DNA from: an uncultured Clostridia bacterium
GTDB lineage: Bacteria > Bacillota > Clostridia > UBA1381 > UMGS1253
Length of the DNA stretch: 64,000 bases
Assembly (NCBI GenBank): GCA_934457145.1
Contig: CAKSHP010000005.1
Span: forward strand, 17,121-81,120
Reading direction: 5' to 3'
Positions 1-64,000 of this stretch are shown piece after piece (position 1 is the stretch's first letter; each line of letters opens with the position of its first letter). Below the pieces are notes generated by a model. It was not told the DNA's origin, did no database searches, and worked only from the letters and a program-made list of their open reading frames with translations. The position numbers were made by a program, and so were the translations under genes.

Positions 1-1136
1 CTTATTATTTCTTTTTTCAATTCAGAAATACCGTCTTTGTTTAAAGCGCTTATATTTATAATTTTGTCGCCTGAAATATAGCTTTCAACGTCTTTTTTTG
101 CGGTTGCGCTTTCAAGGTCTGACTTGTTTAAAAGAATTATGCGGCGCTTGTCTTTCGTGATTGTTAAAACTTCAATGTCCTCTTTTGAAAGCGGACGGCT
201 CGAATCCAAAACAACCAAAACAATATCGGCGCTGTTTATATAGCCGATGCATCTGTCAACGCCGATTTTTTCAACTTTGTCATCAGTCTTTCGTATGCCT
301 GCGGTGTCGATAAGGCGGATTGCAATTCGGTCAATTGTTATGTTTTCTTCTATAATATCTCTTGTTGTTCCGGCAATATCGGTAACTATTGCTCTCGATG
401 CGCCGGAAAGAGTGTTTAAAACAGACGATTTTCCGACATTGGGGCGTCCCGCCAGAACGCAGCATATTCCTTCTTTTGCAATGCGTCCGTCATGCGCGCC
501 TGAAAGAAGAGTATCGCACTTTTGAGTGCATTCGTCTATAACCTTTGCCGCCGATTCATAGTCAAGCTCGCAAATATCTTCATCGGGATAATCGACCGCT
601 GCGGCAAACTGCGCAAGAGCGTATAACAGCGGCTGGCGGATATCTTCAATCGCATTTGCCAAAGAGCCTTCAAGCTGCGAGAGTGCATTTGAAAGAGATG
701 CGCTGCTGTCCGAGCGTATAACGTCTATAACCGCCTCCGCACGCGACAGATCAATTCTTCCGTTTAAAAACGCACGTTTTGTAAACTCTCCTGCCTCTGC
801 GTGGCGTGCTCCGTTTTGCAAAACAATCAGCAAAACGCGTTTTAAAACGGCAACAGAGCCGTGTGTCGATATTTCAACGGTATCTTCGGCAGTAAACGTT
901 TTCGGTGCGCGCATAAGGCTCAAAAGAACCTCGTCTGCCATTTCGCCGGTTTCGGGGTCGTATATATGTCCGTAGTGTATGGTGTGTGTCGGCATATCGC
1001 AAAGCGGCTTTTGTGACGGAGATTTAAAAATGCGGTTGGCAATTTTAATTGCGTCCGGACCGCTCAGCCTTATAACGCCTATTCCGCCCGTGCCTATAGG
1101 TGTGGAAATTGCGGCAATTGTGTCTGAATTAGTCAT
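1..1136 (-). CDS. mnmE: tRNA modification GTPase MnmE (N-terminal ~378 codons; C-terminus lies left of the window)
   Basis: Not in the ORF track because it is open at the window edge. Reverse translation from ATG 1136..1134 gives MTNSDTIAAISTPIGTGGIGVIRLSG. Further in are GRPNVGKSS (G1) and DTAGIR (G3). It lies downstream of jag, as in the conserved cluster. Confidence 0.9.
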   Translation of the reverse strand, partial: MTNSDTIAAISTPIGTGGIGVIRLSGPDAIKIANRIFKSPSQKPLCDMPTHTIHYGHIYDPETGEMADEVLLSLMRAPKTFTAEDTVEISTHGSVAVLKRVLLIVLQNGARHAEAGEFTKRAFLNGRIDLSRAEAVIDVIRSDSSASLSNALSQLEGSLANAIEDIRQPLLYALAQFAAAVDYPDEDICELDYESAAKVIDECTQKCDTLLSGAHDGRIAKEGICCVLAGRPNVGKSSVLNTLSGASRAIVTDIAGTTRDIIEENITIDRIAIRLIDTAGIRKTDDKVEKIGVDRCIGYINSADIVLVVLDSSRPLSKEDIEVLTITKDKRRIILLNKSDLESATAKKDVESYISGDKIINISALNKDGISELKKEII

Positions 1137-1252
1137 TTAGCATGCATCGCCTTTCTGCCCGAAATTATTATACGGGCGACTAAAAGAAAATGATAAACGG
1201 CAAGGTAAAAAAGCCTCGCCGTTTGTAATCTAAAAATTATTTAACTGTTATA

Positions 1253-1903
1253 TTACTTTTTGCGAGTGTCGTTTTTCAGTGCCACAACAACCTTGCGGTT
1301 CGGATCCTCGCCAATAGAATATGTCGTTACAGCTTCATGAGACTGCAAAGCCGCATGAAGAACGCGTCTTTCATAGGGGTTCATCGGCTCGAATATATGG
1401 CGTCTGCCGGTTTTTGTAACCTTGTCTGCAATGCGCAAAGCTAATGTTTTTAAAGCCTCAAAGCGCTTTTCTCTGTAGTTTTCGGTATCCAGTGTCACTT
1501 TAACATATGAACCCTCGCCGCGGTTTACAACAAGGCTTGTAAGATATTGCAAAGAATCGAGAGTTTCTCCTCTTTTGCCTATAATTATGCCCATATCATC
1601 GCCGATAAGATTGATTGAAAGCTCGTTTGCTTCGTGCTTTATGTCCAAATCCACTTTAATGCCCATATCGTCAAAGATTTCTTTAAGGAAAGCAGATGCC
1701 AGGCTTGACGGAGTTTGCTTTAAAGTAACGCGCACTCTTGCGTCCTTTCCTCCGAAAATGCCAAGGATTGCCTTGCTTCCTTCATCTAAAACTTCAATAT
1801 CAACCATGTCGCGGCTTGCGCCGAGCTCTTCAAGTGCTGCTAATATAGCATCATCTATGTTTTTTGCTGTCTTTTCTGTTTGATTTAATTGTGTTGACGA
1901 CAC
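1253..1903 (-). CDS. jag: Jag/KhpB-type RNA-binding protein (KH + R3H)
   Basis: ORF 1253..1957. It has KH-like GKRGETLDSLQYL and an R3H-like FEPMNPYERRVLH. I moved the start to GTG 1903, which is preceded by GAAGGAGG. The start remains uncertain and overlaps the yidC 3' end. Confidence 0.8.
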   Translation of the reverse strand: MSSTQLNQTEKTAKNIDDAILAALEELGASRDMVDIEVLDEGSKAILGIFGGKDARVRVTLKQTPSSLASAFLKEIFDDMGIKVDLDIKHEANELSINLIGDDMGIIIGKRGETLDSLQYLTSLVVNRGEGSYVKVTLDTENYREKRFEALKTLALRIADKVTKTGRRHIFEPMNPYERRVLHAALQSHEAVTTYSIGEDPNRKVVVALKNDTRKK

Positions 1904-2810
1904 TTGTCTCGTCCTCCTTCGATTTAAAGTATTTAACTGTAAAGTACTGCTGAACAATCTGGAACACGTTTGATATGATCCAGTATACGCCTATACCTGC
2001 GGCAAACATAAATGTGAAAAATACCGACATTAAAGGCATCATCATATTCATTGTTTTTCCCATGTTCGGCTGATCGGCACCGTTTGTCTCGGTTGCCTGC
2101 TGCATTTGCTGCTGCTGAGGATTAAGTTTTGTTATAAGCCATGATGTAAGACCTGCGATAATCGGAATTAAAATCAAAAGCAATACCGACCATTCGATGT
2201 TTCCGCCCGTAAACAGTGCATTTAGCGCTTCGCTCGGGTTACGCGACAAGTCAAGTCCCAAAAAGTCAAAATTTATGCTCCAGTTTGAAATGTTAAGCGA
2301 TGAAAACAAATCGTTTTGAGCAATACGGCTTACCGAAATTTCCGGAAAACTTGAGTTTAATCCTTTTACGATTGAATCGTTAAAGGCGCTGTTGCCTGCA
2401 TTTGCAGCAACGATTTCTTTAATTTTATCAAAAATACCGTCGCGGTAAATATTGTCGTGACAAATAAATTTAATAGGAGCCTGAATTGCGCGGTACAGTC
2501 CCAAAATTATCGGAAACTGTATCAAAAGGGGCAAACAGCCTGCCGTCGGACTTGCGTCGTTTGCCTTATAAAGCTCCATCATTTCCTGATTGAGTTTTTG
2601 CTTATCGTTGGCATATTTTCTTTGAAGTTCGCTGATAAGCGGAGCGAGTTTTTGCGATTTTGCCATGGATTTTTGCGATTTTAAGTTCAGCGGAAGTATT
2701 ATAAGCTTAACAAAAATCGTAAAAAGAATAATGGCAACGCCGTAGTTTTGAACGTAGCTGTAAATAAAATGGAGAATATATCCCAGATATTTTGCGATAA
2801 AGTCTATCAT
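1851..2810 (-). CDS. yidC: membrane protein insertase YidC/Oxa1 family
   Basis: ORF 1851..2816. It is a multi-TM protein with a basic C-terminal tail, positioned between yidD and jag. ATG 2810 has better spacing to GAAAGGA than TTG 2816. Confidence 0.85.
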   Translation of the reverse strand: MIDFIAKYLGYILHFIYSYVQNYGVAIILFTIFVKLIILPLNLKSQKSMAKSQKLAPLISELQRKYANDKQKLNQEMMELYKANDASPTAGCLPLLIQFPIILGLYRAIQAPIKFICHDNIYRDGIFDKIKEIVAANAGNSAFNDSIVKGLNSSFPEISVSRIAQNDLFSSLNISNWSINFDFLGLDLSRNPSEALNALFTGGNIEWSVLLLILIPIIAGLTSWLITKLNPQQQQMQQATETNGADQPNMGKTMNMMMPLMSVFFTFMFAAGIGVYWIISNVFQIVQQYFTVKYFKSKEDETSVVNTIKSNRKDSKKHR

Positions 2811-2841
2811 GCGCAAGAATTCCTTTCGTTATAAGTAGATG

Positions 2842-3054
2842 CTATTTTACCGGATCGTAGCCGCCCTTTGAAAAGGGGTTACAGCGCAAAATGCGCCAAA
2901 CCGACATAAGTCCGCCCTTTAAGACGCCGTGTTTTTCAATGGCTTCGATGGAATACTGCGAGCAAGTCGGGTAAAATTTGCAAGTTGATTTTCCCTTAAG
3001 CGGCGAAATGAATTTTTGATACATGCGAATAAAAAATATAAAGAGTTTTTTCAT
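2842..3054 (-). CDS. yidD: membrane protein insertion efficiency factor YidD
   Basis: ORF 2842..3120. The inner start gives [21 protein letters not shown]...[27 protein letters not shown], the typical YidD signature. Confidence 0.85.
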
Positions 3055-3138
3055 AACGTTAACCTCTGTGAATTTTTTATTACAAAAGAAGCTGCAAATA
3101 TTAAAAATGCAATTTCTCATTATCTAAAAAAGTGCATC

Positions 3139-3513
3139 TTACCCCATAGCAGGGGAGCCGTTTTGTGCGTTGGTACGCTCTTTTATAATGCCGCTCTTTT
3201 TTAAAAGAAAATTCATGTCGCGGCTGATTTGCTCATAAGATAAGCCAACCATGCGGCTTCTGGCAACAAAAACAATATAGTATCCGCTGCCTGTGTTTTC
3301 TTCTTTTAACCGGTAGCTTTCTTTTATAAGACGCCTGCAACGGTTTCTTATATGTGCCTTGCCGAGCTTTTTTGTTACCGTTATACCAAGTATGTTACAT
3401 GCAATATCAGCTCTTTTGTAGTACATAACAAGATATGCCCCGTGCACACAATTGCCCTTTGAATACAGACGTTTGAAATCCCGATTGTATTTCATTGAAT
3501 ATGTTTTTTTCAA
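3139..3513 (-). CDS. rnpA: ribonuclease P protein component
   Basis: Basic 124-aa ORF directly downstream of rpmH. It contains the RNR-like KLGKAHIRNRCRRLIKE region. Confidence 0.85.
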   Translation of the reverse strand: MKKTYSMKYNRDFKRLYSKGNCVHGAYLVMYYKRADIACNILGITVTKKLGKAHIRNRCRRLIKESYRLKEENTGSGYYIVFVARSRMVGLSYEQISRDMNFLLKKSGIIKERTNAQNGSPAMG

Positions 3514-3580
3514 AAAACCACCGCCAAAGAATAATTGTGTAAAAAGCGTCTGCTAAAAGAAAAGACCACAGAGTGGCCTT

Positions 3581-3715
3581 TTATGCTGACAATTTTTTTC
3601 TACCTTTAAGTCTTCTCCTAGCCAGAACTTTTCTGCCGTTAGCAGTTCTCATTCTTTTTCTGAAACCGTGAACCTTGCTTCTCTGTCTCTTTTTGGGTTG
3701 GTATGTTCTAAGCAT
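3581..3715 (-). CDS. rpmH: 50S ribosomal protein L34
   Basis: Below the ORF-track size cutoff. My translation is [44 protein letters not shown], stop TAA. GGAGGTG lies upstream. Confidence 0.95.
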
Positions 3716-3858
3716 TAATAAACACCTCCTGTAAATAAGAATTGTATGGTAAAGCGCAAAGCGCCTCCATTTCCAACTTAATTCGAAAAGTTTCGAAACA
3801 ATGCTTTTTCAAAAAAATAAAAATGAAAAAGCGCACTCTTTTTGAGAGTACGCTAAAC

Positions 3859-3887
3859 ATTATATATGTTTTTTTCAGATTTGTCAA
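3859..3887 (-). promoter_or_regulatory. sigma-70-like promoter (TTGACA-17-TATAAT) upstream of rpmH
   Basis: The minus strand reads TTGACAaatctgaaaaaaacataTATAAT. A hairpin with a U-run lies just downstream (about 3805-3850), so its role is ambiguous. Confidence 0.4.
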
Positions 3888-3948
3888 GCTTTTTTTTCGC
3901 TTTAGTCTCATAATTTATTAAAAAAATCTCAAGTTATGGATTTATACG

Positions 3949-4692
3949 TCATTTTGCAACAAAGATAAGTCTTTCGCTTTTGTCTGACGGCACGGATTTT
4001 TCATAGTCTGCAAAGCACTGTATGTCGGAAAATCCGGCTTGCCTTAAAAGAGACTCAATTTCTTCTTTTTTGTAAGCTTTTTCGCTGTGCTGCTCGTCAA
4101 AACGGCGGTACGTTTTGCCTTCACGCACAAAAAATGTTAAATAAAAGTCGCATATATCTGTTTTTTTGCAGTATTCGTTTTCCCAAACATAAAATATATC
4201 GCCGTCATCATATGTAAATGTATTGTTTGCAATTACACGGCTTAATTTGTAGTAAGAATTCAAATCAAAAATAAACGGCATGTTGGGGTTTAAATAATTT
4301 TTTGCAAGACAAAACACATGCAAAAGATCATTTGCGTCTGTTATATAGTTTAAAGAATCTGTCATGCAGCATATGGCATCTACCGTGCCGTAAAGCTCAA
4401 ATTCGCGCATATCCTGACACAGATACAGTATGTCGGGATTTTTTTGCTTTGCAACATCCAGCATCTCACATGAAAGATCAACGCCTATCATATCATAGCC
4501 GAAGCTTTTTAAAATATCGGTCAGGTTTCCGGTTCCGCATGCAAGGTCTAATATAATATTATCCTTTTTGCCGCATAAAAGAACCTGATCGTTTATAAAG
4601 CCTGCAATTTTTTTATAGTCTATATCAGGTTTTATAAGTTTGTCATAATAGCTTGCAAATTTTGTGTAGCTGTTATTCATGTAAAGTTTCAC
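3949..4692 (-). CDS. class I SAM-dependent methyltransferase
   Basis: Motif I is ILDLACGTGNLT, with acidic loop DLS and DAICCM. The start could be ATG 4680. Confidence 0.75.
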   Translation of the reverse strand: MKLYMNNSYTKFASYYDKLIKPDIDYKKIAGFINDQVLLCGKKDNIILDLACGTGNLTDILKSFGYDMIGVDLSCEMLDVAKQKNPDILYLCQDMREFELYGTVDAICCMTDSLNYITDANDLLHVFCLAKNYLNPNMPFIFDLNSYYKLSRVIANNTFTYDDGDIFYVWENEYCKKTDICDFYLTFFVREGKTYRRFDEQHSEKAYKKEEIESLLRQAGFSDIQCFADYEKSVPSDKSERLIFVAK

Positions 4693-4793
4693 AGCCTTTC
4701 CTGCTGTATAAAAAGTTTTTGTAAAAACACATAACGGTGTTTAAAGCTTATTGTGTTTTTTTACAGGTAATTGCTTTTTTAATGTAATAAAAA

Positions 4794-5081
4794 TTATTTG
4801 GCAATGCGGTCTAATGCAATGTTGTAGCCGCCGTCGCCGTAGTTTATGCAGCGCGCAACTCTGCTGATTGTGGCAGAAGATGCCCCGGTTTTTGCCGCAA
4901 TATCGGAATATACCATGTTTTGACGAAGCATTTTTGCAACGCTTATCCGCTGTGAAAGCGTGTTTAATTCGCTTACGGTGCATAAATCATCAAAAAAAAG
5001 TTCACATTCTTTAACGGTTTTGAGCGATAGTATGCTTTCGAAAAGTTCTTTTGTATCCTGTCTTTTTCCTTTTGAGTTCAC
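4794..5081 (-). CDS. yerC: TrpR-like YerC/YecD family DNA-binding protein
   Basis: 95 aa, containing LSQRISVAKML...YSDIAAKTGASSATISRVARCINYGDGGY, which is typical of the YerC/YecD family. Confidence 0.75.
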   Translation of the reverse strand: MNSKGKRQDTKELFESILSLKTVKECELFFDDLCTVSELNTLSQRISVAKMLRQNMVYSDIAAKTGASSATISRVARCINYGDGGYNIALDRIAK

Positions 5082-5266
5082 TTTTTATTCCTTCTTTACT
5101 TGTTAATTATGTTGAAACTTCATTCGATAATATAATAACACTTTAAAGCGTGAAAGTAAAGAGGTTTTAAAAATATTTTTATTAAAACCATATTTAGTGC
5201 AAAATTTTTAAACATGTACAAAATATCCGATTGATAAAAAATTAAAACAAATTTGCAAAAAAATAC

Positions 5267-5295
5267 TTGACAAACAAAAGATAAATGTGTACAAT
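5267..5295 (+). promoter_or_regulatory. sigma-70-like promoter TTGACA-17-TACAAT for the twin micro-peptide operon
   Basis: TTGACA is at 5267-5272, followed by a 17-nt spacer and TACAAT at 5290-5295. Confidence 0.55.
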
Positions 5296-5391
5296 ATAGA
5301 TATAAAAGTAATATGTGCGGACAGTTATGCATTATGTATTACTAAGTATTAAAAGATTGCAGTGCGTCTTTTTGAAAGGTTGTGTAGCGTT

Positions 5392-5523
5392 ATGAAAAAA
5401 TATGAACATCCGTCAATTGAAGTTGTTGTATTTGACGACGACATTATGGCAGGAATCGGTATTAGCGCGGCTGACGATGTTGTTACGGATATCGTTGGTA
5501 CGGAAGACGGCGGAGAATATTAA
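5392..5523 (+). CDS. acidic micro-peptide A (43 aa), unknown function
   Basis: Manual translation: MKKYEHPSIEVVVFDDDIMAGIGISAADDVVTDIVGTEDGGEY, stop TAA. GAAAGG lies upstream. It is a paralogue of the next ORF. Confidence 0.6.
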   Translation: MKKYEHPSIEVVVFDDDIMAGIGISAADDVVTDIVGTEDGGEY

Positions 5524-5562
5524 CAGGTATTTTTGATATAAAAGTTTGAGAGGATGGTTTTT

Positions 5563-5661
5563 ATGAAAAAGTATGAAACTCCTACAGTGGAAATAGTTAT
5601 TTTTAATGAAGACATCATGGCAGGCGTGCCGATCAGCGGAATAGAAGAAGACGAGGTTTGA
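5563..5661 (+). CDS. acidic micro-peptide B (32 aa), paralogue of A
   Basis: Manual translation: MKKYETPTVEIVIFNEDIMAGVPISGIEEDEV, stop TGA. GAGAGGATGG lies upstream. Confidence 0.6.
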   Translation: MKKYETPTVEIVIFNEDIMAGVPISGIEEDEV

Positions 5662-5702
5662 TACCTCATATCAAGCAAAAAATATTTTATAAAAAGTTCC
5701 GA

Positions 5703-5737
5703 AAAGCGGATACGAATATGTTTGTCCGCTTTTTTGT
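5703..5737 (+). terminator. intrinsic terminator after the micro-peptide operon
   Basis: Stem AGCGGA (5705-5710) pairs with TCCGCT (5725-5730), followed by a T-run. Confidence 0.65.
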
Positions 5738-5760
5738 GCTGTATAAAACAGTTTAAATAT

Positions 5761-5837
5761 GTGCCCGTAGCTCAGCTGGATAGAGTGACAGACTCCGACT
5801 CTGTAGGTCGTGCGTTCGAATCGCATCGGGCATACCA
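5761..5837 (+). tRNA. tRNA-Arg (anticodon CCG), CCA encoded
   Basis: I folded the cloverleaf by hand. The acceptor is GTGCCCG/CGGGCAT (G1-U72 wobble). The D-arm is GCTC..GAGT. The anticodon stem is ACAGA/TCTGT with loop CTCCGAC. The T-arm is GTGCG-TTCGAAT-CGCAT. The discriminator is A, followed by CCA. Confidence 0.9.
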
Positions 5838-5841
5838 AAAA

Positions 5842-5876
5842 ATCGACAAGCACTAACCGTACTTGTCGATTTATTA
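5842..5876 (+). terminator. terminator after tRNA-Arg
   Basis: ATCGACAAG (5842-5850) pairs with CTTGTCGAT (5862-5870), followed by TTATT. Confidence 0.6.
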
Positions 5877-6014
5877 CTTATTACTGAAACTATTCACTCT
5901 TCGCTTGAATTTTATGTGCCGATTTTTTGGAAAGTAAAGATCAGCAGTGAAAAATGAACAGGAGAGGCACAAACCCGCAAAAGCGAATTTGAAATTTAAA
6001 AAATATATTGTCAG

Positions 6015-6073
6015 TCCCGCTGCTTAGGCATTAGAGATTTAAATTTCCAATGCCTGAGGTGGGATTTTTTTTT
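6015..6073 (+). terminator. strong hairpin with a T9 run about 50 nt upstream of feoA
   Basis: TCCCGC..CTTAGGCATT pairs with AATGCCTGAG..GTGGGA (about 16 bp with a small bulge), followed by nine T. Confidence 0.6.
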
Positions 6074-6122
6074 ATGCCTGTGCATATAAATTATTATATT
6101 TACAAAAAAGAGGTGAAACGCT

Positions 6123-6362
6123 GTGACGCTTGATGAGCTTAAACCGAATCAAAGCGCATACATAAAACGGATTTGCCTTAGCGGACGTATCAGACAAAGG
6201 CTTTTGGATTTGGGGATTGTTTCGGGAACGCCGGTCACCTTTGTGCGAAGTGCACCGATGGGAGATCCGATAGACATATATTTTCGGGGATTTGAACTCA
6301 CGCTCCGCCGCGAAAGCGCAAAAAACATAGAAATTGAAAGGATAAACGGAAATGAGTCTTGA
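6123..6362 (+). CDS. feoA: ferrous iron transport protein A
   Basis: 79-aa FeoA-like SH3 fold protein (GTPVTFVRSAPMGDPI) with a GTG start. It overlaps feoB. Confidence 0.85.
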   Translation: MTLDELKPNQSAYIKRICLSGRIRQRLLDLGIVSGTPVTFVRSAPMGDPIDIYFRGFELTLRRESAKNIEIERINGNES

Positions 6363-8343
6363 ATTTGCACTTGTCGGAAATCAAAACTGCGGAAAAACAA
6401 CCCTTTTTAACCGGCTTACAAAAAATAACCGGCGCGTTGGAAATTTTCCGGGCGTGACCGTGGAAAAAGCCGAGGGGGAAGTGTTTAACAAAAGGGATAT
6501 ACATGTTGTTGATTTGCCGGGAATATATTCTCTTTGTGCATACACGGACGAAGAAAAAGTAAGCATTGACTATATTTTAAATGAAAAACCGGATCTTATA
6601 ATAAATGTTGTCGACGCTTCAAACATAGAAAGAAATCTGTATTTAACGCTGTCTCTTTTGCAGCTTGAAATGCCTGTGATAATTGTTCTTTCAATGGTAG
6701 ATGAGCTTATAAAAAGCGGAGCCGTGCCGGATGTTTTAAAGCTGTCGCAAATGCTTGGCGTTACTGTTGTTTACGGCGATATCTATGGCATAATAGACGA
6801 GTGCGTAAAGAGCGCGAAAAAAGGCTTTGTCGCTGACGGAAACGGGATTAGTAAAAGCGAAGCTGACCTTGCGGTTTGCGCCGCAGCCGATATAATAAAA
6901 GAAAACGCAGAACAATGCAAAATTTCAAAAATATTTGTGGCAAAGCGGCTGCTTTCAGATGATGAGGATATAATAGAAAAACTCGGTTTAAGCAAAGAAC
7001 AATTAAAAATCACTGAAAAAATAAAAAACAGTTTTTTAAAAGACGGCAAAAATGAGTTTGACGCAGCAGCCGCAAAAGCAGATTATGAAACTGCAAAAAA
7101 AATAAGCGATGAATGCATAAAAAACAAACCGTATATCACAAAACGGCGGCGACGCAGTCTTTTTGCAGATAAAATACTCACGAATAAATTTTTTGCAGTA
7201 CCGATTTTTTTTGCGGTAATGCTTTTTGTATTTTATTTAACGTTTGCTTCAGTAGGTGAGGTGCTTTCGCAGTGCTTTGATGCGGCGATCGAATACATAA
7301 TAGCAAAAATTCAGTATGTTTTAATGGCGTTTAACACCTCAAAATGGCTGACAAAGCTGGTTATCGAAGGCATTTGTACGGGGATTGGAAGCGTGGTTTC
7401 GTTTATGCCGTCCGTGCTGATTATGTTTTTGTGCCTTTCAGTTTTGGAAGACTGCGGATATATGGCGCGCATCGTTTTTATATTTGATAAAGCATTCAGA
7501 AAAATCGGGATTTCCGGAAGAAGCATGGCATCGCTTCTGCTGGGATTCGGATGCAGTGTGCCGGCAATAATGAGCACGCGCACGCTTTTTGAAAAGAAAG
7601 AAAAATTTATGACAATAATGCTTGTTCCGTTCATGTCGTGCGGAGCAAAGGTGCCTGTGTATTTAGTTTTTGTACATGCTTTTTTTCCGGACAGCAGCGT
7701 TTTGGTTATGGCTTTGATTTATATATCTGCACTGATGTTTGCGCTTGTTTCTGCGTGTATACTTAAAAAAAGCGTTTTTAAAGGAGAAAGCGGCGGATAT
7801 ATTATGGAGCTTCCGCCTTACCGCATACCGCGCGTAAAAAACGTTATCTTAAATATGCGCGACCGTGCAAAGGATTTCTTTTGCCGAACATTTGCCGTTA
7901 TATTTTTATCGTCAGTTATTATATGGGCGCTGCAAAGCCTTGATATGAATTTTGATTTTGCAAAAGACATCTCAGACAGCCTTCTTTCGCATATTGCAAA
8001 ATTTGTTTCACCGATATTTATTCCGCTCGGCTTCGGAAACATGCAGGCAGCGTCTGCGCTCATAAGCGGAGTTTTTGCAAAGGAAACCGTTATAAGCACG
8101 CTTGCCGTAGCGTCAAAAACAGATGTGCAAAGCGCAGTTTGCAAAATTTTTGCGGGCGATACGGCGGCAGCCGCCGCATTTTTAACGTTTGTTTTATTGT
8201 ACATGCCGTGCGTTGCAAGCATAGCGGCAATGCGGCGTGAAATGGGAAAAACGGCTTATGCGCTGTGCGCGGTATTTTATCAAACGTGTTTTGCATATGT
8301 GTGTGCGCTGGCGGTGCGGTGTTTGATAAAATTTGTTATATGA
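6352..8343 (+). CDS. feoB: ferrous iron transport protein B
   Basis: The N-terminal G-domain has GNQNCGKTTLFN and DLPG. A polytopic membrane domain follows. 663 aa. Confidence 0.95.
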   Translation: MSLEFALVGNQNCGKTTLFNRLTKNNRRVGNFPGVTVEKAEGEVFNKRDIHVVDLPGIYSLCAYTDEEKVSIDYILNEKPDLIINVVDASNIERNLYLTLSLLQLEMPVIIVLSMVDELIKSGAVPDVLKLSQMLGVTVVYGDIYGIIDECVKSAKKGFVADGNGISKSEADLAVCAAADIIKENAEQCKISKIFVAKRLLSDDEDIIEKLGLSKEQLKITEKIKNSFLKDGKNEFDAAAAKADYETAKKISDECIKNKPYITKRRRRSLFADKILTNKFFAVPIFFAVMLFVFYLTFASVGEVLSQCFDAAIEYIIAKIQYVLMAFNTSKWLTKLVIEGICTGIGSVVSFMPSVLIMFLCLSVLEDCGYMARIVFIFDKAFRKIGISGRSMASLLLGFGCSVPAIMSTRTLFEKKEKFMTIMLVPFMSCGAKVPVYLVFVHAFFPDSSVLVMALIYISALMFALVSACILKKSVFKGESGGYIMELPPYRIPRVKNVILNMRDRAKDFFCRTFAVIFLSSVIIWALQSLDMNFDFAKDISDSLLSHIAKFVSPIFIPLGFGNMQAASALISGVFAKETVISTLAVASKTDVQSAVCKIFAGDTAAAAAFLTFVLLYMPCVASIAAMRREMGKTAYALCAVFYQTCFAYVCALAVRCLIKFVI

Positions 8344-8815
8344 TTTTTATTTCGCTCCATGCTTTTATAAGCCTTTCCAAAGACCATGCGGCGTTTGCCG
8401 GCGAGGTCGACGGAAGACAAACGGCGCTTTTGCCGATTTGGTTTTTTATATATTTATTATAGTATTTATCGGCTGTTTTTCCGTTTGTAAATATCTTTTT
8501 TATATCTGCTGTTTTTAATATCGGCGATATATCGTTTGCAACAACGTTTTTTATCGACGAATCGGAGCTTGCGCTTATTTCGCAGCTGTGTATAACGTCC
8601 CAGAGCGCAATGCCGCATTCATGCAAAAAAATCTTTTTTTCGTGCACAGTCTCAGGGGCTGACTTTTTAAAAACAGCGGCTGTAACTTTCCAAAACCTGT
8701 TTTGCGCATGTGCGTAAAAAAATTCGTCTTCGCGGGATTTAACGGAGGGAAAGCTGCCTAATATAAGTATTTTTGAGTTTTCGTCATACACGGGACTGAT
8801 AGGATGAATAACCAT
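8336..8815 (-). CDS. uracil-DNA glycosylase superfamily protein (DNA-deoxyinosine glycosylase-like)
   Basis: The inner start gives MVIHPISPVYDENSKILILGSFPS...FFYAHAQNRFW. AAGAGGAAA lies upstream of ATG 8815. Confidence 0.7.
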   Translation of the reverse strand: MVIHPISPVYDENSKILILGSFPSVKSREDEFFYAHAQNRFWKVTAAVFKKSAPETVHEKKIFLHECGIALWDVIHSCEISASSDSSIKNVVANDISPILKTADIKKIFTNGKTADKYYNKYIKNQIGKSAVCLPSTSPANAAWSLERLIKAWSEIKII

Positions 8816-8972
8816 GTTTATTTCCTCTTTTTTATATTTTAATGTGATTTTAGCATAAAAACGAAATTTTTGCAAGCTTTGTGCCAAACGCAAATATTAT
8901 GCTTGTTTTTTTTTAGAAAACATAGTATAATGTGTATAACAAACTAAAAAACATAAAGATGAGGGATATAAA

Positions 8973-9713
8973 ATGTCGGATTGTATTAATATTTTAGGCG
9001 TTAATATATCAACGCTTACAATGCAGCAAACAGTTAAAAAAGCTCTTTCATTTTTGGAAGATGATAAAAATCATGTTGTGTTTACGCCTAATTCGGAAAT
9101 AATTTACGAAGCATATAAAAATAAAGACTTTGCGGACATATTAAATTCGTCGGATATAAACACGGCGGACGGCATAGGGGTTGTGTATGCTTCAAAAATA
9201 CTAAAACAGCCGCTGGCAGAAAGGGTTGCGGGGTTTGATTTTTTAAATGAGCTTATAAAAGCGGCGGCGCCGCTTAATAAAAAAGTGTTTTTGTTTGGCT
9301 CAAAGCCGGGCGTGGCGCAAAAGGCAGGAGAAACGCTTGAGAAAAAGTATCCCGGAATTGTTATATGCGGAATGCGAAACGGATATTTTAAAGAAGAAGA
9401 AAGCGTGCAGATTGCAAATCAGATAAAAGAATCCGGCGCCGATATCGTGCTTGTTTGTCTCGGTGCGCCGAAACAGGAAAAGTGGATATATAAATATAAA
9501 GACATGGTCGGAGCAAAAATAATTATGGGCGCCGGCGGCAGTCTGGACGTTTTGGCGGGAACGGTTGAGCGTGCGCCTGAAAAATGGCAGAAGTTGGGAC
9601 TTGAATGGGCATACAGACTAAAAAAAGAACCGAAACGGATAATGCGCATGACGGCGCTTCCCAAATTTGGCTTTACGGTGCTTTTCAAGGGCAGAAAATA
9701 TATTAAAAAATAA
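8973..9713 (+). CDS. tagA: WecB/TagA/CpsF family glycosyltransferase
   Basis: 246 aa with INILGVNIS, TADGIGVVYASK, VFLFGSKPGVA and LVCLGAPKQE. Confidence 0.8.
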   Translation: MSDCINILGVNISTLTMQQTVKKALSFLEDDKNHVVFTPNSEIIYEAYKNKDFADILNSSDINTADGIGVVYASKILKQPLAERVAGFDFLNELIKAAAPLNKKVFLFGSKPGVAQKAGETLEKKYPGIVICGMRNGYFKEEESVQIANQIKESGADIVLVCLGAPKQEKWIYKYKDMVGAKIIMGAGGSLDVLAGTVERAPEKWQKLGLEWAYRLKKEPKRIMRMTALPKFGFTVLFKGRKYIKK

Positions 9714-9751
9714 AATCTTGCTTCAAACGAAAAAGGAAAGGAATAATTAAC

Positions 9752-10423
9752 ATGGGCAGACTCTTTGTTATTGAAGGGGTGGACGGCTCGGGAAAGGCAA
9801 CTCAGAGCGAAAGGCTTTATACAAGGCTTAAAAACGAAAATTTATCGCCTTTAAAACTCACTTTCCCAGACTATGAAAGCACATCGTCCGACATTGTGAA
9901 AAAATATCTTGCCGGCGAATTCGGAAAAAAAGCAAGCGATGTTGCGCCGAAAACCGCGTCAACGTTTTTTGCAATCGACAGATATGTGTCATATAAAACA
10001 AAGTGGGAAAAATTTTATAAAGACAACGGGATTATTATTGCCGACAGATACACAACCTCAAACATGATTCATCAGGCGTCTAAAATAGATGATGAAAGCA
10101 AAAAAGAGGAGTTTTTAAACTGGCTGGAGGATTTTGAATATAATATATATTCATTGCCGAGGCCGGATGTTACAATTTTTTTGGATGTTCCCGTTCAAAT
10201 CGGATACGAAATAAGCAAAAACCGAAAAAATAAAATAAACGGCAGCGAAACTCTCGATATACATGAAAGCGACAGAGAGTATATAAACAAAAGCTATGAA
10301 AATTCAAAGTTTATAGCAAAAAAATACGGCTGGGAAACAATTTGCTGCGTTAAAGATGAAAAAATGCGCACGATTGAGGATATTCATGAGCAGATATATG
10401 AAATTATAAAAAAATATTTATAA
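9752..10423 (+). CDS. tmk: dTMP kinase
   Basis: Contains the P-loop FVIEGVDGSGKATQ and the DRY motif. Confidence 0.85.
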   Translation: MGRLFVIEGVDGSGKATQSERLYTRLKNENLSPLKLTFPDYESTSSDIVKKYLAGEFGKKASDVAPKTASTFFAIDRYVSYKTKWEKFYKDNGIIIADRYTTSNMIHQASKIDDESKKEEFLNWLEDFEYNIYSLPRPDVTIFLDVPVQIGYEISKNRKNKINGSETLDIHESDREYINKSYENSKFIAKKYGWETICCVKDEKMRTIEDIHEQIYEIIKKYL

Positions 10424-10433
10424 AATAATGCAT

Positions 10434-10480
10434 AAAAACGGCGGGAGAAAAGCAATTTTGTTTTTCTCCCGCCGTTTTTT
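10434..10480. terminator. bidirectional terminator between tmk and the corA-like gene
   Basis: CGGCGGGAGAAAA (10439-10451) pairs with TTTTCTCCCGCCG (10462-10474). It is flanked by an A-run and a T-run. Confidence 0.75.
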
Positions 10481-10500
10481 ATTTTAACTAAAGCCATTTT

Positions 10501-11346
10501 TTAAAGCCACTTTTTGCGTTTGAAAAACCATATCAGAAATATTACAAGCGCAATACTTACAAATATTATGCAGCCGTAGCCGTAGTGCCATTTTAGCTCC
10601 GGCATGTTTGTAAAATTCATACCGTACCACCCGGCTATAAGCGACAGCGGCAAAAATATAACGGTTACAACAGTGAAAAGCTGCATTAAATCGTTTTGAC
10701 GTATTGCAAGCTGCGACTGATACGCTTCGCGCAGCTGACTGATTATTTCCTGAAGGTTTACAACAGTGTTTAAATATCGTTCGCTGCGGCTTTTCAGCGC
10801 CGAAAAACGCCTTACATATGCAGGAGAGACAATGCGGTTTTCGTTTTCACAAAGCTCGTCAAAAATCGACGAAAGCTGACTGTAATAGCGTTTTAGCCTT
10901 AAAAGTTCCTTTCTGCGGTTTATCATCTGTTTTGTGTCTAAATTATTTGCGTTTGATAATATAAAATCTTCCTCATCGGAAAGAGTTTGCTCAAAGTTTT
11001 GCAAAAAATTTATATCACCTTTTAAAATGCGGGCAAAAAACAAATATAAAATGTGCGCCGGAGAGGAAAGCGGCTGCAAATTCAGCTCGTTTAACGTTTT
11101 TGTCACTTTACTTTCCATGAAATCGTTTTCGCAAAAGAAAAACAAACCGATTTTATCAAAATATATCATAAGCTTTGCAGTGTCTCGCTTGTCGCTTTTT
11201 ACATCGTAAAAATCAAATGCAAGAAGGTCAAAATCATCAAAACATTCAAAGCCCTCTGTCTGACATTCCTGTATGTAGTCAAATGCTTTTTTGTCCATAA
11301 GCGGCGCAGCGTCGCTTATATTTTCAAATTTAAAAATTTTATACAT
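10501..11346 (-). CDS. CorA-like divalent cation channel
   Basis: The C-terminus has two TM helices and the GMN motif (WYGMNF). I set the start to the inner ATG (MYKIFKF); the ORF track extends it to 11397. Confidence 0.75.
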   Translation of the reverse strand: MYKIFKFENISDAAPLMDKKAFDYIQECQTEGFECFDDFDLLAFDFYDVKSDKRDTAKLMIYFDKIGLFFFCENDFMESKVTKTLNELNLQPLSSPAHILYLFFARILKGDINFLQNFEQTLSDEEDFILSNANNLDTKQMINRRKELLRLKRYYSQLSSIFDELCENENRIVSPAYVRRFSALKSRSERYLNTVVNLQEIISQLREAYQSQLAIRQNDLMQLFTVVTVIFLPLSLIAGWYGMNFTNMPELKWHYGYGCIIFVSIALVIFLIWFFKRKKWL

Positions 11347-12538
11347 AATCTTTTCCTCCAGTGTCGGAATTTTGAATAAACAAATCTTCACAGCCAAGCT
11401 TTAAAAGCGCGCATGCCAGCGAAAAGAGATAACAAAAATGCATGTCGGCGTTGTCGGTTTCTATATCAAAATCGTTTTTGGCTTTTTGGATGCGGTAAAG
11501 CACGGTGTTTGAATGAGTAAACATTTTTTGCGACGTTTTTTTAAGCGAACGGCTGCATATAAAATAGTTATACAAAGTCAGGCAAAATTCGCTTTTATTT
11601 TTAAGATCGTATTTAAAAAGACTGTTTATTTTGCTGTCTATCGGGAAATCTTTTTGCTTGTAAAGCTTTGCAAGCAAAAGATAATCTCTTTCAAACGCAA
11701 CGAAGCAGTCCCTTTTTAAAAAAGAGTCTGTGTTAAAAATATCGGATATTAACTTGTAGTGAATATACATATCAAAAAGCGCGCCGAGACGTTTTGAAAC
11801 AATAATTTTTAACTTAAACTCGTTTGCAAGCAAATTAAGATTATATATGTCACTGTCCTCATGAATAAATAAAATAATTTGGTTTCTGTATAAAAACGGG
11901 TGCGCGCCGTGAAAATACAGATTTATTTTATCTTTCACAAATCCGGAGGAGCTGTCGTGCTCAATACTTTTGCAAAAGTCAATAACAGCAAAACGGCTCG
12001 GCGAAAAATGCGAAAGGTATGTTCCGCCGACCTGAATATCAAAAATATTTTTGTCGGAAAACTTGCCACCGAGTAAGTCTTCCAAAATCTCCTGGGATGT
12101 GCTGTTGGCACTGTCACAGCAGTGAAGCTCAAGATAAAGCTGTTTTGCCAAAAGCGATTCGCAAAACAAAAAATCTTCGGATTTCGGGATTGCATCTTCG
12201 GCGCTTTTAAAAATATATAATATATATCCCAAAAGAACGCCGCCGCTTGAAAGGCTTGCAACATATAAGTTGTTTTCACCCATGCAAATCCAAAAATGAT
12301 TTTTGTTTTCGTTTAATTTTTCGGCAATCTGCGTACATGCCGAAAACGAAAGCTCGCTGTGGCGCACGGCGGTTTTATAGGCAGCGTCTGCATAGTTTAA
12401 ATACGAATATGAGCAAACAATGTGAAAGGCACAGTCTGTTATAATAATCGGACACAAAAACTCCTCGCCGACGCTCTTTGCAAGCTCGTTTAGTGAGTTG
12501 TCGCAAAAAAACGACGACAGAATCTTATCTTTGTTCAT
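11339..12538 (-). CDS. PucR/CdaR-type transcriptional regulator
   Basis: The C-terminal HTH reads LKKTSQKMFTHSNTVLYRIQKAKNDF. The gene overlaps the downstream CorA-like gene, which suggests an operon. Confidence 0.6.
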   Translation of the reverse strand: MNKDKILSSFFCDNSLNELAKSVGEEFLCPIIITDCAFHIVCSYSYLNYADAAYKTAVRHSELSFSACTQIAEKLNENKNHFWICMGENNLYVASLSSGGVLLGYILYIFKSAEDAIPKSEDFLFCESLLAKQLYLELHCCDSANSTSQEILEDLLGGKFSDKNIFDIQVGGTYLSHFSPSRFAVIDFCKSIEHDSSSGFVKDKINLYFHGAHPFLYRNQIILFIHEDSDIYNLNLLANEFKLKIIVSKRLGALFDMYIHYKLISDIFNTDSFLKRDCFVAFERDYLLLAKLYKQKDFPIDSKINSLFKYDLKNKSEFCLTLYNYFICSRSLKKTSQKMFTHSNTVLYRIQKAKNDFDIETDNADMHFCYLFSLACALLKLGCEDLFIQNSDTGGKDYV

Positions 12539-12760
12539 AGCGCACCTCCGATTTGTGCTGCGGGCACAAATAAATTTGATTAAATTATACTCTTATAACG
12601 TTGATTTGTCAAGAAAAATGAGTATAATAATAATTGTAAAAAGGAAATGAAGAAAATAAAGAATAAGAAGATAAAAAACGGAGATGATACCAATGGAAAT
12701 AAAGAAGAATATAAAAAGCGGTAAAAAGAAAAATGCATAACCAAAAGTGGAGGTGTTATT

Positions 12761-13210
12761 ATGTTTGAACTCAGCAGAAGAAATAATAATAAAGCTTTAT
12801 ATAATCCTTTTAAAGAAATGGACGAATTTGAAAAACGGTTTTTTGCAGAGCCGTTCGGATTTTTCACAAACGGCATGTTAGATGAATTTAAAACCGACAT
12901 TAAAGACGAAGGCGACCGCTTTGAACTTGAAGCCGATTTGCCCGGCTTTGATAAAAAAGATATTCACCTAGATATTGACGGCGACTGTCTTAAAATCAGT
13001 GCCGAACGTCATTCGGAGCATGAAGAAAAAGACAAGAAAGGCAAATATGTAAGGTGTGAGCGTTCCTATGGCTCATATGCAAGAGAGTTTGACTTGTCAA
13101 ACGTTAAGGCAGATGAAATAAAAGCCAAATACGAAAACGGCGTGCTTAAGCTTACATTGCCGAAAAAGCAGCAGATAATATCTGCGCCGAAACATCTTGA
13201 AATTGAATAA
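12761..13210 (+). CDS. Hsp20/alpha-crystallin small heat-shock protein
   Basis: The alpha-crystallin domain includes DIKDEGDRFELEADLPGFDKKDI...GVLKLTLPK. Confidence 0.9.
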   Translation: MFELSRRNNNKALYNPFKEMDEFEKRFFAEPFGFFTNGMLDEFKTDIKDEGDRFELEADLPGFDKKDIHLDIDGDCLKISAERHSEHEEKDKKGKYVRCERSYGSYAREFDLSNVKADEIKAKYENGVLKLTLPKKQQIISAPKHLEIE

Positions 13211-13219
13211 ATATAAGAT

Positions 13220-13257
13220 ATACTCTAAAGCACATTTGCTTTAGGGTATATTTTTTT
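13220..13257 (+). terminator. terminator after hsp20
   Basis: ATACTCTAAAGC pairs with GCTTTAGGGTAT, followed by a T7 run. Confidence 0.7.
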
Positions 13258-13273
13258 GTCTGTATATTTTTTC

Positions 13274-13302
13274 TTGTAAAAACGCTTTATATATGGTATA
13301 CT
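13274..13302 (+). promoter_or_regulatory. promoter TTGTAA-17-TATACT upstream of mutS2
   Basis: Hexamers and spacing read directly from the sequence. Confidence 0.45.
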
Positions 13303-13332
13303 TTAAATATAAAATTATTAAGGAAGATTATT

Positions 13333-15723
13333 ATGACAAAGATCAGAAAAAATAAAGCACTTACCATACTTGAATTTGATAAAATTCTTGACATTTTAGC
13401 GGAGTTTACATCAAACGACGCCGTTAAAGAAAAAATATATAACCTTACCCCCTCAAAAGATAAAGATGAGGCAGAGGCGCTTCAAAGCGAAACAACTCAG
13501 GCGCAGACCTATATTTTAAAATACGGTTCATGTCCGAATCTTGCGGTGCCGCCGGTTATAAACAGCGTAAGGCGCTGCGAAGTAGGCGGAGTGCTTTCAA
13601 TGCGCGAGCTTTTAAACATTGCCTCTGTGCTCTACACTGCGCGAAACGCAAAAAAATATCTTGAAAACGCAAAACAAGACGAAAGCGGAACACTTTTTTT
13701 AATTGCCTCAAGCCTTACGGACGTAAAAATGCTTGAACAGCAGATAAAAATGTGTATCATATCTGAAGAAGAGGTTGCCGACGGGGCAAGCGGCGAGCTT
13801 TTGTCGATACGAAGAAAAATGAGCAGTTTAAAAGACAAAATAAAAGATATTTTAGACAGCTATATCCATTCTTCAAAATATATAAAATATCTTCAGGAGC
13901 CTATCGTTACAATGCGTTCGGACAGATACGTGATACCGGTTAAAAGCGAAAACCGAAACGAAATATCGGGCGTTGTGCATGATACATCTTCAACCGGGGC
14001 AACCGTGTTTATAGAGCCGATGAGCGTTGTGAACGCAAATAATGAAATCCGCGATTTAAAAGGCAAGGAACAGGCGGAAATTGAAAGAATTCTGGCGCAG
14101 CTTTCATCTCAGGTCAGCGAATATAAATCAGAAATTGAAACCAACTATTATCAGCTTTGCGAGTTGGACTTTATTTTCTGCAAGGCAAAGCTTTCTTTAA
14201 AATACAATGCCACAGAGGCAAAAATCAACGACAGCGGAGAAATTTATTTAAAAAAGGCGCGCCATCCTTTAATAGATTCAAAAAACGTTGTTGCAAACGA
14301 CATATACCTTGGCGGCGATTTTGACACGCTTGTTATAACCGGTCCGAACACGGGCGGAAAAACCGTCACGCTAAAGACAATAGGTTTGTTTTGCATTATG
14401 GCGGCTGCCGGACTTCATATACCGGCTTTGGACAATTCAAAGGTGAGCGTGTTTAACAAGATATGGGCTGATATCGGCGACGAACAAAGTATTGAGCAGA
14501 GCCTTTCAACCTTTTCGTCACACATGAAAAACATCGTAAACATCGTAAATCATATAGATTCAAAATCGCTTGCGCTTTTTGACGAGCTTGGCGCCGGAAC
14601 CGATCCGACAGAGGGAGCGGCTCTTGCCGTTTCCGTGCTTGAATATCTAAGGCTTTACGGGGCAAAGTGCGCCGCAACAACGCACTACAGCGAGCTTAAA
14701 ACCTTTGCGCTCACAACGCCGGGAGTGTGCAATGCGTCGTGTGAATTTGATATAAAAACCCTTAACCCGACATATAAGCTTTTAATCGGAGTGCCGGGCA
14801 AATCGAATGCGTTTGCGATATCTGCAAAGCTCGGATTAAATAAAACTATTATTGAAAGCGCAAAATCAATGATGACTAAAGACAATCTGCGCTTTGAGGA
14901 TTTGATAAGCAGCATAGAGGAAAAGCGCCGCCTTGCTGAAAAGGAGGCACAAACCGCACAGGCACTGCGAAGCGAAATTGCAAAACTAAACGAAGAAGCT
15001 AAAAACCAAAAGGAAAAGCTTGAAAAAAGCCGCGAAAAAATCCTTGACGAAGCGCGCCGCGAGGCAAAAAGAATTGTTGCCGGCGCAAAAGACGAATGTT
15101 CAAAAATAGTGCGCGAGGCAAACAAGCTTCAGAAAAGCGGGATAAACGCAAAGCAGATTGAAAAAATAAAAAGCGGATTAAAAAAGAAAGAAAACGAGAT
15201 TGATGAGTCGTTTTCCGATGTTTTGCGCCCCAAGGTTCAAAGCCATGCGCCGAAAACAGTAAAAGAGGGCGACAGTGTGGAGGTTTTAAGCCTTTCGCAG
15301 ATTGCAACAGTGCTTTCGCCGCCCGACAAAGACAAAAACGTTTATGTACAGGCAGGACCTTTGAAAATCAGCGTTAAGCTCGACGGTCTGCGTCTTGTGA
15401 CGCAAAATGCGCCGCAGACAAAGAAAACAAAAACCGATTATGCCGCAATGGCTAAAACATATGTTTCAAAAAAAGCAAATATTAAATCCGAAATAGACCT
15501 CAGGGGAATGACGCTGGAGGAGGCGCTTCTGGAAACCGACCAGTTTATTTCCGACGCTTATGTTGCGGGACTGACGCAGATAAGTATTATTCATGGCAAG
15601 GGAACAGGCGTTTTAAGAGCCGGAATATCGGATATGCTGAAACGCCATAAGCTTGTAAAAAGCTACAGGCTCGGAAAATACGGCGAAGGAGAAACAGGTG
15701 TTACCATAGCGGAATTAAAATAA
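13333..15723 (+). CDS. mutS2: endonuclease MutS2
   Basis: 796 aa. It has Walker A GPNTGGKT, a coiled-coil linker, and a C-terminal Smr domain (IDLRGMTLEEA...IIHGKGTGVLR). Confidence 0.95.
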   Translation: MTKIRKNKALTILEFDKILDILAEFTSNDAVKEKIYNLTPSKDKDEAEALQSETTQAQTYILKYGSCPNLAVPPVINSVRRCEVGGVLSMRELLNIASVLYTARNAKKYLENAKQDESGTLFLIASSLTDVKMLEQQIKMCIISEEEVADGASGELLSIRRKMSSLKDKIKDILDSYIHSSKYIKYLQEPIVTMRSDRYVIPVKSENRNEISGVVHDTSSTGATVFIEPMSVVNANNEIRDLKGKEQAEIERILAQLSSQVSEYKSEIETNYYQLCELDFIFCKAKLSLKYNATEAKINDSGEIYLKKARHPLIDSKNVVANDIYLGGDFDTLVITGPNTGGKTVTLKTIGLFCIMAAAGLHIPALDNSKVSVFNKIWADIGDEQSIEQSLSTFSSHMKNIVNIVNHIDSKSLALFDELGAGTDPTEGAALAVSVLEYLRLYGAKCAATTHYSELKTFALTTPGVCNASCEFDIKTLNPTYKLLIGVPGKSNAFAISAKLGLNKTIIESAKSMMTKDNLRFEDLISSIEEKRRLAEKEAQTAQALRSEIAKLNEEAKNQKEKLEKSREKILDEARREAKRIVAGAKDECSKIVREANKLQKSGINAKQIEKIKSGLKKKENEIDESFSDVLRPKVQSHAPKTVKEGDSVEVLSLSQIATVLSPPDKDKNVYVQAGPLKISVKLDGLRLVTQNAPQTKKTKTDYAAMAKTYVSKKANIKSEIDLRGMTLEEALLETDQFISDAYVAGLTQISIIHGKGTGVLRAGISDMLKRHKLVKSYRLGKYGEGETGVTIAELK

Positions 15724-15744
15724 TCACAATATTTTTGCAAAATG

Positions 15745-15773
15745 TTGACTTTTTTGTTAATAACAGATATAAT
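15745..15773 (+). promoter_or_regulatory. promoter TTGACT-17-TATAAT
   Basis: Read directly; it lies upstream of the metallophosphoesterase gene. Confidence 0.5.
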
Positions 15774-15788
15774 ATTGTTAAATGAAAA

Positions 15789-16874
15789 GTGCGGAGGGAA
15801 AACATGAGCAAAATAATAAGTGATTTATACGGGTGCGACTTTGTTATAGATTTGGGCGAAAAAAGAAAAAAGATAAAGCTTTTGCAGCTTACCGATATGC
15901 AGGTTATTGACTCATCGCAAAGAAGAACGCCGGAGCGGCTGCGACCGGACGAGATAAAAGCGTGGGCGCCGGAAAATTTTGATGCGCTTTGCGGCAATCA
16001 TATCCGTTCGCTTGTATCGCAAACGAAGCCTGATTTAATATTTATCACGGGAGATATTGTGTATGGTTCGTTTGATGATAAGGGCAGCACTTTAAAGTGG
16101 TTTTGCAAGTTTATGGACTCGCTTGAAATTCCGTGGGCGCCGGTGTTCGGCAATCACGACAACGAATCAAAAATGGGGGTTGCATGGCAGTGTGAGCAGT
16201 TTGAAAAAAGCAAATACTGCGTGTTTAAAAGAGGAGAAGTGTCCGGCAACGGCAACTACACGGTCGGAATTTTATCAGAGGGAAAGCTTGTGCGCGCACT
16301 GCACATGACAGACTCAAACGGCTGCGCAGCAGGCGATGATAAAGACGTTATAAAGGCTGAAATAATATGTCATGACCAAATAGAGCTTATAAAGAAAAAA
16401 ACGCAGCTTATACAAAGCAAGTGCAATGCGAAAATCCCGGCATTTCTTGCTTTTCATATACCTACAAAGGAATTTGAGGAAGCGGAAAAGCATAACGGAT
16501 ACATAACAGACAGCCGAAAGTTTTACACAATCGGCGTGGATGTCGGGCAAAAAAACGGCGATTTCGGGTTTAAACTTGAAGATTATGAGAGCATAAAAAC
16601 TCCCGCTGATTTTATCGATACTTTAAAAGAGTGCAATATTGACGGGGTTTTTACAGGTCATTGCCATAATATATGCACGTGTATTGAATACGAAAATATT
16701 CGCTGGGTTTTCGGGCTTAAAACCGGTCAGTACGATTATCACATACCGGGGCAAATCGGGGCAACGCTTGTCACGCTTGACGGCAAAGACTTTGATGTTT
16801 TGCATGTGCCGTCGCTTGTGGCATATGGACCGTTTCCCGGAAAAGCAAAAATGTTTAATAATTTCTTTACATAG
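15789..16874 (+). CDS. calcineurin-like metallophosphoesterase
   Basis: Contains QLTDMQ, ITGDIVYG, VFGNHDNE and GHCHN motifs. The start may be the ATG at 15804. Confidence 0.75.
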   Translation: MRRENMSKIISDLYGCDFVIDLGEKRKKIKLLQLTDMQVIDSSQRRTPERLRPDEIKAWAPENFDALCGNHIRSLVSQTKPDLIFITGDIVYGSFDDKGSTLKWFCKFMDSLEIPWAPVFGNHDNESKMGVAWQCEQFEKSKYCVFKRGEVSGNGNYTVGILSEGKLVRALHMTDSNGCAAGDDKDVIKAEIICHDQIELIKKKTQLIQSKCNAKIPAFLAFHIPTKEFEEAEKHNGYITDSRKFYTIGVDVGQKNGDFGFKLEDYESIKTPADFIDTLKECNIDGVFTGHCHNICTCIEYENIRWVFGLKTGQYDYHIPGQIGATLVTLDGKDFDVLHVPSLVAYGPFPGKAKMFNNFFT

Positions 16875-16877
16875 AAT

Positions 16878-16915
16878 AAAAAAATACGGCGGTGCAGCAG
16901 CATTGCCGTATTTTT
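16878..16915 (+). terminator. terminator after the metallophosphoesterase gene
   Basis: ATACGGC pairs with GCCGTAT, followed by a T-run. Confidence 0.65.
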
Positions 16916-16941
16916 ACATGGTTTTCCAATAATAAAAATGA

Positions 16942-16970
16942 TTGACAATCGAGAAAATATATGTTATACT
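16942..16970 (+). promoter_or_regulatory. promoter TTGACA-17-(TGt)TATACT upstream of the rhs gene
   Basis: TTGACA is at 16942-16947 and an extended -10 (TGTTATACT) ends at 16970. This leaves a leader of about 180 nt. Confidence 0.55.
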
Positions 16971-17151
16971 GAAGATACAAAATATCAAAAGGAGGCGATT
17001 TTTGAAATAAAATAAATAAAAACAGCAAAAACTCAGTAATTTTTCCATGGCACACGATTGTAAGGTTGAGGGGGTAGAAGAAATTTGCCGCAAAAGCATT
17101 ATACCTAAAAGCGTGCAGATGCTTCTTGAAGCCGAAAGGCGAAAGGATGGT

Positions 17152-20100
17152 ATGTTTATGAAAAGGTTATTAAGTGTTTTACTAAGTATTATGTTAGTGT
17201 TTTCCGCATTTGGCGGTGCGTTTGCAAATGACGCTGCCGCTTTAGAAAGTGCGGAATTTTTTAATTTTCAAGAAGAAAATGAAAATTATGCGCCGGCAGA
17301 CGAAATTCTGCCAAATGATGATTTGGACGGCAGCAGTGAAACAGAAAGAGAGATTTTAACTTCACAAAGCGTGAAACCGGTGGCAGAAGATGATGAGGGC
17401 ATTAATCTGCCGGGAAACGAAAAAGGCTATGGTGCGTCTAATCTGCCAGAGCTGCCCAATCTGCCGACTGAGCAGGAAACAGACAGCGGCGGTTTAAACA
17501 ACGAGGGGCAAAACCGCCCGAACAGCGGCAGCTATCTTACATATGAACAAATGCTTGAAAAAGTGCGTTCAAATGCACGAAGCGAAGAGGAATACGAAAA
17601 AATTATAAATGCGCAATACATTGAGCCTGTGTATGACGATTTTGACGAAGAACAGCTTGAAAGAGCAAGAGAAAAAATTTTAAACATTAAAAACAGAGAG
17701 GTTGAAACGGAAAACGCGCTTAATTATGAAAGCGGCGCGGCTGCGATTGCAGAATTAAACGGCAGACCGGATTTGAAGATGCCGTCACTGTCGCCGAGAA
17801 AAGCGGCAAAATTTCCGAAAAGCCTTGAAGAAATTGATTTTTCACTGCCGGGCATAACTCCGGGCGCCGAAACACAGTCAAGCGGAACACAGGAGGAAAT
17901 TGACATTGCGCCCGAACAGTACGAAAGCGTATACAATGTGTTTAACAACGGCAATGAGGCTGTTGACGTACAGAGCGGAAATTTAAGCTATATTTATCCT
18001 GTTGTTTCGCTTCCGGGAAAAGACGGATTTGATTTAAATATTAATTTGGTTTATCATTCCGAAGATTCGCTGATGCGCGACTATAATGTTTCGCGAAATT
18101 GGAGTGTGGATTTGCCACAGGTGAGCTATGTTGGCAATTATCAAACAATAAGACTGCGTGACGGGAGAGTTATAAAGGAAAGTAACGGTGTTTTCTATAA
18201 TAAATACACAGATGATGTTACAATTACATGGTCAACAGGTGCTGAAAAAACTGCAACTGTTGAGTATAAAGACGGATCAAAGGACTATTTTGACAAAGAC
18301 GGAAGCATAGAACGCTCGGAAGATCCGTACGGAAATCAGATAACATATTCATATACGCGTCCAAACAGTATTGATAAATTTATTTATTCAATAACAGATA
18401 CATACGGAAGAAAAATTGAATTTAACTTTGAGACACAGAGCAAATTAAAAATTTATTGCGGCGATACGGTTTATGCTGTAGCAGATGTACATGCTGGCGG
18501 TCCTATTTCAAAAATAGGTACAAAACGAAATGCTGCGGGAGAGATAGAATGTGCAACCGAATTTACATATCAAAACGATTATCATGACATAGGTGTGGAT
18601 GGTGGCGCTCGCGAACTTTTAACAAAAATTAAATATTATACCGGCGGCGTTACAAAGTTTGAGTATGAAGCTTATAACAAAAACACATATATTGAACGTT
18701 GGTCATATGGAAGAGATTTATTTTCGGGGGAATATGGTTACACAAGCATAGGATATATGTGGGATGATGTGAACGAAAACAGAGTTATAAGCCGTGCGGA
18801 CTATCTTGAAGACAGCGAAACGGCAGAGCCGTTAAACACTGTGAATTATTACTATATCACAGATGATGATATGGAGTATGACGAAATTTCCGGCGATTAC
18901 ACAGACGCAAATTATACCTACTACACAATATGCGAAACTGCCGACAGCAGAAAAGAAGGTTCGCTTCATCAAAATATTTATGCATTTAACAACCGCCGTC
19001 AAAAAATAAAAGAAGAACTTACCGACGGTGAGTTTGGCAGATTTATATCAGCTGAAAAATTTAACAGCTTAAATGTGAATTTAAGCTATCAGGCAGATGA
19101 GTATTTTTCATGCAGTGACGTGCATTACCGTTACTATCCGCAAACTCATACATATAACGGCGAAACATACGGCAGAGGCGTTTATAATTATCAGGCTGCC
19201 GGACACATTTTAGAATATGAATCGATATATAATGAAAATGATATGCGAAGTATTGAGGCGGCAACCGCTCCGTATGATGAAGTGTATAACAGAGTGGATG
19301 AGATGCTGTATTTAAAATACACAACCAAAGCCGGCAAAGTGTTTTACGAAAAAATAAATATGCAGGAGGAACTAAAGAGGCAAAGGGAATTTACCGAATA
19401 CACATATCACCCGACCTACCGCCTCTTAACGCACACGTTGAAAAAGCATGAGCTTGACGATAATGGCGATCCCTTTGAAAGCAGCACAACATATAACTCA
19501 AAAGGCGATATACTTTCTCACACGGATTTTTATAAAAATACTGTAACATACACATATCCGGAGCAAAACAATAAAGGTATACCGCTGAGCGAAACATATT
19601 CGTATAACGGCGTTTCGGATACAACAACCGTTACAAATACCCTCTTATACACAGAGGGCGGAGCAGCATATATATCAAGTACGCAGACTGCATATAATGA
19701 CGGATATGTGAACAAACAGGATTATACATATGTTTTTAACACGCATATAGATCCGATTATACAAACTGCGTATTACGAGGGAACATCTCAGCGCTTGGGA
19801 TTTTACAAAAAAACAAGCGGATTTACCACCGTGATTGGAGACGAGCTGTGCGTAACAACGAGGGTACATTCGTATTATACCGACACAGAATATATACAAA
19901 CATCAAAAATATATGACTTAAAAACAATGCTTTTAAAAAGCGAAACAGACGGCGAAAATTTAACAACTTCATATATTTATGATGATGTTTTTTGGAATAA
20001 GGTTAAACAAATCACCGAGCCGAGCGGAAAAACAACAAAGTATTTTTATAATATCGGTGAGGAAAATTCGTTTGTGACGCTTTTGTGCGATAAATATTAC

Positions 20101-22992
20101 ACAAAAGACGTTATGGACGCATTGGGCAGAAGAACCGCCGCATATGACGGCGAGTACACCGCAGAGGAAGGCTTTAAAACTCCGCATTTAATTAATACAT
20201 ATACCTACAGCGACAATTTAAACAATATCACATGTGTTACAAATGCGCTTTCGCAAAGCACATATTATTACTATGACGATTTATATAACCGTGCAACGTC
20301 AACATTGCAGTATGACGGAAATCAAAATATTATAAACCGCATAGAATATGACGACAAAAGCCGCGAAAAAACGGTGTATGATCCCCAAAATTCAAAAATG
20401 ACATATAAATATGATTGCCGGGGAAATCTTATCAAAAAATACACAACGCTTTCAAACAATGATATTTGGCAGGAAATCAGCGCATATGACGTGTATAATA
20501 ACTTAACGTCGCAGACGGACGCTAACGGCAATACCTCAAACTACACATATAATTCAAGAAATTTGCTCATTTCCAAAACAGACGCATTAAATAACACAAC
20601 ATTGTACAGCTATACTCACGGCGACAAGCTAAGCTGCGTAAATTATCCTAACGGAGCGTATAATTTTTATCATTACGACGGTTTTGAAAACGTGAGAGAA
20701 TTGGAAAGAAGCGCAGACCGCGGAGATCTTTATACTTATGATAAAGCCGGAAATCTTAAAAGTGATGATAAATATACGTATGTGTATATGTATGAAGTTG
20801 AGGGCGAACCGGATTCGTATCTTTTAAAATATAAAATTGATTACGGATATCCGTTACATATCGGCGTGCAGTATGAGTACGACGATTTCGGAAACGTTAC
20901 AAAAGAATATTATATCCAGGCGTACACAGTAAATTATGAAATGCAAACGCCGACTGCAATCTACGGTAAAAAGCATATAGAATACACCTACACTTATAAC
21001 GGACTTTTGGCAAGCGAAACGGTTGTTCCGGACTATCCGGAGGAATTAAGAATGGAAAACGCATACACATATGATGCCGCCGGCAATGTTTTATCCGATA
21101 TAAATGGCACATATACTTATGATAATCTCGGACGTTTATCAACGCACACATATAACGGAAATACAGACAGTTATGTCTATAATAAAGATGGTACGCTTGC
21201 AATAATAATGCGTAATGGAAACAATGAATACTTTACCTATGGTGATTTAAAACGTCTTTACGCAAAAGGGTATGAAAAAGCTTCAAATGAGTATGTGTAC
21301 GAAATACTGTACTATGATAAAGTCGGTAATGTAAAAAGCCAAACAAGCGGAATTGAAATTTATAATTATGAAACATGGGTTCTGGAAGAAGCACATGATG
21401 AAACCGTGAATTATACATATGATGCGCTAAACAGGCTGACCGTGGAGGCTGCACCTTCAAAAACAACATATTACAGTTATGATAATATGGGGAATATAAC
21501 TCAGCAAGTGTATGCATACCCTGCAAACACATCTTTTGTTTCAGGACACCGTTCAAACAGTTATACCTATAATTCGAACGATATAAGCAGTCATTGCAAA
21601 ATATATACATACAACAGCTATAATGAGTTAAACTCAATAATTGAAAGTGTTTATTACTGGGCTGATGAAGAGGCGGGAACATATTACGAGGACAGATACA
21701 ATTATCTATTTGAGTATGACGTAATAGGGAGAATGACAAAAAAGATTTTGGACGGCTATGAACAGGAATTCAAATATAACACTGTCGGTCAGCTTATAGA
21801 GTATACAGATGAATCCGATAAAAAAACGTATTATTCGTATTACACAAACGGACTTCGGGAAAATAAAAATAACATGGTTTCATTTGATTACCATAACAGC
21901 GAATATACATATAAGGATTTTTACTATGATCAAAATGGCAGAATAATTTATGAATATCATCCCGAAATTTCTTCAACAAGCGACAATGTGTGGTATAGAT
22001 GGAACGCTTTTAATCCTGTGTATTCAAGCGCGGCTCCATATGATAATATTGTTTCAAATCACAGAGGCGATATTGTAAGCAATTTTGAACACTTTATCAA
22101 TGGTTACGGTGCATACGGGGTAAAAGAGCGCGAAACAAAAGAAAACAGTATGTATTTCGGGTTCTGCGGAGAATATACGGACGAGGAAAGCGGTCTTGTA
22201 TATCTCAGAAACCGATATTACGATCCCGAAATCGGCAGATTTATAACCGAAGATCCGGCAAAGGATGGCGACAATTGGTATGCATATTGTGCAGGCAACC
22301 CGGTAAGTTATATTGATCCGAGCGGGCTTGCACCGACGGTTATGGAAGCGGCGGAAATGGCGGAACATATTTATAATCATAATAAATATGACGATAAAAA
22401 TGAAAGAATAGTATCTGGTTGGAGATTGGTAGATGTATATAATGGGCGAGAAGGTATGAAGATGGGAATTTATATAAAAAACATTGACGATTGGAGAAAT
22501 CCTTCAGAATATACAATTGCATTTAAAGGAACAACATGGTATAACCTTAATGATTGGAAAAATGATGCAGAACAATTATTGTCGCCAAAATCTAAAGATA
22601 TGTGGGATGCCATAAATTACAGTAAATGCTTTGTTGCTTTTCATTCCCAAGAAATAACTTTTGTTGGTCATTCGAAAGGTGGAGCTGAAGCGGCATCGGC
22701 GGCTGTTGCAACAAATAAAAATGCTATGATATTTAATCCTGCAACATCAAATCTTAGAGATTATGGGCTTAATATATCTGGTTATACTTCAAGTATGACA
22801 GCATACATTGTTAAAGGAGAAATTGTGAATCATCTAGAGGGGTGGTTTAGTAAACCTATTGACAAAGTAGTGTATCTTCCACAACAACATGGAGGTCATT
22901 GGTATGAGTTTTGGCAGACAAATTTATATCAGAGAATACAAAATCATTCAATTAGAGCTGTTAAAGGTGCGTTAAAGGAGGCGGGTTATTGA
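17152..22992 (+). CDS. secreted Rhs/YD-repeat polymorphic toxin with a C-terminal alpha/beta-hydrolase module
   Basis: The ORF track starts at 17047. I prefer ATG 17152 or 17158 after AAAGGATGG, which gives the signal peptide MFMKRLLSVLLSIMLVFSAFGGAFA. There are many YD repeats (YTYDAAGNV, YTYDNLGRL, YTYDALNRL, YSYDNMGNI, FEYDVIGRM). The Rhs core end reads YLRNRYYDPEIGRFITEDP...GNPVSYIDPSGL. Confidence 0.9.
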   Translation: MFMKRLLSVLLSIMLVFSAFGGAFANDAAALESAEFFNFQEENENYAPADEILPNDDLDGSSETEREILTSQSVKPVAEDDEGINLPGNEKGYGASNLPELPNLPTEQETDSGGLNNEGQNRPNSGSYLTYEQMLEKVRSNARSEEEYEKIINAQYIEPVYDDFDEEQLERAREKILNIKNREVETENALNYESGAAAIAELNGRPDLKMPSLSPRKAAKFPKSLEEIDFSLPGITPGAETQSSGTQEEIDIAPEQYESVYNVFNNGNEAVDVQSGNLSYIYPVVSLPGKDGFDLNINLVYHSEDSLMRDYNVSRNWSVDLPQVSYVGNYQTIRLRDGRVIKESNGVFYNKYTDDVTITWSTGAEKTATVEYKDGSKDYFDKDGSIERSEDPYGNQITYSYTRPNSIDKFIYSITDTYGRKIEFNFETQSKLKIYCGDTVYAVADVHAGGPISKIGTKRNAAGEIECATEFTYQNDYHDIGVDGGARELLTKIKYYTGGVTKFEYEAYNKNTYIERWSYGRDLFSGEYGYTSIGYMWDDVNENRVISRADYLEDSETAEPLNTVNYYYITDDDMEYDEISGDYTDANYTYYTICETADSRKEGSLHQNIYAFNNRRQKIKEELTDGEFGRFISAEKFNSLNVNLSYQADEYFSCSDVHYRYYPQTHTYNGETYGRGVYNYQAAGHILEYESIYNENDMRSIEAATAPYDEVYNRVDEMLYLKYTTKAGKVFYEKINMQEELKRQREFTEYTYHPTYRLLTHTLKKHELDDNGDPFESSTTYNSKGDILSHTDFYKNTVTYTYPEQNNKGIPLSETYSYNGVSDTTTVTNTLLYTEGGAAYISSTQTAYNDGYVNKQDYTYVFNTHIDPIIQTAYYEGTSQRLGFYKKTSGFTTVIGDELCVTTRVHSYYTDTEYIQTSKIYDLKTMLLKSETDGENLTTSYIYDDVFWNKVKQITEPSGKTTKYFYNIGEENSFVTLLCDKYYTKDVMDALGRRTAAYDGEYTAEEGFKTPHLINTYTYSDNLNNITCVTNALSQSTYYYYDDLYNRATSTLQYDGNQNIINRIEYDDKSREKTVYDPQNSKMTYKYDCRGNLIKKYTTLSNNDIWQEISAYDVYNNLTSQTDANGNTSNYTYNSRNLLISKTDALNNTTLYSYTHGDKLSCVNYPNGAYNFYHYDGFENVRELERSADRGDLYTYDKAGNLKSDDKYTYVYMYEVEGEPDSYLLKYKIDYGYPLHIGVQYEYDDFGNVTKEYYIQAYTVNYEMQTPTAIYGKKHIEYTYTYNGLLASETVVPDYPEELRMENAYTYDAAGNVLSDINGTYTYDNLGRLSTHTYNGNTDSYVYNKDGTLAIIMRNGNNEYFTYGDLKRLYAKGYEKASNEYVYEILYYDKVGNVKSQTSGIEIYNYETWVLEEAHDETVNYTYDALNRLTVEAAPSKTTYYSYDNMGNITQQVYAYPANTSFVSGHRSNSYTYNSNDISSHCKIYTYNSYNELNSIIESVYYWADEEAGTYYEDRYNYLFEYDVIGRMTKKILDGYEQEFKYNTVGQLIEYTDESDKKTYYSYYTNGLRENKNNMVSFDYHNSEYTYKDFYYDQNGRIIYEYHPEISSTSDNVWYRWNAFNPVYSSAAPYDNIVSNHRGDIVSNFEHFINGYGAYGVKERETKENSMYFGFCGEYTDEESGLVYLRNRYYDPEIGRFITEDPAKDGDNWYAYCAGNPVSYIDPSGLAPTVMEAAEMAEHIYNHNKYDDKNERIVSGWRLVDVYNGREGMKMGIYIKNIDDWRNPSEYTIAFKGTTWYNLNDWKNDAEQLLSPKSKDMWDAINYSKCFVAFHSQEITFVGHSKGGAEAASAAVATNKNAMIFNPATSNLRDYGLNISGYTSSMTAYIVKGEIVNHLEGWFSKPIDKVVYLPQQHGGHWYEFWQTNLYQRIQNHSIRAVKGALKEAGY
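22330..22989 (+). other. C-terminal toxin module (220 aa after DPSGL): lipase-class alpha/beta-hydrolase-like
   Basis: IAFKGT..W..DW..D is followed by the nucleophile elbow FVGHSKGGAEAA (GxSxG). The segment looks visibly more AT-rich than the Rhs core just upstream; this was judged by eye, not computed. Confidence 0.65.
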
Positions 22993-23528
22993 TGAAAAGA
23001 CCAAAAATGATGATTGTAATTGCAATACTGATTGGTATTTTTATTTTAATTGGTCGTATAATTTGGATATTGTCCTTCGGATTTCTTCCAAATCCGCCGA
23101 AACCTCAAATAACGTATGGTGAATTTCCGTTTGAATTGATATATGAAATAAACGGAGAAACAAAAACAGTAAATGATGTTTTTGTGTGCGAGTATGGCGG
23201 AGTGGCTGTAGATGCAGCAAATGGGAAATTTCGCTGGTGGAAATCTTATTTGAAAAGCGGAAACACGCGCATTACATTATTAAAAAATGATGAGACGGAA
23301 ATTTTTTATACCCCCGATATAAACCAGCATGCGGCGCCGGTATATATGGGTGATACGGAAATTTACCACAGTATTAACGAAGTGTTCCCGAACGCTCTTT
23401 ATACAAGTGATTTTGAAAACAAACAGGTAAATTCGTATATTATATCAGCAGATGAAATGTGGGAGAAATATAAGCTTAAACTTATAAGCTGGAAAATTGA
23501 ACCTCCGATTAAAAACACTTTTAAATAA
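22992..23528 (+). CDS. putative cognate immunity protein (N-terminal TM, PPNPPKP/YEINGE family)
   Basis: Its ATG overlaps the rhs stop (TGATG), with AAGGAGG 11 nt upstream. It has one TM helix, then LPNPPKPQITYGEFPFELIYEINGE. A paralogue lies at 24876. Confidence 0.6.
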   Translation: MKRPKMMIVIAILIGIFILIGRIIWILSFGFLPNPPKPQITYGEFPFELIYEINGETKTVNDVFVCEYGGVAVDAANGKFRWWKSYLKSGNTRITLLKNDETEIFYTPDINQHAAPVYMGDTEIYHSINEVFPNALYTSDFENKQVNSYIISADEMWEKYKLKLISWKIEPPIKNTFK

Positions 23529-23556
23529 CCGATAGTTTGCACAAAAGGATATGCAC

Positions 23557-23589
23557 GGGGCGGCAGGCAAAAACGCCGCCCCGGCAGAG
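23557..23589 (+). repeat. GC-rich hairpin element, copy a (GGGGCGGC-loop-GCCGCCCC-GGCAGAG)
   Basis: Perfect 8-bp GC stem. The element recurs at 24755, 26761 and 27411. Confidence 0.7.
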
Positions 23590-23604
23590 CAAGGGGAGAA
23601 AAAG

Positions 23605-24072
23605 ATGAAAAAAATTATATTAATGACACTTGCAGTAATTTTGCTTGCTGCGGCTGCCGGCGGATATTATATTTACAGAATAACTATTGATACAGAATAT
23701 GCGGTTAAATTTTCAGAAGTTTTTGACACTTATGATATAAATGAGATTGACAAATATTTTGATGAAGACACTTTGTTTATATATGGGCAGAGGCAAAAAA
23801 CATATAAAGAATTAAGAGACAATATCAAAACTGCCTGTGATAAAAAATGTTATAAATTCGGTTCGTACGGACACGGCAATGACAGATTTGAAAACAATCG
23901 TCAAACTGTCACACTTATGTTGCATGCCACAATTTATAATGAGGATATTACAATGGAAACCCATATGGTATTAAAACGAACGGGGCCGTTTTCATTTAAA
24001 ATAGAGTCGGTTGATTGCAGCGAAAAGCTGTTGGGAGATTTGTTTTTCGGTGAAGAGGGAGGAAGATTGTGA
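23605..24072 (+). CDS. membrane-anchored hypothetical protein (cassette 1, gene 2)
   Basis: The inner ATG after GGGGAG gives MKKIILMTLAVILLAAAAGGYYIY. Its stop overlaps the next gene's start (GTGA). Confidence 0.6.
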   Translation: MKKIILMTLAVILLAAAAGGYYIYRITIDTEYAVKFSEVFDTYDINEIDKYFDEDTLFIYGQRQKTYKELRDNIKTACDKKCYKFGSYGHGNDRFENNRQTVTLMLHATIYNEDITMETHMVLKRTGPFSFKIESVDCSEKLLGDLFFGEEGGRL

Positions 24073-24518
24073 AAAAAATAATTACATTTATAATTTTTAT
24101 ATCAGTAATATTGAACACACAGGTGTTTGCAAGCGATAATGTTTTAAAAAATCAGGTGGTAGACAAAATTGCCCCGTATGCGCAAAAGGATTCGGAAGAA
24201 AAAATACCGAGAAAGGATTGCGTTATTTCAATTGTAAAAGCTATCGGCGCGAATGAAGATTTAAATGAACAACGAAGACGGGTGGCTTACGAGTCTCCGC
24301 CTTTCGGTAGCGAGTATACAATATTTCAAGAGGATTTTGGATATTTGATAGCGGCTTATTATGATGATATATTGTGCGGAGAGCCGTATTATTACAATTC
24401 TGAGCAAATGGGAGTTTTGGTTACGCCGTTTCGCGCAGTGAAAGCAAAGGAATGTCTGGCGTTTATGCTAAGATGTTTAAAACCTATGGAAAGTATAGAA
24501 TGGAATAACACTTTTTAA
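24069..24518 (+). CDS. secreted hypothetical protein, copy 1 (cassette 1, gene 3), ends at an in-frame TAA
   Basis: Signal peptide MKKIITFIIFISVILNTQVFA. Nearly identical to 26077..26526. Confidence 0.65.
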   Translation: MKKIITFIIFISVILNTQVFASDNVLKNQVVDKIAPYAQKDSEEKIPRKDCVISIVKAIGANEDLNEQRRRVAYESPPFGSEYTIFQEDFGYLIAAYYDDILCGEPYYYNSEQMGVLVTPFRAVKAKECLAFMLRCLKPMESIEWNNTF

Positions 24519-24743
24519 GACAGCATAGATATCGGACTGATAAATGCAGAAGAAGCAAAAGCATTCGAAAATCAGAAATATTTAATGGCAAAGGATTTTA
24601 GAGTATTGCTTAGCCGTATGCTTGATATGAAACGGTATTTGTATTATACGGATGAAGCAAAAAAATCTGTTTGGAGAAATTATATTGAAACAGATGCAGC
24701 GGGCAGCATGACATATTTGGAACAGTATCTGAAAAATAATTAA
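24519..24743 (+). other. in-frame, coding-like extension of 74 codons after the TAA of the preceding ORF
   Basis: The same frame continues as DSIDIGLINAEEAKAFENQKYLMAKDFRVLLSRMLDMKRYLYYTDEAKK...YLEQYLKNN, stop TAA at 24741. Confidence 0.5.
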
Positions 24744-24754
24744 AATATGCCTGC

Positions 24755-24790
24755 GGGGCGGCGGTTTCGCTTACCGCCGTCCAGGCAGAG
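24755..24790 (+). repeat. GC-rich hairpin element, copy b (degenerate)
   Basis: GGGGCGGCGG-tttcgctta-CCGCCGTCC-aGGCAGAG. Confidence 0.6.
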
Positions 24791-24875
24791 GGAAAAGCAG
24801 ATTTGAAAAAACAAGGGCGTGACTGTGAAACGCAAAGATTGATATCCGACTAAATCGGAAGTGAGGGGTGAGGAC

Positions 24876-25487
24876 ATGAAAAAAGGAAAGTCTTTAAAAA
24901 TTGCTGCAGTTTTAATATTTTCGGCGTTTGTAATCTGGCTTGGGTGCATATATGTATATGTCGGAACATATATTTTTCCGATTGCGCCTCATTGGGTTAC
25001 TCAGCTTCCGCCGAATCCTCCGAAACCGAAAATCCGTCACGGTGAGTTTAACTTTAATTTGCAATATGAAATAAACGGCGAAAACAGAAATTTAAAAGAT
25101 ACGCTTGTTTGCGATTTTGACGGGTTTGAGGTAACGCAGGTCGGAGGACCGAAAAACCGTGTCTGGCGATCATATTATGAAAACAAACAGCAAAACGAGC
25201 TTTTCACTTTCAGAAATGAACCGTCCGATATTGTGGAAATTGTGCTTGAAAATACAGATAATTATAAAATTATTCTCGGTATGCCACAGGCGGCAGAGCT
25301 TATGGGAGATATAGAGAGAAAAACGGAAGTTGAAAACGAACCGTGCGTAAAAGTGTATGACGTAAACGAAAGGTATTACGTTTACCCGGACAGGTGCGAT
25401 GAAATTTTGTCGGAATGCGGTTTTGAGGTTCTTGAATGGAAATGCGATAAACCTATAGAAAATGAGTTTAAGAAAACGTGGTGGTAG
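24876..25487 (+). CDS. paralogue of the putative immunity protein (cassette 2, gene 1)
   Basis: The inner ATG gives MKKGKSLKIAAVLIFSAFVIWLG (TM helix), then LPPNPPKPKIRHGEFNFNLQYEINGE...W.SY. The C-terminus reads EWKCDKPIENEFK, compared with SWKIEPPIKNTFK in the first copy. Confidence 0.6.
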   Translation: MKKGKSLKIAAVLIFSAFVIWLGCIYVYVGTYIFPIAPHWVTQLPPNPPKPKIRHGEFNFNLQYEINGENRNLKDTLVCDFDGFEVTQVGGPKNRVWRSYYENKQQNELFTFRNEPSDIVEIVLENTDNYKIILGMPQAAELMGDIERKTEVENEPCVKVYDVNERYYVYPDRCDEILSECGFEVLEWKCDKPIENEFKKTWW

Positions 25488-25536
25488 ATTGGCGAAAAAA
25501 TTTTAAAAAGAACGCTCAAACAGATTATGAACGGGG

Positions 25537-26064
25537 GTGATTATTATAAAAATATATAAGTATATAATTTTATTTGTAACGATAATAATTATCGATTATA
25601 TAAAATTTACTTTGCCTTTCGGCAGAGCAAACGCATTTATTATGGCGCTGCTTTTTGGGGCGGAGGCGCTTTTTACGGCGGCAATGGTTGTTTACGGAAT
25701 TTTTATGGCTTTAAGACATAAAAAAATATTTTTTATAATATCCTCTGTGTGTCTGCTTTTAATTTTGTATGTATTTCCGTACACAAAGTTTTATGCCCGG
25801 GCAGACATATTTATTCATCAAAACATCAGGCAGCAGGCAATAGATTTTTTAAAAAGCGATGAGGCAAAAAGCTGTCAAACCTCGGAGAACACGTTTTTAC
25901 TTCCGATGCGTTTCAGGTTTGCCTCACACAGCGCAAACGCGATAGTGAAAAAAGATAAAGAAGAAGTTATATTTTATATTCACTGCGGATTTTTTAAAAG
26001 AAGCTTAGCGGTATATTCTTATACGGATAAAAAATTGCTGAGAAGTGAAACATTGCAGTGGTAA
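25537..26064 (+). CDS. polytopic membrane hypothetical protein (cassette 2, gene 2)
   Basis: Several hydrophobic helices. The start codon is uncertain (GTG with no clear SD). Confidence 0.45.
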   Translation: MIIIKIYKYIILFVTIIIIDYIKFTLPFGRANAFIMALLFGAEALFTAAMVVYGIFMALRHKKIFFIISSVCLLLILYVFPYTKFYARADIFIHQNIRQQAIDFLKSDEAKSCQTSENTFLLPMRFRFASHSANAIVKKDKEEVIFYIHCGFFKRSLAVYSYTDKKLLRSETLQW

Positions 26065-26076
26065 TGGGAGGCAGAA

Positions 26077-26526
26077 ATGAAAAAAATAATTACATTTATA
26101 ATTTTTATATCAGTAATATTAAACACACAGGTGTTTGCAAGCGATAATGTTTTAAAAAGTCAGGTGATAGACGAAATTGCCCCGTATACTCAAAAGGATT
26201 CGGAAGAAAAAATACCGAGAAAGGATTGCGTTATTTCAATTGTAAAAGCTATCGGCGCGAATGAAGATTTAAATGAACAACGAAGACGGGTGGCTTACGA
26301 GTCTCCGCCTTTCGGTAGCGAGTATACAATATTTCAAGAGGATTTTGGATATTTGATAGCGGCTTATTATGATGATATATTGTGCGGAGAGCCGTATTAT
26401 TACAATTCTGAGCAAATGGGAGTTTTGGTTACGCCGTTTCGCGCAGTGAAAGCAAAGGAATGTCTGGCGTTTATGCTAAGATGTTTAAAACCTATGGAAA
26501 GTATAGAATGGAATAACACTTTTTAA
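26077..26526 (+). CDS. secreted hypothetical protein, copy 2 (cassette 2, gene 3), same in-frame TAA
   Basis: Differs from copy 1 by four amino acids, all near the N-terminus. GGGAGG lies upstream. Confidence 0.65.
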   Translation: MKKIITFIIFISVILNTQVFASDNVLKSQVIDEIAPYTQKDSEEKIPRKDCVISIVKAIGANEDLNEQRRRVAYESPPFGSEYTIFQEDFGYLIAAYYDDILCGEPYYYNSEQMGVLVTPFRAVKAKECLAFMLRCLKPMESIEWNNTF

Positions 26527-26751
26527 GACAGCATAGATATCGGACTGATAAATGCAGAAGAAGCAAAAGCATTCGAAAATCAGAAATATTTAATGGCAAA
26601 GGATTTTAGAGTATTGCTTAGCCGTATGCTTGATATGAAACGGTATTTGTATTATACGGATGAAACAGAAAGTTCGGGGTGGAGAACTCATATTGAAACA
26701 GATGTATCGGGCAGCATGACATATTTGGAACAGTATCTGAAAAATAATTAA
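26527..26751 (+). other. in-frame coding-like extension, copy 2
   Basis: Same continuation as copy 1, with a diverged patch (TESSGWRTH vs AKKSVWRNY). Stop TAA at 26749. Confidence 0.5.
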
Positions 26752-26760
26752 AATATGCTG

Positions 26761-26795
26761 CCGGGGCGACAGGCAAAACCGCCGCCCCGGCAGAG
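26761..26795 (+). repeat. GC-rich hairpin element, copy c
   Basis: CCGGGGCG pairs with CGCCCCGG across a 14-nt loop, followed by CAGAG. Confidence 0.7.
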
Positions 26796-26880
26796 GGAAA
26801 AGCAGATTTGAAAAAACAAGGGCGTGACCGTGAAACGCAAAGATTGATATCCGACTAAATCGGAATTGAGAGGCGAGGAT

Positions 26881-27405
26881 GTGAAAAAGAATAAAGTATT
26901 TGGACTGATTGTTTTGGGTATGATTTTAGCCGGACTATTGGTGTGTTTGAACAGGGATATTTTACTTGATCGTTTTTGGAGTAAAATCGAAAGTCAATTA
27001 GACTATGAGCGTTCTTTGAAAGTGGGAGATGACTTTAACAAAATTAGCTGGGGCGATTTGAGTTTTCAAATCAATCACCATAAGTCAGGTAATAATTTGG
27101 AATATGTCAGCGTTGTTGATAAAGAAAGCTATATTTTGCTGAAAAACATATCTTCATATAAAATCGTGGAAGAAAAATTATATGTTAAGTCAAAGGATGG
27201 ATATGCAGTGATTGATAAAAATAATTTATGCAGAGTGTGTGTAACAGTGCCGGATGATGAATTTGTAAATGGCTACACAGTTGATGACGCCGGAAATGAA
27301 ATACCGATAAGCAGATATATAGAAAATGAAAATGTGATATATTTAAAAAGCTATAGCGAATTTACAGATGAGGAAAGAAAGGTTTTTGAAAAAATGGAAA
27401 AGTAA
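26881..27405 (+). CDS. membrane-anchored hypothetical protein (last gene of the island)
   Basis: A GTG start at the position equivalent to ATG 24876 gives VKKNKVFGLIVLGMILAGLLV (TM helix). Confidence 0.55.
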   Translation: MKKNKVFGLIVLGMILAGLLVCLNRDILLDRFWSKIESQLDYERSLKVGDDFNKISWGDLSFQINHHKSGNNLEYVSVVDKESYILLKNISSYKIVEEKLYVKSKDGYAVIDKNNLCRVCVTVPDDEFVNGYTVDDAGNEIPISRYIENENVIYLKSYSEFTDEERKVFEKMEK

Positions 27406-27410
27406 ACTTG

Positions 27411-27444
27411 CGGGGCGACAGGCAAAACCGCCGCCCCGGCAGAG
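27411..27444 (+). repeat. GC-rich hairpin element, copy d
   Basis: Almost identical to copy c. Confidence 0.7.
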
Positions 27445-27450
27445 AAAAGG

Positions 27451-27496
27451 AAAGTCCGGCTGGCTGTTTGGCTTTGCCGGACTTTTCTTCTTTTTT
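27451..27496. terminator. bidirectional terminator closing the island
   Basis: AAAGTCCGGC pairs with GCCGGACTTT, followed by a T-rich run. Confidence 0.7.
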
Positions 27497-27662
27497 AATG
27501 AGGCATCATATCTTTTACCGCTTTTTTCATATCGCTTACCATATATCCGGCTTTTCTTGCCGCGCGCCTTCTTTGGCGCGGAGTGATAGGATCAAGCGCA
27601 AGGGCGACTGCCGCCCCGGCTATTGCTCCTGCAAATGCACCTTTGATAAATCCGTAGCTCAT
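27495..27662 (-). CDS. small glycine-zipper/YtxH-like protein
   Basis: The inner ATG after AAAGGAG gives MSYGFIKGAFAGAIAGAAVALALDP. Confidence 0.5.
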   Translation of the reverse strand: MSYGFIKGAFAGAIAGAAVALALDPITPRQRRRAARKAGYMVSDMKKAVKDMMPH

Positions 27663-27873
27663 AAGTTTATCTCCTTTCAAAAATCCGTGTTAAAAAATGC
27701 GGGATGAGTTTTTTTGCTGTTTTTATCGGGCGATATTATTATGTGTTTTAAATTAAATAAATAAACTTTATTTTAATGCATATTTTCAGATAAAAAAGGA
27801 TTTGAAATTTTAAAAAAATTATGGTAAAATATTATTGCGGTTTAAAAATATTTTTCGGAGATGATACATTAAT

Positions 27874-28593
27874 ATGGATAAAACGAAATATACTACAGAT
27901 GATCTTCTTTTGATAATGAAAAAATTAAGAGGCGAAAACGGTTGTCCGTGGGATAGGGTTCAGACGCATGAGTCTATTAAAGAGTGTATGGTTGAGGAAA
28001 GCTATGAAGTTATAGACGCTCTTGACAAAAAAGACGATAAGATGATGGCAAACGAGCTTGGCGATTTATTATTACAGATAGTGTTTCACTCGCAGATTGC
28101 TTCGGAGCGCGGAGCGTTTGACTTTAGCGATGTGACAGACGAAATATGCAAAAAGCTAATCAGCCGTCACAGCCATGTTTTCGGCAATGACAGCGCCGAA
28201 GATGACAAACAGGTTATTGATTTATGGGATAAAAATAAAAAAGCCGAAAAAGGGCTTTTGACGGTTACCGATTCTTTAAAGGACGTACCGGCTTCGTTTC
28301 CGTCTCTTATGCGGGCGCAAAAGGTGATAAAAAGGGCGGCGAAAAGCGACATGCAGTTTAAACCGGACTACAGCGAAAACGACATTTTAGACTCTGTTGC
28401 CGACGCTGTTTCGGATATCAGAAAAAACATTTTAAATAATGAAAACCCCGAGGAAAATTTTAAAAAGCTTCTGATGCTGACGGCGGCGTTTGCCTCAAAA
28501 AAACAGCTTTGCGCCGAAATTTTATTAAAAAATGCCGTTGACGAATTTATTGAAAAGTTTGAAGTTTTAGAGCAAGTTGCACAACAAAAATGA
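27874..28593 (+). CDS. mazG: MazG-family nucleoside triphosphate pyrophosphohydrolase
   Basis: Contains CPWD, EESYEVIDA and ELGDLLLQIVFH. It occupies the yabN position of the Bacillus yabN-yabR cluster. Confidence 0.85.
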   Translation: MDKTKYTTDDLLLIMKKLRGENGCPWDRVQTHESIKECMVEESYEVIDALDKKDDKMMANELGDLLLQIVFHSQIASERGAFDFSDVTDEICKKLISRHSHVFGNDSAEDDKQVIDLWDKNKKAEKGLLTVTDSLKDVPASFPSLMRAQKVIKRAAKSDMQFKPDYSENDILDSVADAVSDIRKNILNNENPEENFKKLLMLTAAFASKKQLCAEILLKNAVDEFIEKFEVLEQVAQQK

Positions 28594-28746
28594 TTTTTTT
28601 TGTGAGAATTGCACTTTAAAAGCCCAAAAAGCCTATGAAATAAAGAAAAAAATTTTTAAAAGGCAAGAAAAATTAAAAAAAATAAAGGATTTATAAAAAA
28701 GGGGTAGAATTTATATTTTGTCAATAATTTTAGGAGGTAATTTATA

Positions 28747-29019
28747 ATGAACAAAGCAGAATTAATCGCAAACGTTGCTGCAACAGCAGGTTTGACAAAA
28801 AAAGACGCAGAAAAAGCTATTAACGCATTTATTGAAAGTGTTGAAGGTGCATTAAAGAAGGGCGATAAAGTTCAGTTGGTTGGTTTCGGTACTTTTGAAG
28901 TTCGCGAAATAGCTGAAAGAACAGGCAGAAACCCCGCTACAGGCAAGGAAATCAAAATCCCCGCTTGCAAAAAGCCGGCTTTCAAAGTTGGTCAGGGTTT
29001 AAAGAATGCGCTTAACTAA
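28747..29019 (+). CDS. hup: DNA-binding protein HU
   Basis: MNKAELI...GFGTFEVRE.AERTGRNPATGKEIKIPA. Confidence 0.95.
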   Translation: MNKAELIANVAATAGLTKKDAEKAINAFIESVEGALKKGDKVQLVGFGTFEVREIAERTGRNPATGKEIKIPACKKPAFKVGQGLKNALN

Positions 29020-29030
29020 TCAGCGTTTAA

Positions 29031-29067
29031 AAAAACTGTTCCGTCTTTTTTGAGGGAACAGTTTTTT
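29031..29067 (+). terminator. terminator after hup
   Basis: AAACTGTTCC pairs with GGAACAGTTT, followed by a T-run. Confidence 0.75.
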
Positions 29068-29103
29068 GTTTTTTATAAAAATATAAATTTAAGGTGAAAA
29101 ACT

Positions 29104-29343
29104 ATGAGACTGGATAAATATTTAAAAGTATCGAGGCTTATAAAAAGGCGCAGCGTGGCAAACGAAGCGTGCGACACGGGCAGAATATCGGTAAACGGCA
29201 AGGTGTGCAAGGCTTCATATGACGTTAAGGAAAACGATATTATAGAAATCCGTTTCGGAGAAAAAACGGTGCGCGCTCAGGTGACGGCGGTTTTGGAGCA
29301 TGCGCTTAAAAACGATGCGGCGTCGATGTATAAGCTTGTTTAA
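29104..29343 (+). CDS. yabO: S4-domain RNA-binding protein (YabO-like)
   Basis: MRLDKYLKVSRLIKRRSVA...GRISVNGK. Confidence 0.8.
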   Translation: MRLDKYLKVSRLIKRRSVANEACDTGRISVNGKVCKASYDVKENDIIEIRFGEKTVRAQVTAVLEHALKNDAASMYKLV

Positions 29344-29407
29344 ATATGTTCTAAACGAAAAAAAATCTTCATACAAATATACTATTATATTGTATGGAGG
29401 TTTTTTT

Positions 29408-29683
29408 ATGTCTTCTTTGCAGGAAGTGAATAGTCACACTTTAAATATCGAAAACCGCAGTCATATTTTTATGACGGGGGCTTTAAATGTTGAAAATTTT
29501 GATGACACAAGCATGAAAATTGAAACGGTTATGGGAGATCTTGAGCTTAAGGGCAGCGGTATACACATTACAAAATTCGATACCGAGGCAAAGGAGCTTG
29601 CCATTGAGGGCGAGTTTGACAGTGTGGAGTATACCGATAACGAAACGCCAAAGGGAGGTTTTCTTTCCAGATTGTTTGGATAA
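29408..29683 (+). CDS. yabP: sporulation protein YabP
   Basis: The inner ATG 29408 gives HTLNIENRSHIFMTGALNVENFDD...LELKGSGIHI. Synteny supports the call. Confidence 0.75.
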   Translation: MSSLQEVNSHTLNIENRSHIFMTGALNVENFDDTSMKIETVMGDLELKGSGIHITKFDTEAKELAIEGEFDSVEYTDNETPKGGFLSRLFG

Positions 29684-29693
29684 GTGAGAAGAT

Positions 29694-30323
29694 ATGTCAT
29701 TAAGTTTAAATCAGCAGGTTTTTATATTTTTGATTATGGCGCTTTACGGCGCGTGCGCTTCAATGTTGTTCGACTTTTTTAAAAGTGTGTATAAAATATT
29801 TAAGCTGCCGGCATTTGCCGTTGGGATTTGCGATATAATATTTTGGGTTATCGTAAGCATTTCGGCATTTTTTACGTTGTTTACCGTAAACGACGGACAG
29901 ATAAGAGTGTTTGAGTTTCTGGCGATGGTTTTGGGAAGCGTGATCTATTTTTTAACGCTTTCGCCGCCTGTGGTTTTTGTGTTTTCGGTGTTTTTGAAAA
30001 TGTTTAAAAAATTTTTTTCGTTTTTTTTGAAATTTTTCTTGACTATTGCGCTTTTTTTGTATAAAATGATATTAAGATTATTATTGTGCATTAGTATACC
30101 CTTTAAATGGGTGTATGGCATAGTTTTGAATTTGTGCAAAAAAACAGCTTTTAAATTTCGCCGGAGTACGGGCGCTGTTATTAAAAACAGCCGGCAGAGG
30201 CGAAAAATTAAAAAATATAATGCGGACGCTGAAAAAAAGAGAGCTTTAAATAATAAAAAAACATCCGCAAAACGGCATATTAAGAAAAGGAGGGCTTTGC
30301 GTGGCAGAAAAAAAGAAAAATAA
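29694..30323 (+). CDS. yabQ: spore cortex biosynthesis protein YabQ
   Basis: Polytopic membrane protein with a Lys/Arg-rich tail, directly after yabP. Confidence 0.65.
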   Translation: MSLSLNQQVFIFLIMALYGACASMLFDFFKSVYKIFKLPAFAVGICDIIFWVIVSISAFFTLFTVNDGQIRVFEFLAMVLGSVIYFLTLSPPVVFVFSVFLKMFKKFFSFFLKFFLTIALFLYKMILRLLLCISIPFKWVYGIVLNLCKKTAFKFRRSTGAVIKNSRQRRKIKKYNADAEKKRALNNKKTSAKRHIKKRRALRGRKKEK

Positions 30324-30606
30324 GAAAAAAACGCCGCCGGTGTATATATTTCTTCGTTTTTTTACAATTGCATTTGTGATATTTGCGTTGTTTAAAATTA
30401 TTGCGCAGCAGCCCCTTTTAAATCAGTACAACGTTAAGGCAACGGAGTATACAAACCAAATCCAGACGGAAAAAGATAATATAGAACATTATAAAAATCT
30501 TAAAAAGCTTTATCAGTCGGAGGAATATAAAATGCTTATTGCAAAAGAACGCCTCGGACTTGTTGAAGAAAATGAAAAGGTTTATATTGATGCCGGCAGC
30601 AAATAG
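30301..30606 (+). CDS. divIC: septum formation initiator (DivIC/FtsB family)
   Basis: GTG start, basic N-terminus, one TM helix and a coiled coil. Synteny supports the call. Confidence 0.7.
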   Translation: MAEKKKNKKKTPPVYIFLRFFTIAFVIFALFKIIAQQPLLNQYNVKATEYTNQIQTEKDNIEHYKNLKKLYQSEEYKMLIAKERLGLVEENEKVYIDAGSK

Positions 30607-30678
30607 CTGCCATATGCCGATATATGATAGATAAAACGTTTGCTTTATGCAGGCGATTAAGGGGGAAAGCTGTTTTTT

Positions 30679-31149
30679 ATGGCACTTGAAGTTGGAGCGG
30701 TAGTTGAGGGAAAAGTTGTAAGTATTATGCCTTTCGGAGCATTTGTGTCTTTGCCGGAGGGAAAAACGGGGCTTGTGCATATTTCCGAGGTTGCAATCGG
30801 GTATGTCAAAAACGTTGCAGATCATTTGAGCGCAAACCAAAGCGTGAAGGTTAAGGTTGTGGGAATTGATCCTAAGGGGAAAATCAGTTTATCTATTAAA
30901 AAGGTTTTGTTGGATGAAAAAAAGGAAGCCTCCCAGTCCGAGGGGCGCGGCAGACACAGTGCGTCTGTGAGGCCGGTGAGCGTTGACTGGATTTCTTCTT
31001 CCAATTCGTCTGCTCAGGATTTATCGTTTGAAGATATGCTCGGTAAGTTTAAGTCTGACAGTGATGAGAAAATGCAGGCTTTGAAACGCAGCTCCGATTC
31101 GAAACGCAGCGGAGGATATAAGCGTTCGTCCGGAGGCAATCACTATTAA
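30679..31149 (+). CDS. yabR: S1 RNA-binding domain protein (YabR-like)
   Basis: GAVVEGKVVSIMPFGAFVSLPEGKTGLVHISEV. Confidence 0.8.
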   Translation: MALEVGAVVEGKVVSIMPFGAFVSLPEGKTGLVHISEVAIGYVKNVADHLSANQSVKVKVVGIDPKGKISLSIKKVLLDEKKEASQSEGRGRHSASVRPVSVDWISSSNSSAQDLSFEDMLGKFKSDSDEKMQALKRSSDSKRSGGYKRSSGGNHY

Positions 31150-31240
31150 AAATAAAAAGGCGCTGCTTTTAAGCGGCGCTTTAGTTTTAGTACAAATAAA
31201 AAGAAAAGCAATTATTTCATGATGAAAGGAAATTTTAGTT

Positions 31241-32026
31241 ATGAGTTTGATATCGATGTCCGTTTCGTCGGCAGTTTTGCAAACAACGGTTGATTTAAAT
31301 GTTATAGCGCCGTACGACACTCTCGGAGAAAAAAAGGGGAAAAAGCCGTGTGTGCTGTATTTATTGCACGGTATTTACGGGTCGCACAATTCGTGGGTAT
31401 GCAATTCAAATATTTCAAGATATGTGAGCGGTAAAAATGTTTTGGTTGTTATACCGAATATGAATAACACGTTTTACGTTAATAATGCGCACGGGATAAG
31501 ATATTTGGATTTTATGGCGCATGAGCTGCCCGAAATTATCGGAAACACGTTTTCGGTTTCGCAAAAAAGGGAGGACACATTTATCTGCGGACTTTCCATG
31601 GGAGGGTACGGAGCGTTCAGAATTGCTTTTGAAGCGCCCGAAAAATTTGCATGTGCGGCGAGCCTTTCGGGGGCGCTTGATATTTGCGAAATTTCAAAAA
31701 ACGGCGGCATGGACGGCTTTGACGATACGATTAAAAACAGCTTTAAGATTAATTTTGGTGAAAACGGCGTAGCGCCCGGAGATGAAAACGACCTTTTCTA
31801 TCTTTCGGAAAAGACATCGCATTTAAAGGTTAAACCAAAGCTTTTGCAGTACTGCGGAAAACAGGATTTTTTATATAAACATAATCAGAATTTTAAAAAC
31901 CATATTCAAAAGCTTGATTTTGAATATAATTATTATGAAAGCGACGGTATACATGACTGGAACTTCTGGGACGATAAGATACAGAAGGTTTTATGTGAGA
32001 TAGAAAAAATAAATACAAATATTTAA
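31241..32026 (+). CDS. esterase family protein (esterase D/tributyrin esterase-like)
   Basis: LLHG..., nucleophile elbow GLSMGGYGA, and a C-terminal DGIHDW. Confidence 0.7.
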   Translation: MSLISMSVSSAVLQTTVDLNVIAPYDTLGEKKGKKPCVLYLLHGIYGSHNSWVCNSNISRYVSGKNVLVVIPNMNNTFYVNNAHGIRYLDFMAHELPEIIGNTFSVSQKREDTFICGLSMGGYGAFRIAFEAPEKFACAASLSGALDICEISKNGGMDGFDDTIKNSFKINFGENGVAPGDENDLFYLSEKTSHLKVKPKLLQYCGKQDFLYKHNQNFKNHIQKLDFEYNYYESDGIHDWNFWDDKIQKVLCEIEKINTNI

Positions 32027-32101
32027 AAAAGTAACATCAGGGTTTAATTTTCGGCATATGCTTTAAACGGATATAATAAATTCGTGAAAGGCGGAAAGCA
32101 T

Positions 32102-32563
32102 ATGAAGAAAATTAAACCCTTTATTTATTTTATACTTATCTCTCTGATGACGGGAGCTTTGGCGGCTTTTTTAACGAAAGACAGCATGGATATATACAAA
32201 GACATCATAAAACCGCCGCTTTCGCCGCCGGCGGCAGCGTTTCCGATTGTGTGGAATGCGCTTTATATTTTAATGGGTGCGGGAGCGGCAATTGTTTATA
32301 GTTCGGAAAGTATATACAAAGGTACGGCAATTTTGGCATATACCATGCAGCTTTCGGCAAACTTTCTCTGGAGCATAATATTTTTTAATTTACGGGCATA
32401 CAAGGCGGCGTTTTTGTGGATTTTGGTTTTGCTTATGACGATTGCCGTTATGATTTACTTTTTTAATAAAATTTCAAAAACGGCGGCATACCTTCAAATC
32501 CCGTATTTTATATGGGTGATTTTTGCTGCGTATCTGACGTTTGCGATTGCGGTTTTAAACTAA
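32102..32563 (+). CDS. tspO: TspO/MBR tryptophan-rich sensory protein
   Basis: Five TM helices with KPPLSPP...FPIVWNALYILMG. Confidence 0.8.
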   Translation: MKKIKPFIYFILISLMTGALAAFLTKDSMDIYKDIIKPPLSPPAAAFPIVWNALYILMGAGAAIVYSSESIYKGTAILAYTMQLSANFLWSIIFFNLRAYKAAFLWILVLLMTIAVMIYFFNKISKTAAYLQIPYFIWVIFAAYLTFAIAVLN

Positions 32564-32711
32564 GAATTTTGGATATTTTTTAGGCATATTGTGTTTAAAT
32601 TTTAATGCGTGCGGGGCGCAGCGGTAAAATGATTTTATTTTGCTGCTGCGCTTTTTGTTTTGCAAAAAAGAAAAGAAGATAATTTTTGGCTTATAGAACA
32701 CAATAATTTTC

Positions 32712-32740
32712 TTGAAAACTCAAAAATAATTATACATAAT
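32712..32740 (+). promoter_or_regulatory. promoter TTGAAA-17-CATAAT upstream of the GRE activase
   Basis: Read directly from the sequence. Confidence 0.4.
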
Positions 32741-32800
32741 AGTATTAGAAGATTAAAAGGCATTAAAAATTTTTTGATGCCTGACCGGGAGGCGTGTTTT

Positions 32801-33667
32801 ATGAGCAGCGGAACTGTTTTTTCGGGAACTGTTTTTTCAATAGAAGAATTTTCGACCTTTGACGGCGACGGTATACGGAGCAGCGTGTTTTTAAAAGGTT
32901 GTCCGCTTAGGTGTATGTGGTGTCACAATCCGGAGGGGCAGAGTACAAAAATAAGCGTTGTAAGAAACGTGAACGGCTGCATTGGCTGCGGAGAGTGTGT
33001 CCGTGCGGCAATAAAGGCAACCGGGCAGAAAAAGCTTTGCTATGAAAGCATTGACGCGTGCAAAAAAAATCTTATCAGGCTTTGCGGAACAAGGTATACC
33101 CCAAAAGAGCTTACAAAAAAACTTTTAAGAAATGCCGATATTTTAAATGCGTCGGGCGGGGGAGTTACGTTTTCGGGCGGAGAACCGCTTATGCAGAGCG
33201 AGTTTGTGTGTGAGTGTATAGATATTCTTAAAAACAAGCTTAACTGCGCGGTGCAGACGAGCGGATATGCAAAAAGCGAAGTGTTTGAAAAGGTGTTGGG
33301 TGCGGCAGATTATTTTTTATATGATTTAAAAATTATAGACAGCAAAAACCATATAAAATATACCGGGGCGGATAATGTGTGCATACTTGAAAACTATAAA
33401 ACGCTTGCAAAAAGCAAAAAGCCGTTTGTGACAAGGATGCCTTTGATACCGACCGTTACGGACACAAGCGAAAACATTGATAATGTGTGCAAATTTATGA
33501 GCGAAAACAAGGTTTTTTATGTAGAGCTTTTAAAATACAATAAAATGGCGGGGGCAAAATACAAAATGGTTGGAAGAGAGTATGCCCCGTCATTTGATGA
33601 AAACAAAGAATGTGAGATACACAAAGAAATATTTGATAAATATAATATAAAAATAAAAGTGCTTTAG
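32801..33667 (+). CDS. glycyl-radical enzyme activating protein (radical SAM)
   Basis: The inner ATG after GGGAGG gives FDGDGIRSSVFLKGCPLRCMWCHNPE (CX3CX2C). There is an auxiliary Cys cluster CIGCGECVRA, plus GGVTFSGGEP. Confidence 0.85.
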   Translation: MSSGTVFSGTVFSIEEFSTFDGDGIRSSVFLKGCPLRCMWCHNPEGQSTKISVVRNVNGCIGCGECVRAAIKATGQKKLCYESIDACKKNLIRLCGTRYTPKELTKKLLRNADILNASGGGVTFSGGEPLMQSEFVCECIDILKNKLNCAVQTSGYAKSEVFEKVLGAADYFLYDLKIIDSKNHIKYTGADNVCILENYKTLAKSKKPFVTRMPLIPTVTDTSENIDNVCKFMSENKVFYVELLKYNKMAGAKYKMVGREYAPSFDENKECEIHKEIFDKYNIKIKVL

Positions 33668-33682
33668 TCGGGAGGAATAAAG

Positions 33683-35698
33683 ATGACGAACAGAGTTGAA
33701 AAATTTCTTGAATTTGTAAACAATGGGGAGTATAAAAAGCAAAGGAAAGACGGAAGAGCGGATATTGATATGAATATGGACTCTTTTAGCCTTATGCAGC
33801 AGAATGCGCAGTTTCTAAAACGTATGCTGCAAAGAGAGGAGCCGCTGTTTTACGAAAACGATATATTCGGATTTAACCGCACATACGGCAAAGCCGATTA
33901 TTATGCTGAAAAATATGTCGAAAACGATAAAAATTTAAGCGGTCCTCTGGGAAATGTTACGGTTGATTATGCGAATATATTAAAAATCGGATTGCCGGGC
34001 ATTGAAGAAAAGATAAGAAAGTATAAAGAAAATGCGCCCAAAGAAAAAGAGGAGTTTTATGATTGTGCGCTGCAATGCATAGAAGAAATTATAAAATTTG
34101 CGAAAAGATATGCCGCAGCAGCGCCGGATAACATAAAAGAAGCTTTTGAAAATGTGTGCAAAAAAGCGCCCGGGACATATTTTGAAGCGCTTATCACAAT
34201 AAAGATTGTGATATTTGCGCTGCGCTGTATCGACATGCCGCACGTTACCTTAGGCGGATTTGACAGATATGTGTATCCTTATTTTGAGGTGGATATAAAA
34301 AGAGGAAAAACAACAGAGGAGCTTTATGAAATAACGCAGCTTTTCTTTATAAGCTTAAATATTGATACCGATATTTATATCGGCGTGCAAACGGGCGACA
34401 ACGGACAGTCGATGGTGCTCGGAGGTCTTGACAAAAGCGGAAAAGACATTTTTAACGAAGTTTCGAAAATGTGCATGAAAGCATCGATGGAGCTTAATTT
34501 AATTGATCCGAAAATAAACTTAAGAGTGCACAAAAACACTCCGTTTGAAATATACAGGCTCGGAACCGAGCTTACAAAAAAAGGTCTGGGATTTCCGCAG
34601 TATTCTAACGATGATGTTGTTATAAGCGGATTAAAAAAGCTCGGCTATGATGAAGAGGATTGCTATGATTATACTGTGGCGGCTTGTTGGGAATTTATAA
34701 TTCCGGGAAAAGGAATGGACATTCCAAATATAGAAACTTTTAATTTTCCGCTTGTTTTTTGCCGCACTTTGGAAAAATATCTTGACGCTTCAAAGGATTT
34801 TGACAGTTTTCTTTCGCATATGAAAGACGAGATAAAAAATGAGTGTAAAAAAATTATTAAAAAGCTTGAAAATATTGTTTTAATTCCGTCGCCGTGTTTA
34901 TCAATTTTTATGAGCGACTGCATTGAAAAGGGACTTGACGTTTCGCAGCAGGGCTGCAAATACAACAACTTCGGCTGTCACGGCGCGGGGCTTGCAACGG
35001 CGGCAGACTCGCTGAGCGCGGTTAAAACGGTTATTTATGATGAAAAGTCTGTTTCAAAAGATGAGCTTAAAGAAGCTTTGAAAAATGATTTTAAAGGATT
35101 TGAAAAGCTTCGTAAAAAACTGCTTGCGTGCCCGAAAATGGGCGACAGCAGCGATCTGCCGGAGGATATTTCGGTTTCGTTGTTAGATGCGTTTTCCGAT
35201 AATTTAAACGGCAAAAAAAATAGATTTGGCGGCATTTTCCGCGCGGGGACAGGCTCTGCTATGGAATATATTTTAAGTGCAGCAAAGGTTGGCGCAACGC
35301 CGGACGGCAGAAATGCCGGCGCGCCCTACGGTTCAAGCTTTTCACCGTCGCTTGAGGCAAGGCCTGCGGGACTTTTGTCGGTTATACACGCGTTTACAAA
35401 ATCCGACCTGACAAAAACGATAAACGGCGGTCCGCTCACGGTTGAAATCCACGACCAGACATTTAGAAACGACGACGGCATAAACAAAGTTGCTATGGCG
35501 GTTCGGGCGTTTATAGATTTGGGCGGACATCAGATCCAGCTTAACTCCGTTAACAAAGAGCGTTTGCTCGATGCACAAAAACACCCCGAAAAATATAAAA
35601 ACCTTATAGTAAGGGTGTGGGGCTGGAGCGGATATTTCGGCGAGCTTGATTTGTGTTACCAAAACCATATTATTAAAAGATGTGAGTTTAATTTATAA
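33683..35698 (+). CDS. short glycyl-radical enzyme (PFL-like fold), substrate unknown
   Basis: The C-terminus has IVRVWGWSGYF, an RVxG glycyl-radical motif, with the Gly at codon 647 (35621-35623). The candidate thiyl Cys is codon 335 in AACWEF. The protein is 671 aa. Confidence 0.8.
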   Translation: MTNRVEKFLEFVNNGEYKKQRKDGRADIDMNMDSFSLMQQNAQFLKRMLQREEPLFYENDIFGFNRTYGKADYYAEKYVENDKNLSGPLGNVTVDYANILKIGLPGIEEKIRKYKENAPKEKEEFYDCALQCIEEIIKFAKRYAAAAPDNIKEAFENVCKKAPGTYFEALITIKIVIFALRCIDMPHVTLGGFDRYVYPYFEVDIKRGKTTEELYEITQLFFISLNIDTDIYIGVQTGDNGQSMVLGGLDKSGKDIFNEVSKMCMKASMELNLIDPKINLRVHKNTPFEIYRLGTELTKKGLGFPQYSNDDVVISGLKKLGYDEEDCYDYTVAACWEFIIPGKGMDIPNIETFNFPLVFCRTLEKYLDASKDFDSFLSHMKDEIKNECKKIIKKLENIVLIPSPCLSIFMSDCIEKGLDVSQQGCKYNNFGCHGAGLATAADSLSAVKTVIYDEKSVSKDELKEALKNDFKGFEKLRKKLLACPKMGDSSDLPEDISVSLLDAFSDNLNGKKNRFGGIFRAGTGSAMEYILSAAKVGATPDGRNAGAPYGSSFSPSLEARPAGLLSVIHAFTKSDLTKTINGGPLTVEIHDQTFRNDDGINKVAMAVRAFIDLGGHQIQLNSVNKERLLDAQKHPEKYKNLIVRVWGWSGYFGELDLCYQNHIIKRCEFNL

Positions 35699-35769
35699 AT
35701 ATTTTCTTGTGTTTTACAGCCGGACGTGGTAAAATGGTTATATAAATCACAAGGAAATGAGGGGAAACT

Positions 35770-36921
35770 ATGGTTACGCAGGATATAAAATATATCGGAG
35801 TAGACGATCATGAGATTGACTTGTTTGAGGGGCAGTATATTGTTCCGAACGGCATGGCATATAATTCGTATGCTGTAATTGATGAAAAAATTGCAGTTTT
35901 AGACACTGTTGACAAAAGGTTTTCAGACGAGTGGCTGGAAAACGTTAAAGAAGCTTTGGGAGGAAGATGTGCGGATTATCTTATAATTCATCACATGGAG
36001 CCCGACCATTCGGCAAATATCAAAAAATTTATGGATGAGTATCAAGACGCAAAAATTGTTGCAAGCGCCAAGGCGTTTGTGATGATGAAGCAGTTTTTTA
36101 AAACGGATTTCGGCGAAAGAGGAATTGTTATAAAAGAAGGCGATACGCTTGAGCTTGGCAAACACACGCTCCGGTTTATTTCGGCGCCTATGGTTCACTG
36201 GCCGGAGGTTATGATGACATATGATATGTGCGACGGAGTTTTGTTTTCGGCAGACGGGTTCGGAAAATTCGGTGCGCTTGACAGAGACGAAGAGTGGGAC
36301 TGCGAGGCGCGCAGATACTATATAGGAATTGTCGGAAAATACGGCGCACAGGTGCAGAGCGTTTTGAAAAAGGCGTCTGCGCTTGATATAAAGATAATTT
36401 GTCCGCTTCACGGACCTGTGCTTAAAGAAAATCTTAAGCATTATATTGATTTATATAACACATGGTCGTCTTATGTGCCCGAAAGCGAGGGCGTTATGAT
36501 AGCATACACCTCGGTTTACGGAAACACAAAAGAAGCGGCGCTGCTGCTTAAAAATGCGCTTTGCGAAAACGGCTGCAAAAAGGTTGTTGTATGTGACCTT
36601 GCAAGAGAGGACATGGCAGAGGCTGTGGAGGACGCATTCCGCTACGGAAAGCTTGTTTTGGCAACCACAACGTACAATGCGGAAATTTTTCCGTTTATGA
36701 AACATTTTATAGACAGTCTGACGGAAAGAAATTACCAAAACCGTATGATAGGGCTTATTGAAAACGGTTCATGGGCACCGACGGCGGCGAAGGTTATGCG
36801 CGCCATGTTTGAAAAGAGCAAAAACATAACTTTTGCAGAAAATACGGTAACGATTAAATCTGCCTTAGATGATGAGAGTATACAAAAAATCAACGATCTT
36901 GCAAAGGAGCTTTGCAAGTAA
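35770..36921 (+). CDS. flavodiiron protein (metallo-beta-lactamase-like plus flavodoxin domains)
   Basis: Di-iron motif HHMEPDHS, with a flavodoxin-like IAYTSVYGNTKEAA. A likely own promoter (TTGTGT-17-TAAAAT) lies upstream. Confidence 0.8.
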   Translation: MVTQDIKYIGVDDHEIDLFEGQYIVPNGMAYNSYAVIDEKIAVLDTVDKRFSDEWLENVKEALGGRCADYLIIHHMEPDHSANIKKFMDEYQDAKIVASAKAFVMMKQFFKTDFGERGIVIKEGDTLELGKHTLRFISAPMVHWPEVMMTYDMCDGVLFSADGFGKFGALDRDEEWDCEARRYYIGIVGKYGAQVQSVLKKASALDIKIICPLHGPVLKENLKHYIDLYNTWSSYVPESEGVMIAYTSVYGNTKEAALLLKNALCENGCKKVVVCDLAREDMAEAVEDAFRYGKLVLATTTYNAEIFPFMKHFIDSLTERNYQNRMIGLIENGSWAPTAAKVMRAMFEKSKNITFAENTVTIKSALDDESIQKINDLAKELCK

Positions 36922-36981
36922 AACAGGCTTTGTAAGAATGTATAAAGCAAGGCGAAAACTTCGTGTTGTTTTTAAAAGCGC

Positions 36982-37021
36982 AAAAAATGAGCTGTGCAAT
37001 GATTTTGCACAGCTCATTTTT
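36982..37021. terminator. bidirectional terminator between the flavodiiron gene and veg
   Basis: AAAATGAGCTGTGCA pairs with TGCACAGCTCATTTT. Confidence 0.8.
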
Positions 37022-37051
37022 ATAAGAAGGATGGTTAATATAAAAAGGTGG

Positions 37052-37339
37052 TTACGCAGTAACCGCATCGGGATTTTTAACGGGAGTTTTAATAAGAGCA
37101 AGCTCGATCGTTTTAGTTAAAACATCGGCATAACTGTACGACACGAGATTGTTTTTGGGAAGGTCGCTGCCGTTACTGTCGAGCCTTATTGTGAAAATAC
37201 AAGGATAAATGCTCTCTATTGTACCGCGGCTCACAATTGCCTTTTTTCTGCCGTGTCTTGAAACAAGACGCACAGACCTTCCGATATTTTGCTGCAAACT
37301 CTTTTTTACCAAAAGCAAATCGCTTTTTTCAATAATCAT
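37052..37339 (-). CDS. veg: Veg protein
   Basis: The inner ATG after GGAGGT gives IKKSLQQNIGRSVRLVSRHGRKKAIVSRGTIESIYPCIFTIRLD. Confidence 0.8.
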   Translation of the reverse strand: MIIEKSDLLLVKKSLQQNIGRSVRLVSRHGRKKAIVSRGTIESIYPCIFTIRLDSNGSDLPKNNLVSYSYADVLTKTIELALIKTPVKNPDAVTA

Positions 37340-37464
37340 ATTTACTACCTCCGCAAAATTTATCACGGCGCACAAGTGTACAAAGGTGTGTAAAATAAAG
37401 AAAAAAGCAGGTTTGCGACACTATTGACAAAACAATATTTTATCTGCTACCGTGTTATGTATAT

Positions 37465-37493
37465 ATTATACTACTTTTTGTGGCAAATGTCAA
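37465..37493 (-). promoter_or_regulatory. consensus promoter TTGACA-17-TATAAT for veg
   Basis: The minus strand reads TTGACAtttgccacaaaaagtagTATAAT. Confidence 0.7.
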
Positions 37494-37605
37494 TAAAAAA
37501 TTGCAAAAACATAAAAGTTTTTTTACAAAACGATTACAAATCTTGTATACAAAGCAAAAGCCAAACACAATATATCGTGTTCGGCTTTAAAATACGGTAT
37601 TAAAG

Positions 37606-38151
37606 TTAAAAGAAATCCGCAAATTCATCTCCGCGGCAAATCAGATGTGCATTGTTTTTTATGTATGCGGCATGGGCAGACGTGACTACAGAGTCTGCAA
37701 ATTCGAGCGCATTATTAAAAAGGCGGCTTTCTCGGGGGGCTTTAAAGTAATATTTTCCGGCGAGAGTGTAGAGCAGAGCAGCGGAAAAGTCTTCGTTTTT
37801 TACAGCACATAAAAAATCGGCAAAAGCTTTGTTGTCGGCAAAAGAGAAAAAAGCGTCTTTGTCATTTCCGAAAGCGGCGCTTGATTTCGGCAAACGGGGA
37901 AGCGGTTGTTTTTTTATTATGCGCGTTATAAAAAATATCAGCCTGTCGCTTTTTTGAACAGACTGCACCGCCACGCTTCCTCCGGTTTCAAAGCCGGTTT
38001 TGCTTGCGGCATATTTTACAAGCGTTATTAAAAAAGCTTTGAGCTCGGGGGAGGCGGAGTTTGGTTTTAAGCCGAAAAGCGCGCGAAAGCCCGGCTCGGA
38101 TGAATAAAACGTTACTTTTAGTTTTGTGCTGCTGATTTTTTCAAGGATCAT
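37606..38151 (-). CDS. possible MecA-like adaptor protein
   Basis: The N-terminus MILEKISSTKLKVTF resembles the MecA N-terminus (MEIERINEHTVKFY in B. subtilis, from memory). The call is weak. Start taken at ATG 38151 after GGAG. Confidence 0.4.
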   Translation of the reverse strand: MILEKISSTKLKVTFYSSEPGFRALFGLKPNSASPELKAFLITLVKYAASKTGFETGGSVAVQSVQKSDRLIFFITRIIKKQPLPRLPKSSAAFGNDKDAFFSFADNKAFADFLCAVKNEDFSAALLYTLAGKYYFKAPRESRLFNNALEFADSVVTSAHAAYIKNNAHLICRGDEFADFF

Positions 38152-38467
38152 AATTACAATCTCCATTCTGCCGCCCTGCACCGGCAAAAGAGGAAAAAAT
38201 CTCTTGTGCAGGGCATAATAAGAGATTTTTTAGTAAAGCAATTTGGACAGATGCTGATATTTGTTAGTATATCATATTAAAAGATAATTTTCTATGCAAA
38301 AAATCTTCCATTAAAGTATCGCGCAGTGGTATTGTTTTTTAAAAAGTTTTTTAATCGATGTTGAAAATTCAAAATACATATGCTATAATATTGTATGCAT
38401 TATAAGTTTAAATGTGCCGGAAAAAATGTGAGACAAAATATTTTAATACAGGAAATTTCCGTGACAA

Positions 38468-38872
38468 TTGCTTTTGCCGGAGAGGAGAGTGGTTTTTAAT
38501 TTGAAAGTGTATGACAGATGGAAGATGATGAGGGTTTATATTATAGCTTTAATGATTATTGCCGTTTTGGTTTCGTGTGCGGCGGTGTTTTTTTTGCAGT
38601 ATGCAGATGATGTGTTTTATATTGCATATATAGTAAACAGCGTGTCGGTAACGGTAAGCTCGGTGATATTCGGAATAAAAAACGGGTTTAAGTGGTGGTA
38701 TGCGGCAAGCGCTCTGTTTATTGAAACGGCGGTTATGACGGCGTTTTTTGTCGGCAGCGAAAACGATTTTCTTCCGTTTATGTTTGTGAGTTATTTGTCG
38801 GTTTGCTTTGTGAGCAATGCGATAGGAGCAATTATAGGAAAAATTAAAAAAAATAACGAAGAAGAGGAGTAA
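38468..38872 (+). CDS. small polytopic membrane protein
   Basis: Four hydrophobic segments. The start is uncertain (TTG 38468/38501 or ATG 38525). Confidence 0.5.
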   Translation: MLLPERRVVFNLKVYDRWKMMRVYIIALMIIAVLVSCAAVFFLQYADDVFYIAYIVNSVSVTVSSVIFGIKNGFKWWYAASALFIETAVMTAFFVGSENDFLPFMFVSYLSVCFVSNAIGAIIGKIKKNNEEEE

Positions 38873-38877
38873 GGAAA

Positions 38878-39210
38878 ATGGAGTTTAAAAAATTTGTTTA
38901 TAATGAAGAAACCGGTTTAAAGGATTTGGGCGGCGGCGTTAAAAGAAAGGTTTTGGCATACAGCGACGATATGATGCAGGTTGAAGTTCATTTTAAAGAG
39001 GGCAGCAAAGGCGATATGCACACACATCCGCATGTTCAGACAACTTATGTTCTGGAAGGCGAATTTGAATTTTGCGTCGGCGGTGAAACAAAGATTGTTA
39101 AAAAGGGCGACATGGTGTATATGCCGTCAAACGAAAAACACGGCTGCGTATGTCTTAAAGACGGAGTGCTGTTAGATTCGTTTACTCCGTGCAGAAAAGA
39201 CTTTCTTTAA
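38878..39210 (+). CDS. cupin domain protein
   Basis: GDMHTHPHVQTTYVLEGEFEF...G.MVYMPSNEKHG. Confidence 0.75.
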   Translation: MEFKKFVYNEETGLKDLGGGVKRKVLAYSDDMMQVEVHFKEGSKGDMHTHPHVQTTYVLEGEFEFCVGGETKIVKKGDMVYMPSNEKHGCVCLKDGVLLDSFTPCRKDFL

Positions 39211-39399
39211 TGATAAAATTGCACAAAAAAAGAGTGAAAAATGCGTGTAATATAAATGTAAAGTTGAAAAAATGTGCAAAATTTTATTTATAAACAACAA
39301 TATATAGATAAAATGTAAAGGTACACACTATATATTGAAAAATATTACACAAAAGTGTTAAATTTTCGCATATGGTAAAAAAAATATATCAAAAAAGTA

Positions 39400-39428
39400 T
39401 TGATTATTGAAATGAAAAGATGTATAAT
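39400..39428 (+). promoter_or_regulatory. promoter TTGATT-17-TATAAT for the S-layer gene
   Basis: Read directly. It leaves a leader of about 125 nt. Confidence 0.5.
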
Positions 39429-39556
39429 ATAAGCAGTATTTTATTAGGCTGTAATATGCTGTTGGAACTATCGGCGGTTTTTTGCGGTCTGATACATAAG
39501 GCGTGCATAAAAAAATAAGCTAATGTGTGCGCTTATATTTTGAAGGGGGTAAACAA

Positions 39557-42500
39557 ATGAAAATGTTTAGACGTTTAGCAGCTATGGCCGTTGCGGTTGC
39601 AATGGTTGTGGTAATGCTTCCGGCGGCAGTGTCGGCAGCTGTGCTGCCCGAAGATGTAAAGGGCACAAAGTATGAAGATGCTGCAACACTTTTGAGCGCT
39701 CTTGAAATTATGGTTGGCGACGGGGCAAAATTTAACCCGGACAACAACGTTACAAGAGCGGAGTTTGCAAGAATTCTGGTAGCGGTTATGGGACAGAACG
39801 ACTCTGCATCCGCTTACACTCCGAAAGGAATTTTTGCAGACGTTGCAACAAGCGAATGGTATGCTCCGTTTGTTGAGTATGCTGCTCAGTTCGGCGCAAT
39901 CAACGGCTACGGAAACGGTAACTTCGGTCCTAACGATAACGTTACGGGTTACCAGGCAATCAAGATGATCTGCTTTGCTTCCGGTCATGACGCTTGCGCA
40001 CAGGATCCGGTGAACGGATTCCCGACAGAGTATGTTCAGATTGCAAAGGACTATGATTTCCTTAAGAATTTGGGTGACGTTACTCTTTCGCTTCCTATGA
40101 CACGCGGACAGGTTGCTATTTTGGCATACAATGTTTTGCAGGTTGACATGCTTAAGGTAACAGGTACAACAGATACAGGAAATGTGTTTGAAGTTACAAA
40201 GGGCAAGACTCTTTTAACCGAAAAACATAAGGTTTATAAAATCGAAGGTACTGTAACTGCAAACGAGAAAACAGGTCTTTACGGCGCAGACAACCTTACA
40301 AGCGGTAAAGTGCAGATAGAAAAAGGCACACAGGTTAAGGTTTTGGATATCGGCGAAACAGACATTGCAGATAAACTCGGTGCATATTTGAAGGTGTTCT
40401 ACAGAGTTGATGAAGATGATGACAGCGAAACAGTTATCGCATACACAGCTTCTTCAAACAAGAACAGCACAGTTACGGTTGCTTACGACGATATCGATAT
40501 CGATAACTGCACAGACAAAACAATTAAGTACTGGCAGGACAGAGATGCAACAGAGAAAACAACAAAGATTGATATTTCCGATGATCCGATTATAGTTTGG
40601 AACGGTACAACAACAAAGGATTATTCCGGTGTTGTTGACGCAATAAAGGATTCCGAAAACAAGCAGTCTACCGTTGAGTTTGTTGACAACAACGGCGACA
40701 ACACTGTAGACGTTGTTAGAATTACGGCATATGAAACATATGTTATTGACCGTATCGATTCTAAAAACTATATAATCACTGATGAAATCGGCGATTATTC
40801 AACAGGCAAGAAAAAGAACAGAACAGTTACTTTGGATGTTGATGACGATGCTATATTCGTTAAAATCACAGACGCAGACGGAGAAGAATATGAATTTTCC
40901 GATTTGTCTGTAGGCGATGTATTGTCGGTTGCAGCTTCTAAAGACGGCAAGATGATTGATGTTAAGGTTTCAACAGATACTGTTGAAGGATCTGTTACAT
41001 CAAAGGGAACATCAAACGGCAAAACAGTTTTTGCTATAGATGATGAAGATTACAACTTAACTTCGATTTATTCAACTTACCTTGCAAACAGCGGCACACA
41101 GATAAGAATAGGCAACAGCTACAGCTTTAAGCTTGACGCTTTCGGCGAAATTGCATATTCTGATTCTGCTGCAAGCAGTTCAGACGGTGAGTTTGGATTT
41201 ATAACAACATTTGCAGAGTCTGAAAGAGCAGATTCAACAATGAATATCAAGATATTCTCCGGCGGATCTGTTGATGTATACGGCGTTGCAAGCACAGTTA
41301 AAATCGACGGTGACAAATATAAGGGTACAGCAGCTGTTAAGGATGCTTTGGAAGATATAGTTGCAACATATATTCCTTATAACAATACTACAAGCGCAGG
41401 TATGCAGAAGTCCGGTTACTATAATGACAGTAAGTGGTATGGTGTGCCGGTAATATTTGAACTTGATGATGATGAAAACATTAAGTATATCGATACTCCG
41501 AGTATGGGAGCAAACGAAGATAAATACACATTGCAGCCTGTTAAGAATGCAACAGCTTCTACGAACGCTCAGAAAATGGCTATTAATAATTTGCAGTATT
41601 CAAGCACAACTTCGGCATTTACATCTATGTTCCCGCTTGCTTCAACATGCAATGTAATTCAGCTTCCGAGTGACTATGATGATCTTAACGATGCATCAAA
41701 GTACAAGACAGGAAAATCATTTGTAGACGAGAAAAAATATTTTGTTCAGATGTTTACAACCGATCCTGATGTGTACACATCAAACTACGTTCTTGTTGCA
41801 GACGGTGCACAGGGTAAAAAATCGACAACATTTAAGACAAATATTGTTGATGCTATGAGAGATGATAACGGTTCTAAGTATTCATCAAGCGATAATCCGA
41901 GTACAAAGTATGTTTCATTGTTTGTTGTTAAAGAAGCGTTTAACGCATTAAATGACGATGATGAAAAGACTCTTATGATAACGGGTATCGAAAACGGCGC
42001 AGAAGTAACATACACGCTTGATCCTGAATTATTTGAATCAAACGCAGTTGTTGAAATGTTTAAAAAGTACGGCGCTAAGTTCACGGACGAAGGCGGCTCG
42101 CGTACAAAGAACATGCCTGTTATGGAAGGCGACGTTCTCAGAGTTATTCAGCATAAGGATACTAAGTATGTTATAGCTCTTACACCAATATTCTTTATAG
42201 AAGAAAAGGCATTTGCTGCTAATACAGATGGCGGAAGTTTAGACGGTAGACATTCATATACAGTTGATATTTCGGCTGTTAAAGAAATTAACGGTTCAAA
42301 TGCAGTTATGTCTTACTTTGCTTTACCGGCTAGCTCGGGTGAGTATAAGTATCAGGTTGTTATGAATGGTAAGATGCTTGGTAATAATGGTGACTTAACA
42401 TGGAATGCAGACAGCAAAGTTTATGAAGGTCTGTACAGAGGTGCATTCAATGTTGGCAGCGCTAAAACAACTGTTTATGACGCATCTAAGGGCGACGGCA

Positions 42501-42631
42501 AGAAAGTATCAACAGGTACTATGAATGATATAGTAACAATTGATGACGCTTCGGCAAATGAAAATCCGAGTATCGTTATTGTACGTTATCAGAGCGGAAG
42601 CGCTAAAGAAATGCATATCATTAACCTTTGA
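39557..42631 (+). CDS. S-layer/cell-surface protein with N-terminal SLH domains
   Basis: The start after GAAGGGGG gives the signal peptide MKMFRRLAAMAVAVAMVVVMLPAAVSA. Three SLH-like repeats follow (TRAEFARILVAVMG, GYQAIKMICFA, TRGQVAILAYNVL). The rest is long and rich in Thr, Asp and Lys. Confidence 0.8.
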   Translation: MKMFRRLAAMAVAVAMVVVMLPAAVSAAVLPEDVKGTKYEDAATLLSALEIMVGDGAKFNPDNNVTRAEFARILVAVMGQNDSASAYTPKGIFADVATSEWYAPFVEYAAQFGAINGYGNGNFGPNDNVTGYQAIKMICFASGHDACAQDPVNGFPTEYVQIAKDYDFLKNLGDVTLSLPMTRGQVAILAYNVLQVDMLKVTGTTDTGNVFEVTKGKTLLTEKHKVYKIEGTVTANEKTGLYGADNLTSGKVQIEKGTQVKVLDIGETDIADKLGAYLKVFYRVDEDDDSETVIAYTASSNKNSTVTVAYDDIDIDNCTDKTIKYWQDRDATEKTTKIDISDDPIIVWNGTTTKDYSGVVDAIKDSENKQSTVEFVDNNGDNTVDVVRITAYETYVIDRIDSKNYIITDEIGDYSTGKKKNRTVTLDVDDDAIFVKITDADGEEYEFSDLSVGDVLSVAASKDGKMIDVKVSTDTVEGSVTSKGTSNGKTVFAIDDEDYNLTSIYSTYLANSGTQIRIGNSYSFKLDAFGEIAYSDSAASSSDGEFGFITTFAESERADSTMNIKIFSGGSVDVYGVASTVKIDGDKYKGTAAVKDALEDIVATYIPYNNTTSAGMQKSGYYNDSKWYGVPVIFELDDDENIKYIDTPSMGANEDKYTLQPVKNATASTNAQKMAINNLQYSSTTSAFTSMFPLASTCNVIQLPSDYDDLNDASKYKTGKSFVDEKKYFVQMFTTDPDVYTSNYVLVADGAQGKKSTTFKTNIVDAMRDDNGSKYSSSDNPSTKYVSLFVVKEAFNALNDDDEKTLMITGIENGAEVTYTLDPELFESNAVVEMFKKYGAKFTDEGGSRTKNMPVMEGDVLRVIQHKDTKYVIALTPIFFIEEKAFAANTDGGSLDGRHSYTVDISAVKEINGSNAVMSYFALPASSGEYKYQVVMNGKMLGNNGDLTWNADSKVYEGLYRGAFNVGSAKTTVYDASKGDGKKVSTGTMNDIVTIDDASANENPSIVIVRYQSGSAKEMHIINL

Positions 42632-42651
42632 TTAAAAGTTTAAGGTAAATC

Positions 42652-42686
42652 AAAAACCGCATTGCAATCTTGCAGTGCGGTTTTTT
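42652..42686 (+). terminator. terminator after the S-layer gene
   Basis: AAACCGCATTGCA pairs with TGCAGTGCGGTTT, followed by a T-run. Confidence 0.8.
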
Positions 42687-42730
42687 GTGCGAAAAATTTG
42701 CGGGACAGGAGGGAAATGAAGAAAAGTAAA

Positions 42731-42776
42731 CCCCCGTAGGGCAGGGGCTTGCTCCTGCCGCAAATGCAGATGAAAA
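42731..42776 (+). repeat. REP-like GC hairpin element, copy 1
   Basis: CCCCCGTAGGGCAGGGGCTTGCTCCTGCCGCAAATGCAGATGAAAA. Confidence 0.6.
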
Positions 42777-42843
42777 CTAACTGAAAACAAAACGGAAAAA
42801 GCAAGCCCTTTACCTACAAGTTGGGTGTAAAAAATAAATTAAT

Positions 42844-42888
42844 CCTCCGTAGGGCAGGGGCCCCGTCCTGCTGCCGATGCAGATGAAA
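42844..42888 (+). repeat. REP-like GC hairpin element, copy 2
   Basis: CCTCCGTAGGGCAGGGGCCCCGTCCTGCTGCCGATGCAGATGAAA. Confidence 0.6.
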
Positions 42889-42992
42889 TTTGATTGTAAA
42901 AATGAAAATATGTGAAAGGTTAGTTAATTTTCAATCTGACAAAAATAAAAAAGCAAGTCTGTCAACTCGCAGGCTTGCTTTTTTACAGATGA

Positions 42993-43466
42993 TTATTTAT
43001 TGTTTATAAGGTTTAAAACAGGCGCCGGAACATATTTTGAAACATCGCTCCCATAGCTTGAAAGCTCCTTAACCATAGAGGACGACACCGCAATATTTTC
43101 CGCACGGAAATAAACATATTCCAAAGCCGGATTTATAAGCTTGTTTACCTCTGCAAGGTTTTCTTCATAGTTATAGTCCATATTATTTCTCAGACCCCTT
43201 ATCATATAGCCTATATTATTTTGTTTTGTGTATTCGGCGATAAGACCGTCACAGGCGCATACGATACAGTTTGAAATATGTTCTTCTTTTAATGTTTTTT
43301 GAATTGCTAAAATCATGTCGTCCGGCGAATATGTGCGCACTTTTCCGGGGTTTACGCCGATTGTGACATAAAGGGTGTCAAAAAGCGACGACGCTTTTTT
43401 AACTATATCCAAATGACCGTTTGTGAACGGATCAAAGGTTCCGGGGTATATTGCTGTGTTTGACAT
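42993..43466 (-). CDS. coaD: phosphopantetheine adenylyltransferase
   Basis: AIYPGTFDPFTNGHLDIV. Confidence 0.9.
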   Translation of the reverse strand: MSNTAIYPGTFDPFTNGHLDIVKKASSLFDTLYVTIGVNPGKVRTYSPDDMILAIQKTLKEEHISNCIVCACDGLIAEYTKQNNIGYMIRGLRNNMDYNYEENLAEVNKLINPALEYVYFRAENIAVSSSMVKELSSYGSDVSKYVPAPVLNLINNK

Positions 43467-43616
43467 ATAACCAATTCCTTTCGTGAAAAATAGAAACTGT
43501 TTTTAATTATTATATTTGTTTTTGTGCCTTTTGTCAAGTAATAAACGAAAAGAGCGGTTCATATAATTTAGATATGTTTTATTATTGTGAAAAAAATATA
43601 CACAGGGGGCGGAAAA

Positions 43617-44378
43617 ATGTTTAAATGCATGATTATAACGAAAAGGCGAATTATTGCGGCAGTGTGTTTGGTTTTGGCGTTGTGCGGCGGTGCGTATGTG
43701 TTTTCTGCGGTTGCGCCGAAAGGTGCGGCGGGGGAAGAAAATCTGCCGATATACTGCGTGGACACAAGTGAAAAAAAGATTGCGCTGACGTTTGACTGTG
43801 CCTGGGAGGATTTTGACACGGAGAAAATACTTGGTGTGCTTGAAAAACACGGAGCAAAGGCAACGTTTTTTGTTACAGGAGATTATGTTAGGCGATGCGC
43901 CGAATCTGTGAAGAAATTCAGCAAGGCAGGTCACGAAATAGGCAATCATTCGGATAATCATCCTCATCCTAACAAGCTTTCTGCCGCCGGGCTTATAGCG
44001 GACACGGAAAAGTGCAGCAAGGAAATAGAAAATCTCGGAATAGAAGAAAAAAAGCTTTACCGTGCGCCGTACGGTGAGTATAATGAAAATGTGGTTGAAA
44101 CGATAAACAAAGCAGGGTATAAGTTTATTCAGTGGGACGCGGACTCTTTGGATTATACGGGGCTTAGTGTGCAGGAAATTAAAGAGAGAATTAAAAAAAG
44201 GGTAAAAAGCGGTTCGATATTGCTTTTTCATACAGGTGTTAAAAATACGGCACCGGCGCTTGATGAAATACTTTCGGATTTAAAAGAGCAGGGGTACAGC
44301 ATTGTCGGAGCAGATGAGCTTATTTATAAAGACAATTATATTATAGACCGCAGCGGACGGCAGATGTTAAAAAAATAA
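43617..44378 (+). CDS. polysaccharide deacetylase (NodB homology domain)
   Basis: The inner ATG 43617 gives a TM helix, then IALTFDCAW, KATFFVTG, GHEIGNHSDNHP and LFH. Confidence 0.8.
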   Translation: MFKCMIITKRRIIAAVCLVLALCGGAYVFSAVAPKGAAGEENLPIYCVDTSEKKIALTFDCAWEDFDTEKILGVLEKHGAKATFFVTGDYVRRCAESVKKFSKAGHEIGNHSDNHPHPNKLSAAGLIADTEKCSKEIENLGIEEKKLYRAPYGEYNENVVETINKAGYKFIQWDADSLDYTGLSVQEIKERIKKRVKSGSILLFHTGVKNTAPALDEILSDLKEQGYSIVGADELIYKDNYIIDRSGRQMLKK

Positions 44379-44448
44379 GCAGTTGCAAATGTTTTGTGTT
44401 TGTGATAAAATATAATTTAGGCAAAGATTATTTACGGAGGAAAGAACA

Positions 44449-45798
44449 GTGAGTAAGTTACAAAAGGATTTAACGACCGGGAGCGTGTTTCGGTGTCTTA
44501 TTATGTTTGCACTGCCGTTTTTATTATCAAACATTGTACAGTCGCTTTATAATGTGGCGGATATGTACATAGTTGGAAAATTTGACGGTCCTGTGGGCAT
44601 TTCGGGCGTTAATATAGGCGGTCAGGTGACATTTTTGATGACAAATATAGTAGTCGGACTGTCGACTGGAGGAACAATTATAATTGCGCAGTATCTCGGA
44701 GCAAAAAGAGAAGATGACGCTAAACAAACGATATCTACAATGCTGGTTGTGCTTATCATGTCGGCAGTGGTTATAACTGCTTTGATGCTTATTTTTGCAA
44801 ATCAGATACTTAAGCTTATACAGACGCCGGCAGATTCTTTTGCAGCTGCAAAAGAATATCTGGACGTTACGGTTTTGGGAACTGTGTTTATATTTGGTTA
44901 CAATGCGCTCAGTGCGGTTATGCGCGGTATGGGCGACAGCAAAACACCTATGATATTTGTGTGCGTGGCATGTGTGGTAAATATATTTGCGGATTTGTTT
45001 TTCGTGGGTGTGCTGAAAATGGGAGCAAAGGGCGCAGCGATTGCAACGGTTATGAGCCAGGCGCTGAGCATGATTTTGTGTGTTATATATTTAAAAAAGA
45101 ACAATTTTATATTTGACTTTAGTTTAAAGAGTTTTAAGTTTTATAAAAGCAAGTTTAATATGATAATGAAGGTCGGCATACCAACGGCTGTGCAGAACGT
45201 TATAACAAACATATCGTTTCTTGTTATAACAACGCTTGTTAATTCTATAGGAGTTATGGCATCGGCGGCGGTTGGCGTTGTCGGAAAATTTAACGGGTTT
45301 GCGATTATGCCGGTTATTGCAATCAGTTCGTCGATATCGGCAATGATTGCGCAAAACAGCGGTGCAAACAGACCGGACCGAGTTAAAAAAACGCTGCTTT
45401 ACGGATTTACGATAGCGTTTTGTATTACGCTGCCGGTGTTTATAATTGTAAAGCTCTTTCCGGGACAGATTATTGAAATTTTCGACAAAACGCCGCAGAT
45501 GGTTGAAGCGGGAAAGGTGTATTTGTCGGTGTTTGCGTTTGATTATTTATTAGTTCCGTTTTCATTTTGTTTTACAGGTCTTATGACCGGCGCGGGACAC
45601 ACAAAGTTTGCGCTTTTATGCTCCGTGGCTTCGGCGCTGCTGTTCAGGATACCTGTTTCGATACTATTCGGTATGGTTTTAAATATGGGGCTGGGCGGTA
45701 TTGCGCTTGCGGTTCCGGTGTCGTCATTTGGCGGAGCATTGATAGGTTTGGGGTATTTTTTGAGTGGAAAGTGGAAAAAGAGCAGCATTATAAAATAA
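44449..45798 (+). CDS. MATE family efflux transporter
   Basis: Twelve TM helices, with FALPFLLSNIVQSLYNVADMYIVG. Confidence 0.85.
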   Translation: MSKLQKDLTTGSVFRCLIMFALPFLLSNIVQSLYNVADMYIVGKFDGPVGISGVNIGGQVTFLMTNIVVGLSTGGTIIIAQYLGAKREDDAKQTISTMLVVLIMSAVVITALMLIFANQILKLIQTPADSFAAAKEYLDVTVLGTVFIFGYNALSAVMRGMGDSKTPMIFVCVACVVNIFADLFFVGVLKMGAKGAAIATVMSQALSMILCVIYLKKNNFIFDFSLKSFKFYKSKFNMIMKVGIPTAVQNVITNISFLVITTLVNSIGVMASAAVGVVGKFNGFAIMPVIAISSSISAMIAQNSGANRPDRVKKTLLYGFTIAFCITLPVFIIVKLFPGQIIEIFDKTPQMVEAGKVYLSVFAFDYLLVPFSFCFTGLMTGAGHTKFALLCSVASALLFRIPVSILFGMVLNMGLGGIALAVPVSSFGGALIGLGYFLSGKWKKSSIIK

Positions 45799-45851
45799 AG
45801 ATTGCATTAAAAATTTGAAGACCTCAGGCTGCTTTGCGGAAATGGGTAAAA

Positions 45852-46110
45852 TGAAAAAGGTGAGCAAAGCGAACATTTAGAACTGACGAAGTCAAATTTT
45901 TTAATACACAGTAAATTGCGACGGCAATTGCGTGTATCATAAAAATTTACCGCTGAAAAACGTGAGCAAAGCGAACATTTAAAACTGACGAAGTCAAATT
46001 TTTTTAATACACAGTAAATTGCATCGGCAATTGCGTGTATCATAAAAATTTACCGCTGAAAAACGTGAGCAAAGCGAACATTTAAAACTGACGAAGTCAA
46101 ATTTTTTTAT
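45852..46110. repeat. tandem repeat, about 2.5 units of 102-103 nt
   Basis: GTGAGCAAAGCGAACATTTA recurs at 45860, 45962 and 46065. Each full unit carries a hairpin ATACAC..AATTGC-nnnn-GCAATT..GTGTAT. Confidence 0.85.
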
Positions 46111-46774
46111 AAACAAAAAAGCCGTTTTCATCGTCACATGACGCTAAAAACACGTCTGACAGATTAGTGATATCGTTTGCTTTAAGTTTTGCATTAAGCC
46201 ACTTTTCGTCTTTTCCGCAGCGTTTTAAGTTTTCGTGCATTATTATGCCGTCACAGATTAGGTTTGTTTGAATTTTTTGCTGAGTGAGTCGGATATTCAT
46301 ATCACCGGCGGTGAGGTTTTTGGCATCGGATCTCGGAAGAATACTTATTTTCCCGTTTGGCTCAAGAATGGCGCAGTAAATGTCCTCCATGGAAAAATAG
46401 CCCTGGTTTCTCATTTGAATTAAAAATTCGTTTAAATCTATTCTGGTTTTTTTTAAGTTTTCAAAAAAGAACTTGTTTTCAGAAAACAAAACGATGCTTT
46501 TGCCGGAAAGAAAGGTTCGCAGTTTTTGGGATTTACTGCTGCAAATTGATATTAAAACGGCAAACAGCGCATAAATTACCATTGCAATCAGCGGTTTTAA
46601 CATATCATGTTCAATTGCGGTTGCCATTTCTGCGGCGATAGAGCCGATTGTGATACCGTTTACATAATCAAAAAGGCTGAGCTGGGAAACCTGGCGCTTG
46701 CCGATAATTCTTGTTATTATAAAAAGTGCTGCAATTGAGAGCACGGTTGACAGTACAACATTTAAAAAATCCAA
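46097..46774 (-). CDS. DUF421/YetF-like membrane protein
   Basis: TRIIGKRQVSQLSLFDYV is typical of the family. I moved the start to TTG 46774, 8 nt after GGAGG. Confidence 0.65.
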   Translation of the reverse strand: MDFLNVVLSTVLSIAALFIITRIIGKRQVSQLSLFDYVNGITIGSIAAEMATAIEHDMLKPLIAMVIYALFAVLISICSSKSQKLRTFLSGKSIVLFSENKFFFENLKKTRIDLNEFLIQMRNQGYFSMEDIYCAILEPNGKISILPRSDAKNLTAGDMNIRLTQQKIQTNLICDGIIMHENLKRCGKDEKWLNAKLKANDITNLSDVFLASCDDENGFFVYKKI

Positions 46775-46839
46775 AATGAAAAACCTCCGTATTTGTGATA
46801 TACATTTAATATATACCGTACGGAGGTTTTTATTCATGT

Positions 46840-47568
46840 TTATTTAGGTATATTGTGTTCGGCTTTTTGTTGCCTTTTCATGGTTTCAAAAAATAAATCC
46901 AAAAGCAAATGATTTGAACTGCATGTAAGATATATTTGTTCGAAAAGTTTTTTCCGTTGGGGGAAAGTGTCGTTTTTCCAGGTGGCATATAAAGCAATCG
47001 GCGCTATTGAGCCTTCATATATAAGATATGGAAACAGGATTTTGTCGAGTTGTTTTATGGTATAGAATTTATCGTTTCTTATATTCACTTCCTGCTGGAA
47101 ACGCGAAAGAATTTCAATTGCAAATTCTATGCATGTAAATGCGTGGCGTATGACTATTTTTTTATGAATAACCGAAAAGACTGCCGATATCGTGTTATAT
47201 ACATATTCCGGAGAATTTTTTGCAATAGAGGATATAAACATGCTTATTTTGTCATATTGCGCATCGCTTACCGGTATGGCAAAGATTTTTATTTTTGCAT
47301 ATTTGCTGCGGTTTTTATAGCGCAGACTCGACTCGTTTACAAAGCCGCCGCAGAGCGGAGTTTGCTTATAGTGGCGGGCGAAGGAGTAAAGATTGTCGAG
47401 GTTTGCCGTGAGCGAAACGGAAACATGATTATAGGTATAGTGAGTCATAAGCCGTATAAACTTTCCGAGTTTGCATGGGGTTGATGATAAAACCACGTAC
47501 AAATACTTGCGTTCATGCAAAAAAATCACCTCCGGATGCTTTTTAAGAGTTGTTTCGCTGCCATTCAT
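46840..47568 (-). CDS. hypothetical protein, possibly a permuted NlpC/P60-like (YiiX-like) hydrolase
   Basis: THYTYNHVSVSL comes first, with AFTCIEF later (His before Cys). Assignment is weak. Confidence 0.35.
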   Translation of the reverse strand: MNGSETTLKKHPEVIFLHERKYLYVVLSSTPCKLGKFIRLMTHYTYNHVSVSLTANLDNLYSFARHYKQTPLCGGFVNESSLRYKNRSKYAKIKIFAIPVSDAQYDKISMFISSIAKNSPEYVYNTISAVFSVIHKKIVIRHAFTCIEFAIEILSRFQQEVNIRNDKFYTIKQLDKILFPYLIYEGSIAPIALYATWKNDTFPQRKKLFEQIYLTCSSNHLLLDLFFETMKRQQKAEHNIPK

Positions 47569-48313
47569 ACATTAAAATTCCGGCAGCAACCGATGCGTTT
47601 AAGCTTTCCGCTCCGCCGATTATAGGAATTATAACGGTTTCGTCGGCAAGCGAAAGGCAACTATTGCTTATTCCGTTTGATTCGTTGCCTATAACAAGAA
47701 TTGTTTTTTTGGGATACGACGCCGTTTTATAGTCCGAAGCCGTATCGCTTAAAGCGGCGCAGATTAAGCTGTAGCCTTTTTCTTTTAACGCCGCTATATC
47801 GTTTAGGGAAACGTTTGTGTAAACATCTGTTGAAAAAAATGAACCCATTGACGAACGTATTGTTTTTGGATTATAAAGGTCGACACAGCCGGCAGAAAGC
47901 AACACTCCGCTTGCACCGCAGGCATCGCAGGTGCGGATGATTGTGCCGCAATTGCCGGGATCTGCAACGGAGTCGAGATAAATATAAAGACCGCCGTTTA
48001 AATTTGAAATGTTTTTATCCTTAACAGCTACTGCGCAGATTATTCCTTCAGGATTTTTCGTATCACACAGGCTGTCAAATATATTATCGCTTACGGTATA
48101 AAAAGAAACATCCGAAAATGCCGAAAAATCCATACTTTTATAAAGGCTTTCCTTAACGGCAGTTATTTTTATGTCTGCGCCTTTGTTTAAAGCGTCAAAA
48201 CAACCCTTTACTCCTTCAACACAGTACATATTTTCAGCTGTGCGCGCCTTTTTCTGACGCAGGGATTTTATTAATTTGTATACTTTGTTTTGTGTGCTCG
48301 ATATATGCTGCAT
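47543..48313 (-). CDS. TrmH/SpoU family RNA 2'-O-methyltransferase
   Basis: GNCGTIIRTCDACG, IGNESNGIS, IPIIGGAESLNASVAAGI. Confidence 0.85.
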   Translation of the reverse strand: MQHISSTQNKVYKLIKSLRQKKARTAENMYCVEGVKGCFDALNKGADIKITAVKESLYKSMDFSAFSDVSFYTVSDNIFDSLCDTKNPEGIICAVAVKDKNISNLNGGLYIYLDSVADPGNCGTIIRTCDACGASGVLLSAGCVDLYNPKTIRSSMGSFFSTDVYTNVSLNDIAALKEKGYSLICAALSDTASDYKTASYPKKTILVIGNESNGISNSCLSLADETVIIPIIGGAESLNASVAAGILMYEWQRNNS

Positions 48314-48317
48314 GGTT

Positions 48318-48872
48318 TTAGTTTGCGCTGCCGCTTGGCTGTGCGCTTTCGGCAGGTTTGCTTTCTTCGGTTACTTCTTTTCCTGTTTTATCAATTGTTA
48401 CAAGCTTGTCGCCGAGGTATGCAACCGTGTGGCCTTCTTCGTCAAAATCGCCGACATTTGAATAAATAAAGTCTATTACAACGTTTCCGTCTTTATCGAT
48501 AAAGCCATATGTTTTAGTGTCTTCGGAAACGGCGGCAAGTCCGTTTGAGAATTTGCCCATTACTTTGAAGCGGTAGTCCGTTACGGTGTTACCGTCAGGA
48601 TCGATATATGCGCCCTTTTTATCTTTCCAGACGCCTGCGCGGTCTTCGCTGAAATCGCCTGCACGGTCAAACTGATAATCGATAACAAGAGTGCCGTTTT
48701 CGTCTTTGTAGCCGTAGAGTTTGGTGTTTTCGTCCTGAACGGCTTCATATTTATCGGAATTTCCGCTCGGAGCGGGGGTTTCGCTTTGCTTTTGATTTTT
48801 TTTGCATGCTGCAAAAGAAAGAACAATTGCTATAGCCGATATGATACAAATTGATTTTTTAAACAGTTTCAT
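48318..48872 (-). CDS. lipoprotein with WG-type repeats
   Basis: Lipobox LSFAAC. Repeats of the form YGY.D.NG..VI...F....DF read by eye. Confidence 0.6.
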   Translation of the reverse strand: MKLFKKSICIISAIAIVLSFAACKKNQKQSETPAPSGNSDKYEAVQDENTKLYGYKDENGTLVIDYQFDRAGDFSEDRAGVWKDKKGAYIDPDGNTVTDYRFKVMGKFSNGLAAVSEDTKTYGFIDKDGNVVIDFIYSNVGDFDEEGHTVAYLGDKLVTIDKTGKEVTEESKPAESAQPSGSAN

Positions 48873-49037
48873 AATTAATCTGCCTTTCGTGAAAAAATTT
48901 TTAATACAATATACATTATAAGTATATTTATAATTATATATTACACCGTTAAAGCGGATTTGTCAACTAAATACATGACATATACGTAAATTTTTAACAA
49001 TTAGGAAACAAATTTGACTTTTTTACAAGTGTTTTTA

Positions 49038-49066
49038 TTGACAAAAAGATGTATAAAAGTTATAAT
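49038..49066 (+). promoter_or_regulatory. promoter TTGACA-17-TATAAT upstream of nagZ
   Basis: Read directly from the sequence. Confidence 0.55.
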
Positions 49067-49192
49067 AAAACATAAGAATAGTTTAAATTACAAAAAGATA
49101 AAACATTCGGTTCTTTTTGAAAACTTGACTGTACTTTTTTAAACAAAGGATAAAATTTTGCGTTTTTTACGCAGAAAGGTATTGATATAAGC

Positions 49193-50440
49193 ATGAAAGA
49201 TAATAAAAAGAGGATTTTGACGGCGCTTATACTGGTGATAGTTTTTCTATCCGGCGTTGTGTGCGGGGATTTGTTTAGCACATATCTTCCGCTTAATACG
49301 CTTGAGATAAAAAAACAAAGTGAGAGCCCAAAGGATAATATAAATACTGATACAAAAAAAACGTTGCCGGCTGCGGATAACACAAATGACACAGACAAGC
49401 GCGCACAGGAAATTTTAAATTCAATGACGCTTGATGAGAAAATATATCAGATGCTGTTTGTTACGCCGGAGTCGCTCACGGGAGTGGGAACATGCATTGC
49501 AGCCGGACAGACAACAAAAGAAGCTATAGAAAAAATGCCTGTCGGCGGAATAATATATTTTTCGGAAAACGTGCAAAATAAAGATCAGCTTACGCAAATG
49601 ATTAAAAACACCCAAAGCTACAGCAAACTGCCGCTGTTTATCGGCGTTGACGAGGAGGGAGGCCAGGTAAGGCGACTCGGTTCAAATGAGGCGCTCGGTA
49701 TGGAGTTTGTAGGAGATATGGCAGACATCGGCAGAACGAACGACACGTCAAAGGCATATGCCGCGGCAAAAACGATAGCATCGTCTTTAAATGAATTTGG
49801 ATTTAATGTTGACTTTGCGCCGGTGGCAGATGTGTATAAAAATAAGGAAAACACTGTGGTAAAGCGCAGAAGCTTCGGAAGCGATACAAACACGGTTTCA
49901 AAAATGTCGCTTGCATTTGTAAACGGACTTCAGGACAATAACATAAGCGCCTGCTTAAAGCACTTTCCCGGACACGGAGCAACCGCGGGGGACACTCATG
50001 ACGGATACAGCGAAAACACCTTTGGCAAAGACGAGATTTTAAAAGATGAAACTGCGGCGTTTAAAAAGGGAATAGACGGCGGCTGCGATTTTGTGATGAG
50101 CGGACATATAAGCGCAAAAGCGCTTACCGGCTCGCAGATACCTTGCTCGCTTTCAAAGGCGGTTGTGACAGATATTTTAAAAAACGAGATGAATTTTAAA
50201 AACATCGTGATTACCGATGCCATGAATATGGGAGCAATATCGAAAAACTACTCTGCCGGCGAGGCAGCTGTTATGGCCGTAGAGGCGGGAAATGATATGG
50301 TTTTGATGCCGGGAGATATTAACGAAGCGTTTGATGCATTAAAAAAGAGCGTTCAGGAAAATAAGATAAGCGAAGAGCAGATAAATGAAAGCGTAAAAAG
50401 GATACTGTCGGTTAAAATAAAAAGAAAAATTATAAATTAA
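49193..50440 (+). CDS. nagZ: glycoside hydrolase family 3 beta-N-acetylhexosaminidase
   Basis: TM anchor, then GVDEEGG and KHFPGHG. Confidence 0.8.
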   Translation: MKDNKKRILTALILVIVFLSGVVCGDLFSTYLPLNTLEIKKQSESPKDNINTDTKKTLPAADNTNDTDKRAQEILNSMTLDEKIYQMLFVTPESLTGVGTCIAAGQTTKEAIEKMPVGGIIYFSENVQNKDQLTQMIKNTQSYSKLPLFIGVDEEGGQVRRLGSNEALGMEFVGDMADIGRTNDTSKAYAAAKTIASSLNEFGFNVDFAPVADVYKNKENTVVKRRSFGSDTNTVSKMSLAFVNGLQDNNISACLKHFPGHGATAGDTHDGYSENTFGKDEILKDETAAFKKGIDGGCDFVMSGHISAKALTGSQIPCSLSKAVVTDILKNEMNFKNIVITDAMNMGAISKNYSAGEAAVMAVEAGNDMVLMPGDINEAFDALKKSVQENKISEEQINESVKRILSVKIKRKIIN

Positions 50441-50458
50441 AATCAGAGGAGCGGTAGT

Positions 50459-50950
50459 ATGGTATGTAAAAATTGCGGAAGTGAAAATGAAGACGGTGCA
50501 AAAAGGTGCGTAAACTGTGATAATGCATTGTCGCAGCAGGATGAGAAAAAAAGCGGAATAAAAAAACGTGTGTGGATTCCTGCGATTACGGGAATTATAG
50601 TGCTTATTATGGCAGTGAGCATATTTTTTGTGAGTTCGGTGACGCAAAAGAAAACGCTCAACAAAATGCTTACCGACGGATCTTGGGTAAATATTTCAAA
50701 CTCTCAAAACATGACGGCTTTGAAGTTTGAAAATAATCAGCTTGTGTATAAAACGTTTCATTTCGGTGACGGCGGCGTTGAAGGCGAGGGTGAAGAAAAG
50801 CGGTTTGCCTATAAGGTGCAATCCTCTGATAGATTTTCGATTAATTCAAAGAGCTATAAAGTTATAGTAAGCGGAGACGGAATTGAAATTTTCCCGGCTA
50901 TAACGGACGAAGAAAAGGGAAGCGAAAAATGGCTTCATATTAAAGAATAA
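50459..50950 (+). CDS. zinc-ribbon membrane protein
   Basis: MVCKNCGSENEDGAKRCVNCDNAL, followed by a TM helix. Confidence 0.6.
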   Translation: MVCKNCGSENEDGAKRCVNCDNALSQQDEKKSGIKKRVWIPAITGIIVLIMAVSIFFVSSVTQKKTLNKMLTDGSWVNISNSQNMTALKFENNQLVYKTFHFGDGGVEGEGEEKRFAYKVQSSDRFSINSKSYKVIVSGDGIEIFPAITDEEKGSEKWLHIKE

Positions 50951-50997
50951 AATAAAAACAGGCAGACGCTTTAAAATTTTGCGTCTGCCTGTTTTTT

Positions 50998-52155
50998 TTA
51001 TTTTACTTCGATACCGCATAAGAACACTTTTTTAATGTTTATATCGTCATCGAAAATTACGATGTCGGCGCGGAGGTTTTCTTTTATATCGCCGCGGTCG
51101 GTGAGATTTAGTATGCGTGCGGGGTTTTGGGTAATCATTTTAACGGCTTCTGTCACGCTGCAGTCTGCTTTTTTTACCATAGTCCGCACGAGTCTGTCAG
51201 CAGTTGCAACGCTGCCGGCAAATGCGCTTTTATCTAAAAGTTTTGCAACACCGTCTTCTATAATACAGGGGGTTTCCTCGCCTTTTCTGCCTAAAAAGGA
51301 CATGCCCTCGCTTTCGCCCGCAGCGCGCATAGAATCGGTAACGAGACATATATTGTCCGTGCCTTTAAGTTTTATAATGAGTTTTAAAAGCTCGGGCGGC
51401 AGATGTGCGCCGTCGGCTATAATTTCGGCACACATATCGTCAAAATAATATGCACATTCGGTCACACCGAGACGGCGAAAGCCGTTTTTCCTTGTGATGG
51501 TTGACATACCGGAATAAAGATGGGTTATCATTTTACAGCCAAAGTCATGCACAGCTTTTACATCGTCAAATGCGGCGTCGCTGTGGCCGCATGAGGGCAA
51601 AACATTATTTTTAACAAGCGTTTTGCAAAACTCTATGCTGCCTTCAAGCTCCGGCGCAAAGCTCCAGCGCCGAATAATGCCTTTGCCGATATTTAATATG
51701 TCATTATATTCTTTCGGATCGGGATTTTTTATGTATTCCGGATTTTGCGCACCGCTTTGATTTTTTGAAAAATACGGTCCCTCAAGGTGTGCGCCGATAA
51801 TGTTTTTATGCGTTTTCATCACGGCTTTTAAGTCGTTTAAAAATTGCACGAGCACAGCTTTTGAACATGCAAGGGTTGTTGGCATAATGCTTGTGGTGCC
51901 GCAGAAAAGGTGCTTTTGTGCGGCGCATATAATGGGTTTTTCGCCGCCGTCCAAAAAGTCTGCTCCGCCTCCTCCGTGGGTGTGAATATCGATAAATCCG
52001 GCGCTTACATAGTTGTTTTTTGCGTCAATTTCTTTGTCCGGTGAAATGTCTTTATTGCCTATAAAAAGAATTTTATCGTCTTTCAAATAAAGAACTTCAT
52101 TTTCCAAAATGCGGTTTTGGGAAATAATTTTCCCGTTAATTATTTTTGTAATCAT
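50998..52155 (-). CDS. nagA: N-acetylglucosamine-6-phosphate deacetylase
   Basis: GFIDIHTHGGGG, with HLEGPY-type motifs. Confidence 0.85.
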   Translation of the reverse strand: MITKIINGKIISQNRILENEVLYLKDDKILFIGNKDISPDKEIDAKNNYVSAGFIDIHTHGGGGADFLDGGEKPIICAAQKHLFCGTTSIMPTTLACSKAVLVQFLNDLKAVMKTHKNIIGAHLEGPYFSKNQSGAQNPEYIKNPDPKEYNDILNIGKGIIRRWSFAPELEGSIEFCKTLVKNNVLPSCGHSDAAFDDVKAVHDFGCKMITHLYSGMSTITRKNGFRRLGVTECAYYFDDMCAEIIADGAHLPPELLKLIIKLKGTDNICLVTDSMRAAGESEGMSFLGRKGEETPCIIEDGVAKLLDKSAFAGSVATADRLVRTMVKKADCSVTEAVKMITQNPARILNLTDRGDIKENLRADIVIFDDDINIKKVFLCGIEVK

Positions 52156-52178
52156 ATATGCTGCTGCCTTTCGGTATA

Positions 52179-52928
52179 TTAAAGCTTTGATGCGCTGTCT
52201 TTGTCGCAGTATAGCACGGCGCTTTTATGTTTTCTTAAAATTGTTGCGGGGCATTTTTCGTTTATATCGTCATTTAGCATTTTATAAACTGCGTCTGCCT
52301 TTGTTATTGCGGGCACAACGCAGAACAGGTGCCTGCCTGAAAAAAGCGTCGGCACAGTAAGTGTGAGCGCATGAGTGGGTACGTCGTCTATTTTTTCAAA
52401 GCAACCGTCATGCACCTGCTGATTGCGGCATATTTCATCAAGCTTAACGCTTTTTATAATGTGTTTATCGCAAAAATCGGCAACCGGCGGGTCATTAAAT
52501 GCAATATGGCCGTTTTCACCTATTCCGAGGCACACGATGTCTGTGGGATATTGTTTTATAAGATTTGAATACCTTTCGCATTCGCCTTGTATATCTTTTG
52601 CGCTGCCGTTTATGTAATGAACGCTTTTAAAATTAACCTTATCAAAAATTGCACGGCGCAAAAAATTTCCGAAGCCCTGAGGGGCATCCGGTGCAAGGCC
52701 TATGTATTCGTCCATGTGAAAAGCGTTTATTTTGCTCCAGTCAATTTTGTTATTTGCAACGAGGCTTTCAAGCACTTCGTTTTGCGAGGGTGCGGCTGCA
52801 AAGATGATGTTTATCTCGTCTTTTTGTTTAAGCAAGGTTTGTATGCATAAGAAGATGTCGTTTGCGGCATCGGCTCCCATTTCGCTTCTTGTGTTAAAAA
52901 TTTTAACGTCCAGATTATCTTTTTTCAT
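52179..52928 (-). CDS. nagB: glucosamine-6-phosphate deaminase
   Basis: FHMDEY, LGIGENGHIAFNDP. Confidence 0.9.
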   Translation of the reverse strand: MKKDNLDVKIFNTRSEMGADAANDIFLCIQTLLKQKDEINIIFAAAPSQNEVLESLVANNKIDWSKINAFHMDEYIGLAPDAPQGFGNFLRRAIFDKVNFKSVHYINGSAKDIQGECERYSNLIKQYPTDIVCLGIGENGHIAFNDPPVADFCDKHIIKSVKLDEICRNQQVHDGCFEKIDDVPTHALTLTVPTLFSGRHLFCVVPAITKADAVYKMLNDDINEKCPATILRKHKSAVLYCDKDSASKL

Positions 52929-53121
52929 TTAAATTCGCTCCCGTAAAAATATTTTCAAACACATTTTAGCACAGCGAAAAGGCTTTGTAAACCGTTTGGC
53001 AAAATCGGTTTGTTTTTGTAGATTTTATGTTTAAAAAGGTTGAATTTTATATTGGTATATGTTATACTTTTCGTGAAAGATTACACAGGCATTAAAGAGC
53101 CTGATCGGGAGGAACGGATTT

Positions 53122-53850
53122 ATGAAAACAATAAATGTGCTGTCAATCGGAAACAGCTTCAGCCAGGATGCGCAAAGATATCTTTTCGAGATTGCAAGAT
53201 CGCAAAAAGAAAATATTCAAACGGTTAACCTTTATATAGGAGGCTGCTCGCTTGAAAGACATTTCAGAAATATGGCGGGAGAAAAGAGGGAATATGCGCT
53301 TGAAATAAACGGAAACACAGAAACAGGATTTTTTTCATCGATAAAAGAAGCGCTCACAGCGCGCTGCTGGGATTTTGTAACGCTTCAGCAGGCAAGTCAT
53401 TTTTCTTATGATTATGAAACGTATCAGCCGTATTTATCATGTTTGGCAGAGTATGTGCGCTCGTTTGCGCCGAAAGCAAAGCTTTTAATCCACCAAACAT
53501 GGGCATATGAGAGCGGCAGCGAAAGAATACGCGAGCATGGCTTTGAAAAATATGAGGATATGTTTAAAGAAATTGAAAAAGCATATATGCTTGCCGCAAA
53601 GGATATTCATGCCGACGGGATAATAGAGTGCGGGAAGGCGCTTTTAAGGGCTCAGGAAAACGGTATTAAAAAAGTTCATCGCGACACGTTTCATGCAAGC
53701 CGCGGTACAGGAAGATTTATTTTAGCGCTTACATGGTATAAATATCTTACGGGAAATGATATATCAAACATCTGCTTTAATAATTTTGATGAAGATGTTT
53801 CAAAAGAAGAATATGATATCGCAATCAAGAGTGTAAACGACATATTTTAA
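53122..53850 (+). CDS. SGNH-like/DUF4886-type hydrolase
   Basis: INVLSIGNSFSQDA near the N-terminus and DTFHAS near the C-terminus. Confidence 0.5.
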   Translation: MKTINVLSIGNSFSQDAQRYLFEIARSQKENIQTVNLYIGGCSLERHFRNMAGEKREYALEINGNTETGFFSSIKEALTARCWDFVTLQQASHFSYDYETYQPYLSCLAEYVRSFAPKAKLLIHQTWAYESGSERIREHGFEKYEDMFKEIEKAYMLAAKDIHADGIIECGKALLRAQENGIKKVHRDTFHASRGTGRFILALTWYKYLTGNDISNICFNNFDEDVSKEEYDIAIKSVNDIF

Positions 53851-53862
53851 AAGCTAAGCAAT

Positions 53863-53904
53863 AAAAAAGCTGAAAACCTTTCAAATCGGTTTTCAGCTTT
53901 TTTA
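53863..53904. terminator. bidirectional terminator
   Basis: AAAAAGCTGAAAACC pairs with GGTTTTCAGCTTTTT. Confidence 0.8.
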
Positions 53905-53906
53905 TG

Positions 53907-54824
53907 TTATTTAATTTCATCGATATTATACGGGGTGATCTGATATACAAAGTAGTTTAGCCAGTTTGAATACAAAAGGCTTGCATGGGATCTCCAGCGC
54001 ATAACAGGTTCGTTTTCGGGATTGTCGCCATAGTAATAGTTTTTCGGCATATCTATTTTTATGCCCTTTTTAAGGTCGCGTTTATATTCTTCGTCTAACG
54101 TGTTTGCATCGTATTCCGAATGGCCGGTGACGAAGATTTGTTTTCCGGCTTTGGTAAACACTATATAAACGCCGGCTTCTTTCGATTCCGATAAAATTTC
54201 AAGTTCGCGAACTTTTTTTATATCCTCTTTTAAAACTGTTGTGTGTCTTGAATGAGGAACATAAAAAGATGAGTCAAATCCGCGCATAAGCTTTGATGTG
54301 CTGCGGTTTACGCCATGCTCAAACACACCGAACATTTTTTTGTCAAGATGATGTTTTTTTATGCCGTAGTGATAGTAAAGCCCTGCCTGAGCGCCCCAGC
54401 AGATATGAAACGTTGAAGTGACGTTTGTTTTTGACCACTCCATTATTTCACAAAGCTCGTCCCAGTAGTCGACCTGCTCAAACTCAAGGTTTTCAACCGG
54501 TGCACCGGTTATAATCATTCCGTCGAACTTTTGCGTTTTTATATCGTCAAAAGTTTTATAAAAGCACTGCAAATGGTTTTCGCTTGTGTTTTTTGATTTG
54601 TGCGAATTCATATGTATAAATTCGATTTCCGTTTGCAGCGGGCTGTTACTTAAATACCTTAAAATCTGTGTTTCGGTAATGATTTTTTTAGGCATAAGAT
54701 TTACAAACGCAATCTTAAGCGGACGAATATCCTGCGTTGCCGCACGGGTAGACGTCATAACAAATATATTTTCACTTTCCAGCTGATGTACGGCGGGTAA
54801 ACCGTCCTGAACTTTTATTGGCAT
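53907..54824 (-). CDS. metA: homoserine O-acyltransferase MetA
   Basis: [11 protein letters not shown]...[30 protein letters not shown]. Confidence 0.9.
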
Positions 54825-54840
54825 TTTTTACTTCCTTTAA

Positions 54841-55812
54841 CTATTTGTTTAAAAGCTCACACATAAATTTGAATGTTATTTCGCTGCTGTCGGGCAAACC
54901 TTCGTGTCCGAAGTCGGGATATATAACAGTTTTTTTGTTGCAGGTCATTTTATTATATGCTGCAAACTGCGTTGACGGGGGACATGTTGTGTCCATAAGT
55001 CCCGTGAACATAATAAGGTCTGCTTTTATGCGCGGTGCGAGGTATTGCAAATCTATATATCCGAGCTTTGTGAAAATTTCTTCTTCCTGCTCATGGCGGG
55101 GATCGAAGTGTCTGAAATAATCTTTTATATCCCGATAGGCATCGGCTGCTAAATCCATTTCCCAAACGCGCTTGTAGTCGCATAAGAACGGATAGTTCGG
55201 CGCTGCTTTTTTTATTTTCGGTTCAAGTGCAGCACAGGCAATGGTGAGCGCGCCGCCCTGACTTCCGCCGAACGCACCGACTCTGTTTTCGTCGATTTCA
55301 TCCATGCTCATGGCAATTCTCGCTAACTGAGCGGTGTCTAAGAATATATCGCGGAACAAAAGCTTATGCGGATCGTCTTCTATAAGTCCCCTTATAATCT
55401 GACCGTGAAGCGTGTTGCCCTTTACGCCGCCAACATCTTCGCTTTTTCCGCCCTGACCTCTGGCGTCCATGGCAAATGCCGCAAATCCGGCATATGCATA
55501 GGGGAGAAGCTGCATCCATGAGTGTCCTGCGCCGGAGTAGCCGTGAAATCCCAAAACTGCGGGGATTTTGCCCTCGCGTTTTTTCGGAATTAAACATTTG
55601 CAATAAATTCTTGCATTGTTTACGCCCGTGTAGTACACGTCATAGCAGTCAATTCCGGGAGCCTGAAAGTCGGCTTTGGTCATTTTAACGTTTGGTGCGG
55701 TTTCGTCAAGCTCTTTTAAAGCTTTTTCCCAATAATGCTCAAAGTCCGCAGGCTTGGGGTTAATTCCCTGATATTTTTTCAGTTTCTCTAATGGCATATC
55801 AACTAAAGGCAT
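54841..55812 (-). CDS. acetylxylan esterase/cephalosporin-C deacetylase (CE7-like)
   Basis: GFHGYSG, and GGSQGG as the nucleophile elbow. Confidence 0.8.
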   Translation of the reverse strand: MPLVDMPLEKLKKYQGINPKPADFEHYWEKALKELDETAPNVKMTKADFQAPGIDCYDVYYTGVNNARIYCKCLIPKKREGKIPAVLGFHGYSGAGHSWMQLLPYAYAGFAAFAMDARGQGGKSEDVGGVKGNTLHGQIIRGLIEDDPHKLLFRDIFLDTAQLARIAMSMDEIDENRVGAFGGSQGGALTIACAALEPKIKKAAPNYPFLCDYKRVWEMDLAADAYRDIKDYFRHFDPRHEQEEEIFTKLGYIDLQYLAPRIKADLIMFTGLMDTTCPPSTQFAAYNKMTCNKKTVIYPDFGHEGLPDSSEITFKFMCELLNK

Positions 55813-55834
55813 TTTTACTCTCTCCTCTTAAAAA

Positions 55835-57250
55835 TTATTTTAATTTTTCAATTAACATTGCCTCAACGGATTTTGCGTCGGCTTTGCCGCGCGTTTCTCT
55901 CATAACCATGCCGATAAGCGAACCAATGGCTTTTTGTTTGCCGCCCTTGTAGTCTTCAACGGCTTTGGGGTTGTTTTCAATAACCTTTTCAACAATAGGC
56001 ATAATTTCGCTGTTGTCGGCAGATTTAAATTCGCTTTTGTCAAAAAGCTCGTCAAACGGCTTTTTCTCTTCAAACATTTTATCAATGATTTTTTTAGTAA
56101 AGTTGTTTGAAATTTCGCCGTCGGCAATCATTTTAGCAACGTAGGCAACATCTTTTGCGCTGATTGCCAAATCGGCATTTTCCTTTGCTTCTTCGTCTGC
56201 CATAAATCTGAACAAATGCGTAAACAAAATATTTGTGCAAAGTTTAACTGCGCCGCCGCTTAATTTAACCATTTCCTCAAAATAAACTGCAAGTTTCGGA
56301 TATTTTACGATTTGCTCGCTGTCGGCTTCGGAGAGGTTAAACTCTGTCATATATCTTTTCTTTTTATCGGCGGGAAGCTCGCCCATTTGCTCTTTAAGCT
56401 CTGCGAGCCGCTCGTCGGTAATATGAACATAAGGCAAATCCGGCTCGCGAAAATACCTGTAGTCGTTAGAATCTTCCTTGCCGCGCATAGACTCGGTTTC
56501 GTTTGTTTCGCTGTTGTAGCGGCGGGTTTCCTGAATGATTTTTCCGCCGTTTTCTATAATATCAACCTGACGCTCAAATTCCGACTCGATAGCTTTCATG
56601 ATAAACGTGAAAGAGTTGATATTTTTTATTTCGGTTCTTGTACCGAATTCTTTAGAGCCTTTTTCTCTTATGGAAATATTAACATCGCAGCGCATGGAAC
56701 CTTCCTGCATTTTGCAGTCGGAAACGCCGATAGTTTTCATGATAAGACGTAGCGTTTCAAGATATTCTCTTACTTGTTCGGCATTTTCAAAATCAGGCTC
56801 GGTAACGATTTCGATAAGCGGTACTCCGCCGCGGTTATAGTCAACCAATGTATCGCCGTTTTGGTGGATAAGCTTGCCGGCGTCTTCTTCAATATGAATT
56901 CTGTTTATTCTGATTGTGTGTCCGTCAGAAAGTGTGAGATGTCCGTCGTGGCACAACGGATAGTCAAACTGAGAAATCTGATAAGCTTTTGCAAGATCGG
57001 GATAAACATAGTTTTTACGATCCATCTTTGAAAAATTGGAAATTTGGCAGTTTGTTGCCATTCCGGCTTTTGAAGCATATTCAACAACTGCACGGTTAAG
57101 CTTCGGAAGCGAGCCGGGAAGCCCTATGCATACAGGGCAGCAATGCGTGTTTGCTTCGCCGCCGAACTGAGTGGTGCATCCGCAGAAAATTTTCGTTTTT
57201 GTTGAAAGCTCGATATGTGTTTCAAGACCTATTACCATTTCAAAATTCAA
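55835..57250 (-). CDS. gatB: Asp/Glu-tRNA amidotransferase subunit B
   Basis: I set the start to TTG 57250 after GGAGGTG, giving (M)NFEMVIGLETHIEL. It overlaps the gatA stop by 11 nt. Confidence 0.9.
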   Translation of the reverse strand: MNFEMVIGLETHIELSTKTKIFCGCTTQFGGEANTHCCPVCIGLPGSLPKLNRAVVEYASKAGMATNCQISNFSKMDRKNYVYPDLAKAYQISQFDYPLCHDGHLTLSDGHTIRINRIHIEEDAGKLIHQNGDTLVDYNRGGVPLIEIVTEPDFENAEQVREYLETLRLIMKTIGVSDCKMQEGSMRCDVNISIREKGSKEFGTRTEIKNINSFTFIMKAIESEFERQVDIIENGGKIIQETRRYNSETNETESMRGKEDSNDYRYFREPDLPYVHITDERLAELKEQMGELPADKKKRYMTEFNLSEADSEQIVKYPKLAVYFEEMVKLSGGAVKLCTNILFTHLFRFMADEEAKENADLAISAKDVAYVAKMIADGEISNNFTKKIIDKMFEEKKPFDELFDKSEFKSADNSEIMPIVEKVIENNPKAVEDYKGGKQKAIGSLIGMVMRETRGKADAKSVEAMLIEKLK

Positions 57251-58715
57251 TGCACTCACCTCCGATTTTTGGTTTTCTATACATAATTTCATGATTTTTT
57301 TCTTCAAATTTGTATGCTGCGTTTAAAAGCTTGTTTTCCGTGAACTTGTCGCCTATAAGCTGCAAGCCTATCGGCATATCGTTTTTATCATAGCCGCAGG
57401 GTATACTGATTGCGGGAAGCTGGGCAATGTTTACCGGAACTGTGCACATATCCGTAAGATACATTTCAACAGGATCGCAATTCATAAGTTCGCCTATGCC
57501 GAATGCCGTCTGAGCAACAGTGGGGCACAAAAGCATGTCCACCTGCTCAAAGGCTTTTGAAAAGTTTTTCTTTATAACTTCTCTCATAATCTCGGCTTTT
57601 TTGTAGTATGCGTCAAAGTATCCGGAACTTAAAACATAGTTTCCGAGCATAATTCTTCTTTTAACTTCTCTGCCAAATCCCTCGTCGCGGGTTTTGCAAA
57701 TCATTTCTTCGGTGTTTAGAAAGTTTTCGCAGCGGTGACCGTAACGAACGCCGTCATATCTTGAAAGGTTTGACGATGCCTCGGCGCATGCTAAAATATA
57801 GTATACCGGAAGCGACAGCTCGAACTGGTCAATCGTTATATTTTCAATTATAGCGCCCATATCCTCAAAGGATTTTATTGCGTCTTTCATGGCTTTGTCA
57901 ATTTCGGAATTTAAGCCTTCGAATAAATTTGAAAGCACGCCTATTTTCAAGCCTTTAATGTTTTTTTCAAGCTCATTAAATGATGGCTTTCTTTCATAGT
58001 TTTCACAGGTTGCGTCTTTTTCATCGTATTTTGAGATTGCGTCAAAAACGATTGACGTGTCTTCAACGCTTGATGCCAGAACGCCTATCTGATCAAGGCT
58101 TGAGCCGTATGCCACAAGTCCCCATCTTGAAACTGCGCCGTAGGTTGGCTTTAAACCGACTATACCGCAGAAGCTTGCCGGCTGGCGAACGCTTCCGCCC
58201 GTGTCTGAACCTAAGGCATAAACCGCCATATCTGCCGCAGCAGCTGCTGCGCCACCGCCCGATGAACCGCCGGGAACGCGGTTTATATCGTGGGGGTTTT
58301 TGGTCGGTCCGTAGTATGATGTTTCGCATGTTGAACCCATTGCAAACTCGTCCATGTTTGTTTTGCCGAGCAAAACCGCGCCTTTATCGTCAAGCTGCTC
58401 ATATGCAAAAGCGTTGTAGACGGGTTTGTAGTTATTAAGCATTTTTGAGCCGCAGCTCGTTGTTATGCCTTTTGTTGAGATACAGTCTTTAATTGTCATT
58501 GGTATACCGCATAAAACGTCTATTTTCTCGCCTGCGGCAATTTTTTTATCTGTTTCGGCGGCGCGTTTTAAAGCTTCCTTTTCGGTAATGCATGTGTAGG
58601 CATTAATATCGCCGTCGTGCGTTTTTATATAGTCAAGATATTTTTGTGTAAGCTCGGTTGCGGTTATTTTTCCGCTGACAAGCATATCGTGCAGTTTTAA
58701 AATTTTACCCTTCAT
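57240..58715 (-). CDS. gatA: Asp/Glu-tRNA amidotransferase subunit A
   Basis: Amidase signature GGSSGGGAAAAAA...GSDTGGSVRQPASFCG. The inner ATG 58715 overlaps gatC by 11 nt. Confidence 0.95.
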   Translation of the reverse strand: MKGKILKLHDMLVSGKITATELTQKYLDYIKTHDGDINAYTCITEKEALKRAAETDKKIAAGEKIDVLCGIPMTIKDCISTKGITTSCGSKMLNNYKPVYNAFAYEQLDDKGAVLLGKTNMDEFAMGSTCETSYYGPTKNPHDINRVPGGSSGGGAAAAAADMAVYALGSDTGGSVRQPASFCGIVGLKPTYGAVSRWGLVAYGSSLDQIGVLASSVEDTSIVFDAISKYDEKDATCENYERKPSFNELEKNIKGLKIGVLSNLFEGLNSEIDKAMKDAIKSFEDMGAIIENITIDQFELSLPVYYILACAEASSNLSRYDGVRYGHRCENFLNTEEMICKTRDEGFGREVKRRIMLGNYVLSSGYFDAYYKKAEIMREVIKKNFSKAFEQVDMLLCPTVAQTAFGIGELMNCDPVEMYLTDMCTVPVNIAQLPAISIPCGYDKNDMPIGLQLIGDKFTENKLLNAAYKFEEKNHEIMYRKPKIGGECIEF

Positions 58716-58995
58716 AGTGTTCACTCCTTCTCGGCAGCTTAAAATATCCGTCCTCTGCGGTCGGCGCATTTTTAAGTATGTCTTCTCTGTCGTAAGATGT
58801 GATTACAATGTCCTCGCGGAGCGGGGCAACATCTTTTGCATATATGCCGTTCGGTTCTTCGTATTTTGACTTGCTTATCATATCCGCAAAAGAAACTATA
58901 GACTGCATATCAACTGTGAGAATATCTATTTCTTCATCGGAAAGGGTTAGCTTTGAAAGCTTTGCAAGCTTTACAACCTCGTCTCTTTCAACCAT
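58705..58995 (-). CDS. gatC: Asp/Glu-tRNA amidotransferase subunit C
   Basis: VVKLAKLSKLTLSDEEI...LREDI. Confidence 0.85.
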   Translation of the reverse strand: MVERDEVVKLAKLSKLTLSDEEIDILTVDMQSIVSFADMISKSKYEEPNGIYAKDVAPLREDIVITSYDREDILKNAPTAEDGYFKLPRRSEHYEG

Positions 58996-59081
58996 TTTCT
59001 CCATTCCTTTCAAATTTCAAAGTTTAATCTGTAATACGGCAAAGGTTGTCAAAGTGGCAGTTTGATTTATCTGTTTATTAA

Positions 59082-60836
59082 TCAGCGTATCTTTATGTGT
59101 ACTTCACGCAGCTGCTGCTCGCTCACTTCGTTTGGCGCACCTATCAATAAATCCTGTGCGTTTGCTGTCATGGGGAATGCTATAACTTCACGGATGCAGT
59201 TTTCATGAAGCAAAAGCATAACCATTCTGTCTATTCCGGGTGCCATACCTGCATGCGGCGGCGCACCGTATTGGAAACTGTTGTAGAGCGATGTGAATTT
59301 TTCTTTTATATCGTCTTCGGTGTATCCCGCAATTTCAAATGCCTTAACCATGATTTCCGGGCTGTGGTTTCTGACTGCTCCGCTGCTTAACTCAACTCCG
59401 TTTACAACGATATCATACTGATAAGCCAAAATATCCAGCGGATCTTTATTTAACAGTGCGTCCATTCCGCCCTGGGGCATTGAAAAGGGGTTGTGCGTGA
59501 ATATAATTTTTCCTGTTTCTTCGTCTCTTTCATACATCGGAAAGTCTACTATGAAACAGAATTTGTATTCGTTTTCGTTAATAAGGTTCATTCTTCTTGC
59601 AAGCTCTGTGCGGATTTGTCCGGCAAGAGAGCTTACGATGTATGCTGCGTCGGAGATAAAGAACAAAACGTCGCCGCCTTCAAGATTTGAAAGACGGATA
59701 AGCTCTTTTTGTTCTTCTTCGGGAACGAACTTTGCAATCGGGCCTGCAAGGTTAAAGTTTTCGTCGCATTTTACATAGCCAAGACCTTTCATGCCGATTT
59801 CGGTTGCAAATTTTAACATGTTTTCAAAAAAGCTTTTCGGCTGGCTTGCTCCGCCTTTAAGGTTTATTGCGCGAACAATTTTTCCTTTAAACGGCGCAAA
59901 GTTGCAGCGTAAAAACAAATCGGACAGATCTATTATTTCAAGCGGATTTCTAAGGTCGGGCTTGTCCGTGCCGTATTTGAGCATTGCTTCTTTGTACGGT
60001 ATTTTAACAAACGGCGCTTCGTCAACAATGCTTCCCTTGGGAGCAAACTGCTTAAATGTTTTCGATAAAACGTCCTGAGCAATTTCGAACACGTCCTCCT
60101 GTGAGGCAAATGCCATTTCAAAGTCTAACTGATAAAATTCGCCGGGGGAGCGGTCGGCTCTTGCGTCCTCGTCTCTGAAACACGGCGCAATCTGAAAGTA
60201 TCTGTCAAAACCGGACACCATCAAAAGCTGTTTGAAAATCTGCGGTGCCTGAGGAAGTGCATAAAACTGACCTTTGTATTTTCTGCTCGGAACAAGATAA
60301 TCTCTTGCGCCCTCGGGAGATGAAGCTCCCAGAATAGGAGTTTGCATTTCCAAAAATCCAAGCTCGTTCATGCGGTTTCTTAAAAAGGAAATAATTTTTG
60401 AACGCATAACCATATTGTTATGCACCTTTTCGTTACGCAAATCCAAAAAGCGGTATTTTAAACGGATTTCCTCTTTTGTTTCAGTGCTGTGAGCAACTTC
60501 AAACGGAAGCTGTTCATAAACGCTGCCCAAAACTTCGATTGCCACATCTGTAATTTCAATTTCACCTGTGGTGATTTTTTTGTTAACGGTTTCCGCGTCG
60601 CGCTCGGTAACCACGCCGGTTACGCGAACTGCCGTTTCTTTTGATATGCCGTTTAAGAGGGCGTCGTCTTTTATAACCACCTGAGTTATTCCGTACTGAT
60701 CGCGAAGATCAATAAAAATAACGCCGCCGTGGTCGCGTATGTTAAACACCCAGCCGCACAGAGAAACCTTTTTTCCTATATCGTTTTTGCAAAGCTCACC
60801 GCAAGTGTGAGAACGAAGCTTTGTTGTTAAATCCAT
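59082..60836 (-). CDS. aspS: aspartate--tRNA ligase
   Basis: OB-fold N-terminus, class II motifs FRDEDARADR and GGxxxGxDR-like GMAPGIDRMVML. 584 aa. Confidence 0.95.
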   Translation of the reverse strand: MDLTTKLRSHTCGELCKNDIGKKVSLCGWVFNIRDHGGVIFIDLRDQYGITQVVIKDDALLNGISKETAVRVTGVVTERDAETVNKKITTGEIEITDVAIEVLGSVYEQLPFEVAHSTETKEEIRLKYRFLDLRNEKVHNNMVMRSKIISFLRNRMNELGFLEMQTPILGASSPEGARDYLVPSRKYKGQFYALPQAPQIFKQLLMVSGFDRYFQIAPCFRDEDARADRSPGEFYQLDFEMAFASQEDVFEIAQDVLSKTFKQFAPKGSIVDEAPFVKIPYKEAMLKYGTDKPDLRNPLEIIDLSDLFLRCNFAPFKGKIVRAINLKGGASQPKSFFENMLKFATEIGMKGLGYVKCDENFNLAGPIAKFVPEEEQKELIRLSNLEGGDVLFFISDAAYIVSSLAGQIRTELARRMNLINENEYKFCFIVDFPMYERDEETGKIIFTHNPFSMPQGGMDALLNKDPLDILAYQYDIVVNGVELSSGAVRNHSPEIMVKAFEIAGYTEDDIKEKFTSLYNSFQYGAPPHAGMAPGIDRMVMLLLHENCIREVIAFPMTANAQDLLIGAPNEVSEQQLREVHIKIR

Positions 60837-60889
60837 TTATACTACCTCCGGTAAAAATTATATCATTCCCATATTATATCTATTAGAAT

Positions 60890-60918
60890 ATTATAATATT
60901 AATTGCCGCGCTTGTCAA
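60890..60918 (-). promoter_or_regulatory. consensus promoter TTGACA-17-TATAAT for aspS
   Basis: The minus strand reads TTGACAagcgcggcaattaatatTATAAT. Confidence 0.65.
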
Positions 60919-61048
60919 GTTTTTAAGCATATTTTTATCCGTAATTATGCTCATAATCCAATATTTTTATGTTGTTTTAAAAAAAATATATTTCTTTTGC
61001 GAAAAAAAGCGGAATTTATTATGCATTTTGCTTTTGAGATTATACAAA

Positions 61049-61077
61049 TTGACATGAATAACATTTTGTGATATAAT
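61049..61077 (+). promoter_or_regulatory. consensus promoter TTGACA-17-(TGa)TATAAT
   Basis: TTGACA is at 61049-61054 and an extended -10 ends at 61077. Confidence 0.65.
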
Positions 61078-61132
61078 GTGTAAAATCTATGCATTACTAT
61101 TTGATGCATTAACCAAAAGAGGGAGAATTATT

Positions 61133-62617
61133 ATGAATACAGGTGCAGATAAAGAAAAAATAATACCACCGTTTAAAATGGCAGCAAATTTATATTTTGT
61201 CGGAACATATGAAGCTTCGTCTCATTTGATAGCAACAAAAGAGGGGTTGATACTTATTGATGCGGGATATCCGCAGACAGCAGATGTGATTGCAAATGGA
61301 ATAAAGACTCTCGGATTTGATATAGAGAATTTAAAATATATTATTCTTTCACATGAGCATATTGACCATACAGGTGGTGTCAGACGTTTGTTAAAGCTGG
61401 CGCCGAATGCAAAAACATGTATAGGAAGAAGAGCGGCAAATTTTGCAAGTTATAAAGGCTTTTTAAAAGAGTGCGTTTTTACACCGGACATAATTTTAAA
61501 TGATGGCGATGTTGTACAGCTTGATGACATACGGATATTTTGCATGGAAACACCCGGACATACGCCCGGAACAATGTCGTTTTTCTTTGATGTGGAGGAA
61601 AACGGCAAAAAGCTGCGTGTCGGAACTTTTGGCGGTGCAAGCGTAAATCAAATACGTAAAGATTGGTTGGATAAATATAATCTTCCGTACAGGCTCAGAG
61701 GTGAGTACTATGAGTCTGTACAAAGATTGAAAAAAGAGCATGTGGATGTATTTATGGCAAATCATTCATGGCAAAACAACACTAAGGAAAGATATGAAAA
61801 AAGCCTTGTTTCAAGTGAAAACCCGTTTATAGATTCTGCGCTTTGGAGTAAGTTTTTGAATGATTGCGAAAAAAATCTTGAAGATATGATGCTTGAGGAG
61901 AGCCGCAGCATGTTTGTAAATTATGCACACAGAGGAGCAAGCGAGTATGCGCCCGAAAACACATTTATGTCATTTTATTTGGGATTGTTCATGCAGGCAA
62001 ACGGAATTGAAACAGATGTGCAGATAACAAAAGATAAAACCCTTGTTTTGTTTCATGATGACTCGCTTAACAGAACAGTAAACGAGAATGGACAAATATC
62101 CGATTATACATATGATGAGTTACAAGTATTTGATGTCGTAAAAGGAAATTTAAAAGACAAAATAGTAAAATTCGAAGATTTTTTAAAAATGTTTGGACAT
62201 CGTGATATAACTTTTGCAATAGAGCTGAAAGTTGACGGAATTGAAGAGGCGGTTATAGATTTATTGAAAAAGTATGATATGCAAAACAAAACGATTATTA
62301 CATCATTTTCATTTGATATGGTGCGTGCAGCTAAAAAATATGCGCCTGAATTCAGAATTGGATATCTGACGAAAGAAATTAGTGAAGATGTTGAACGGCA
62401 GCTTGTCGAAATTGGTGCCGACCAAATTTGTCCGAAAGCAGAACAGATTACCCGCGAAAGGGTTGACCGTTGGCATAAACTCGGTTTTAATGTCCGTGCA
62501 TGGGGAGTGTGCAGCGAGAAAATTATGAAAAATGTGTACGACTGTATGGCTGATGGAATGACAGTTAATTTCCCGGATAAGTTAAACAGCTATATTAGAT
62601 CAAAGGGTAAAAAATAA
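61133..62617 (+). CDS. fusion protein: metallo-beta-lactamase fold plus glycerophosphodiester phosphodiesterase (GDPD)
   Basis: The inner ATG follows AGAGGGAG. The N-terminal half has SHEHIDHTGG (HxHxDH). The C-terminal half has HRGASEYAPENT...ETDVQITKDKTLVLFHDDSLNRT. Confidence 0.8.
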   Translation: MNTGADKEKIIPPFKMAANLYFVGTYEASSHLIATKEGLILIDAGYPQTADVIANGIKTLGFDIENLKYIILSHEHIDHTGGVRRLLKLAPNAKTCIGRRAANFASYKGFLKECVFTPDIILNDGDVVQLDDIRIFCMETPGHTPGTMSFFFDVEENGKKLRVGTFGGASVNQIRKDWLDKYNLPYRLRGEYYESVQRLKKEHVDVFMANHSWQNNTKERYEKSLVSSENPFIDSALWSKFLNDCEKNLEDMMLEESRSMFVNYAHRGASEYAPENTFMSFYLGLFMQANGIETDVQITKDKTLVLFHDDSLNRTVNENGQISDYTYDELQVFDVVKGNLKDKIVKFEDFLKMFGHRDITFAIELKVDGIEEAVIDLLKKYDMQNKTIITSFSFDMVRAAKKYAPEFRIGYLTKEISEDVERQLVEIGADQICPKAEQITRERVDRWHKLGFNVRAWGVCSEKIMKNVYDCMADGMTVNFPDKLNSYIRSKGKK

Positions 62618-62626
62618 AATACCGGT

Positions 62627-62671
62627 AAAAAAGCTGGCGAAAAGTTTAAAAGGGTTTTCGTCAGCTTTTTT
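62627..62671 (+). terminator. terminator after the MBL-GDPD gene
   Basis: AGCTGGCGAAA pairs with TTTCGTCAGCT, followed by a T-run. Confidence 0.7.
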
Positions 62672-62692
62672 GTTTAAAACAGTTTGTAAATA

Positions 62693-63365
62693 TTATTTGG
62701 TGTCTGATATGTAGATATAATAATTGTCCCATGTAACATCGCAGCCGAAAGCTTCTGCAATTACCCGTGTTGGCACGATTGTACGCTCATCTTGTATCAT
62801 CGGGGCTGCATCTGAATACTCCTTTTTACGCGGCGCTTTTTTTCAGCTTTTTGATAATAATAACATTTACTATCGATACTGCAAGCGTTATATATGGCAT
62901 AGATGTCAATTTAAATATTTTAAAAATCAAACACATTAAACCGACAAAAACAATAAATAAAATTGAAACAATCATTAAAATTATTGAACCGGCAGTGCCA
63001 TATTTATGATTTTTCGGTTTATTTGTCAGTGCTGTGATTATGTATACAATATTAAAAATAACACCGACAAAAGCTATCAGGGCAATTGCTGTTGTTATCA
63101 CAAAAGCAACTCCGTCCTGATACTGATTTCCTGCAAGTATGTAACCGAACAAAGAAAAGGCAGGCGTTTGATCTTCCATTCCGAATAAAGAGTATAAACT
63201 CTTTGCAACGGGCACTTCAAGCCATTTAAGAAACGGCAGAATTACTCCCAAAACCGCCAGTACTACACTTGTGTACAGCATTGGTTTGCTTACCGGTTTT
63301 CGGCCGCACTCCTCGCGAAAACGTGCGTTGGTAAAAATTTATTTTCCGCATTTTTCACAATACAT
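62693..63365 (-). pseudogene. decayed zinc-ribbon/membrane/stalk-domain gene
   Basis: ATG 63365 after GGAG gives MYCEKCGK, then TAA, then IFTNARFREECGRKPVSKP in frame with ORF 62826..63281 (four TM segments). After that ORF's stop, a -1-shifted frame encodes DERTIVPTRVIAEAFGCDVTWD, a copper-amine-oxidase-N-like motif, ending at 62693. Confidence 0.55.
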
Positions 63366-63441
63366 AATAAATTCTCCAGTATATTTTTATTTACACACGC
63401 TTTTTGAGAAAAAACACAAAACTCCTTTCTTTTCCGTAAAT

Positions 63442-63626
63442 TAAAAAAGGTGTGCAACTATCGATGTTACACACCTAAAAAATGCAAACTCCGATTTGTT
63501 GTCACACAAGTTTCCATATACCTTACACAATCAAAAAAGTATGCAAAAATAGAGCATGCATTTTTACCAAAGGAAAAAAACACATACTTTTTTAAAAATA
63601 TGTAAGGCAATAACCTCTTGTGTGAC
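63442..63626 (-). ncRNA. candidate structured RNA (class unknown): sRNA or cis-regulatory leader
   Basis: Three nested perfect helices. The 10-bp helix pairs 63626-63617 with 63510-63501. The 7-bp helix pairs 63607-63601 with 63527-63521. The 11-bp helix pairs 63593-63583 with 63543-63533. A terminator follows: AGGTGTG pairs with CACACCT (63476-63448), then U6. Confidence 0.5.
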
Positions 63627-63632
63627 AGTGTT

Positions 63633-63660
63633 AGTATATCACATATGCAAAAAAATGCAA
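63633..63660 (-). promoter_or_regulatory. promoter TTGCAT-16-(TGa)TATACT for the candidate RNA
   Basis: The minus strand reads TTGCATttttttgcatatgtgaTATACT. Confidence 0.5.
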
Positions 63661-63724
63661 TACAAAATTTTGGCTGACGGATTAAACATATAAAAAATAA
63701 AAGAATATAAAAACGGCAGCGGGT

Positions 63725-63772
63725 AAAAAAATAAACCGCCGAAAATTTCTGATTTACAGAGAGTCGGCGGTT
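63725..63772 (-). terminator. terminator after the ybaK-like gene
   Basis: AACCGCCGA pairs with TCGGCGGTT, followed by a U-run on the minus strand. Confidence 0.7.
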
Positions 63773-63795
63773 AGAAATATTATCGGTGTAAAAAA

Positions 63796-64000
63796 TCACA
63801 CCTGCTCACATATTTTGCACACATCTATATAAGATGCGGCATTTGAAATTTTAAAAAGAGTGTTTAAATCAAGTTCAATTGCCGAATTTGAGCTGCCACA
63901 TGCGGGAAAAACGGTTTCAAAGCGTTTTAAGCTTTCGTCTAAATATATTTTAACATTTTTATTTTCAATCGCAAACGGGCAAACTCCTCCGACTGCGTGG
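63796..64000 (-). CDS. YbaK/EbsC-type aminoacyl-tRNA editing domain protein (C-terminal part; the gene starts right of the window)
   Basis: Reverse translation gives HAVGGVCPFAIENKNVKIYLDESLKRFETVFPACGSSNSAIELDL...stop. Confidence 0.65.
   Translation of the reverse strand, partial: HAVGGVCPFAIENKNVKIYLDESLKRFETVFPACGSSNSAIELDLNTLFKISNAASYIDVCKICEQV

Follow-up and report, generated by a model that had tools for sequence, protein, structure and literature searches.

Does a Sec-exported Rhs toxin gene, followed by seven small genes for membrane-anchored or secreted proteins and by no secretion-system genes, represent an unfamiliar delivery or immunity system, or is it a variant of a locus of a kind already described? 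The question arises from a 64-kb window (the whole stretch of DNA analysed here) of a gut Clostridia bacterium, for which the original prediction proposed two tandem three-gene cassettes behind the Rhs gene, each ending in an invariant secreted accessory factor, and regarded the arrangement as not a textbook one. In our analysis the locus is very probably a WapA-like, Sec-exported Rhs toxin-immunity pair of the Gram-positive type, joined to a heterogeneous polyimmunity array. The kind of locus is already known; its gene families are new.

The Rhs toxin and its partner gene

All open reading frames of the block are present in the ORF list of the window on the + strand, at the coordinates given below, and, as had been proposed, they lie between a promoter-like site and terminator-like hairpins. 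The promoter-like site upstream of the Rhs gene (TTGACA-17-TATACT with TG, 16942–16970, + strand) is a match to the consensus only, the top-scoring sigma-70-like match within 16500–28000 (11/12 plus TG). It is preceded by a terminator-like hairpin (16880–16915) ending the upstream metallophosphoesterase gene, and a second one (27466–27482) closes the block. The upstream neighbours of the Rhs gene are MutS2 and the metallophosphoesterase, and the genes past the locus up to approximately 34.5 kb are annotated by Pfam in L069, the locus of a near-identical strain. The SLH S-layer attributed to the host corresponds to a protein gene at 39527–42631.

The Rhs/YD-repeat polymorphic toxin gene (17152–22992, + strand; ORF, Pfam and NCBIfam) encodes 1946 aa, with a protein size of 215 kDa. 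Starting from the in-frame ATG further upstream, at 17047, the product would have 1981 aa; we prefer the start at 17152, since the earlier one would bury the signal peptide. By inspection, the N-terminus MFMKRLLSVLLSIMLVFSAFGGAFA (17152–17226, + strand), followed by ND, is a classical Sec signal: the n-region has K/R residues, the hydrophobic core is 15 residues long, and at the A-x-A site cleavage is predicted after AFA. Every N-terminus of the full-length homologous toxins (L019, L022, L030, L042, L043, L046) is likewise Sec-signal-like. The RHS_repeat family matches over three stretches (Pfam, 1.6e-10), YD_repeat_2x and Rhs_assc_core match as well (NCBIfam), and by tblastn the Rhs core resembles the Rhs bodies of L019, L022, L025, L026, L030, L042 and L043. 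The Rhs-associated core domain (22105–22329, + strand; TIGR03696, residues 1652–1726, E=1.1e-22) ends with YIDPSGL, the DPSGL junction lying at 22315–22329, and an identical core end is joined to other tips in L012, L013, L023 and L035. Signal, repeats and core thus bear out the predicted Sec-signal Rhs polymorphic toxin.

We assign the C-terminal tip (22330–22992, + strand) to the Mbeg1-like (DUF2974) alpha/beta-hydrolases, as a domain with predicted lipase/phospholipase activity. It matches Pfam Mbeg1-like PF11187 with 25.3 bits (cutoff 21.1) and the 'T6SS lipase effector' of PDB entry 7ubz at E=3.3e-5, with GHSKGG aligned to GHSLGG (GHSxGG nucleophile elbow). The L069 version of the protein carries the precomputed annotation 'Phospholipase-like' (PF26363), and the motifs VGHSKxGxE, FNxA and NH are kept in at least 90% of 16 tips. 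The signal peptide would export the whole protein, and the lipase tip behind DPSGL would presumably attack the membranes of neighbouring cells from outside.

Directly behind the tip lies g1 (22992–23528, + strand), a candidate cognate immunity gene on the grounds of genetic pairing and co-variation. Its ATG overlaps the TGA of the Rhs gene, and its translation would be coupled to that of the toxin. In other Bacillota a tip homologue stands directly upstream of a g1-family member in about 18 full and about 6 fragmentary cases of 61 testable ones; the 56 loci concerned come from Clostridia MAGs, Paenibacillus, Anaerotignum and others and were found by way of g1, which biases the order 'tip, then g1' in this set. 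One locus selected with the tip, on a Monoglobus replicon from a plasmid collection (n=1), also has a g1-family member downstream (39% identity, E=1e-32). The distance between the two genes is −10 to +36 nt in 16 of 19 pairs and reaches +185 nt, with start/stop overlap or near-abutment in most. The identities of tip and g1 co-vary (Mantel r=0.80, p=2e-4; host phylogeny is a partial confounder); whether the three slots co-vary with the tip had been raised as a check, and g1 is the only one that tracks it. The g1-family member of L001 has a tip remnant of 40 aa fused ahead of it, and in L020 an inserted transposase gene alone separates tip and partner.

For 37 of the 61 g1-family genes no tip is detectable upstream. 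The original prediction had named downstream genes occurring without any Rhs or toxin neighbour as evidence against it; since these tip-less genes sit in arrays of the orphan-immunity type, the observation speaks against a conserved cassette and leaves an immunity role intact.

The model of g1 (AF2 pLDDT 83.6) consists of a TM helix (residues 4–30) followed by beta strands. A search of Pfam, NCBIfam and PDB returned no relatives of g1; neither g1 nor g4 (see below) has a Pfam match at E<=0.1 to the families of the Staphylococcus aureus immunity proteins TilA (DUF576) and TilM (DUF1433), and Foldseek gives g1 no significant match to 4egd, a hypothetical protein of S. aureus (E=0.9, TM 0.13). 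Having no detectable similarity in sequence or fold to Tli, DUF576 or DUF1433, g1 represents a separate putative immunity family. Its genetic association with the lipase tip makes it the probable cognate immunity partner, with a predicted neutralising function: signal-anchored and with a beta-rich domain outside the cytoplasm, it would block the lipase at the producer's own membrane.

An array of presumed orphan immunity genes

Apart from this pair, the window contains no further toxin module. No Rhs-core or tip remnant was found elsewhere in the 64 kb by tblastn (all matches E>0.05), and a Pfam scan of 40 of the other larger ORFs, all of them housekeeping, detected no T6SS, T7SS or LXG component and no integrase or other recombinase; the scan covered ORFs of at least 120 aa, below which a small WXG100-type protein would fall. 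With neither dedicated secretion genes nearby nor orphan DPxGL tips downstream, the array appears to be immunity-only, as first suggested. It comprises seven + strand genes in tandem with spacers of −4 to approximately 130 nt and no toxin cassette between them, which agrees with the definition of a polyimmunity locus (at least four tandem genes in the same orientation, with short spacers). The six genes behind g1 would be orphan immunity genes gathered from other toxin modules, guarding the cell against toxins fired by rival strains, and the fact that all seven products are membrane-anchored or secreted fits toxins acting on the cell envelope.

The gene g4 (24876–25487, + strand), a presumed orphan immunity gene, is a paralogue of g1 (29% identity, E=3e-23). 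It has no tip upstream and is 96–97% conserved in the Rhs-less strains L009–L011; presumably it acts against a diverged lipase tip or allele.

The third and sixth genes belong to another family. The secreted 149-aa protein assigned to them earlier turned out to be part of a longer, SLH-like secreted protein: in both copies the 149-aa ORF and the 52-aa ORF behind it form one 224-codon frame with a single in-frame TAA. In g3 (24069–24743, + strand) the stop is at codon 150 (24516–24518; truncated ORF 24069–24518), and g6 (26077–26751, + strand) has the same TAA at 26524–26526 (truncated ORF 26077–26526). Where the homologues are intact (P0030, P0031 and P0033) this codon reads Q, the change being CAA to TAA. 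Both genes sit in a direct repeat of approximately 810 bp (24070–24883 vs 26078–26888, 93–98% identity; 98% for the genes themselves). In strain L069, 99.95% identical, copy 2 is intact (224 aa), and at all 10 sites in 24308–24575 that differ between the two L069 copies the g6 of the window has the g3 allele, with flanking markers of g6 type. Conversion over 268 bp or more moved the stop codon from copy 1 into copy 2 here, and the near-identity of g3 and g6 is due to recent duplication and gene conversion. In this genome g3 is probably a pseudogene; the truncated products of both copies might retain some function.

In 5 of 8 other loci, mostly short contigs, genes of this family stand directly behind Rhs tips with an M91-like HExxH metallopeptidase: two in L012 (tip vs Pfam Peptidase_M91, 8.5e-10), and one each in L071, L073/L077, L075 (full-length Sec-Rhs) and L072 (remnant). 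There they have no relative of g1 or g2 beside them. The pairing points to g3 and g6 as orphan immunity genes of a family partnered with M91-like tips, and it speaks against the accessory role proposed for an invariant secreted member.

The remaining three genes are less closely tied to toxins. The product of g7 (26881–27405, + strand; GTG start, the ORF list having TTG at 26866) is a signal-anchored protein of 174 aa, presumably encoded by an orphan immunity gene. A homologue in Paenibacillus sediminis is a 138-aa lipoprotein directly behind an orphan Rhs tip (L023, 11984–12400; a weak first-pass match, E=1.5e-4), and another, of 184 aa, stands behind a g1 homologue in the toxin-free array of L014; these weakly suggest a link of g7 to toxin tips. 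The second gene, g2 (23605–24072, + strand), encodes a signal-anchored protein of 155 aa and is also a presumed orphan immunity gene. Apart from the strain variants (86–100% identity), only L074 has a homologue of g2 (39% identity); the array there is toxin-free, and a g3-family gene follows two genes further downstream. The 175-aa multi-transmembrane protein of g5 (25537–26064, + strand, start codon uncertain) is lineage-restricted, forming a single cluster (98% identity) in 5.8 billion proteins, with occurrences in L009 and L069. The sequences of g2 and g5 are unrelated to each other, neither has a family match in Pfam or NCBIfam, and no link to any toxin was found in the neighbourhoods of their homologues. 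Members of the g1/g4 and g3/g6 families thus adjoin toxins elsewhere, those of g7 do so weakly and those of g2 and g5 do not, and an immunity role is supported for four of the seven downstream genes.

These differences allow another reading, in which only g1, and perhaps g4, is related to immunity, and g2, g5, g7 and the g3/g6 remnants are non-defensive envelope or decaying genes hitch-hiking in a recombination hotspot. It would account for the lack of toxin association of g2 and g5, the confinement of g5 to one species, the truncation of g3 and g6 and the lack of Pfam or NCBIfam matches for all of these genes including g7. We nevertheless hold it to be unlikely: elsewhere Rhs tips are directly followed by genes of the g3 family and, more weakly, of the g7 family, the array genes are all same-strand, tightly spaced and envelope-targeted, and their retention at 86–99% identity in toxin-less strains matches what PMC3482391 describes for polyimmunity loci. 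A polyimmunity array remains our preferred reading.

Strain variation and GC-rich hairpins

The same Metallophos-MazG site holds differing content in the window and L069, in L009–L011 and in L070. Sister strains have lost the Rhs gene and kept different arrays: the array of L070 consists of one g2-g3-g7 set, and in L009 the place of g3 is taken by other genes. A 117-aa gene of L009 resembles the multi-TM gene behind a different Rhs tip in L012 (translations inspected, unscored). Such variation of content between strains of one species is a further feature of polyimmunity loci, and the array turns over fast by recombination.

Four GC-rich hairpins, a feature absent from the original prediction, divide the array into Rhs-g1, g2-g3, g4-g5-g6 and g7. 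Copy 1 (23552–23589, + strand; −25 kcal/mol, z=−4.9) ends the Rhs-g1 module and has no U-tract on the + strand. Copy 2 (24750–24788, + strand) is, by repeat comparison, a loop-inverted variant and leads into a conserved leader of approximately 90 nt. Copy 3 lies at 26758–26793 (+ strand, −27.5 kcal/mol), and copy 4 (27409–27442) together with a T-run terminator-like hairpin (27455–27495) occupies 27409–27495 (+ strand; −45.8 kcal/mol for the pair). The leader is repeated before g4 and g7 (family D3, 24773–24883 vs 26778–26888, 93% identity).

The hairpins may be recombination points that shuffle the immunity modules and excise the toxin. In a stronger form of this idea, these imperfect palindromes of approximately 36 nt would be integron-like recombination sites assembling and reshuffling mobile immunity cassettes. 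Several observations fit: in the window as in L069, L009 and L070, every module has a hairpin behind its final stop codon; both loop orientations occur, and none was found elsewhere in the 64-kb window; where the gene content of the window and L009 differs, homology restarts 20–28 nt upstream of a hairpin; the deletion in L070 stops where hairpin 1 ends on its 3' side; and in both Rhs-less variants the Rhs gene breaks at an 8-nt match (CCGGCAGA) to a hairpin arm. However, the two Rhs-less variants may go back to one shared ancestral event, left-hand breakpoints lie away from hairpins (one example falls within the 3' end of g2), more distant loci that carry these gene families have no such hairpins, and for the hairpins at the module 3' ends the Pfam scan of the window detected neither an integrase nor a recombinase. 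Simple alternatives are enough, namely leftover 3'-end stem-loops of once-separate modules, homologous recombination via hairpin and leader, and microhomology deletion, and we regard an integron-like mechanism as very unlikely.

The hairpin boundaries do not match the three-gene cassettes either. What stands of the two tandem cassettes is that g1 and g4 are paralogous, g2 and g5 unrelated and g3 and g6 near-identical. That a TM protein, a variable TM protein and a secreted 149-aa accessory factor form a functional unit for delivery or immunity is, despite the gene order occurring twice in the window, the 98% identity of the slot 3 copies and the proximity of g2-like and g3-like genes on the unrelated contig L074, extremely improbable, as homologues of g2, g3 and g5 occur in 0 of 56 g1-family loci (g7 in two) and are absent from the tip-selected Monoglobus locus, the identity of slot 3, a truncated gene whose relatives follow M91-like tips, reflects a conversion tract absent from L069, and L070, with its one set, and L009, with g3 replaced, do not keep the unit.

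Relation to known systems and an SLH-like family

Taken by its parts, the locus corresponds to systems already described, contrary to the first impression of an arrangement outside the textbooks. For polymorphic toxins, Sec/T2SS export in combination with RHS repeats is listed as the default mode of trafficking and the most prevalent one, and uninterrupted, immunity-only 'polyimmunity loci' were defined by Zhang et al. in 2012 (PMC3482391); for Gram-positives, Sec-exported Rhs toxins of the WapA type have been established by experiment (PMC12704120). With WapA/WapI of Bacillus subtilis and WapA of Streptococcus suis the locus shares the Sec signal, the YD/Rhs shell, the DPxGL core, the polymorphic tip, the downstream immunity gene and the lack of T6SS and T7SS genes (PMC12704120). 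It differs in three respects. WapA has a wall-binding domain (CWB2 or LysM), whereas none was detected in Rhs residues 26–580 at E<=0.1 (Pfam, NCBIfam); SecF-like and SrtB genes lie upstream of S. suis wapA (PMC12704120), in place of MutS2 and the metallophosphoesterase here; and WapA carries a tRNase tip with cytoplasmic immunity, while the tip in the window is a predicted envelope-acting lipase with a membrane-anchored immunity protein.

With polyimmunity loci (PMC3482391) the array has in common tandem, same-strand, tightly spaced and unrelated small genes, the lack of toxin genes and strain variability. Polyimmunity loci stand alone, whereas this array lies directly behind a complete toxin-immunity pair; its products are, moreover, without exception secreted or membrane-anchored and fall outside the named Imm families, and a recombinase is absent. 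Some related arrays (L001, L078) adjoin recombinases. The acquired interbacterial defence gene clusters of Bacteroidales are related to polyimmunity loci. Classical enterobacterial Rhs loci with orphan tip-immunity modules (PMC12704120) follow the same principle, with displaced modules placed behind the main rhs gene, and relatives of the present type of locus (L013, L035, L041, L046, L012 and L078) have DPxGL-containing orphan tips, each with an immunity gene behind. The enterobacterial loci keep their orphan tips and use T6SS export, while in the window all orphan tips are lost, the immunity genes are left and export is by Sec.

The lipase module itself is comparable to T6SS Tle/Tli (PDB 7ubz) and to the T7SS lipases TslA/TilA and TslM/TilM of S. 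aureus, which have lipoprotein and signal-anchored immunity in strain-variable multi-copy arrays (PMC13560087). In common, and for the window by prediction, are a GxSxG alpha/beta-hydrolase lipase acting from outside and immunity on the outer face; TilA is a lipoprotein, and TilM is signal-anchored with an extracellular globular domain (PMC13560087). The scaffold is different, Rhs and Sec here as against VgrG/T6SS or reverse LXG/T7SS in the Tle and Tsl systems, and we liken g1 to TilA and TilM in its presumed way of working, not as a member of their families.

The g3 family bears a likeness to another class of proteins, the SLH domains. Pfam SLH gave no match in g3, P0030 and P0033 and one weak match (5e-4) among 83 relatives. 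The family profile aligned with the SLH region of the genome's own S-layer protein (hhalign, 87.7%), an intact member was modelled as a three-repeat helical fold (AF2 pLDDT 93), and the top three Foldseek PDB matches of this model were SLH trimers (prob 0.95–1.0, TM 0.51–0.63, E=0.02–0.12). The family may be alike in predicted fold to the trimers SpaA-SLH (6cwc) and Sap-SLH (3pyw/6bt4), with a TRxD/E motif in repeat 1, although repeats 2 and 3 lack the TRAE arginine and the Pfam SLH threshold is missed. SLH domains anchor surface proteins, whereas the g3-family protein is stand-alone, secreted and genetically paired with a metallopeptidase toxin. A speculative and, in our estimate, quite unlikely explanation would be that g3 and g6 encode secreted SLH mimics: the M91-like Rhs toxins partnered with the family would attack the SLH-anchored S-layer or surface proteins of rivals, and the immunity protein would serve as a wall-sited SLH decoy or substrate-mimic inhibitor. 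If this were true, the SLH-anchored S-layer and surface proteins of rival Gram-positive cells would be a class of toxin targets without earlier description.

The Rhs lipase toxin and its probable signal-anchored partner

The locus opens with an Rhs gene on the + strand (17152-22992; an ORF of 1946 aa with a further in-frame ATG upstream at 17047), whose product begins with MFMKRLLSVLLSIMLVFSAFGGAFA followed by ND, by inspection a classical Sec signal, and carries RHS/YD repeats recognised by Pfam and NCBIfam. The Rhs-associated core TIGR03696 covers residues 1652-1726 (E=1.1e-22), with YIDPSGL at its C-terminal end. The 220 residues past the DPSGL junction, the tip, give a Pfam Mbeg1-like match exceeding the cutoff and match 7ubz, a solved 'T6SS lipase effector' (E=3.3e-5), with GHSKGG aligned on the nucleophile elbow; the same Rhs protein in the sister strain L069 bears the precomputed label 'Phospholipase-like'. 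No second Rhs-core or tip remnant was found elsewhere within the 64-kb window. The 40 other ORFs scanned there encode housekeeping functions (FeoB, MutS2, YidC, Jag, TagA, CorA, PFL, GatA/B, AspRS etc.) and one SLH protein, and no secretion-system or recombinase gene is among them. The observation from which we started, a Sec-signal Rhs toxin with neither an orphan tip downstream nor secretion-system genes in the window, is thus confirmed, and the ORFs are present as described.

Behind the Rhs gene lie seven + strand genes, g1-g7, for whose products Pfam and NCBIfam searches returned no match, so that naming them by curated families failed. The paralogues g1 and g4 (29% identity, E=3e-23) belong to a small, unannotated family of 29 clusters with no Pfam domain. 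Scanning of 185,579 species genomes with a g1-family profile, made from a closer subset of the 29-sequence alignment, gave 56 loci, hosted by Clostridia MAGs, Paenibacillus, Cohnella, Anaerotignum, C. beijerinckii and others. Among the 61 family members whose upstream sequence is long enough, about 18 directly follow a full-length tip homologue and about 6 a tip fragment (of the 19 cases that the script scored as 'full', one, L046 5261, is preceded by a C-terminal fragment only). In most pairs the tip stop and the g1-family start overlap or nearly abut, the gap ranging from -10 to +185 nt, and in Paenibacillus alvei an inserted transposase gene is the sole separation of the two. Across 16 complete pairs tip identity follows partner identity (r=0.80, Mantel p=2e-4), a correlation to which host phylogeny contributes.

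Since all 56 loci had been selected via g1, a tip-only search of a plasmid collection was used as a counter-check. Its single match, in Monoglobus pectinilyticus, is an orphan Rhs tip with a g1-family gene behind it, the start of which overlaps the tip stop (39% identity, E=1e-32); the same search of a phage collection gave no match. Every full-length toxin bearing a homologous tip starts, as judged by eye, with a Sec signal peptide, which makes 'Sec-Rhs-lipase plus g1' a recurrent module of Bacillota. Dependence on T7SS/LXG or T6SS was rejected in view of these signals and of the content of the window.

The AF2 model of g1 (pLDDT 83.6) consists of an N-terminal transmembrane helix and a beta-rich domain, which is predicted to lie outside the cell because the N-terminus is positive-inside. 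This would place it at the site where the producer's membrane is exposed to the lipase after export. Foldseek comparison of the model with PDB gave nothing significant (best E=0.14; LolA/LolB-like half-barrels reaching a TM of 0.17), and a fold assignment was dropped. On gene order and co-variation, g1 is the putative partner of the lipase tip, that is, its cognate signal-anchored immunity gene.

Truncation and conversion of g3 and g6

The genes g3 and g6 lie inside a direct repeat of about 810 bp (24070-24883 and 26078-26888). The secreted 149-aa protein of the original prediction and the 52-aa ORF behind it form one reading frame interrupted by a single in-frame TAA on the + strand, at 24516-24518 in g3 and 26524-26526 in g6, as seen by reading-frame inspection; intact homologues are 222-226 aa long and have glutamine at this position. 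The 52-aa ORFs were accordingly rejected as genes of their own, since each is the 3' continuation of g3 or g6 in the same frame. Two other explanations, a reassigned stop codon and programmed readthrough, were rejected as well, because TAA also terminates other genes of the region, the codon is CAA in intact alleles, and L069 holds one intact and one interrupted copy.

The comparison with L069, which is 99.95% identical to the window across 20 kb, also accounts for the likeness of the two genes. In this strain TAA occurs in copy 1 only, copy 2 being an intact 224-aa gene, and the copies differ at 10 sites (24308-24575). The window g6 has the g3 allele at 10/10 of them, TAA included, while its flanking markers are g6-type. 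Gene conversion over at least 268 bp (26316-26583 in g6, source 24308-24575 in g3) thus made g3 and g6 nearly identical and inactivated the second copy. Judging from these alleles, their near-identity is a matter of recent history and not of functional constraint, and the proposed invariant secreted member is a longer gene, truncated and homogenised.

The g3 family comprises 209 representative clusters at E<=1e-3 in an exhaustive profile search and has no Pfam annotation. The model of an intact member (pLDDT 93) matches the SLH trimers 6cwc, 3pyw and 6bt4 in PDB (prob 0.95-1.0, TM 0.51-0.63, E=0.02-0.12), and SLH-domain trimers appear to be its only convincing matches there. The family profile also aligns with the SLH region of the genome's own S-layer protein over 151 columns (hhalign 87.7%). 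As the nonsense codon removes the third repeat, the 149-aa products of g3 and g6 are probably non-functional. In the family alignment, a few proteins carry Cu_amine_oxidN1, RCC1 repeats or further domains as fusions, and some reach 350-550 aa; these may be polyvalent or wall-associated variants.

A metagenome scan with the g3 family gave only 7 loci, mostly on short contigs. A family member stands directly behind a metallopeptidase tip in 5/8 loci, a count drawn from few and mostly short contigs. At L012 an orphan Rhs tip matching Peptidase_M91 (39.7 bits, cutoff 25) has a 226-aa member starting at its stop codon, and a 374-aa protein with the family's signature motifs (by eye, unscored) lies behind a second HExxH tip. 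M91-like HExxH tips followed by a family member are found in L071 and L073/L077, and in L075 the gene ahead of the member encodes an entire Rhs protein of 1710 aa with a signal peptide, DPxGL and HExxH. L072 retains a tip remnant, and L074 and L076 are arrays without toxin. These contexts point to a metallopeptidase partner, with g3 and g6 as putative truncated orphan immunity genes of another toxin type. HopH1/NleD-like (M91) RHS toxins were listed in the 2012 polymorphic-toxin catalogue without a known immunity protein (PMC3482391). The SLH-like nature of the family hints at the possibility of S-layer-directed metallopeptidase toxins.

Partition of the array and strain variation

The array had been described as two repeated three-gene cassettes, g1-g3 and g4-g6, whose slots might co-vary with the tip. 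Co-variation stands for g1 (r being the value reported for the complete pairs), and fails for g2, g3 and g5, homologues of which were found neither in any of the 56 g1 loci nor at the Monoglobus locus. The second-slot genes g2 and g5 are unrelated to each other. The search with g5 matched only g5 itself, with no homologue outside the species and hence no genomic context. Iterated HMM searches with g2, g5 and g7 among 4720 ORFs of the fetched loci found only strain variants, L074, L014 and L023; the latter two are g1 loci with g7 relatives, in a toxin-free array (L014) and as a lipoprotein of 138 aa immediately after an orphan Rhs tip (L023). In L023, from Paenibacillus sediminis (10756-12400), this tip is a 348-aa ORF with no Pfam match, and farther along come recombinase-/transposase-like ORFs (unscanned), a truncated lipase tip and a g1-like gene.

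A different division is drawn by a GC-rich hairpin of about 36 nt (CTGCCGGGGCG...CGCCCCGGCAG), present in four copies (23552-23589, 24750-24788, 26758-26793 and 27409-27442) and identified by sequence repeat and folding (-25 to -27 kcal/mol). Each module's last stop codon is followed after 7-28 nt by a copy, in one or the other loop orientation (both occur) and with no U-tract on the coding strand; the copies divide the locus into Rhs-g1, g2-g3, g4-g5-g6 and g7. With slots that do not co-occur elsewhere and hairpins that split the array in this way, the three-slot cassette does not hold as a unit. The hairpin recurs in strain variants (L009 3186, 5493, 7495 and 8144; L070 1227) and is absent elsewhere in the window and from distant relatives. 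An Rfam scan of 16.5-28 kb gave nothing above noise, so it is not a known RNA family.

The locus is a hypervariable site between a metallophosphoesterase gene and mazG, at which sister strains differ. L009-L011 keep Rhs codons 1-49 only, followed by the array 117aa-g2'-152-158-247-g4-g5-g6(intact)-g7, and in L070 Rhs codons 1-48 are fused directly to g2-g3(intact)-g7. At places where the window and L009 have different genes, the two sequences become homologous again 20-28 nt upstream of a hairpin. In both Rhs-less variants the Rhs gene is broken off at 17295-17298 (breakpoints read from L070 1-90 and L009 2720-2760), where 17291-17298 reads CCGGCAGA, an 8-nt match to the hairpin 3' arm (23582-23591), and on its right side the L070 deletion stops at the 3' end of hairpin 1. 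The toxin and g1 may thus have been deleted together, by a process mediated by microhomology or associated with the hairpin. A strain that drops its toxin but keeps the array is the outcome expected under orphan-immunity or 'cheater' evolution.

The 117-aa gene of L009 (2805-3158) resembles, in translations compared by inspection and unscored, the gene for a 136-aa multi-TM protein that in L012 (104-1274) comes after 'toxin A', an unassigned Rhs tip with no Pfam match; the two may represent a further candidate toxin-immunity family. A 61-aa ORF (MKGDKLMSYGFIKGAFAGAIAGAAVALALDP...) on the - strand (27495-27680) converges on the array end, is kept in L009, L069 and L070, where it is called as a 55-aa gene, and resembles a small membrane or stress protein.

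DPxGL-containing orphan tips still lie between immunity genes in L013, L035, L041, L046, L012 and L078, which makes the window the end state of this classical Rhs arrangement, with no orphan tip left. In L001-L004 (6900-11950), from another gut Clostridia lineage, a tip remnant and the g1-like gene behind it are accompanied by an orphan Rhs tip that bears SH3_3, a gene of 166 aa and another g1-like gene; the island adjoins a tyrosine recombinase (Phage_integrase) and was likened to recombinase-associated immunity islands. In L078 (7137-12433), on a 518-kb replicon of Monoglobus pectinilyticus, a classical orphan array (Ntox44 toxin, hypothetical gene, frameshifted lipase tip, g1-like gene, Rhs tip, hypothetical genes) lies by a serine recombinase and conjugation genes, so toxin-immunity modules also travel on mobile elements.

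Relation to known polymorphic-toxin systems

A Sec/T2SS signal peptide with RHS repeats is listed as the default, most prevalent mode of polymorphic-toxin trafficking, and 'polyimmunity loci' are tandem, same-strand and strain-variable, have no toxin cassettes in between and sometimes stand by recombinases (PMC3482391); the array shares the defining features of these loci. Gram-positive Rhs proteins of the WapA type are exported by Sec (PMC12704120). Unlike them, the protein described here has no WapA wall-binding domain and no SecF-like/SrtB neighbours, so it may be called WapA-like in its working, with only some of the WapA features present. Against the lipase toxins of S. aureus, immunity is provided by the lipoprotein TilA or the signal-anchored TilM (DUF1433), encoded in variable multi-copy arrays (PMC13560087); g1 would be a functional analogue of these proteins, although unrelated in sequence.

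Taken from sequence and context, the locus very probably encodes a Sec-exported Rhs lipase toxin and its cognate signal-anchored immunity gene, followed by a heterogeneous and rapidly evolving array of presumed orphan immunity genes. A predicted immunity role is supported for g1, g4, g3 and g6, and weakly supported for g7. The suggestion of a new delivery system is not borne out, as the locus fits a known polymorphic-toxin arrangement. The novelty is modest and consists in two formerly unannotated putative immunity families, g1 and g3.

A seemingly odd locus thereby becomes one of a well-understood kind, and unannotated protein families gain putative roles: the signal-anchored g1 family of Clostridia and Paenibacillaceae as partner of Mbeg1-like Rhs tips, and the SLH-like secreted g3 family as partner of M91/HopH1-like metallopeptidase tips. 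The locus illustrates how such systems evolve in a gut anaerobe, by tip replacement, by toxin loss with immunity retained ('cheater') and by conversion between immunity copies.

Follow-up and report, generated by a model that had tools for sequence, protein, structure and literature searches.

The Rhs gene and the genes behind it

The window analysed here, a stretch of 64,000 nucleotides from an uncultured Clostridia bacterium, contains an Rhs/YD-repeat polymorphic toxin gene, called as an ORF of 1981 amino acids and followed by small genes on the same strand (Table 1). The true start of the gene is probably ATG 17152 or ATG 17158, and a Sec-type signal peptide (MKRLLSVLLSIMLVFSAFGGAFA/ND) is predicted at this end of the protein. 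A Pfam profile search found RHS_repeat (PF05593) in three stretches of the ORF (E = 2.7e-10), TIGR01643 (YD_repeat_2x) scored 31.8 bits against a cut-off of 15.8, and TIGR03696 (Rhs_assc_core) matched the core end (cut-off 32.5 bits). This core end contains YDPEIGRF (22219–22242) and closes with PVSYIDPSGL (22300–22329), the last residues of the Rhs core. The variable tip starts directly after this PxxxxDPxGL, and the ORF ends with the stop codon at 22990–22992. The ORF and the PVSYIDPSGL end of the core were confirmed, and the tip motifs IAFKGT (22516–22533) and GHSKGG (22666–22683) lay where the original prediction had placed them. The core-end stretch is 55–79% identical to many Clostridia Rhs proteins bearing other tips and is a conserved recombination handle. 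From what is known of the family, an autoproteolysis site is predicted after Leu1761.

Table 1 Features of the Rhs locus (positions counted from the first nucleotide of the window).
Feature	Position	Strand	Basis
Rhs/YD-repeat polymorphic toxin gene	17047–22992	+	ORF call; RHS_repeat, TIGR01643, and TIGR03696 matches
Sec-type signal peptide of the Rhs protein (predicted)	about 17158–17226	+	Read off the sequence
Rhs-associated core end, aa 1687–1761, with RYYDPEIGRF and PVSYIDPSGL	22105–22329	+	TIGR03696, 80.3 bits
C-terminal toxin tip, 220 aa, lipase-class alpha/beta-hydrolase, PF26363 Phospholipase-like, Tle6-related	22330–22989	+	Profile matches, AF2 model, Foldseek
Predicted nucleophile codon, Ser1876 (tip Ser115), in GHSKGG	22672–22674	+	Invariant in 69/69; aligns with Tle Ser341; codon checked
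Predicted catalytic acid codon, Glu1925 (tip Glu164)	22819–22821	+	Acidic in 69/69; aligns with Tle Glu393
Predicted catalytic His codon, His1967 (tip His206)	22945–22947	+	His in 68/69
Candidate cognate immunity gene, 178 aa	22992–23528	+	Directly follows the tip; homologue in the same place in relatives
Strain-specific segment: tip, immunity gene, and GC-rich hairpin	22330–23604	+	Absent from L086; blastn and sequences
GC-rich hairpin, right end of the module	23556–23589	+	Sequence
155-aa membrane-anchored protein	23605–24072	+	95% identical to L086 11235–11702
Orphan gene paralogous to the candidate lipase immunity gene	24861–25487	+	29–31% identity; also in L086, which is without the lipase tip

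In the product of the gene directly after the tip, a PNPPKP linker joins an N-terminal transmembrane (TM) helix (N-in) to a beta-rich domain predicted to be extracytoplasmic. The gene overlaps the tip by one base (TGATG), and a Shine-Dalgarno sequence (AAGGAGG) lies within the last tip codons; judged from these signals, the translation of the two is coupled. The protein had no Pfam or NCBIfam match, Ank included. Its AF2 model (pLDDT 83.7) consisted of the TM helix and the beta-rich domain, and no PDB fold match was found for this model.

We scored the partner gene in 80 relatives of the tip, namely 79 fetched loci and the window. The gene after the tip belonged to the TM-anchored PNPPKP family of ~180 aa in 41 of them and encoded an ankyrin protein, as confirmed by Pfam, in 31, so that one or the other partner was present in 72/80; in the remaining eight it was lost to the contig end or belonged to neither family. 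The partner type tracked the clades of the tip tree, and the fusions of the tip domain to DUF4280/PAAR-like domains in Pelosinus fell within the ankyrin-partner clade. The position, coupling, and conservation of the gene make it a candidate for the cognate immunity gene of the lipase tip. Orphan tip/immunity arrays were also seen in three loci (L001, L002, and L007).

In the sister strain L086, the syntenic region carries YabP, YabQ, and DivIC, a spore-former context, and the host is a monoderm, spore-forming gut Clostridia bacterium. No T6SS genes were found among the window ORFs, the Pfam scan being limited to the ORFs near the Rhs gene. Because the host is monoderm and the Rhs protein has a predicted Sec signal peptide, we infer that the toxin is delivered in the way of WapA, without a T6SS.

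The tip as a lipase-class hydrolase

The tip matched the Mbeg1-like/DUF2974 family (PF11187) with 29.8 bits, above the gathering score of 21.1, over profile positions 38–108 of 224 only, about a third of the profile. Lipase_3 (PF01764) scored 19.0 bits, under its gathering threshold of 22 bits, and matched only residues 105–131. The tip is thus lipase-like, yet by Pfam's criterion it is outside Lipase_3. In precomputed annotation, PF26363 (Phospholipase-like) was assigned to 117 of the 120 listed relatives, which are 33–82% identical to the tip; going by the annotation of relatives up to 82% identical, this newer Pfam family is the better fit. A weak NCBIfam match was to the SA1320 family (38.6 bits, far from the cut-off of 230). 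At E ≤ 1e-3, the tip domain had 1009 representatives, in which it was always C-terminal, in proteins of 109–3646 aa. These relatives sit after DPxG-type Rhs junctions or after DUF4280/PAAR-like domains.

By phmmer, the tip matched 7ubz_B, a T6SS lipase effector (E = 3.5e-5), and the tip-family profile matched the Tle of Enterobacter cloacae (Tle6; PDB 7UBZ/9CYS) with E = 7.2e-15. The AF2 model of the tip had a pLDDT of 90.7 and a pTM of 0.90. In Foldseek, its top match was 9cys_A, the T6SS phospholipase Tle of E. cloacae (E = 2.7e-9, TMq 0.67), to which the tip is ~19% identical over the fold. Feruloyl esterase A structures occupied ranks 2–6, and class-3 lipases including fungal ones (3ngm, 6qpp, 1tic, 3g7n, and 5ch8) were also matched with probability 1.00, E of 7e-6 to 2e-4, and TMq of 0.48–0.58. 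The profile matches and the model indicate that the tip is a lipase-class alpha/beta-hydrolase with a class-3-lipase-like core. Both the profile search and the structural comparison bear out the hydrolase assignment that had been made from the sequence alone, and the label "Tle-like" attached to it was literally right, as E. cloacae Tle, the solved structure nearest to the tip, founded the proposed Tle6 group.

In the AF2 model, a strand (residues 108–114) is followed by Ser115 and a helix (116–128), which is the canonical strand-Ser-helix elbow. Ser115, like the GHSKGG motif around it, was invariant among 69 sequences, residue 164 was acidic in all of them (47 Glu and 22 Asp), and His206 was conserved in all but one. 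In the sequence alignment with Tle, which ends short of the His, Ser115 corresponds to Ser341 and Glu164 to Glu393. The spacing between acid and His is 42 residues in the tip, comparable with 55 in Tle (Glu393–His448). The catalytic triad of Tle is Ser-Glu-His (PMC11470151). The predicted order in the tip is likewise Ser-acid-His with Glu as the acid in the window sequence, giving a predicted triad of Ser1876-Glu1925-His1967. The catalytic partners looked for by the original prediction were present in the sequence, with Glu in place of the expected Asp.

Exchange of the tip and codon usage

Window positions 21658–22329 matched L086 positions 9926–10597 with 99.7% identity in blastn, and the match stopped at 22329, where the Leu codon of DPSGL ends. 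From the next codon on, L086 bears an unrelated tip, and homology returns at the ATG at 23605 with 98% synteny onward. The segment specific to our strain is thereby bounded on the left by the end of DPSGL and on the right by the start codon of the gene at 23605. Similarly, the protein P0150 was identical to the Rhs protein over aa 1563–1761 (199/199) and unrelated beyond. Conversely, the closest tips, 70–82% identical, ride on cores just 25–36% identical. The right end of the segment carries a GC-rich hairpin (GGGGCGGC-N10-GCCGCCCC); related copies lie at 26762–26795 and 27411–27444, and a diverged copy lies near 24750–24787. The gene at 23605–24072 is probably the immunity gene of the alternative tip, orphaned here, because it stands directly after that tip in L086. 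The strain comparison shows directly that the exchange of the module took place precisely at the end of DPSGL, as expected of the horizontally swapped tip-plus-immunity module that had been proposed. We consider it likely that what was exchanged as a module is a lipase-family toxin tip plus its cognate immunity gene.

A compositional break had also been predicted at the junction. This held for the third codon position, where GC3 fell from 0.365 in the core to 0.232 in the tip, but not for total GC, which barely changed (0.384 and 0.351, respectively). Total GC had a local peak of 0.44–0.46 at 22100–22300, the conserved core end, and the core body at 21200–22000 stood at 0.32–0.36; much of the visible drop is the return from this peak to the core-body level. 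The maximum-likelihood GC3 changepoint over the whole ORF lay at codon 1772 (nt 22363), 11 codons past the junction, and was reached by 0 of 1000 permutations. No 220-codon window of the core had a GC3 as low as the tip, whose GC3 was the lowest among the 41 ORFs in the window. The number of G/C-ending codons expected from the amino acids of the tip and the codon usage of the core was 86.6 ± 6.5, compared with 51 observed (z = −5.5), and C-ending codons decreased from 20% in the core to 4.5% in the tip. The break is one of GC3 and codon usage, not a marked fall in overall GC. The further expectation that the shift would carry on through the next gene was not confirmed: the GC3 of the immunity gene (22992–23525) was 0.320, no significant shift (z = −1.4), and the small downstream genes had GC3 of 0.32–0.40, close to the Rhs core.

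The low GC3 of the tip could reflect relaxed or different codon selection on tips generally, and not recent import. We regard this as a real possibility, if not the favoured one, given that the unrelated tip of L086, with a GC3 of 0.231, equals the lipase tip in this respect and that no significant shift is seen in the immunity gene, although it came in with the lipase tip on one segment. However, both tips may come from one AT3-rich cassette pool. Moreover, codon selection of this kind would touch only the reading of the composition, as the exchange itself was seen by sequence comparison.

Proposed action and relation to known systems

We propose that the Rhs protein is exported by Sec in the manner of WapA, with a YD-repeat shell enclosing the C-terminal domain, and that the tip would be set free by the conserved aspartyl autoproteolysis after DPSGL. 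The tip, a compact hydrolase with a presumably flexible lid helix ahead of the nucleophile, would most likely kill neighbouring bacteria by attacking their cytoplasmic membrane from its outer face and hydrolysing the phospholipids. That phospholipid is the specific substrate is moderately probable. An outward-facing immunity domain is expected because the toxin would attack the membrane from outside, and the producer may be shielded by the product of the gene after the tip, a protein predicted to span the membrane once, with an outward-facing folded domain that could bind and block toxin on its way in or out. Together with the terminal hairpin, the tip and the immunity gene make up one exchangeable cassette.

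The substrate need not be phospholipid because class-3-lipase-like folds include feruloyl esterases. The tip might instead be an esterase acting on another envelope substrate, such as the acyl chains of lipoteichoic acid or lipoproteins, the O-acetyl groups of peptidoglycan, or feruloyl-type esters. The feruloyl esterase A structures directly below Tle in Foldseek, the Mbeg1-like/DUF2974 family being without a defined substrate, and the conservation in the tip of the Ser-acid-His core alone, with nothing that identifies an acyl-binding pocket, are consistent with such an activity. We nevertheless consider it unlikely, since Tle, to which the tip is most closely related in sequence as well as in fold, has demonstrated phospholipase A1/A2 activity (PMC11470151), the profile of the GHSxG toxin family matched lipases best (Zhang et al., PMC3482391), and a membrane-anchored immunity protein puts neutralisation at the membrane surface. 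Still less probable, to the point of being remote, is that the Rhs protein targets a eukaryotic host or a protist in the style of a Tc-toxin TccC cage or a lipase virulence factor, in which case the downstream gene would not be an immunity gene. The organism comes from an animal gut, Rhs/YD cages also deliver anti-eukaryotic toxins, and TcdB2-TccC3 and YenC2 matched the core end. Against this, tip and downstream gene are tightly coupled and vary together in the great majority of the scored relatives, orphan immunity paralogues are retained in L086 without the toxin, and there are the orphan arrays in the three loci mentioned above; tip-immunity coupling, orphan paralogues, and orphan arrays are characteristic of polymorphic toxin systems that act between bacteria (PMC3482391). 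In addition, no TcA/TcB-like partners were found in the window among the ORFs or in the Pfam scan of those near the Rhs gene.

The tip has its closest solved counterpart in the Tle of E. cloacae, a T6SS phospholipase A1/A2 effector with the immunity protein Tli, which is related to Slp of Serratia and for which the group name Tle6 was proposed (PMC11470151). Tle6 lipases are invariably encoded with an ankyrin-repeat immunity protein, Tli, and active E. cloacae Tle requires this protein and an Arg-Lys glycation (MODIC) crosslink, which joins the N- and C-terminal helices (PMC11470151). The tip resembles Tle in sequence and fold, in its class-3-lipase-like core, and in the aligned Ser and Glu; the immunity protein is extracytoplasmic in both (by prediction here), and 31/80 tip relatives have ankyrin partners like Tli. 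In contrast, the tip has 220 aa and the Tle lipase domain about 300 aa, their identity is low (~19%), and the tip is part of an Rhs protein that a monoderm would export by Sec, whereas Tle is a T6SS effector. Its partner is TM-anchored and beta-rich, without an Ank match, instead of an ankyrin lipoprotein. Among the 69 sequences, no Arg or Lys was at least 80% conserved in tip residues 1–30 or 208–220, where the equivalent positions cannot be aligned to Tle, and the conserved Arg/Lys pair for a MODIC crosslink thus appears to be absent. Since the tip has neither an ankyrin partner nor conserved Arg/Lys in the terminal helices, its activation may differ from that of Tle, the sole studied relative.

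The tip is probably the Tox-ABhydrolase-3 of Zhang, de Souza, Anantharaman, Iyer, and Aravind (2012), a lipase-like alpha/beta-hydrolase with the motifs G[ST] and GHSxG and a predicted role in membrane disruption, found on RHS-repeat polymorphic toxins of Firmicutes and Bacteroidetes among others, with the immunity families Imm66 and Imm69 (PMC3482391). Compared by description, the tip has the corresponding KGT and GHSKGG; it differs in that neither Imm66 nor Imm69 gave a Pfam match on the protein encoded after the tip. An Rhs core followed by a DUF2974 hydrolase also occurs in AKA51715.1 of the T6SS V2 region of Bacteroides fragilis, annotated as an interbacterial effector (PMC11854122), which differs in being T6SS-borne, from a diderm, and annotated by bioinformatics only.

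TslA/TilA and TslM/TilM of the Staphylococcus aureus T7SS are antibacterial phospholipase toxins that act outside the membrane and are neutralised by immunity proteins attached to it; TilM consists of one small folded domain and a TM helix that stays uncleaved at the N-terminus, and rafts of orphan immunity paralogues adjoin the toxin genes (PMC13560087). The host here is likewise a monoderm, and the candidate immunity protein is arranged like TilM. Delivery differs, being by T7SSb with LXG-like domains there and by a Sec-exported Rhs cage here, as do the immunity proteins, which are DUF1433 or lipoproteins there and of an unannotated family here, and the sequence tie is limited to the weak SA1320 match.

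To our knowledge, the characterised WapA tips are nucleases that need to enter the cytoplasm, whereas the tip here is of lipase type and its immunity protein is predicted to be extracytoplasmic. In other respects, WapA of Bacillus subtilis and further Sec-dependent Rhs toxins of Gram-positive bacteria, such as Streptococcus suis WapA (PMC12704120), are similar to the Rhs protein in the signal peptide, YD-repeat shell, DPxGL core end, and polymorphic C-terminus, as well as in the adjacent immunity gene and orphan modules. Set beside these systems, the Rhs tip and its putative antidote represent, in clean form, a type of bacterial weapon that is already known and not a novel one.

The Rhs carrier gene and its C-terminal tip

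The studied region lies in a single ORF of 1981 codons, in which RHS/YD repeats were found together with an Rhs-associated core domain at aa 1687–1761 (TIGR03696, 80.3 bits; cut-off, 32.5), and the motifs quoted in the original prediction were found where it had placed them. The true start is likely ATG 17152 or 17158, followed by a putative Sec-type signal peptide (MKRLLSVLLSIMLVFSAFGGAFA, then ND). Upstream neighbors of the gene include MutS2; the downstream genes MazG, YabP, YabQ, DivIC, and S1 were placed by synteny, at 98% identity, with the sister-strain contig L086. The closest relatives of the tip, the 220-aa domain after the PVSYIDPSGL junction, belong to gut metagenome-assembled 'Clostridia bacterium' genomes. 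Judging from the signal peptide, the neighboring genes, and these relatives, the Rhs protein is a WapA-like, Sec-exported protein of a spore-forming monoderm and not a T6SS effector.

Coordinates of features in the window and of hairpin copies in the sister-strain contig L086
Feature	Coordinates	Strand	Basis
Rhs ORF	17047–22992	+	
YDPEIGRF	22219–22242		
PVSYIDPSGL	22300–22329		
Tip	22330–22989		
IAFKGT	22516–22533		
GHSKGG	22666–22683		
Predicted triad codons	Ser1876 22672–22674; Glu1925 22819–22821; His1967 22945–22947	+	
Immunity gene	22992–23528		
Strain-specific segment (lipase tip, immunity gene, GC-rich hairpin)	22330–23604	+	window vs L086 homology bounds
Gene shared with L086 (155 aa)	23605–24072		
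Secreted-protein gene, two copies	24069–24743; 26077–26751		
Immunity-protein paralogue	24861–25487		
GC-rich hairpin, GGGGCG(G/A)C-N10-GCCGCCCC	23556–23598; 26762–26795; 27411–27444; diverged ~24750–24787; L086 12384–12426		blastn-short

The tip had been read as a lipase-class module with a class-3 lipase and DUF2974/Mbeg1-like pattern. The last 220 residues matched Mbeg1-like/DUF2974 of Pfam with 29.8 bits (gathering score, 21.1), covering one third of the model, but Lipase_3 membership was rejected at 19 bits, below the 22-bit cut-off. Among PDB sequences, one protein alone matched significantly, the 'T6SS lipase effector' 7UBZ/9CYS; its E-value was 3.5e-5 when the tip sequence was the query and 7.2e-15 with a 69-sequence profile of the tip family. 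This protein is Tle of Enterobacter cloacae, a phospholipase A1/A2 with the triad Ser341-Glu393-His448 and the ankyrin immunity protein Tli; its authors propose a group, 'Tle6', founded on it (PMC11470151).

The AlphaFold2 model of the tip, built on the family alignment, was confident (mean pLDDT 90.7, pTM 0.90). In this model, Ser115 occupies the turn joining strand 108–114 to helix 116–128, and the less confident helix 74–84 sits at the position where lipase lids occur. Foldseek against the PDB ranked 9cys_A (Tle) first (E 2.7e-9, TMq 0.67), followed by Aspergillus feruloyl esterase A, fungal class-3 lipases, and plant phospholipase A1, which places the modeled tip among the lipase-class alpha/beta-hydrolases. 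GHSKGG is invariant among the 69 tip relatives. Conservation also predicts the acid and His partners of its serine, at position 164 (acidic in 69/69; 47 Glu, 22 Asp) and position 206 (His in 68 of the 69). HMMER alignments paired tip Ser115 with Tle Ser341 and tip Glu164 with Tle Glu393, and, numbered along the full-length protein, the predicted catalytic triad is Ser1876, Glu1925, and His1967. These sequence and model comparisons support the assignment of the tip to the lipase-class alpha/beta-hydrolases.

Tip exchange at the DPSGL junction and base composition

A GTDB genome search with the core end found no close relative, and a protein-database search with the same query found P0150, an Rhs-fragment protein of the sister strain. 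P0150 and the Rhs protein are identical over 199 residues (1–199 and 1563–1761, respectively) and are unrelated directly past DPSGL. On the 364-kb contig of P0150, L086, nucleotides 9926–10597 matched window 21658–22329 at 99.7% (2 mismatches), and the match ended with the third base of the Leu codon, after which the window reads GCACCG... and L086 reads TATTAT... The two are homologous again from the start codon (ATG) of the following gene (window 23605, L086 11235), at 95–98% through MazG to TspO. These bounds therefore delimit the strain-specific segment listed in the table; its 637-nt counterpart in L086 has an unrelated tip as its sole content. The alternative tip gave no significant Pfam match (DUF4347, E 0.044, below the cut-off). 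The 155-aa gene that follows it in L086 is also present in the window, where it is probably the immunity gene of the alternative tip, kept as an orphan. The lipase tips most similar to that of the window (70–82%) sit on cores that are 25–36% identical outside the last ~100 residues. The horizontally swapped tip-plus-immunity module that had been proposed is thus borne out by the comparison with L086, which shows that recombination at the conserved core end diversifies the tips.

The Rhs gene of L086 is cut at the equivalent of window 21658, and therefore only the last 224 core codons and the unrelated 208-aa tip are left. Upstream of the cut, L086 1–9925 is an element with four serine recombinase genes and HTH and sigma-like genes.

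The original prediction also described a compositional break at DPSGL that continued through the next gene. Total GC changed little (core, 0.384; tip, 0.351), and a GC peak of 0.44–0.46 over the conserved core end, on a background of 0.32–0.36, explains part of the visual impression. GC3 fell from 0.365 in the core to 0.232 in the tip, the lowest value among the 41 ORFs in the window, and no 220-codon window of the core was as low. The best single changepoint of the whole ORF was codon 1772 (nt 22363), 11 codons past the junction, and lay beyond all 1000 permutations. After amino-acid correction, 51 G/C-ending codons were observed in the tip against 86.6 ± 6.5 expected (z = −5.5), and C-ending codons dropped from 20% in the core to 4.5% in the tip. 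The break was therefore evident in GC3 and codon usage, but overall GC was nearly flat; continuation through the next gene is unsupported because the GC3 of the immunity gene, 0.320, showed no significant shift (z = −1.4).

The unrelated tip of L086 has a GC3 of 0.231, as low as that of the lipase tip. A low GC3 may thus characterize the pool of tips and does not prove that this one arrived recently. We regard it as possible, if somewhat doubtful, that the GC3 drop is a general tip property and not an import signature; the conclusion of a swap at the junction is unaffected by this reading.

The hairpin copies sit between cassettes of a small-gene island downstream of the Rhs gene. The repeat is followed by GGCAGAG and, in some copies, then by a Shine-Dalgarno sequence (CAAGGGGAG). 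Among the fetched loci, blastn-short found no hairpin beyond the window and L086. Since a T-run was absent after the hairpin on both strands, it was not called an intrinsic terminator; it could be a recombination or RNA-processing site. The two copies of a secreted-protein gene are 97% identical, and in both one and the same nonsense change, CAA to TAA, separates an ORF of 149 aa from one of 52 aa; L086 has a single intact ORF of 224 aa (11699–12373). Either duplication of a pseudogene or transfer of the stop between the copies by gene conversion would account for this.

Immunity partners of the tip family

The immunity gene starts at ATG 22992 and overlaps the tip TGA by one base (TGATG). The conserved ...ALKEAGY codons of the tip contain the strong Shine-Dalgarno sequence of the immunity gene, AAGGAGG (region 22966–22994). 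Because AAGGAGG is encoded by the conserved C-terminus ...LKEAGY, the tip protein sequence and the translation signal of the immunity gene are constrained together. The 178-aa product has a positive N-terminus, a transmembrane (TM) helix, a PNPPKP linker, and a beta-rich domain, and its AlphaFold2 model (pLDDT 83.7) has a helix at 4–30. By the positive-inside rule, its folded domain would face outward. A toxin attacking the membrane from its outer face would require such an outward-facing, membrane-attached immunity protein, and the monoderm lipase toxins TslA/TilA and TslM/TilM have the same arrangement (PMC13560087).

Scans of the immunity protein against Pfam and NCBIfam found no family, and Foldseek against the PDB gave no significant fold match (best E 0.058, TM 0.13); therefore, assignments to Imm66, Imm69, DUF1433, and ankyrin were dropped. 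A LolA/LolB-like identity was likewise rejected, as the Foldseek matches were not significant.

We scored the downstream gene in 80 relatives (79 fetched loci and the window). The TM-anchored PNPPKP family directly follows the tip in 41, and a confirmed ankyrin-repeat protein of ~310 aa does so in 31; in the remaining 8, the downstream gene was lost at a contig end or belongs to neither family. Partner types track the clades of the tip tree: one 32-member clade contains ankyrin-linked or unassigned tips only, and several clades, that of the window among them, contain TM-linked tips only. Tips of this family thus pair with either an ankyrin protein or the unannotated TM-anchored protein, and the two immunity partners are mutually exclusive. 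No single alignment column separated ankyrin-linked from TM-linked tips at 80%/80%.

Further downstream in the window, an orphan paralogue of the lipase immunity protein (29–31% identity) is kept at 97% in L086, a strain without the lipase tip. Its retention there fits a stockpile of protection against the lipase tips of other strains.

Family distribution, proposed mechanism, and known systems

Relatives 33–82% identical to the tip carry Pfam PF26363 'Phospholipase-like' in precomputed annotation; a literature search for PF26363 found nothing. An exhaustive phmmer search with the tip yielded 1009 cluster representatives at E ≤ 1e-3 and 78 at E ≤ 1e-30, and in these matches the domain is always C-terminal, in carriers of 109–3646 aa. 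Among the 80 genome loci, it follows DPxG-type Rhs junctions or, in Pelosinus, a DUF4280 (PAAR-like) domain. The hosts are mostly Bacillota, with Bacteroidota, Treponema, one cyanobacterium, and one Dehalococcoidia MAG. The family probably corresponds to 'Tox-ABhydrolase-3' of Zhang et al. 2012, which is lipase-like with motifs G[ST] and GHSxG and occurs on RHS toxins of Firmicutes and others (PMC3482391). An effector with an Rhs core and DUF2974 has been annotated in Bacteroides fragilis (PMC11854122).

The DUF4280 fusion in Pelosinus fermentans (L003 8001–11156) adjoins a DUF2345/VgrG-like gene and is followed by two 90%-identical ankyrin lipoproteins. With a VgrG-Rhs-DNase gene nearby as well, the setting is of the T6SS type, in a diderm of the Bacillota. 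In four other loci (L001, L002, L007, and L014), lipase tips often occur on short 'orphan' Rhs C-terminal fragments arrayed with other tip/immunity pairs, e.g., Ntox35 in Brevibacillus laterosporus. L007 has three core-end fragments inside 4 kb, and L014 has a second copy of the lipase tip.

In the proposed mechanism, the Rhs protein would be exported by Sec, as its signal peptide suggests, and the tip, enclosed in the YD shell, would be cleaved after Leu1761, where the motif known from the family is present. Once the tip touches a neighboring cell or is freed close to it, the predicted Ser-Glu-His triad would hydrolyze acyl esters of membrane phospholipids, as homology to demonstrated PLA1/PLA2 activity points to; that the tip is an esterase on another envelope substrate appears unlikely, and a host-directed role of the Rhs toxin very improbable. 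The producer would be protected by its outward-facing, membrane-anchored partner, as linkage and topology suggest. Tip diversity arises as shown above, through recombination at the core end.

The original observation was confirmed except in how far the compositional shift extends, and its interpretation is supported: the element is best described as a polymorphic toxin of the lipase type, borne by an Rhs protein and paired with a cognate immunity gene. This is an already known type of system, and current concepts are unchanged. The codon-exact swap boundary, the two mutually exclusive partners, and a TM-anchored partner without annotation or fold match go modestly beyond expectation. The locus offers a well-delimited natural case of Rhs toxin diversification, with 99.7%-identical cores to the last DPSGL base and unrelated tips thereafter, in which the immunity gene of the earlier tip was apparently left behind. 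It also brings Sec-exported Rhs proteins of gut Clostridia into the Tle6-type phospholipase family, which was defined only recently. Experimenters gain a compact pair of a 220-aa lipase toxin and a 178-aa immunity protein, and the split between ankyrin and TM partners helps annotate antagonism loci of the gut microbiome.

In the Tle6 group, an ankyrin immunity protein is invariably encoded with the lipase (PMC11470151), whereas the clade of the window lacks it. We tentatively propose, at somewhat less than even chances, that TM-linked ('PNPPKP') tips form a distinct Tle6-related lineage of lipase toxins, almost only in Bacillota, in which ankyrin Tli was replaced by an immunity fold new to the PDB, and which would therefore work without the Tli-dependent glycation crosslink by which Tle, the one relative studied so far, is activated. 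If so, monoderm gut bacteria would gain their first Rhs/WapA toxin-immunity pair of the lipase type, and comparing the ankyrin-linked and TM-linked lineages would reveal what purpose the unusual activation of Tle6 serves.
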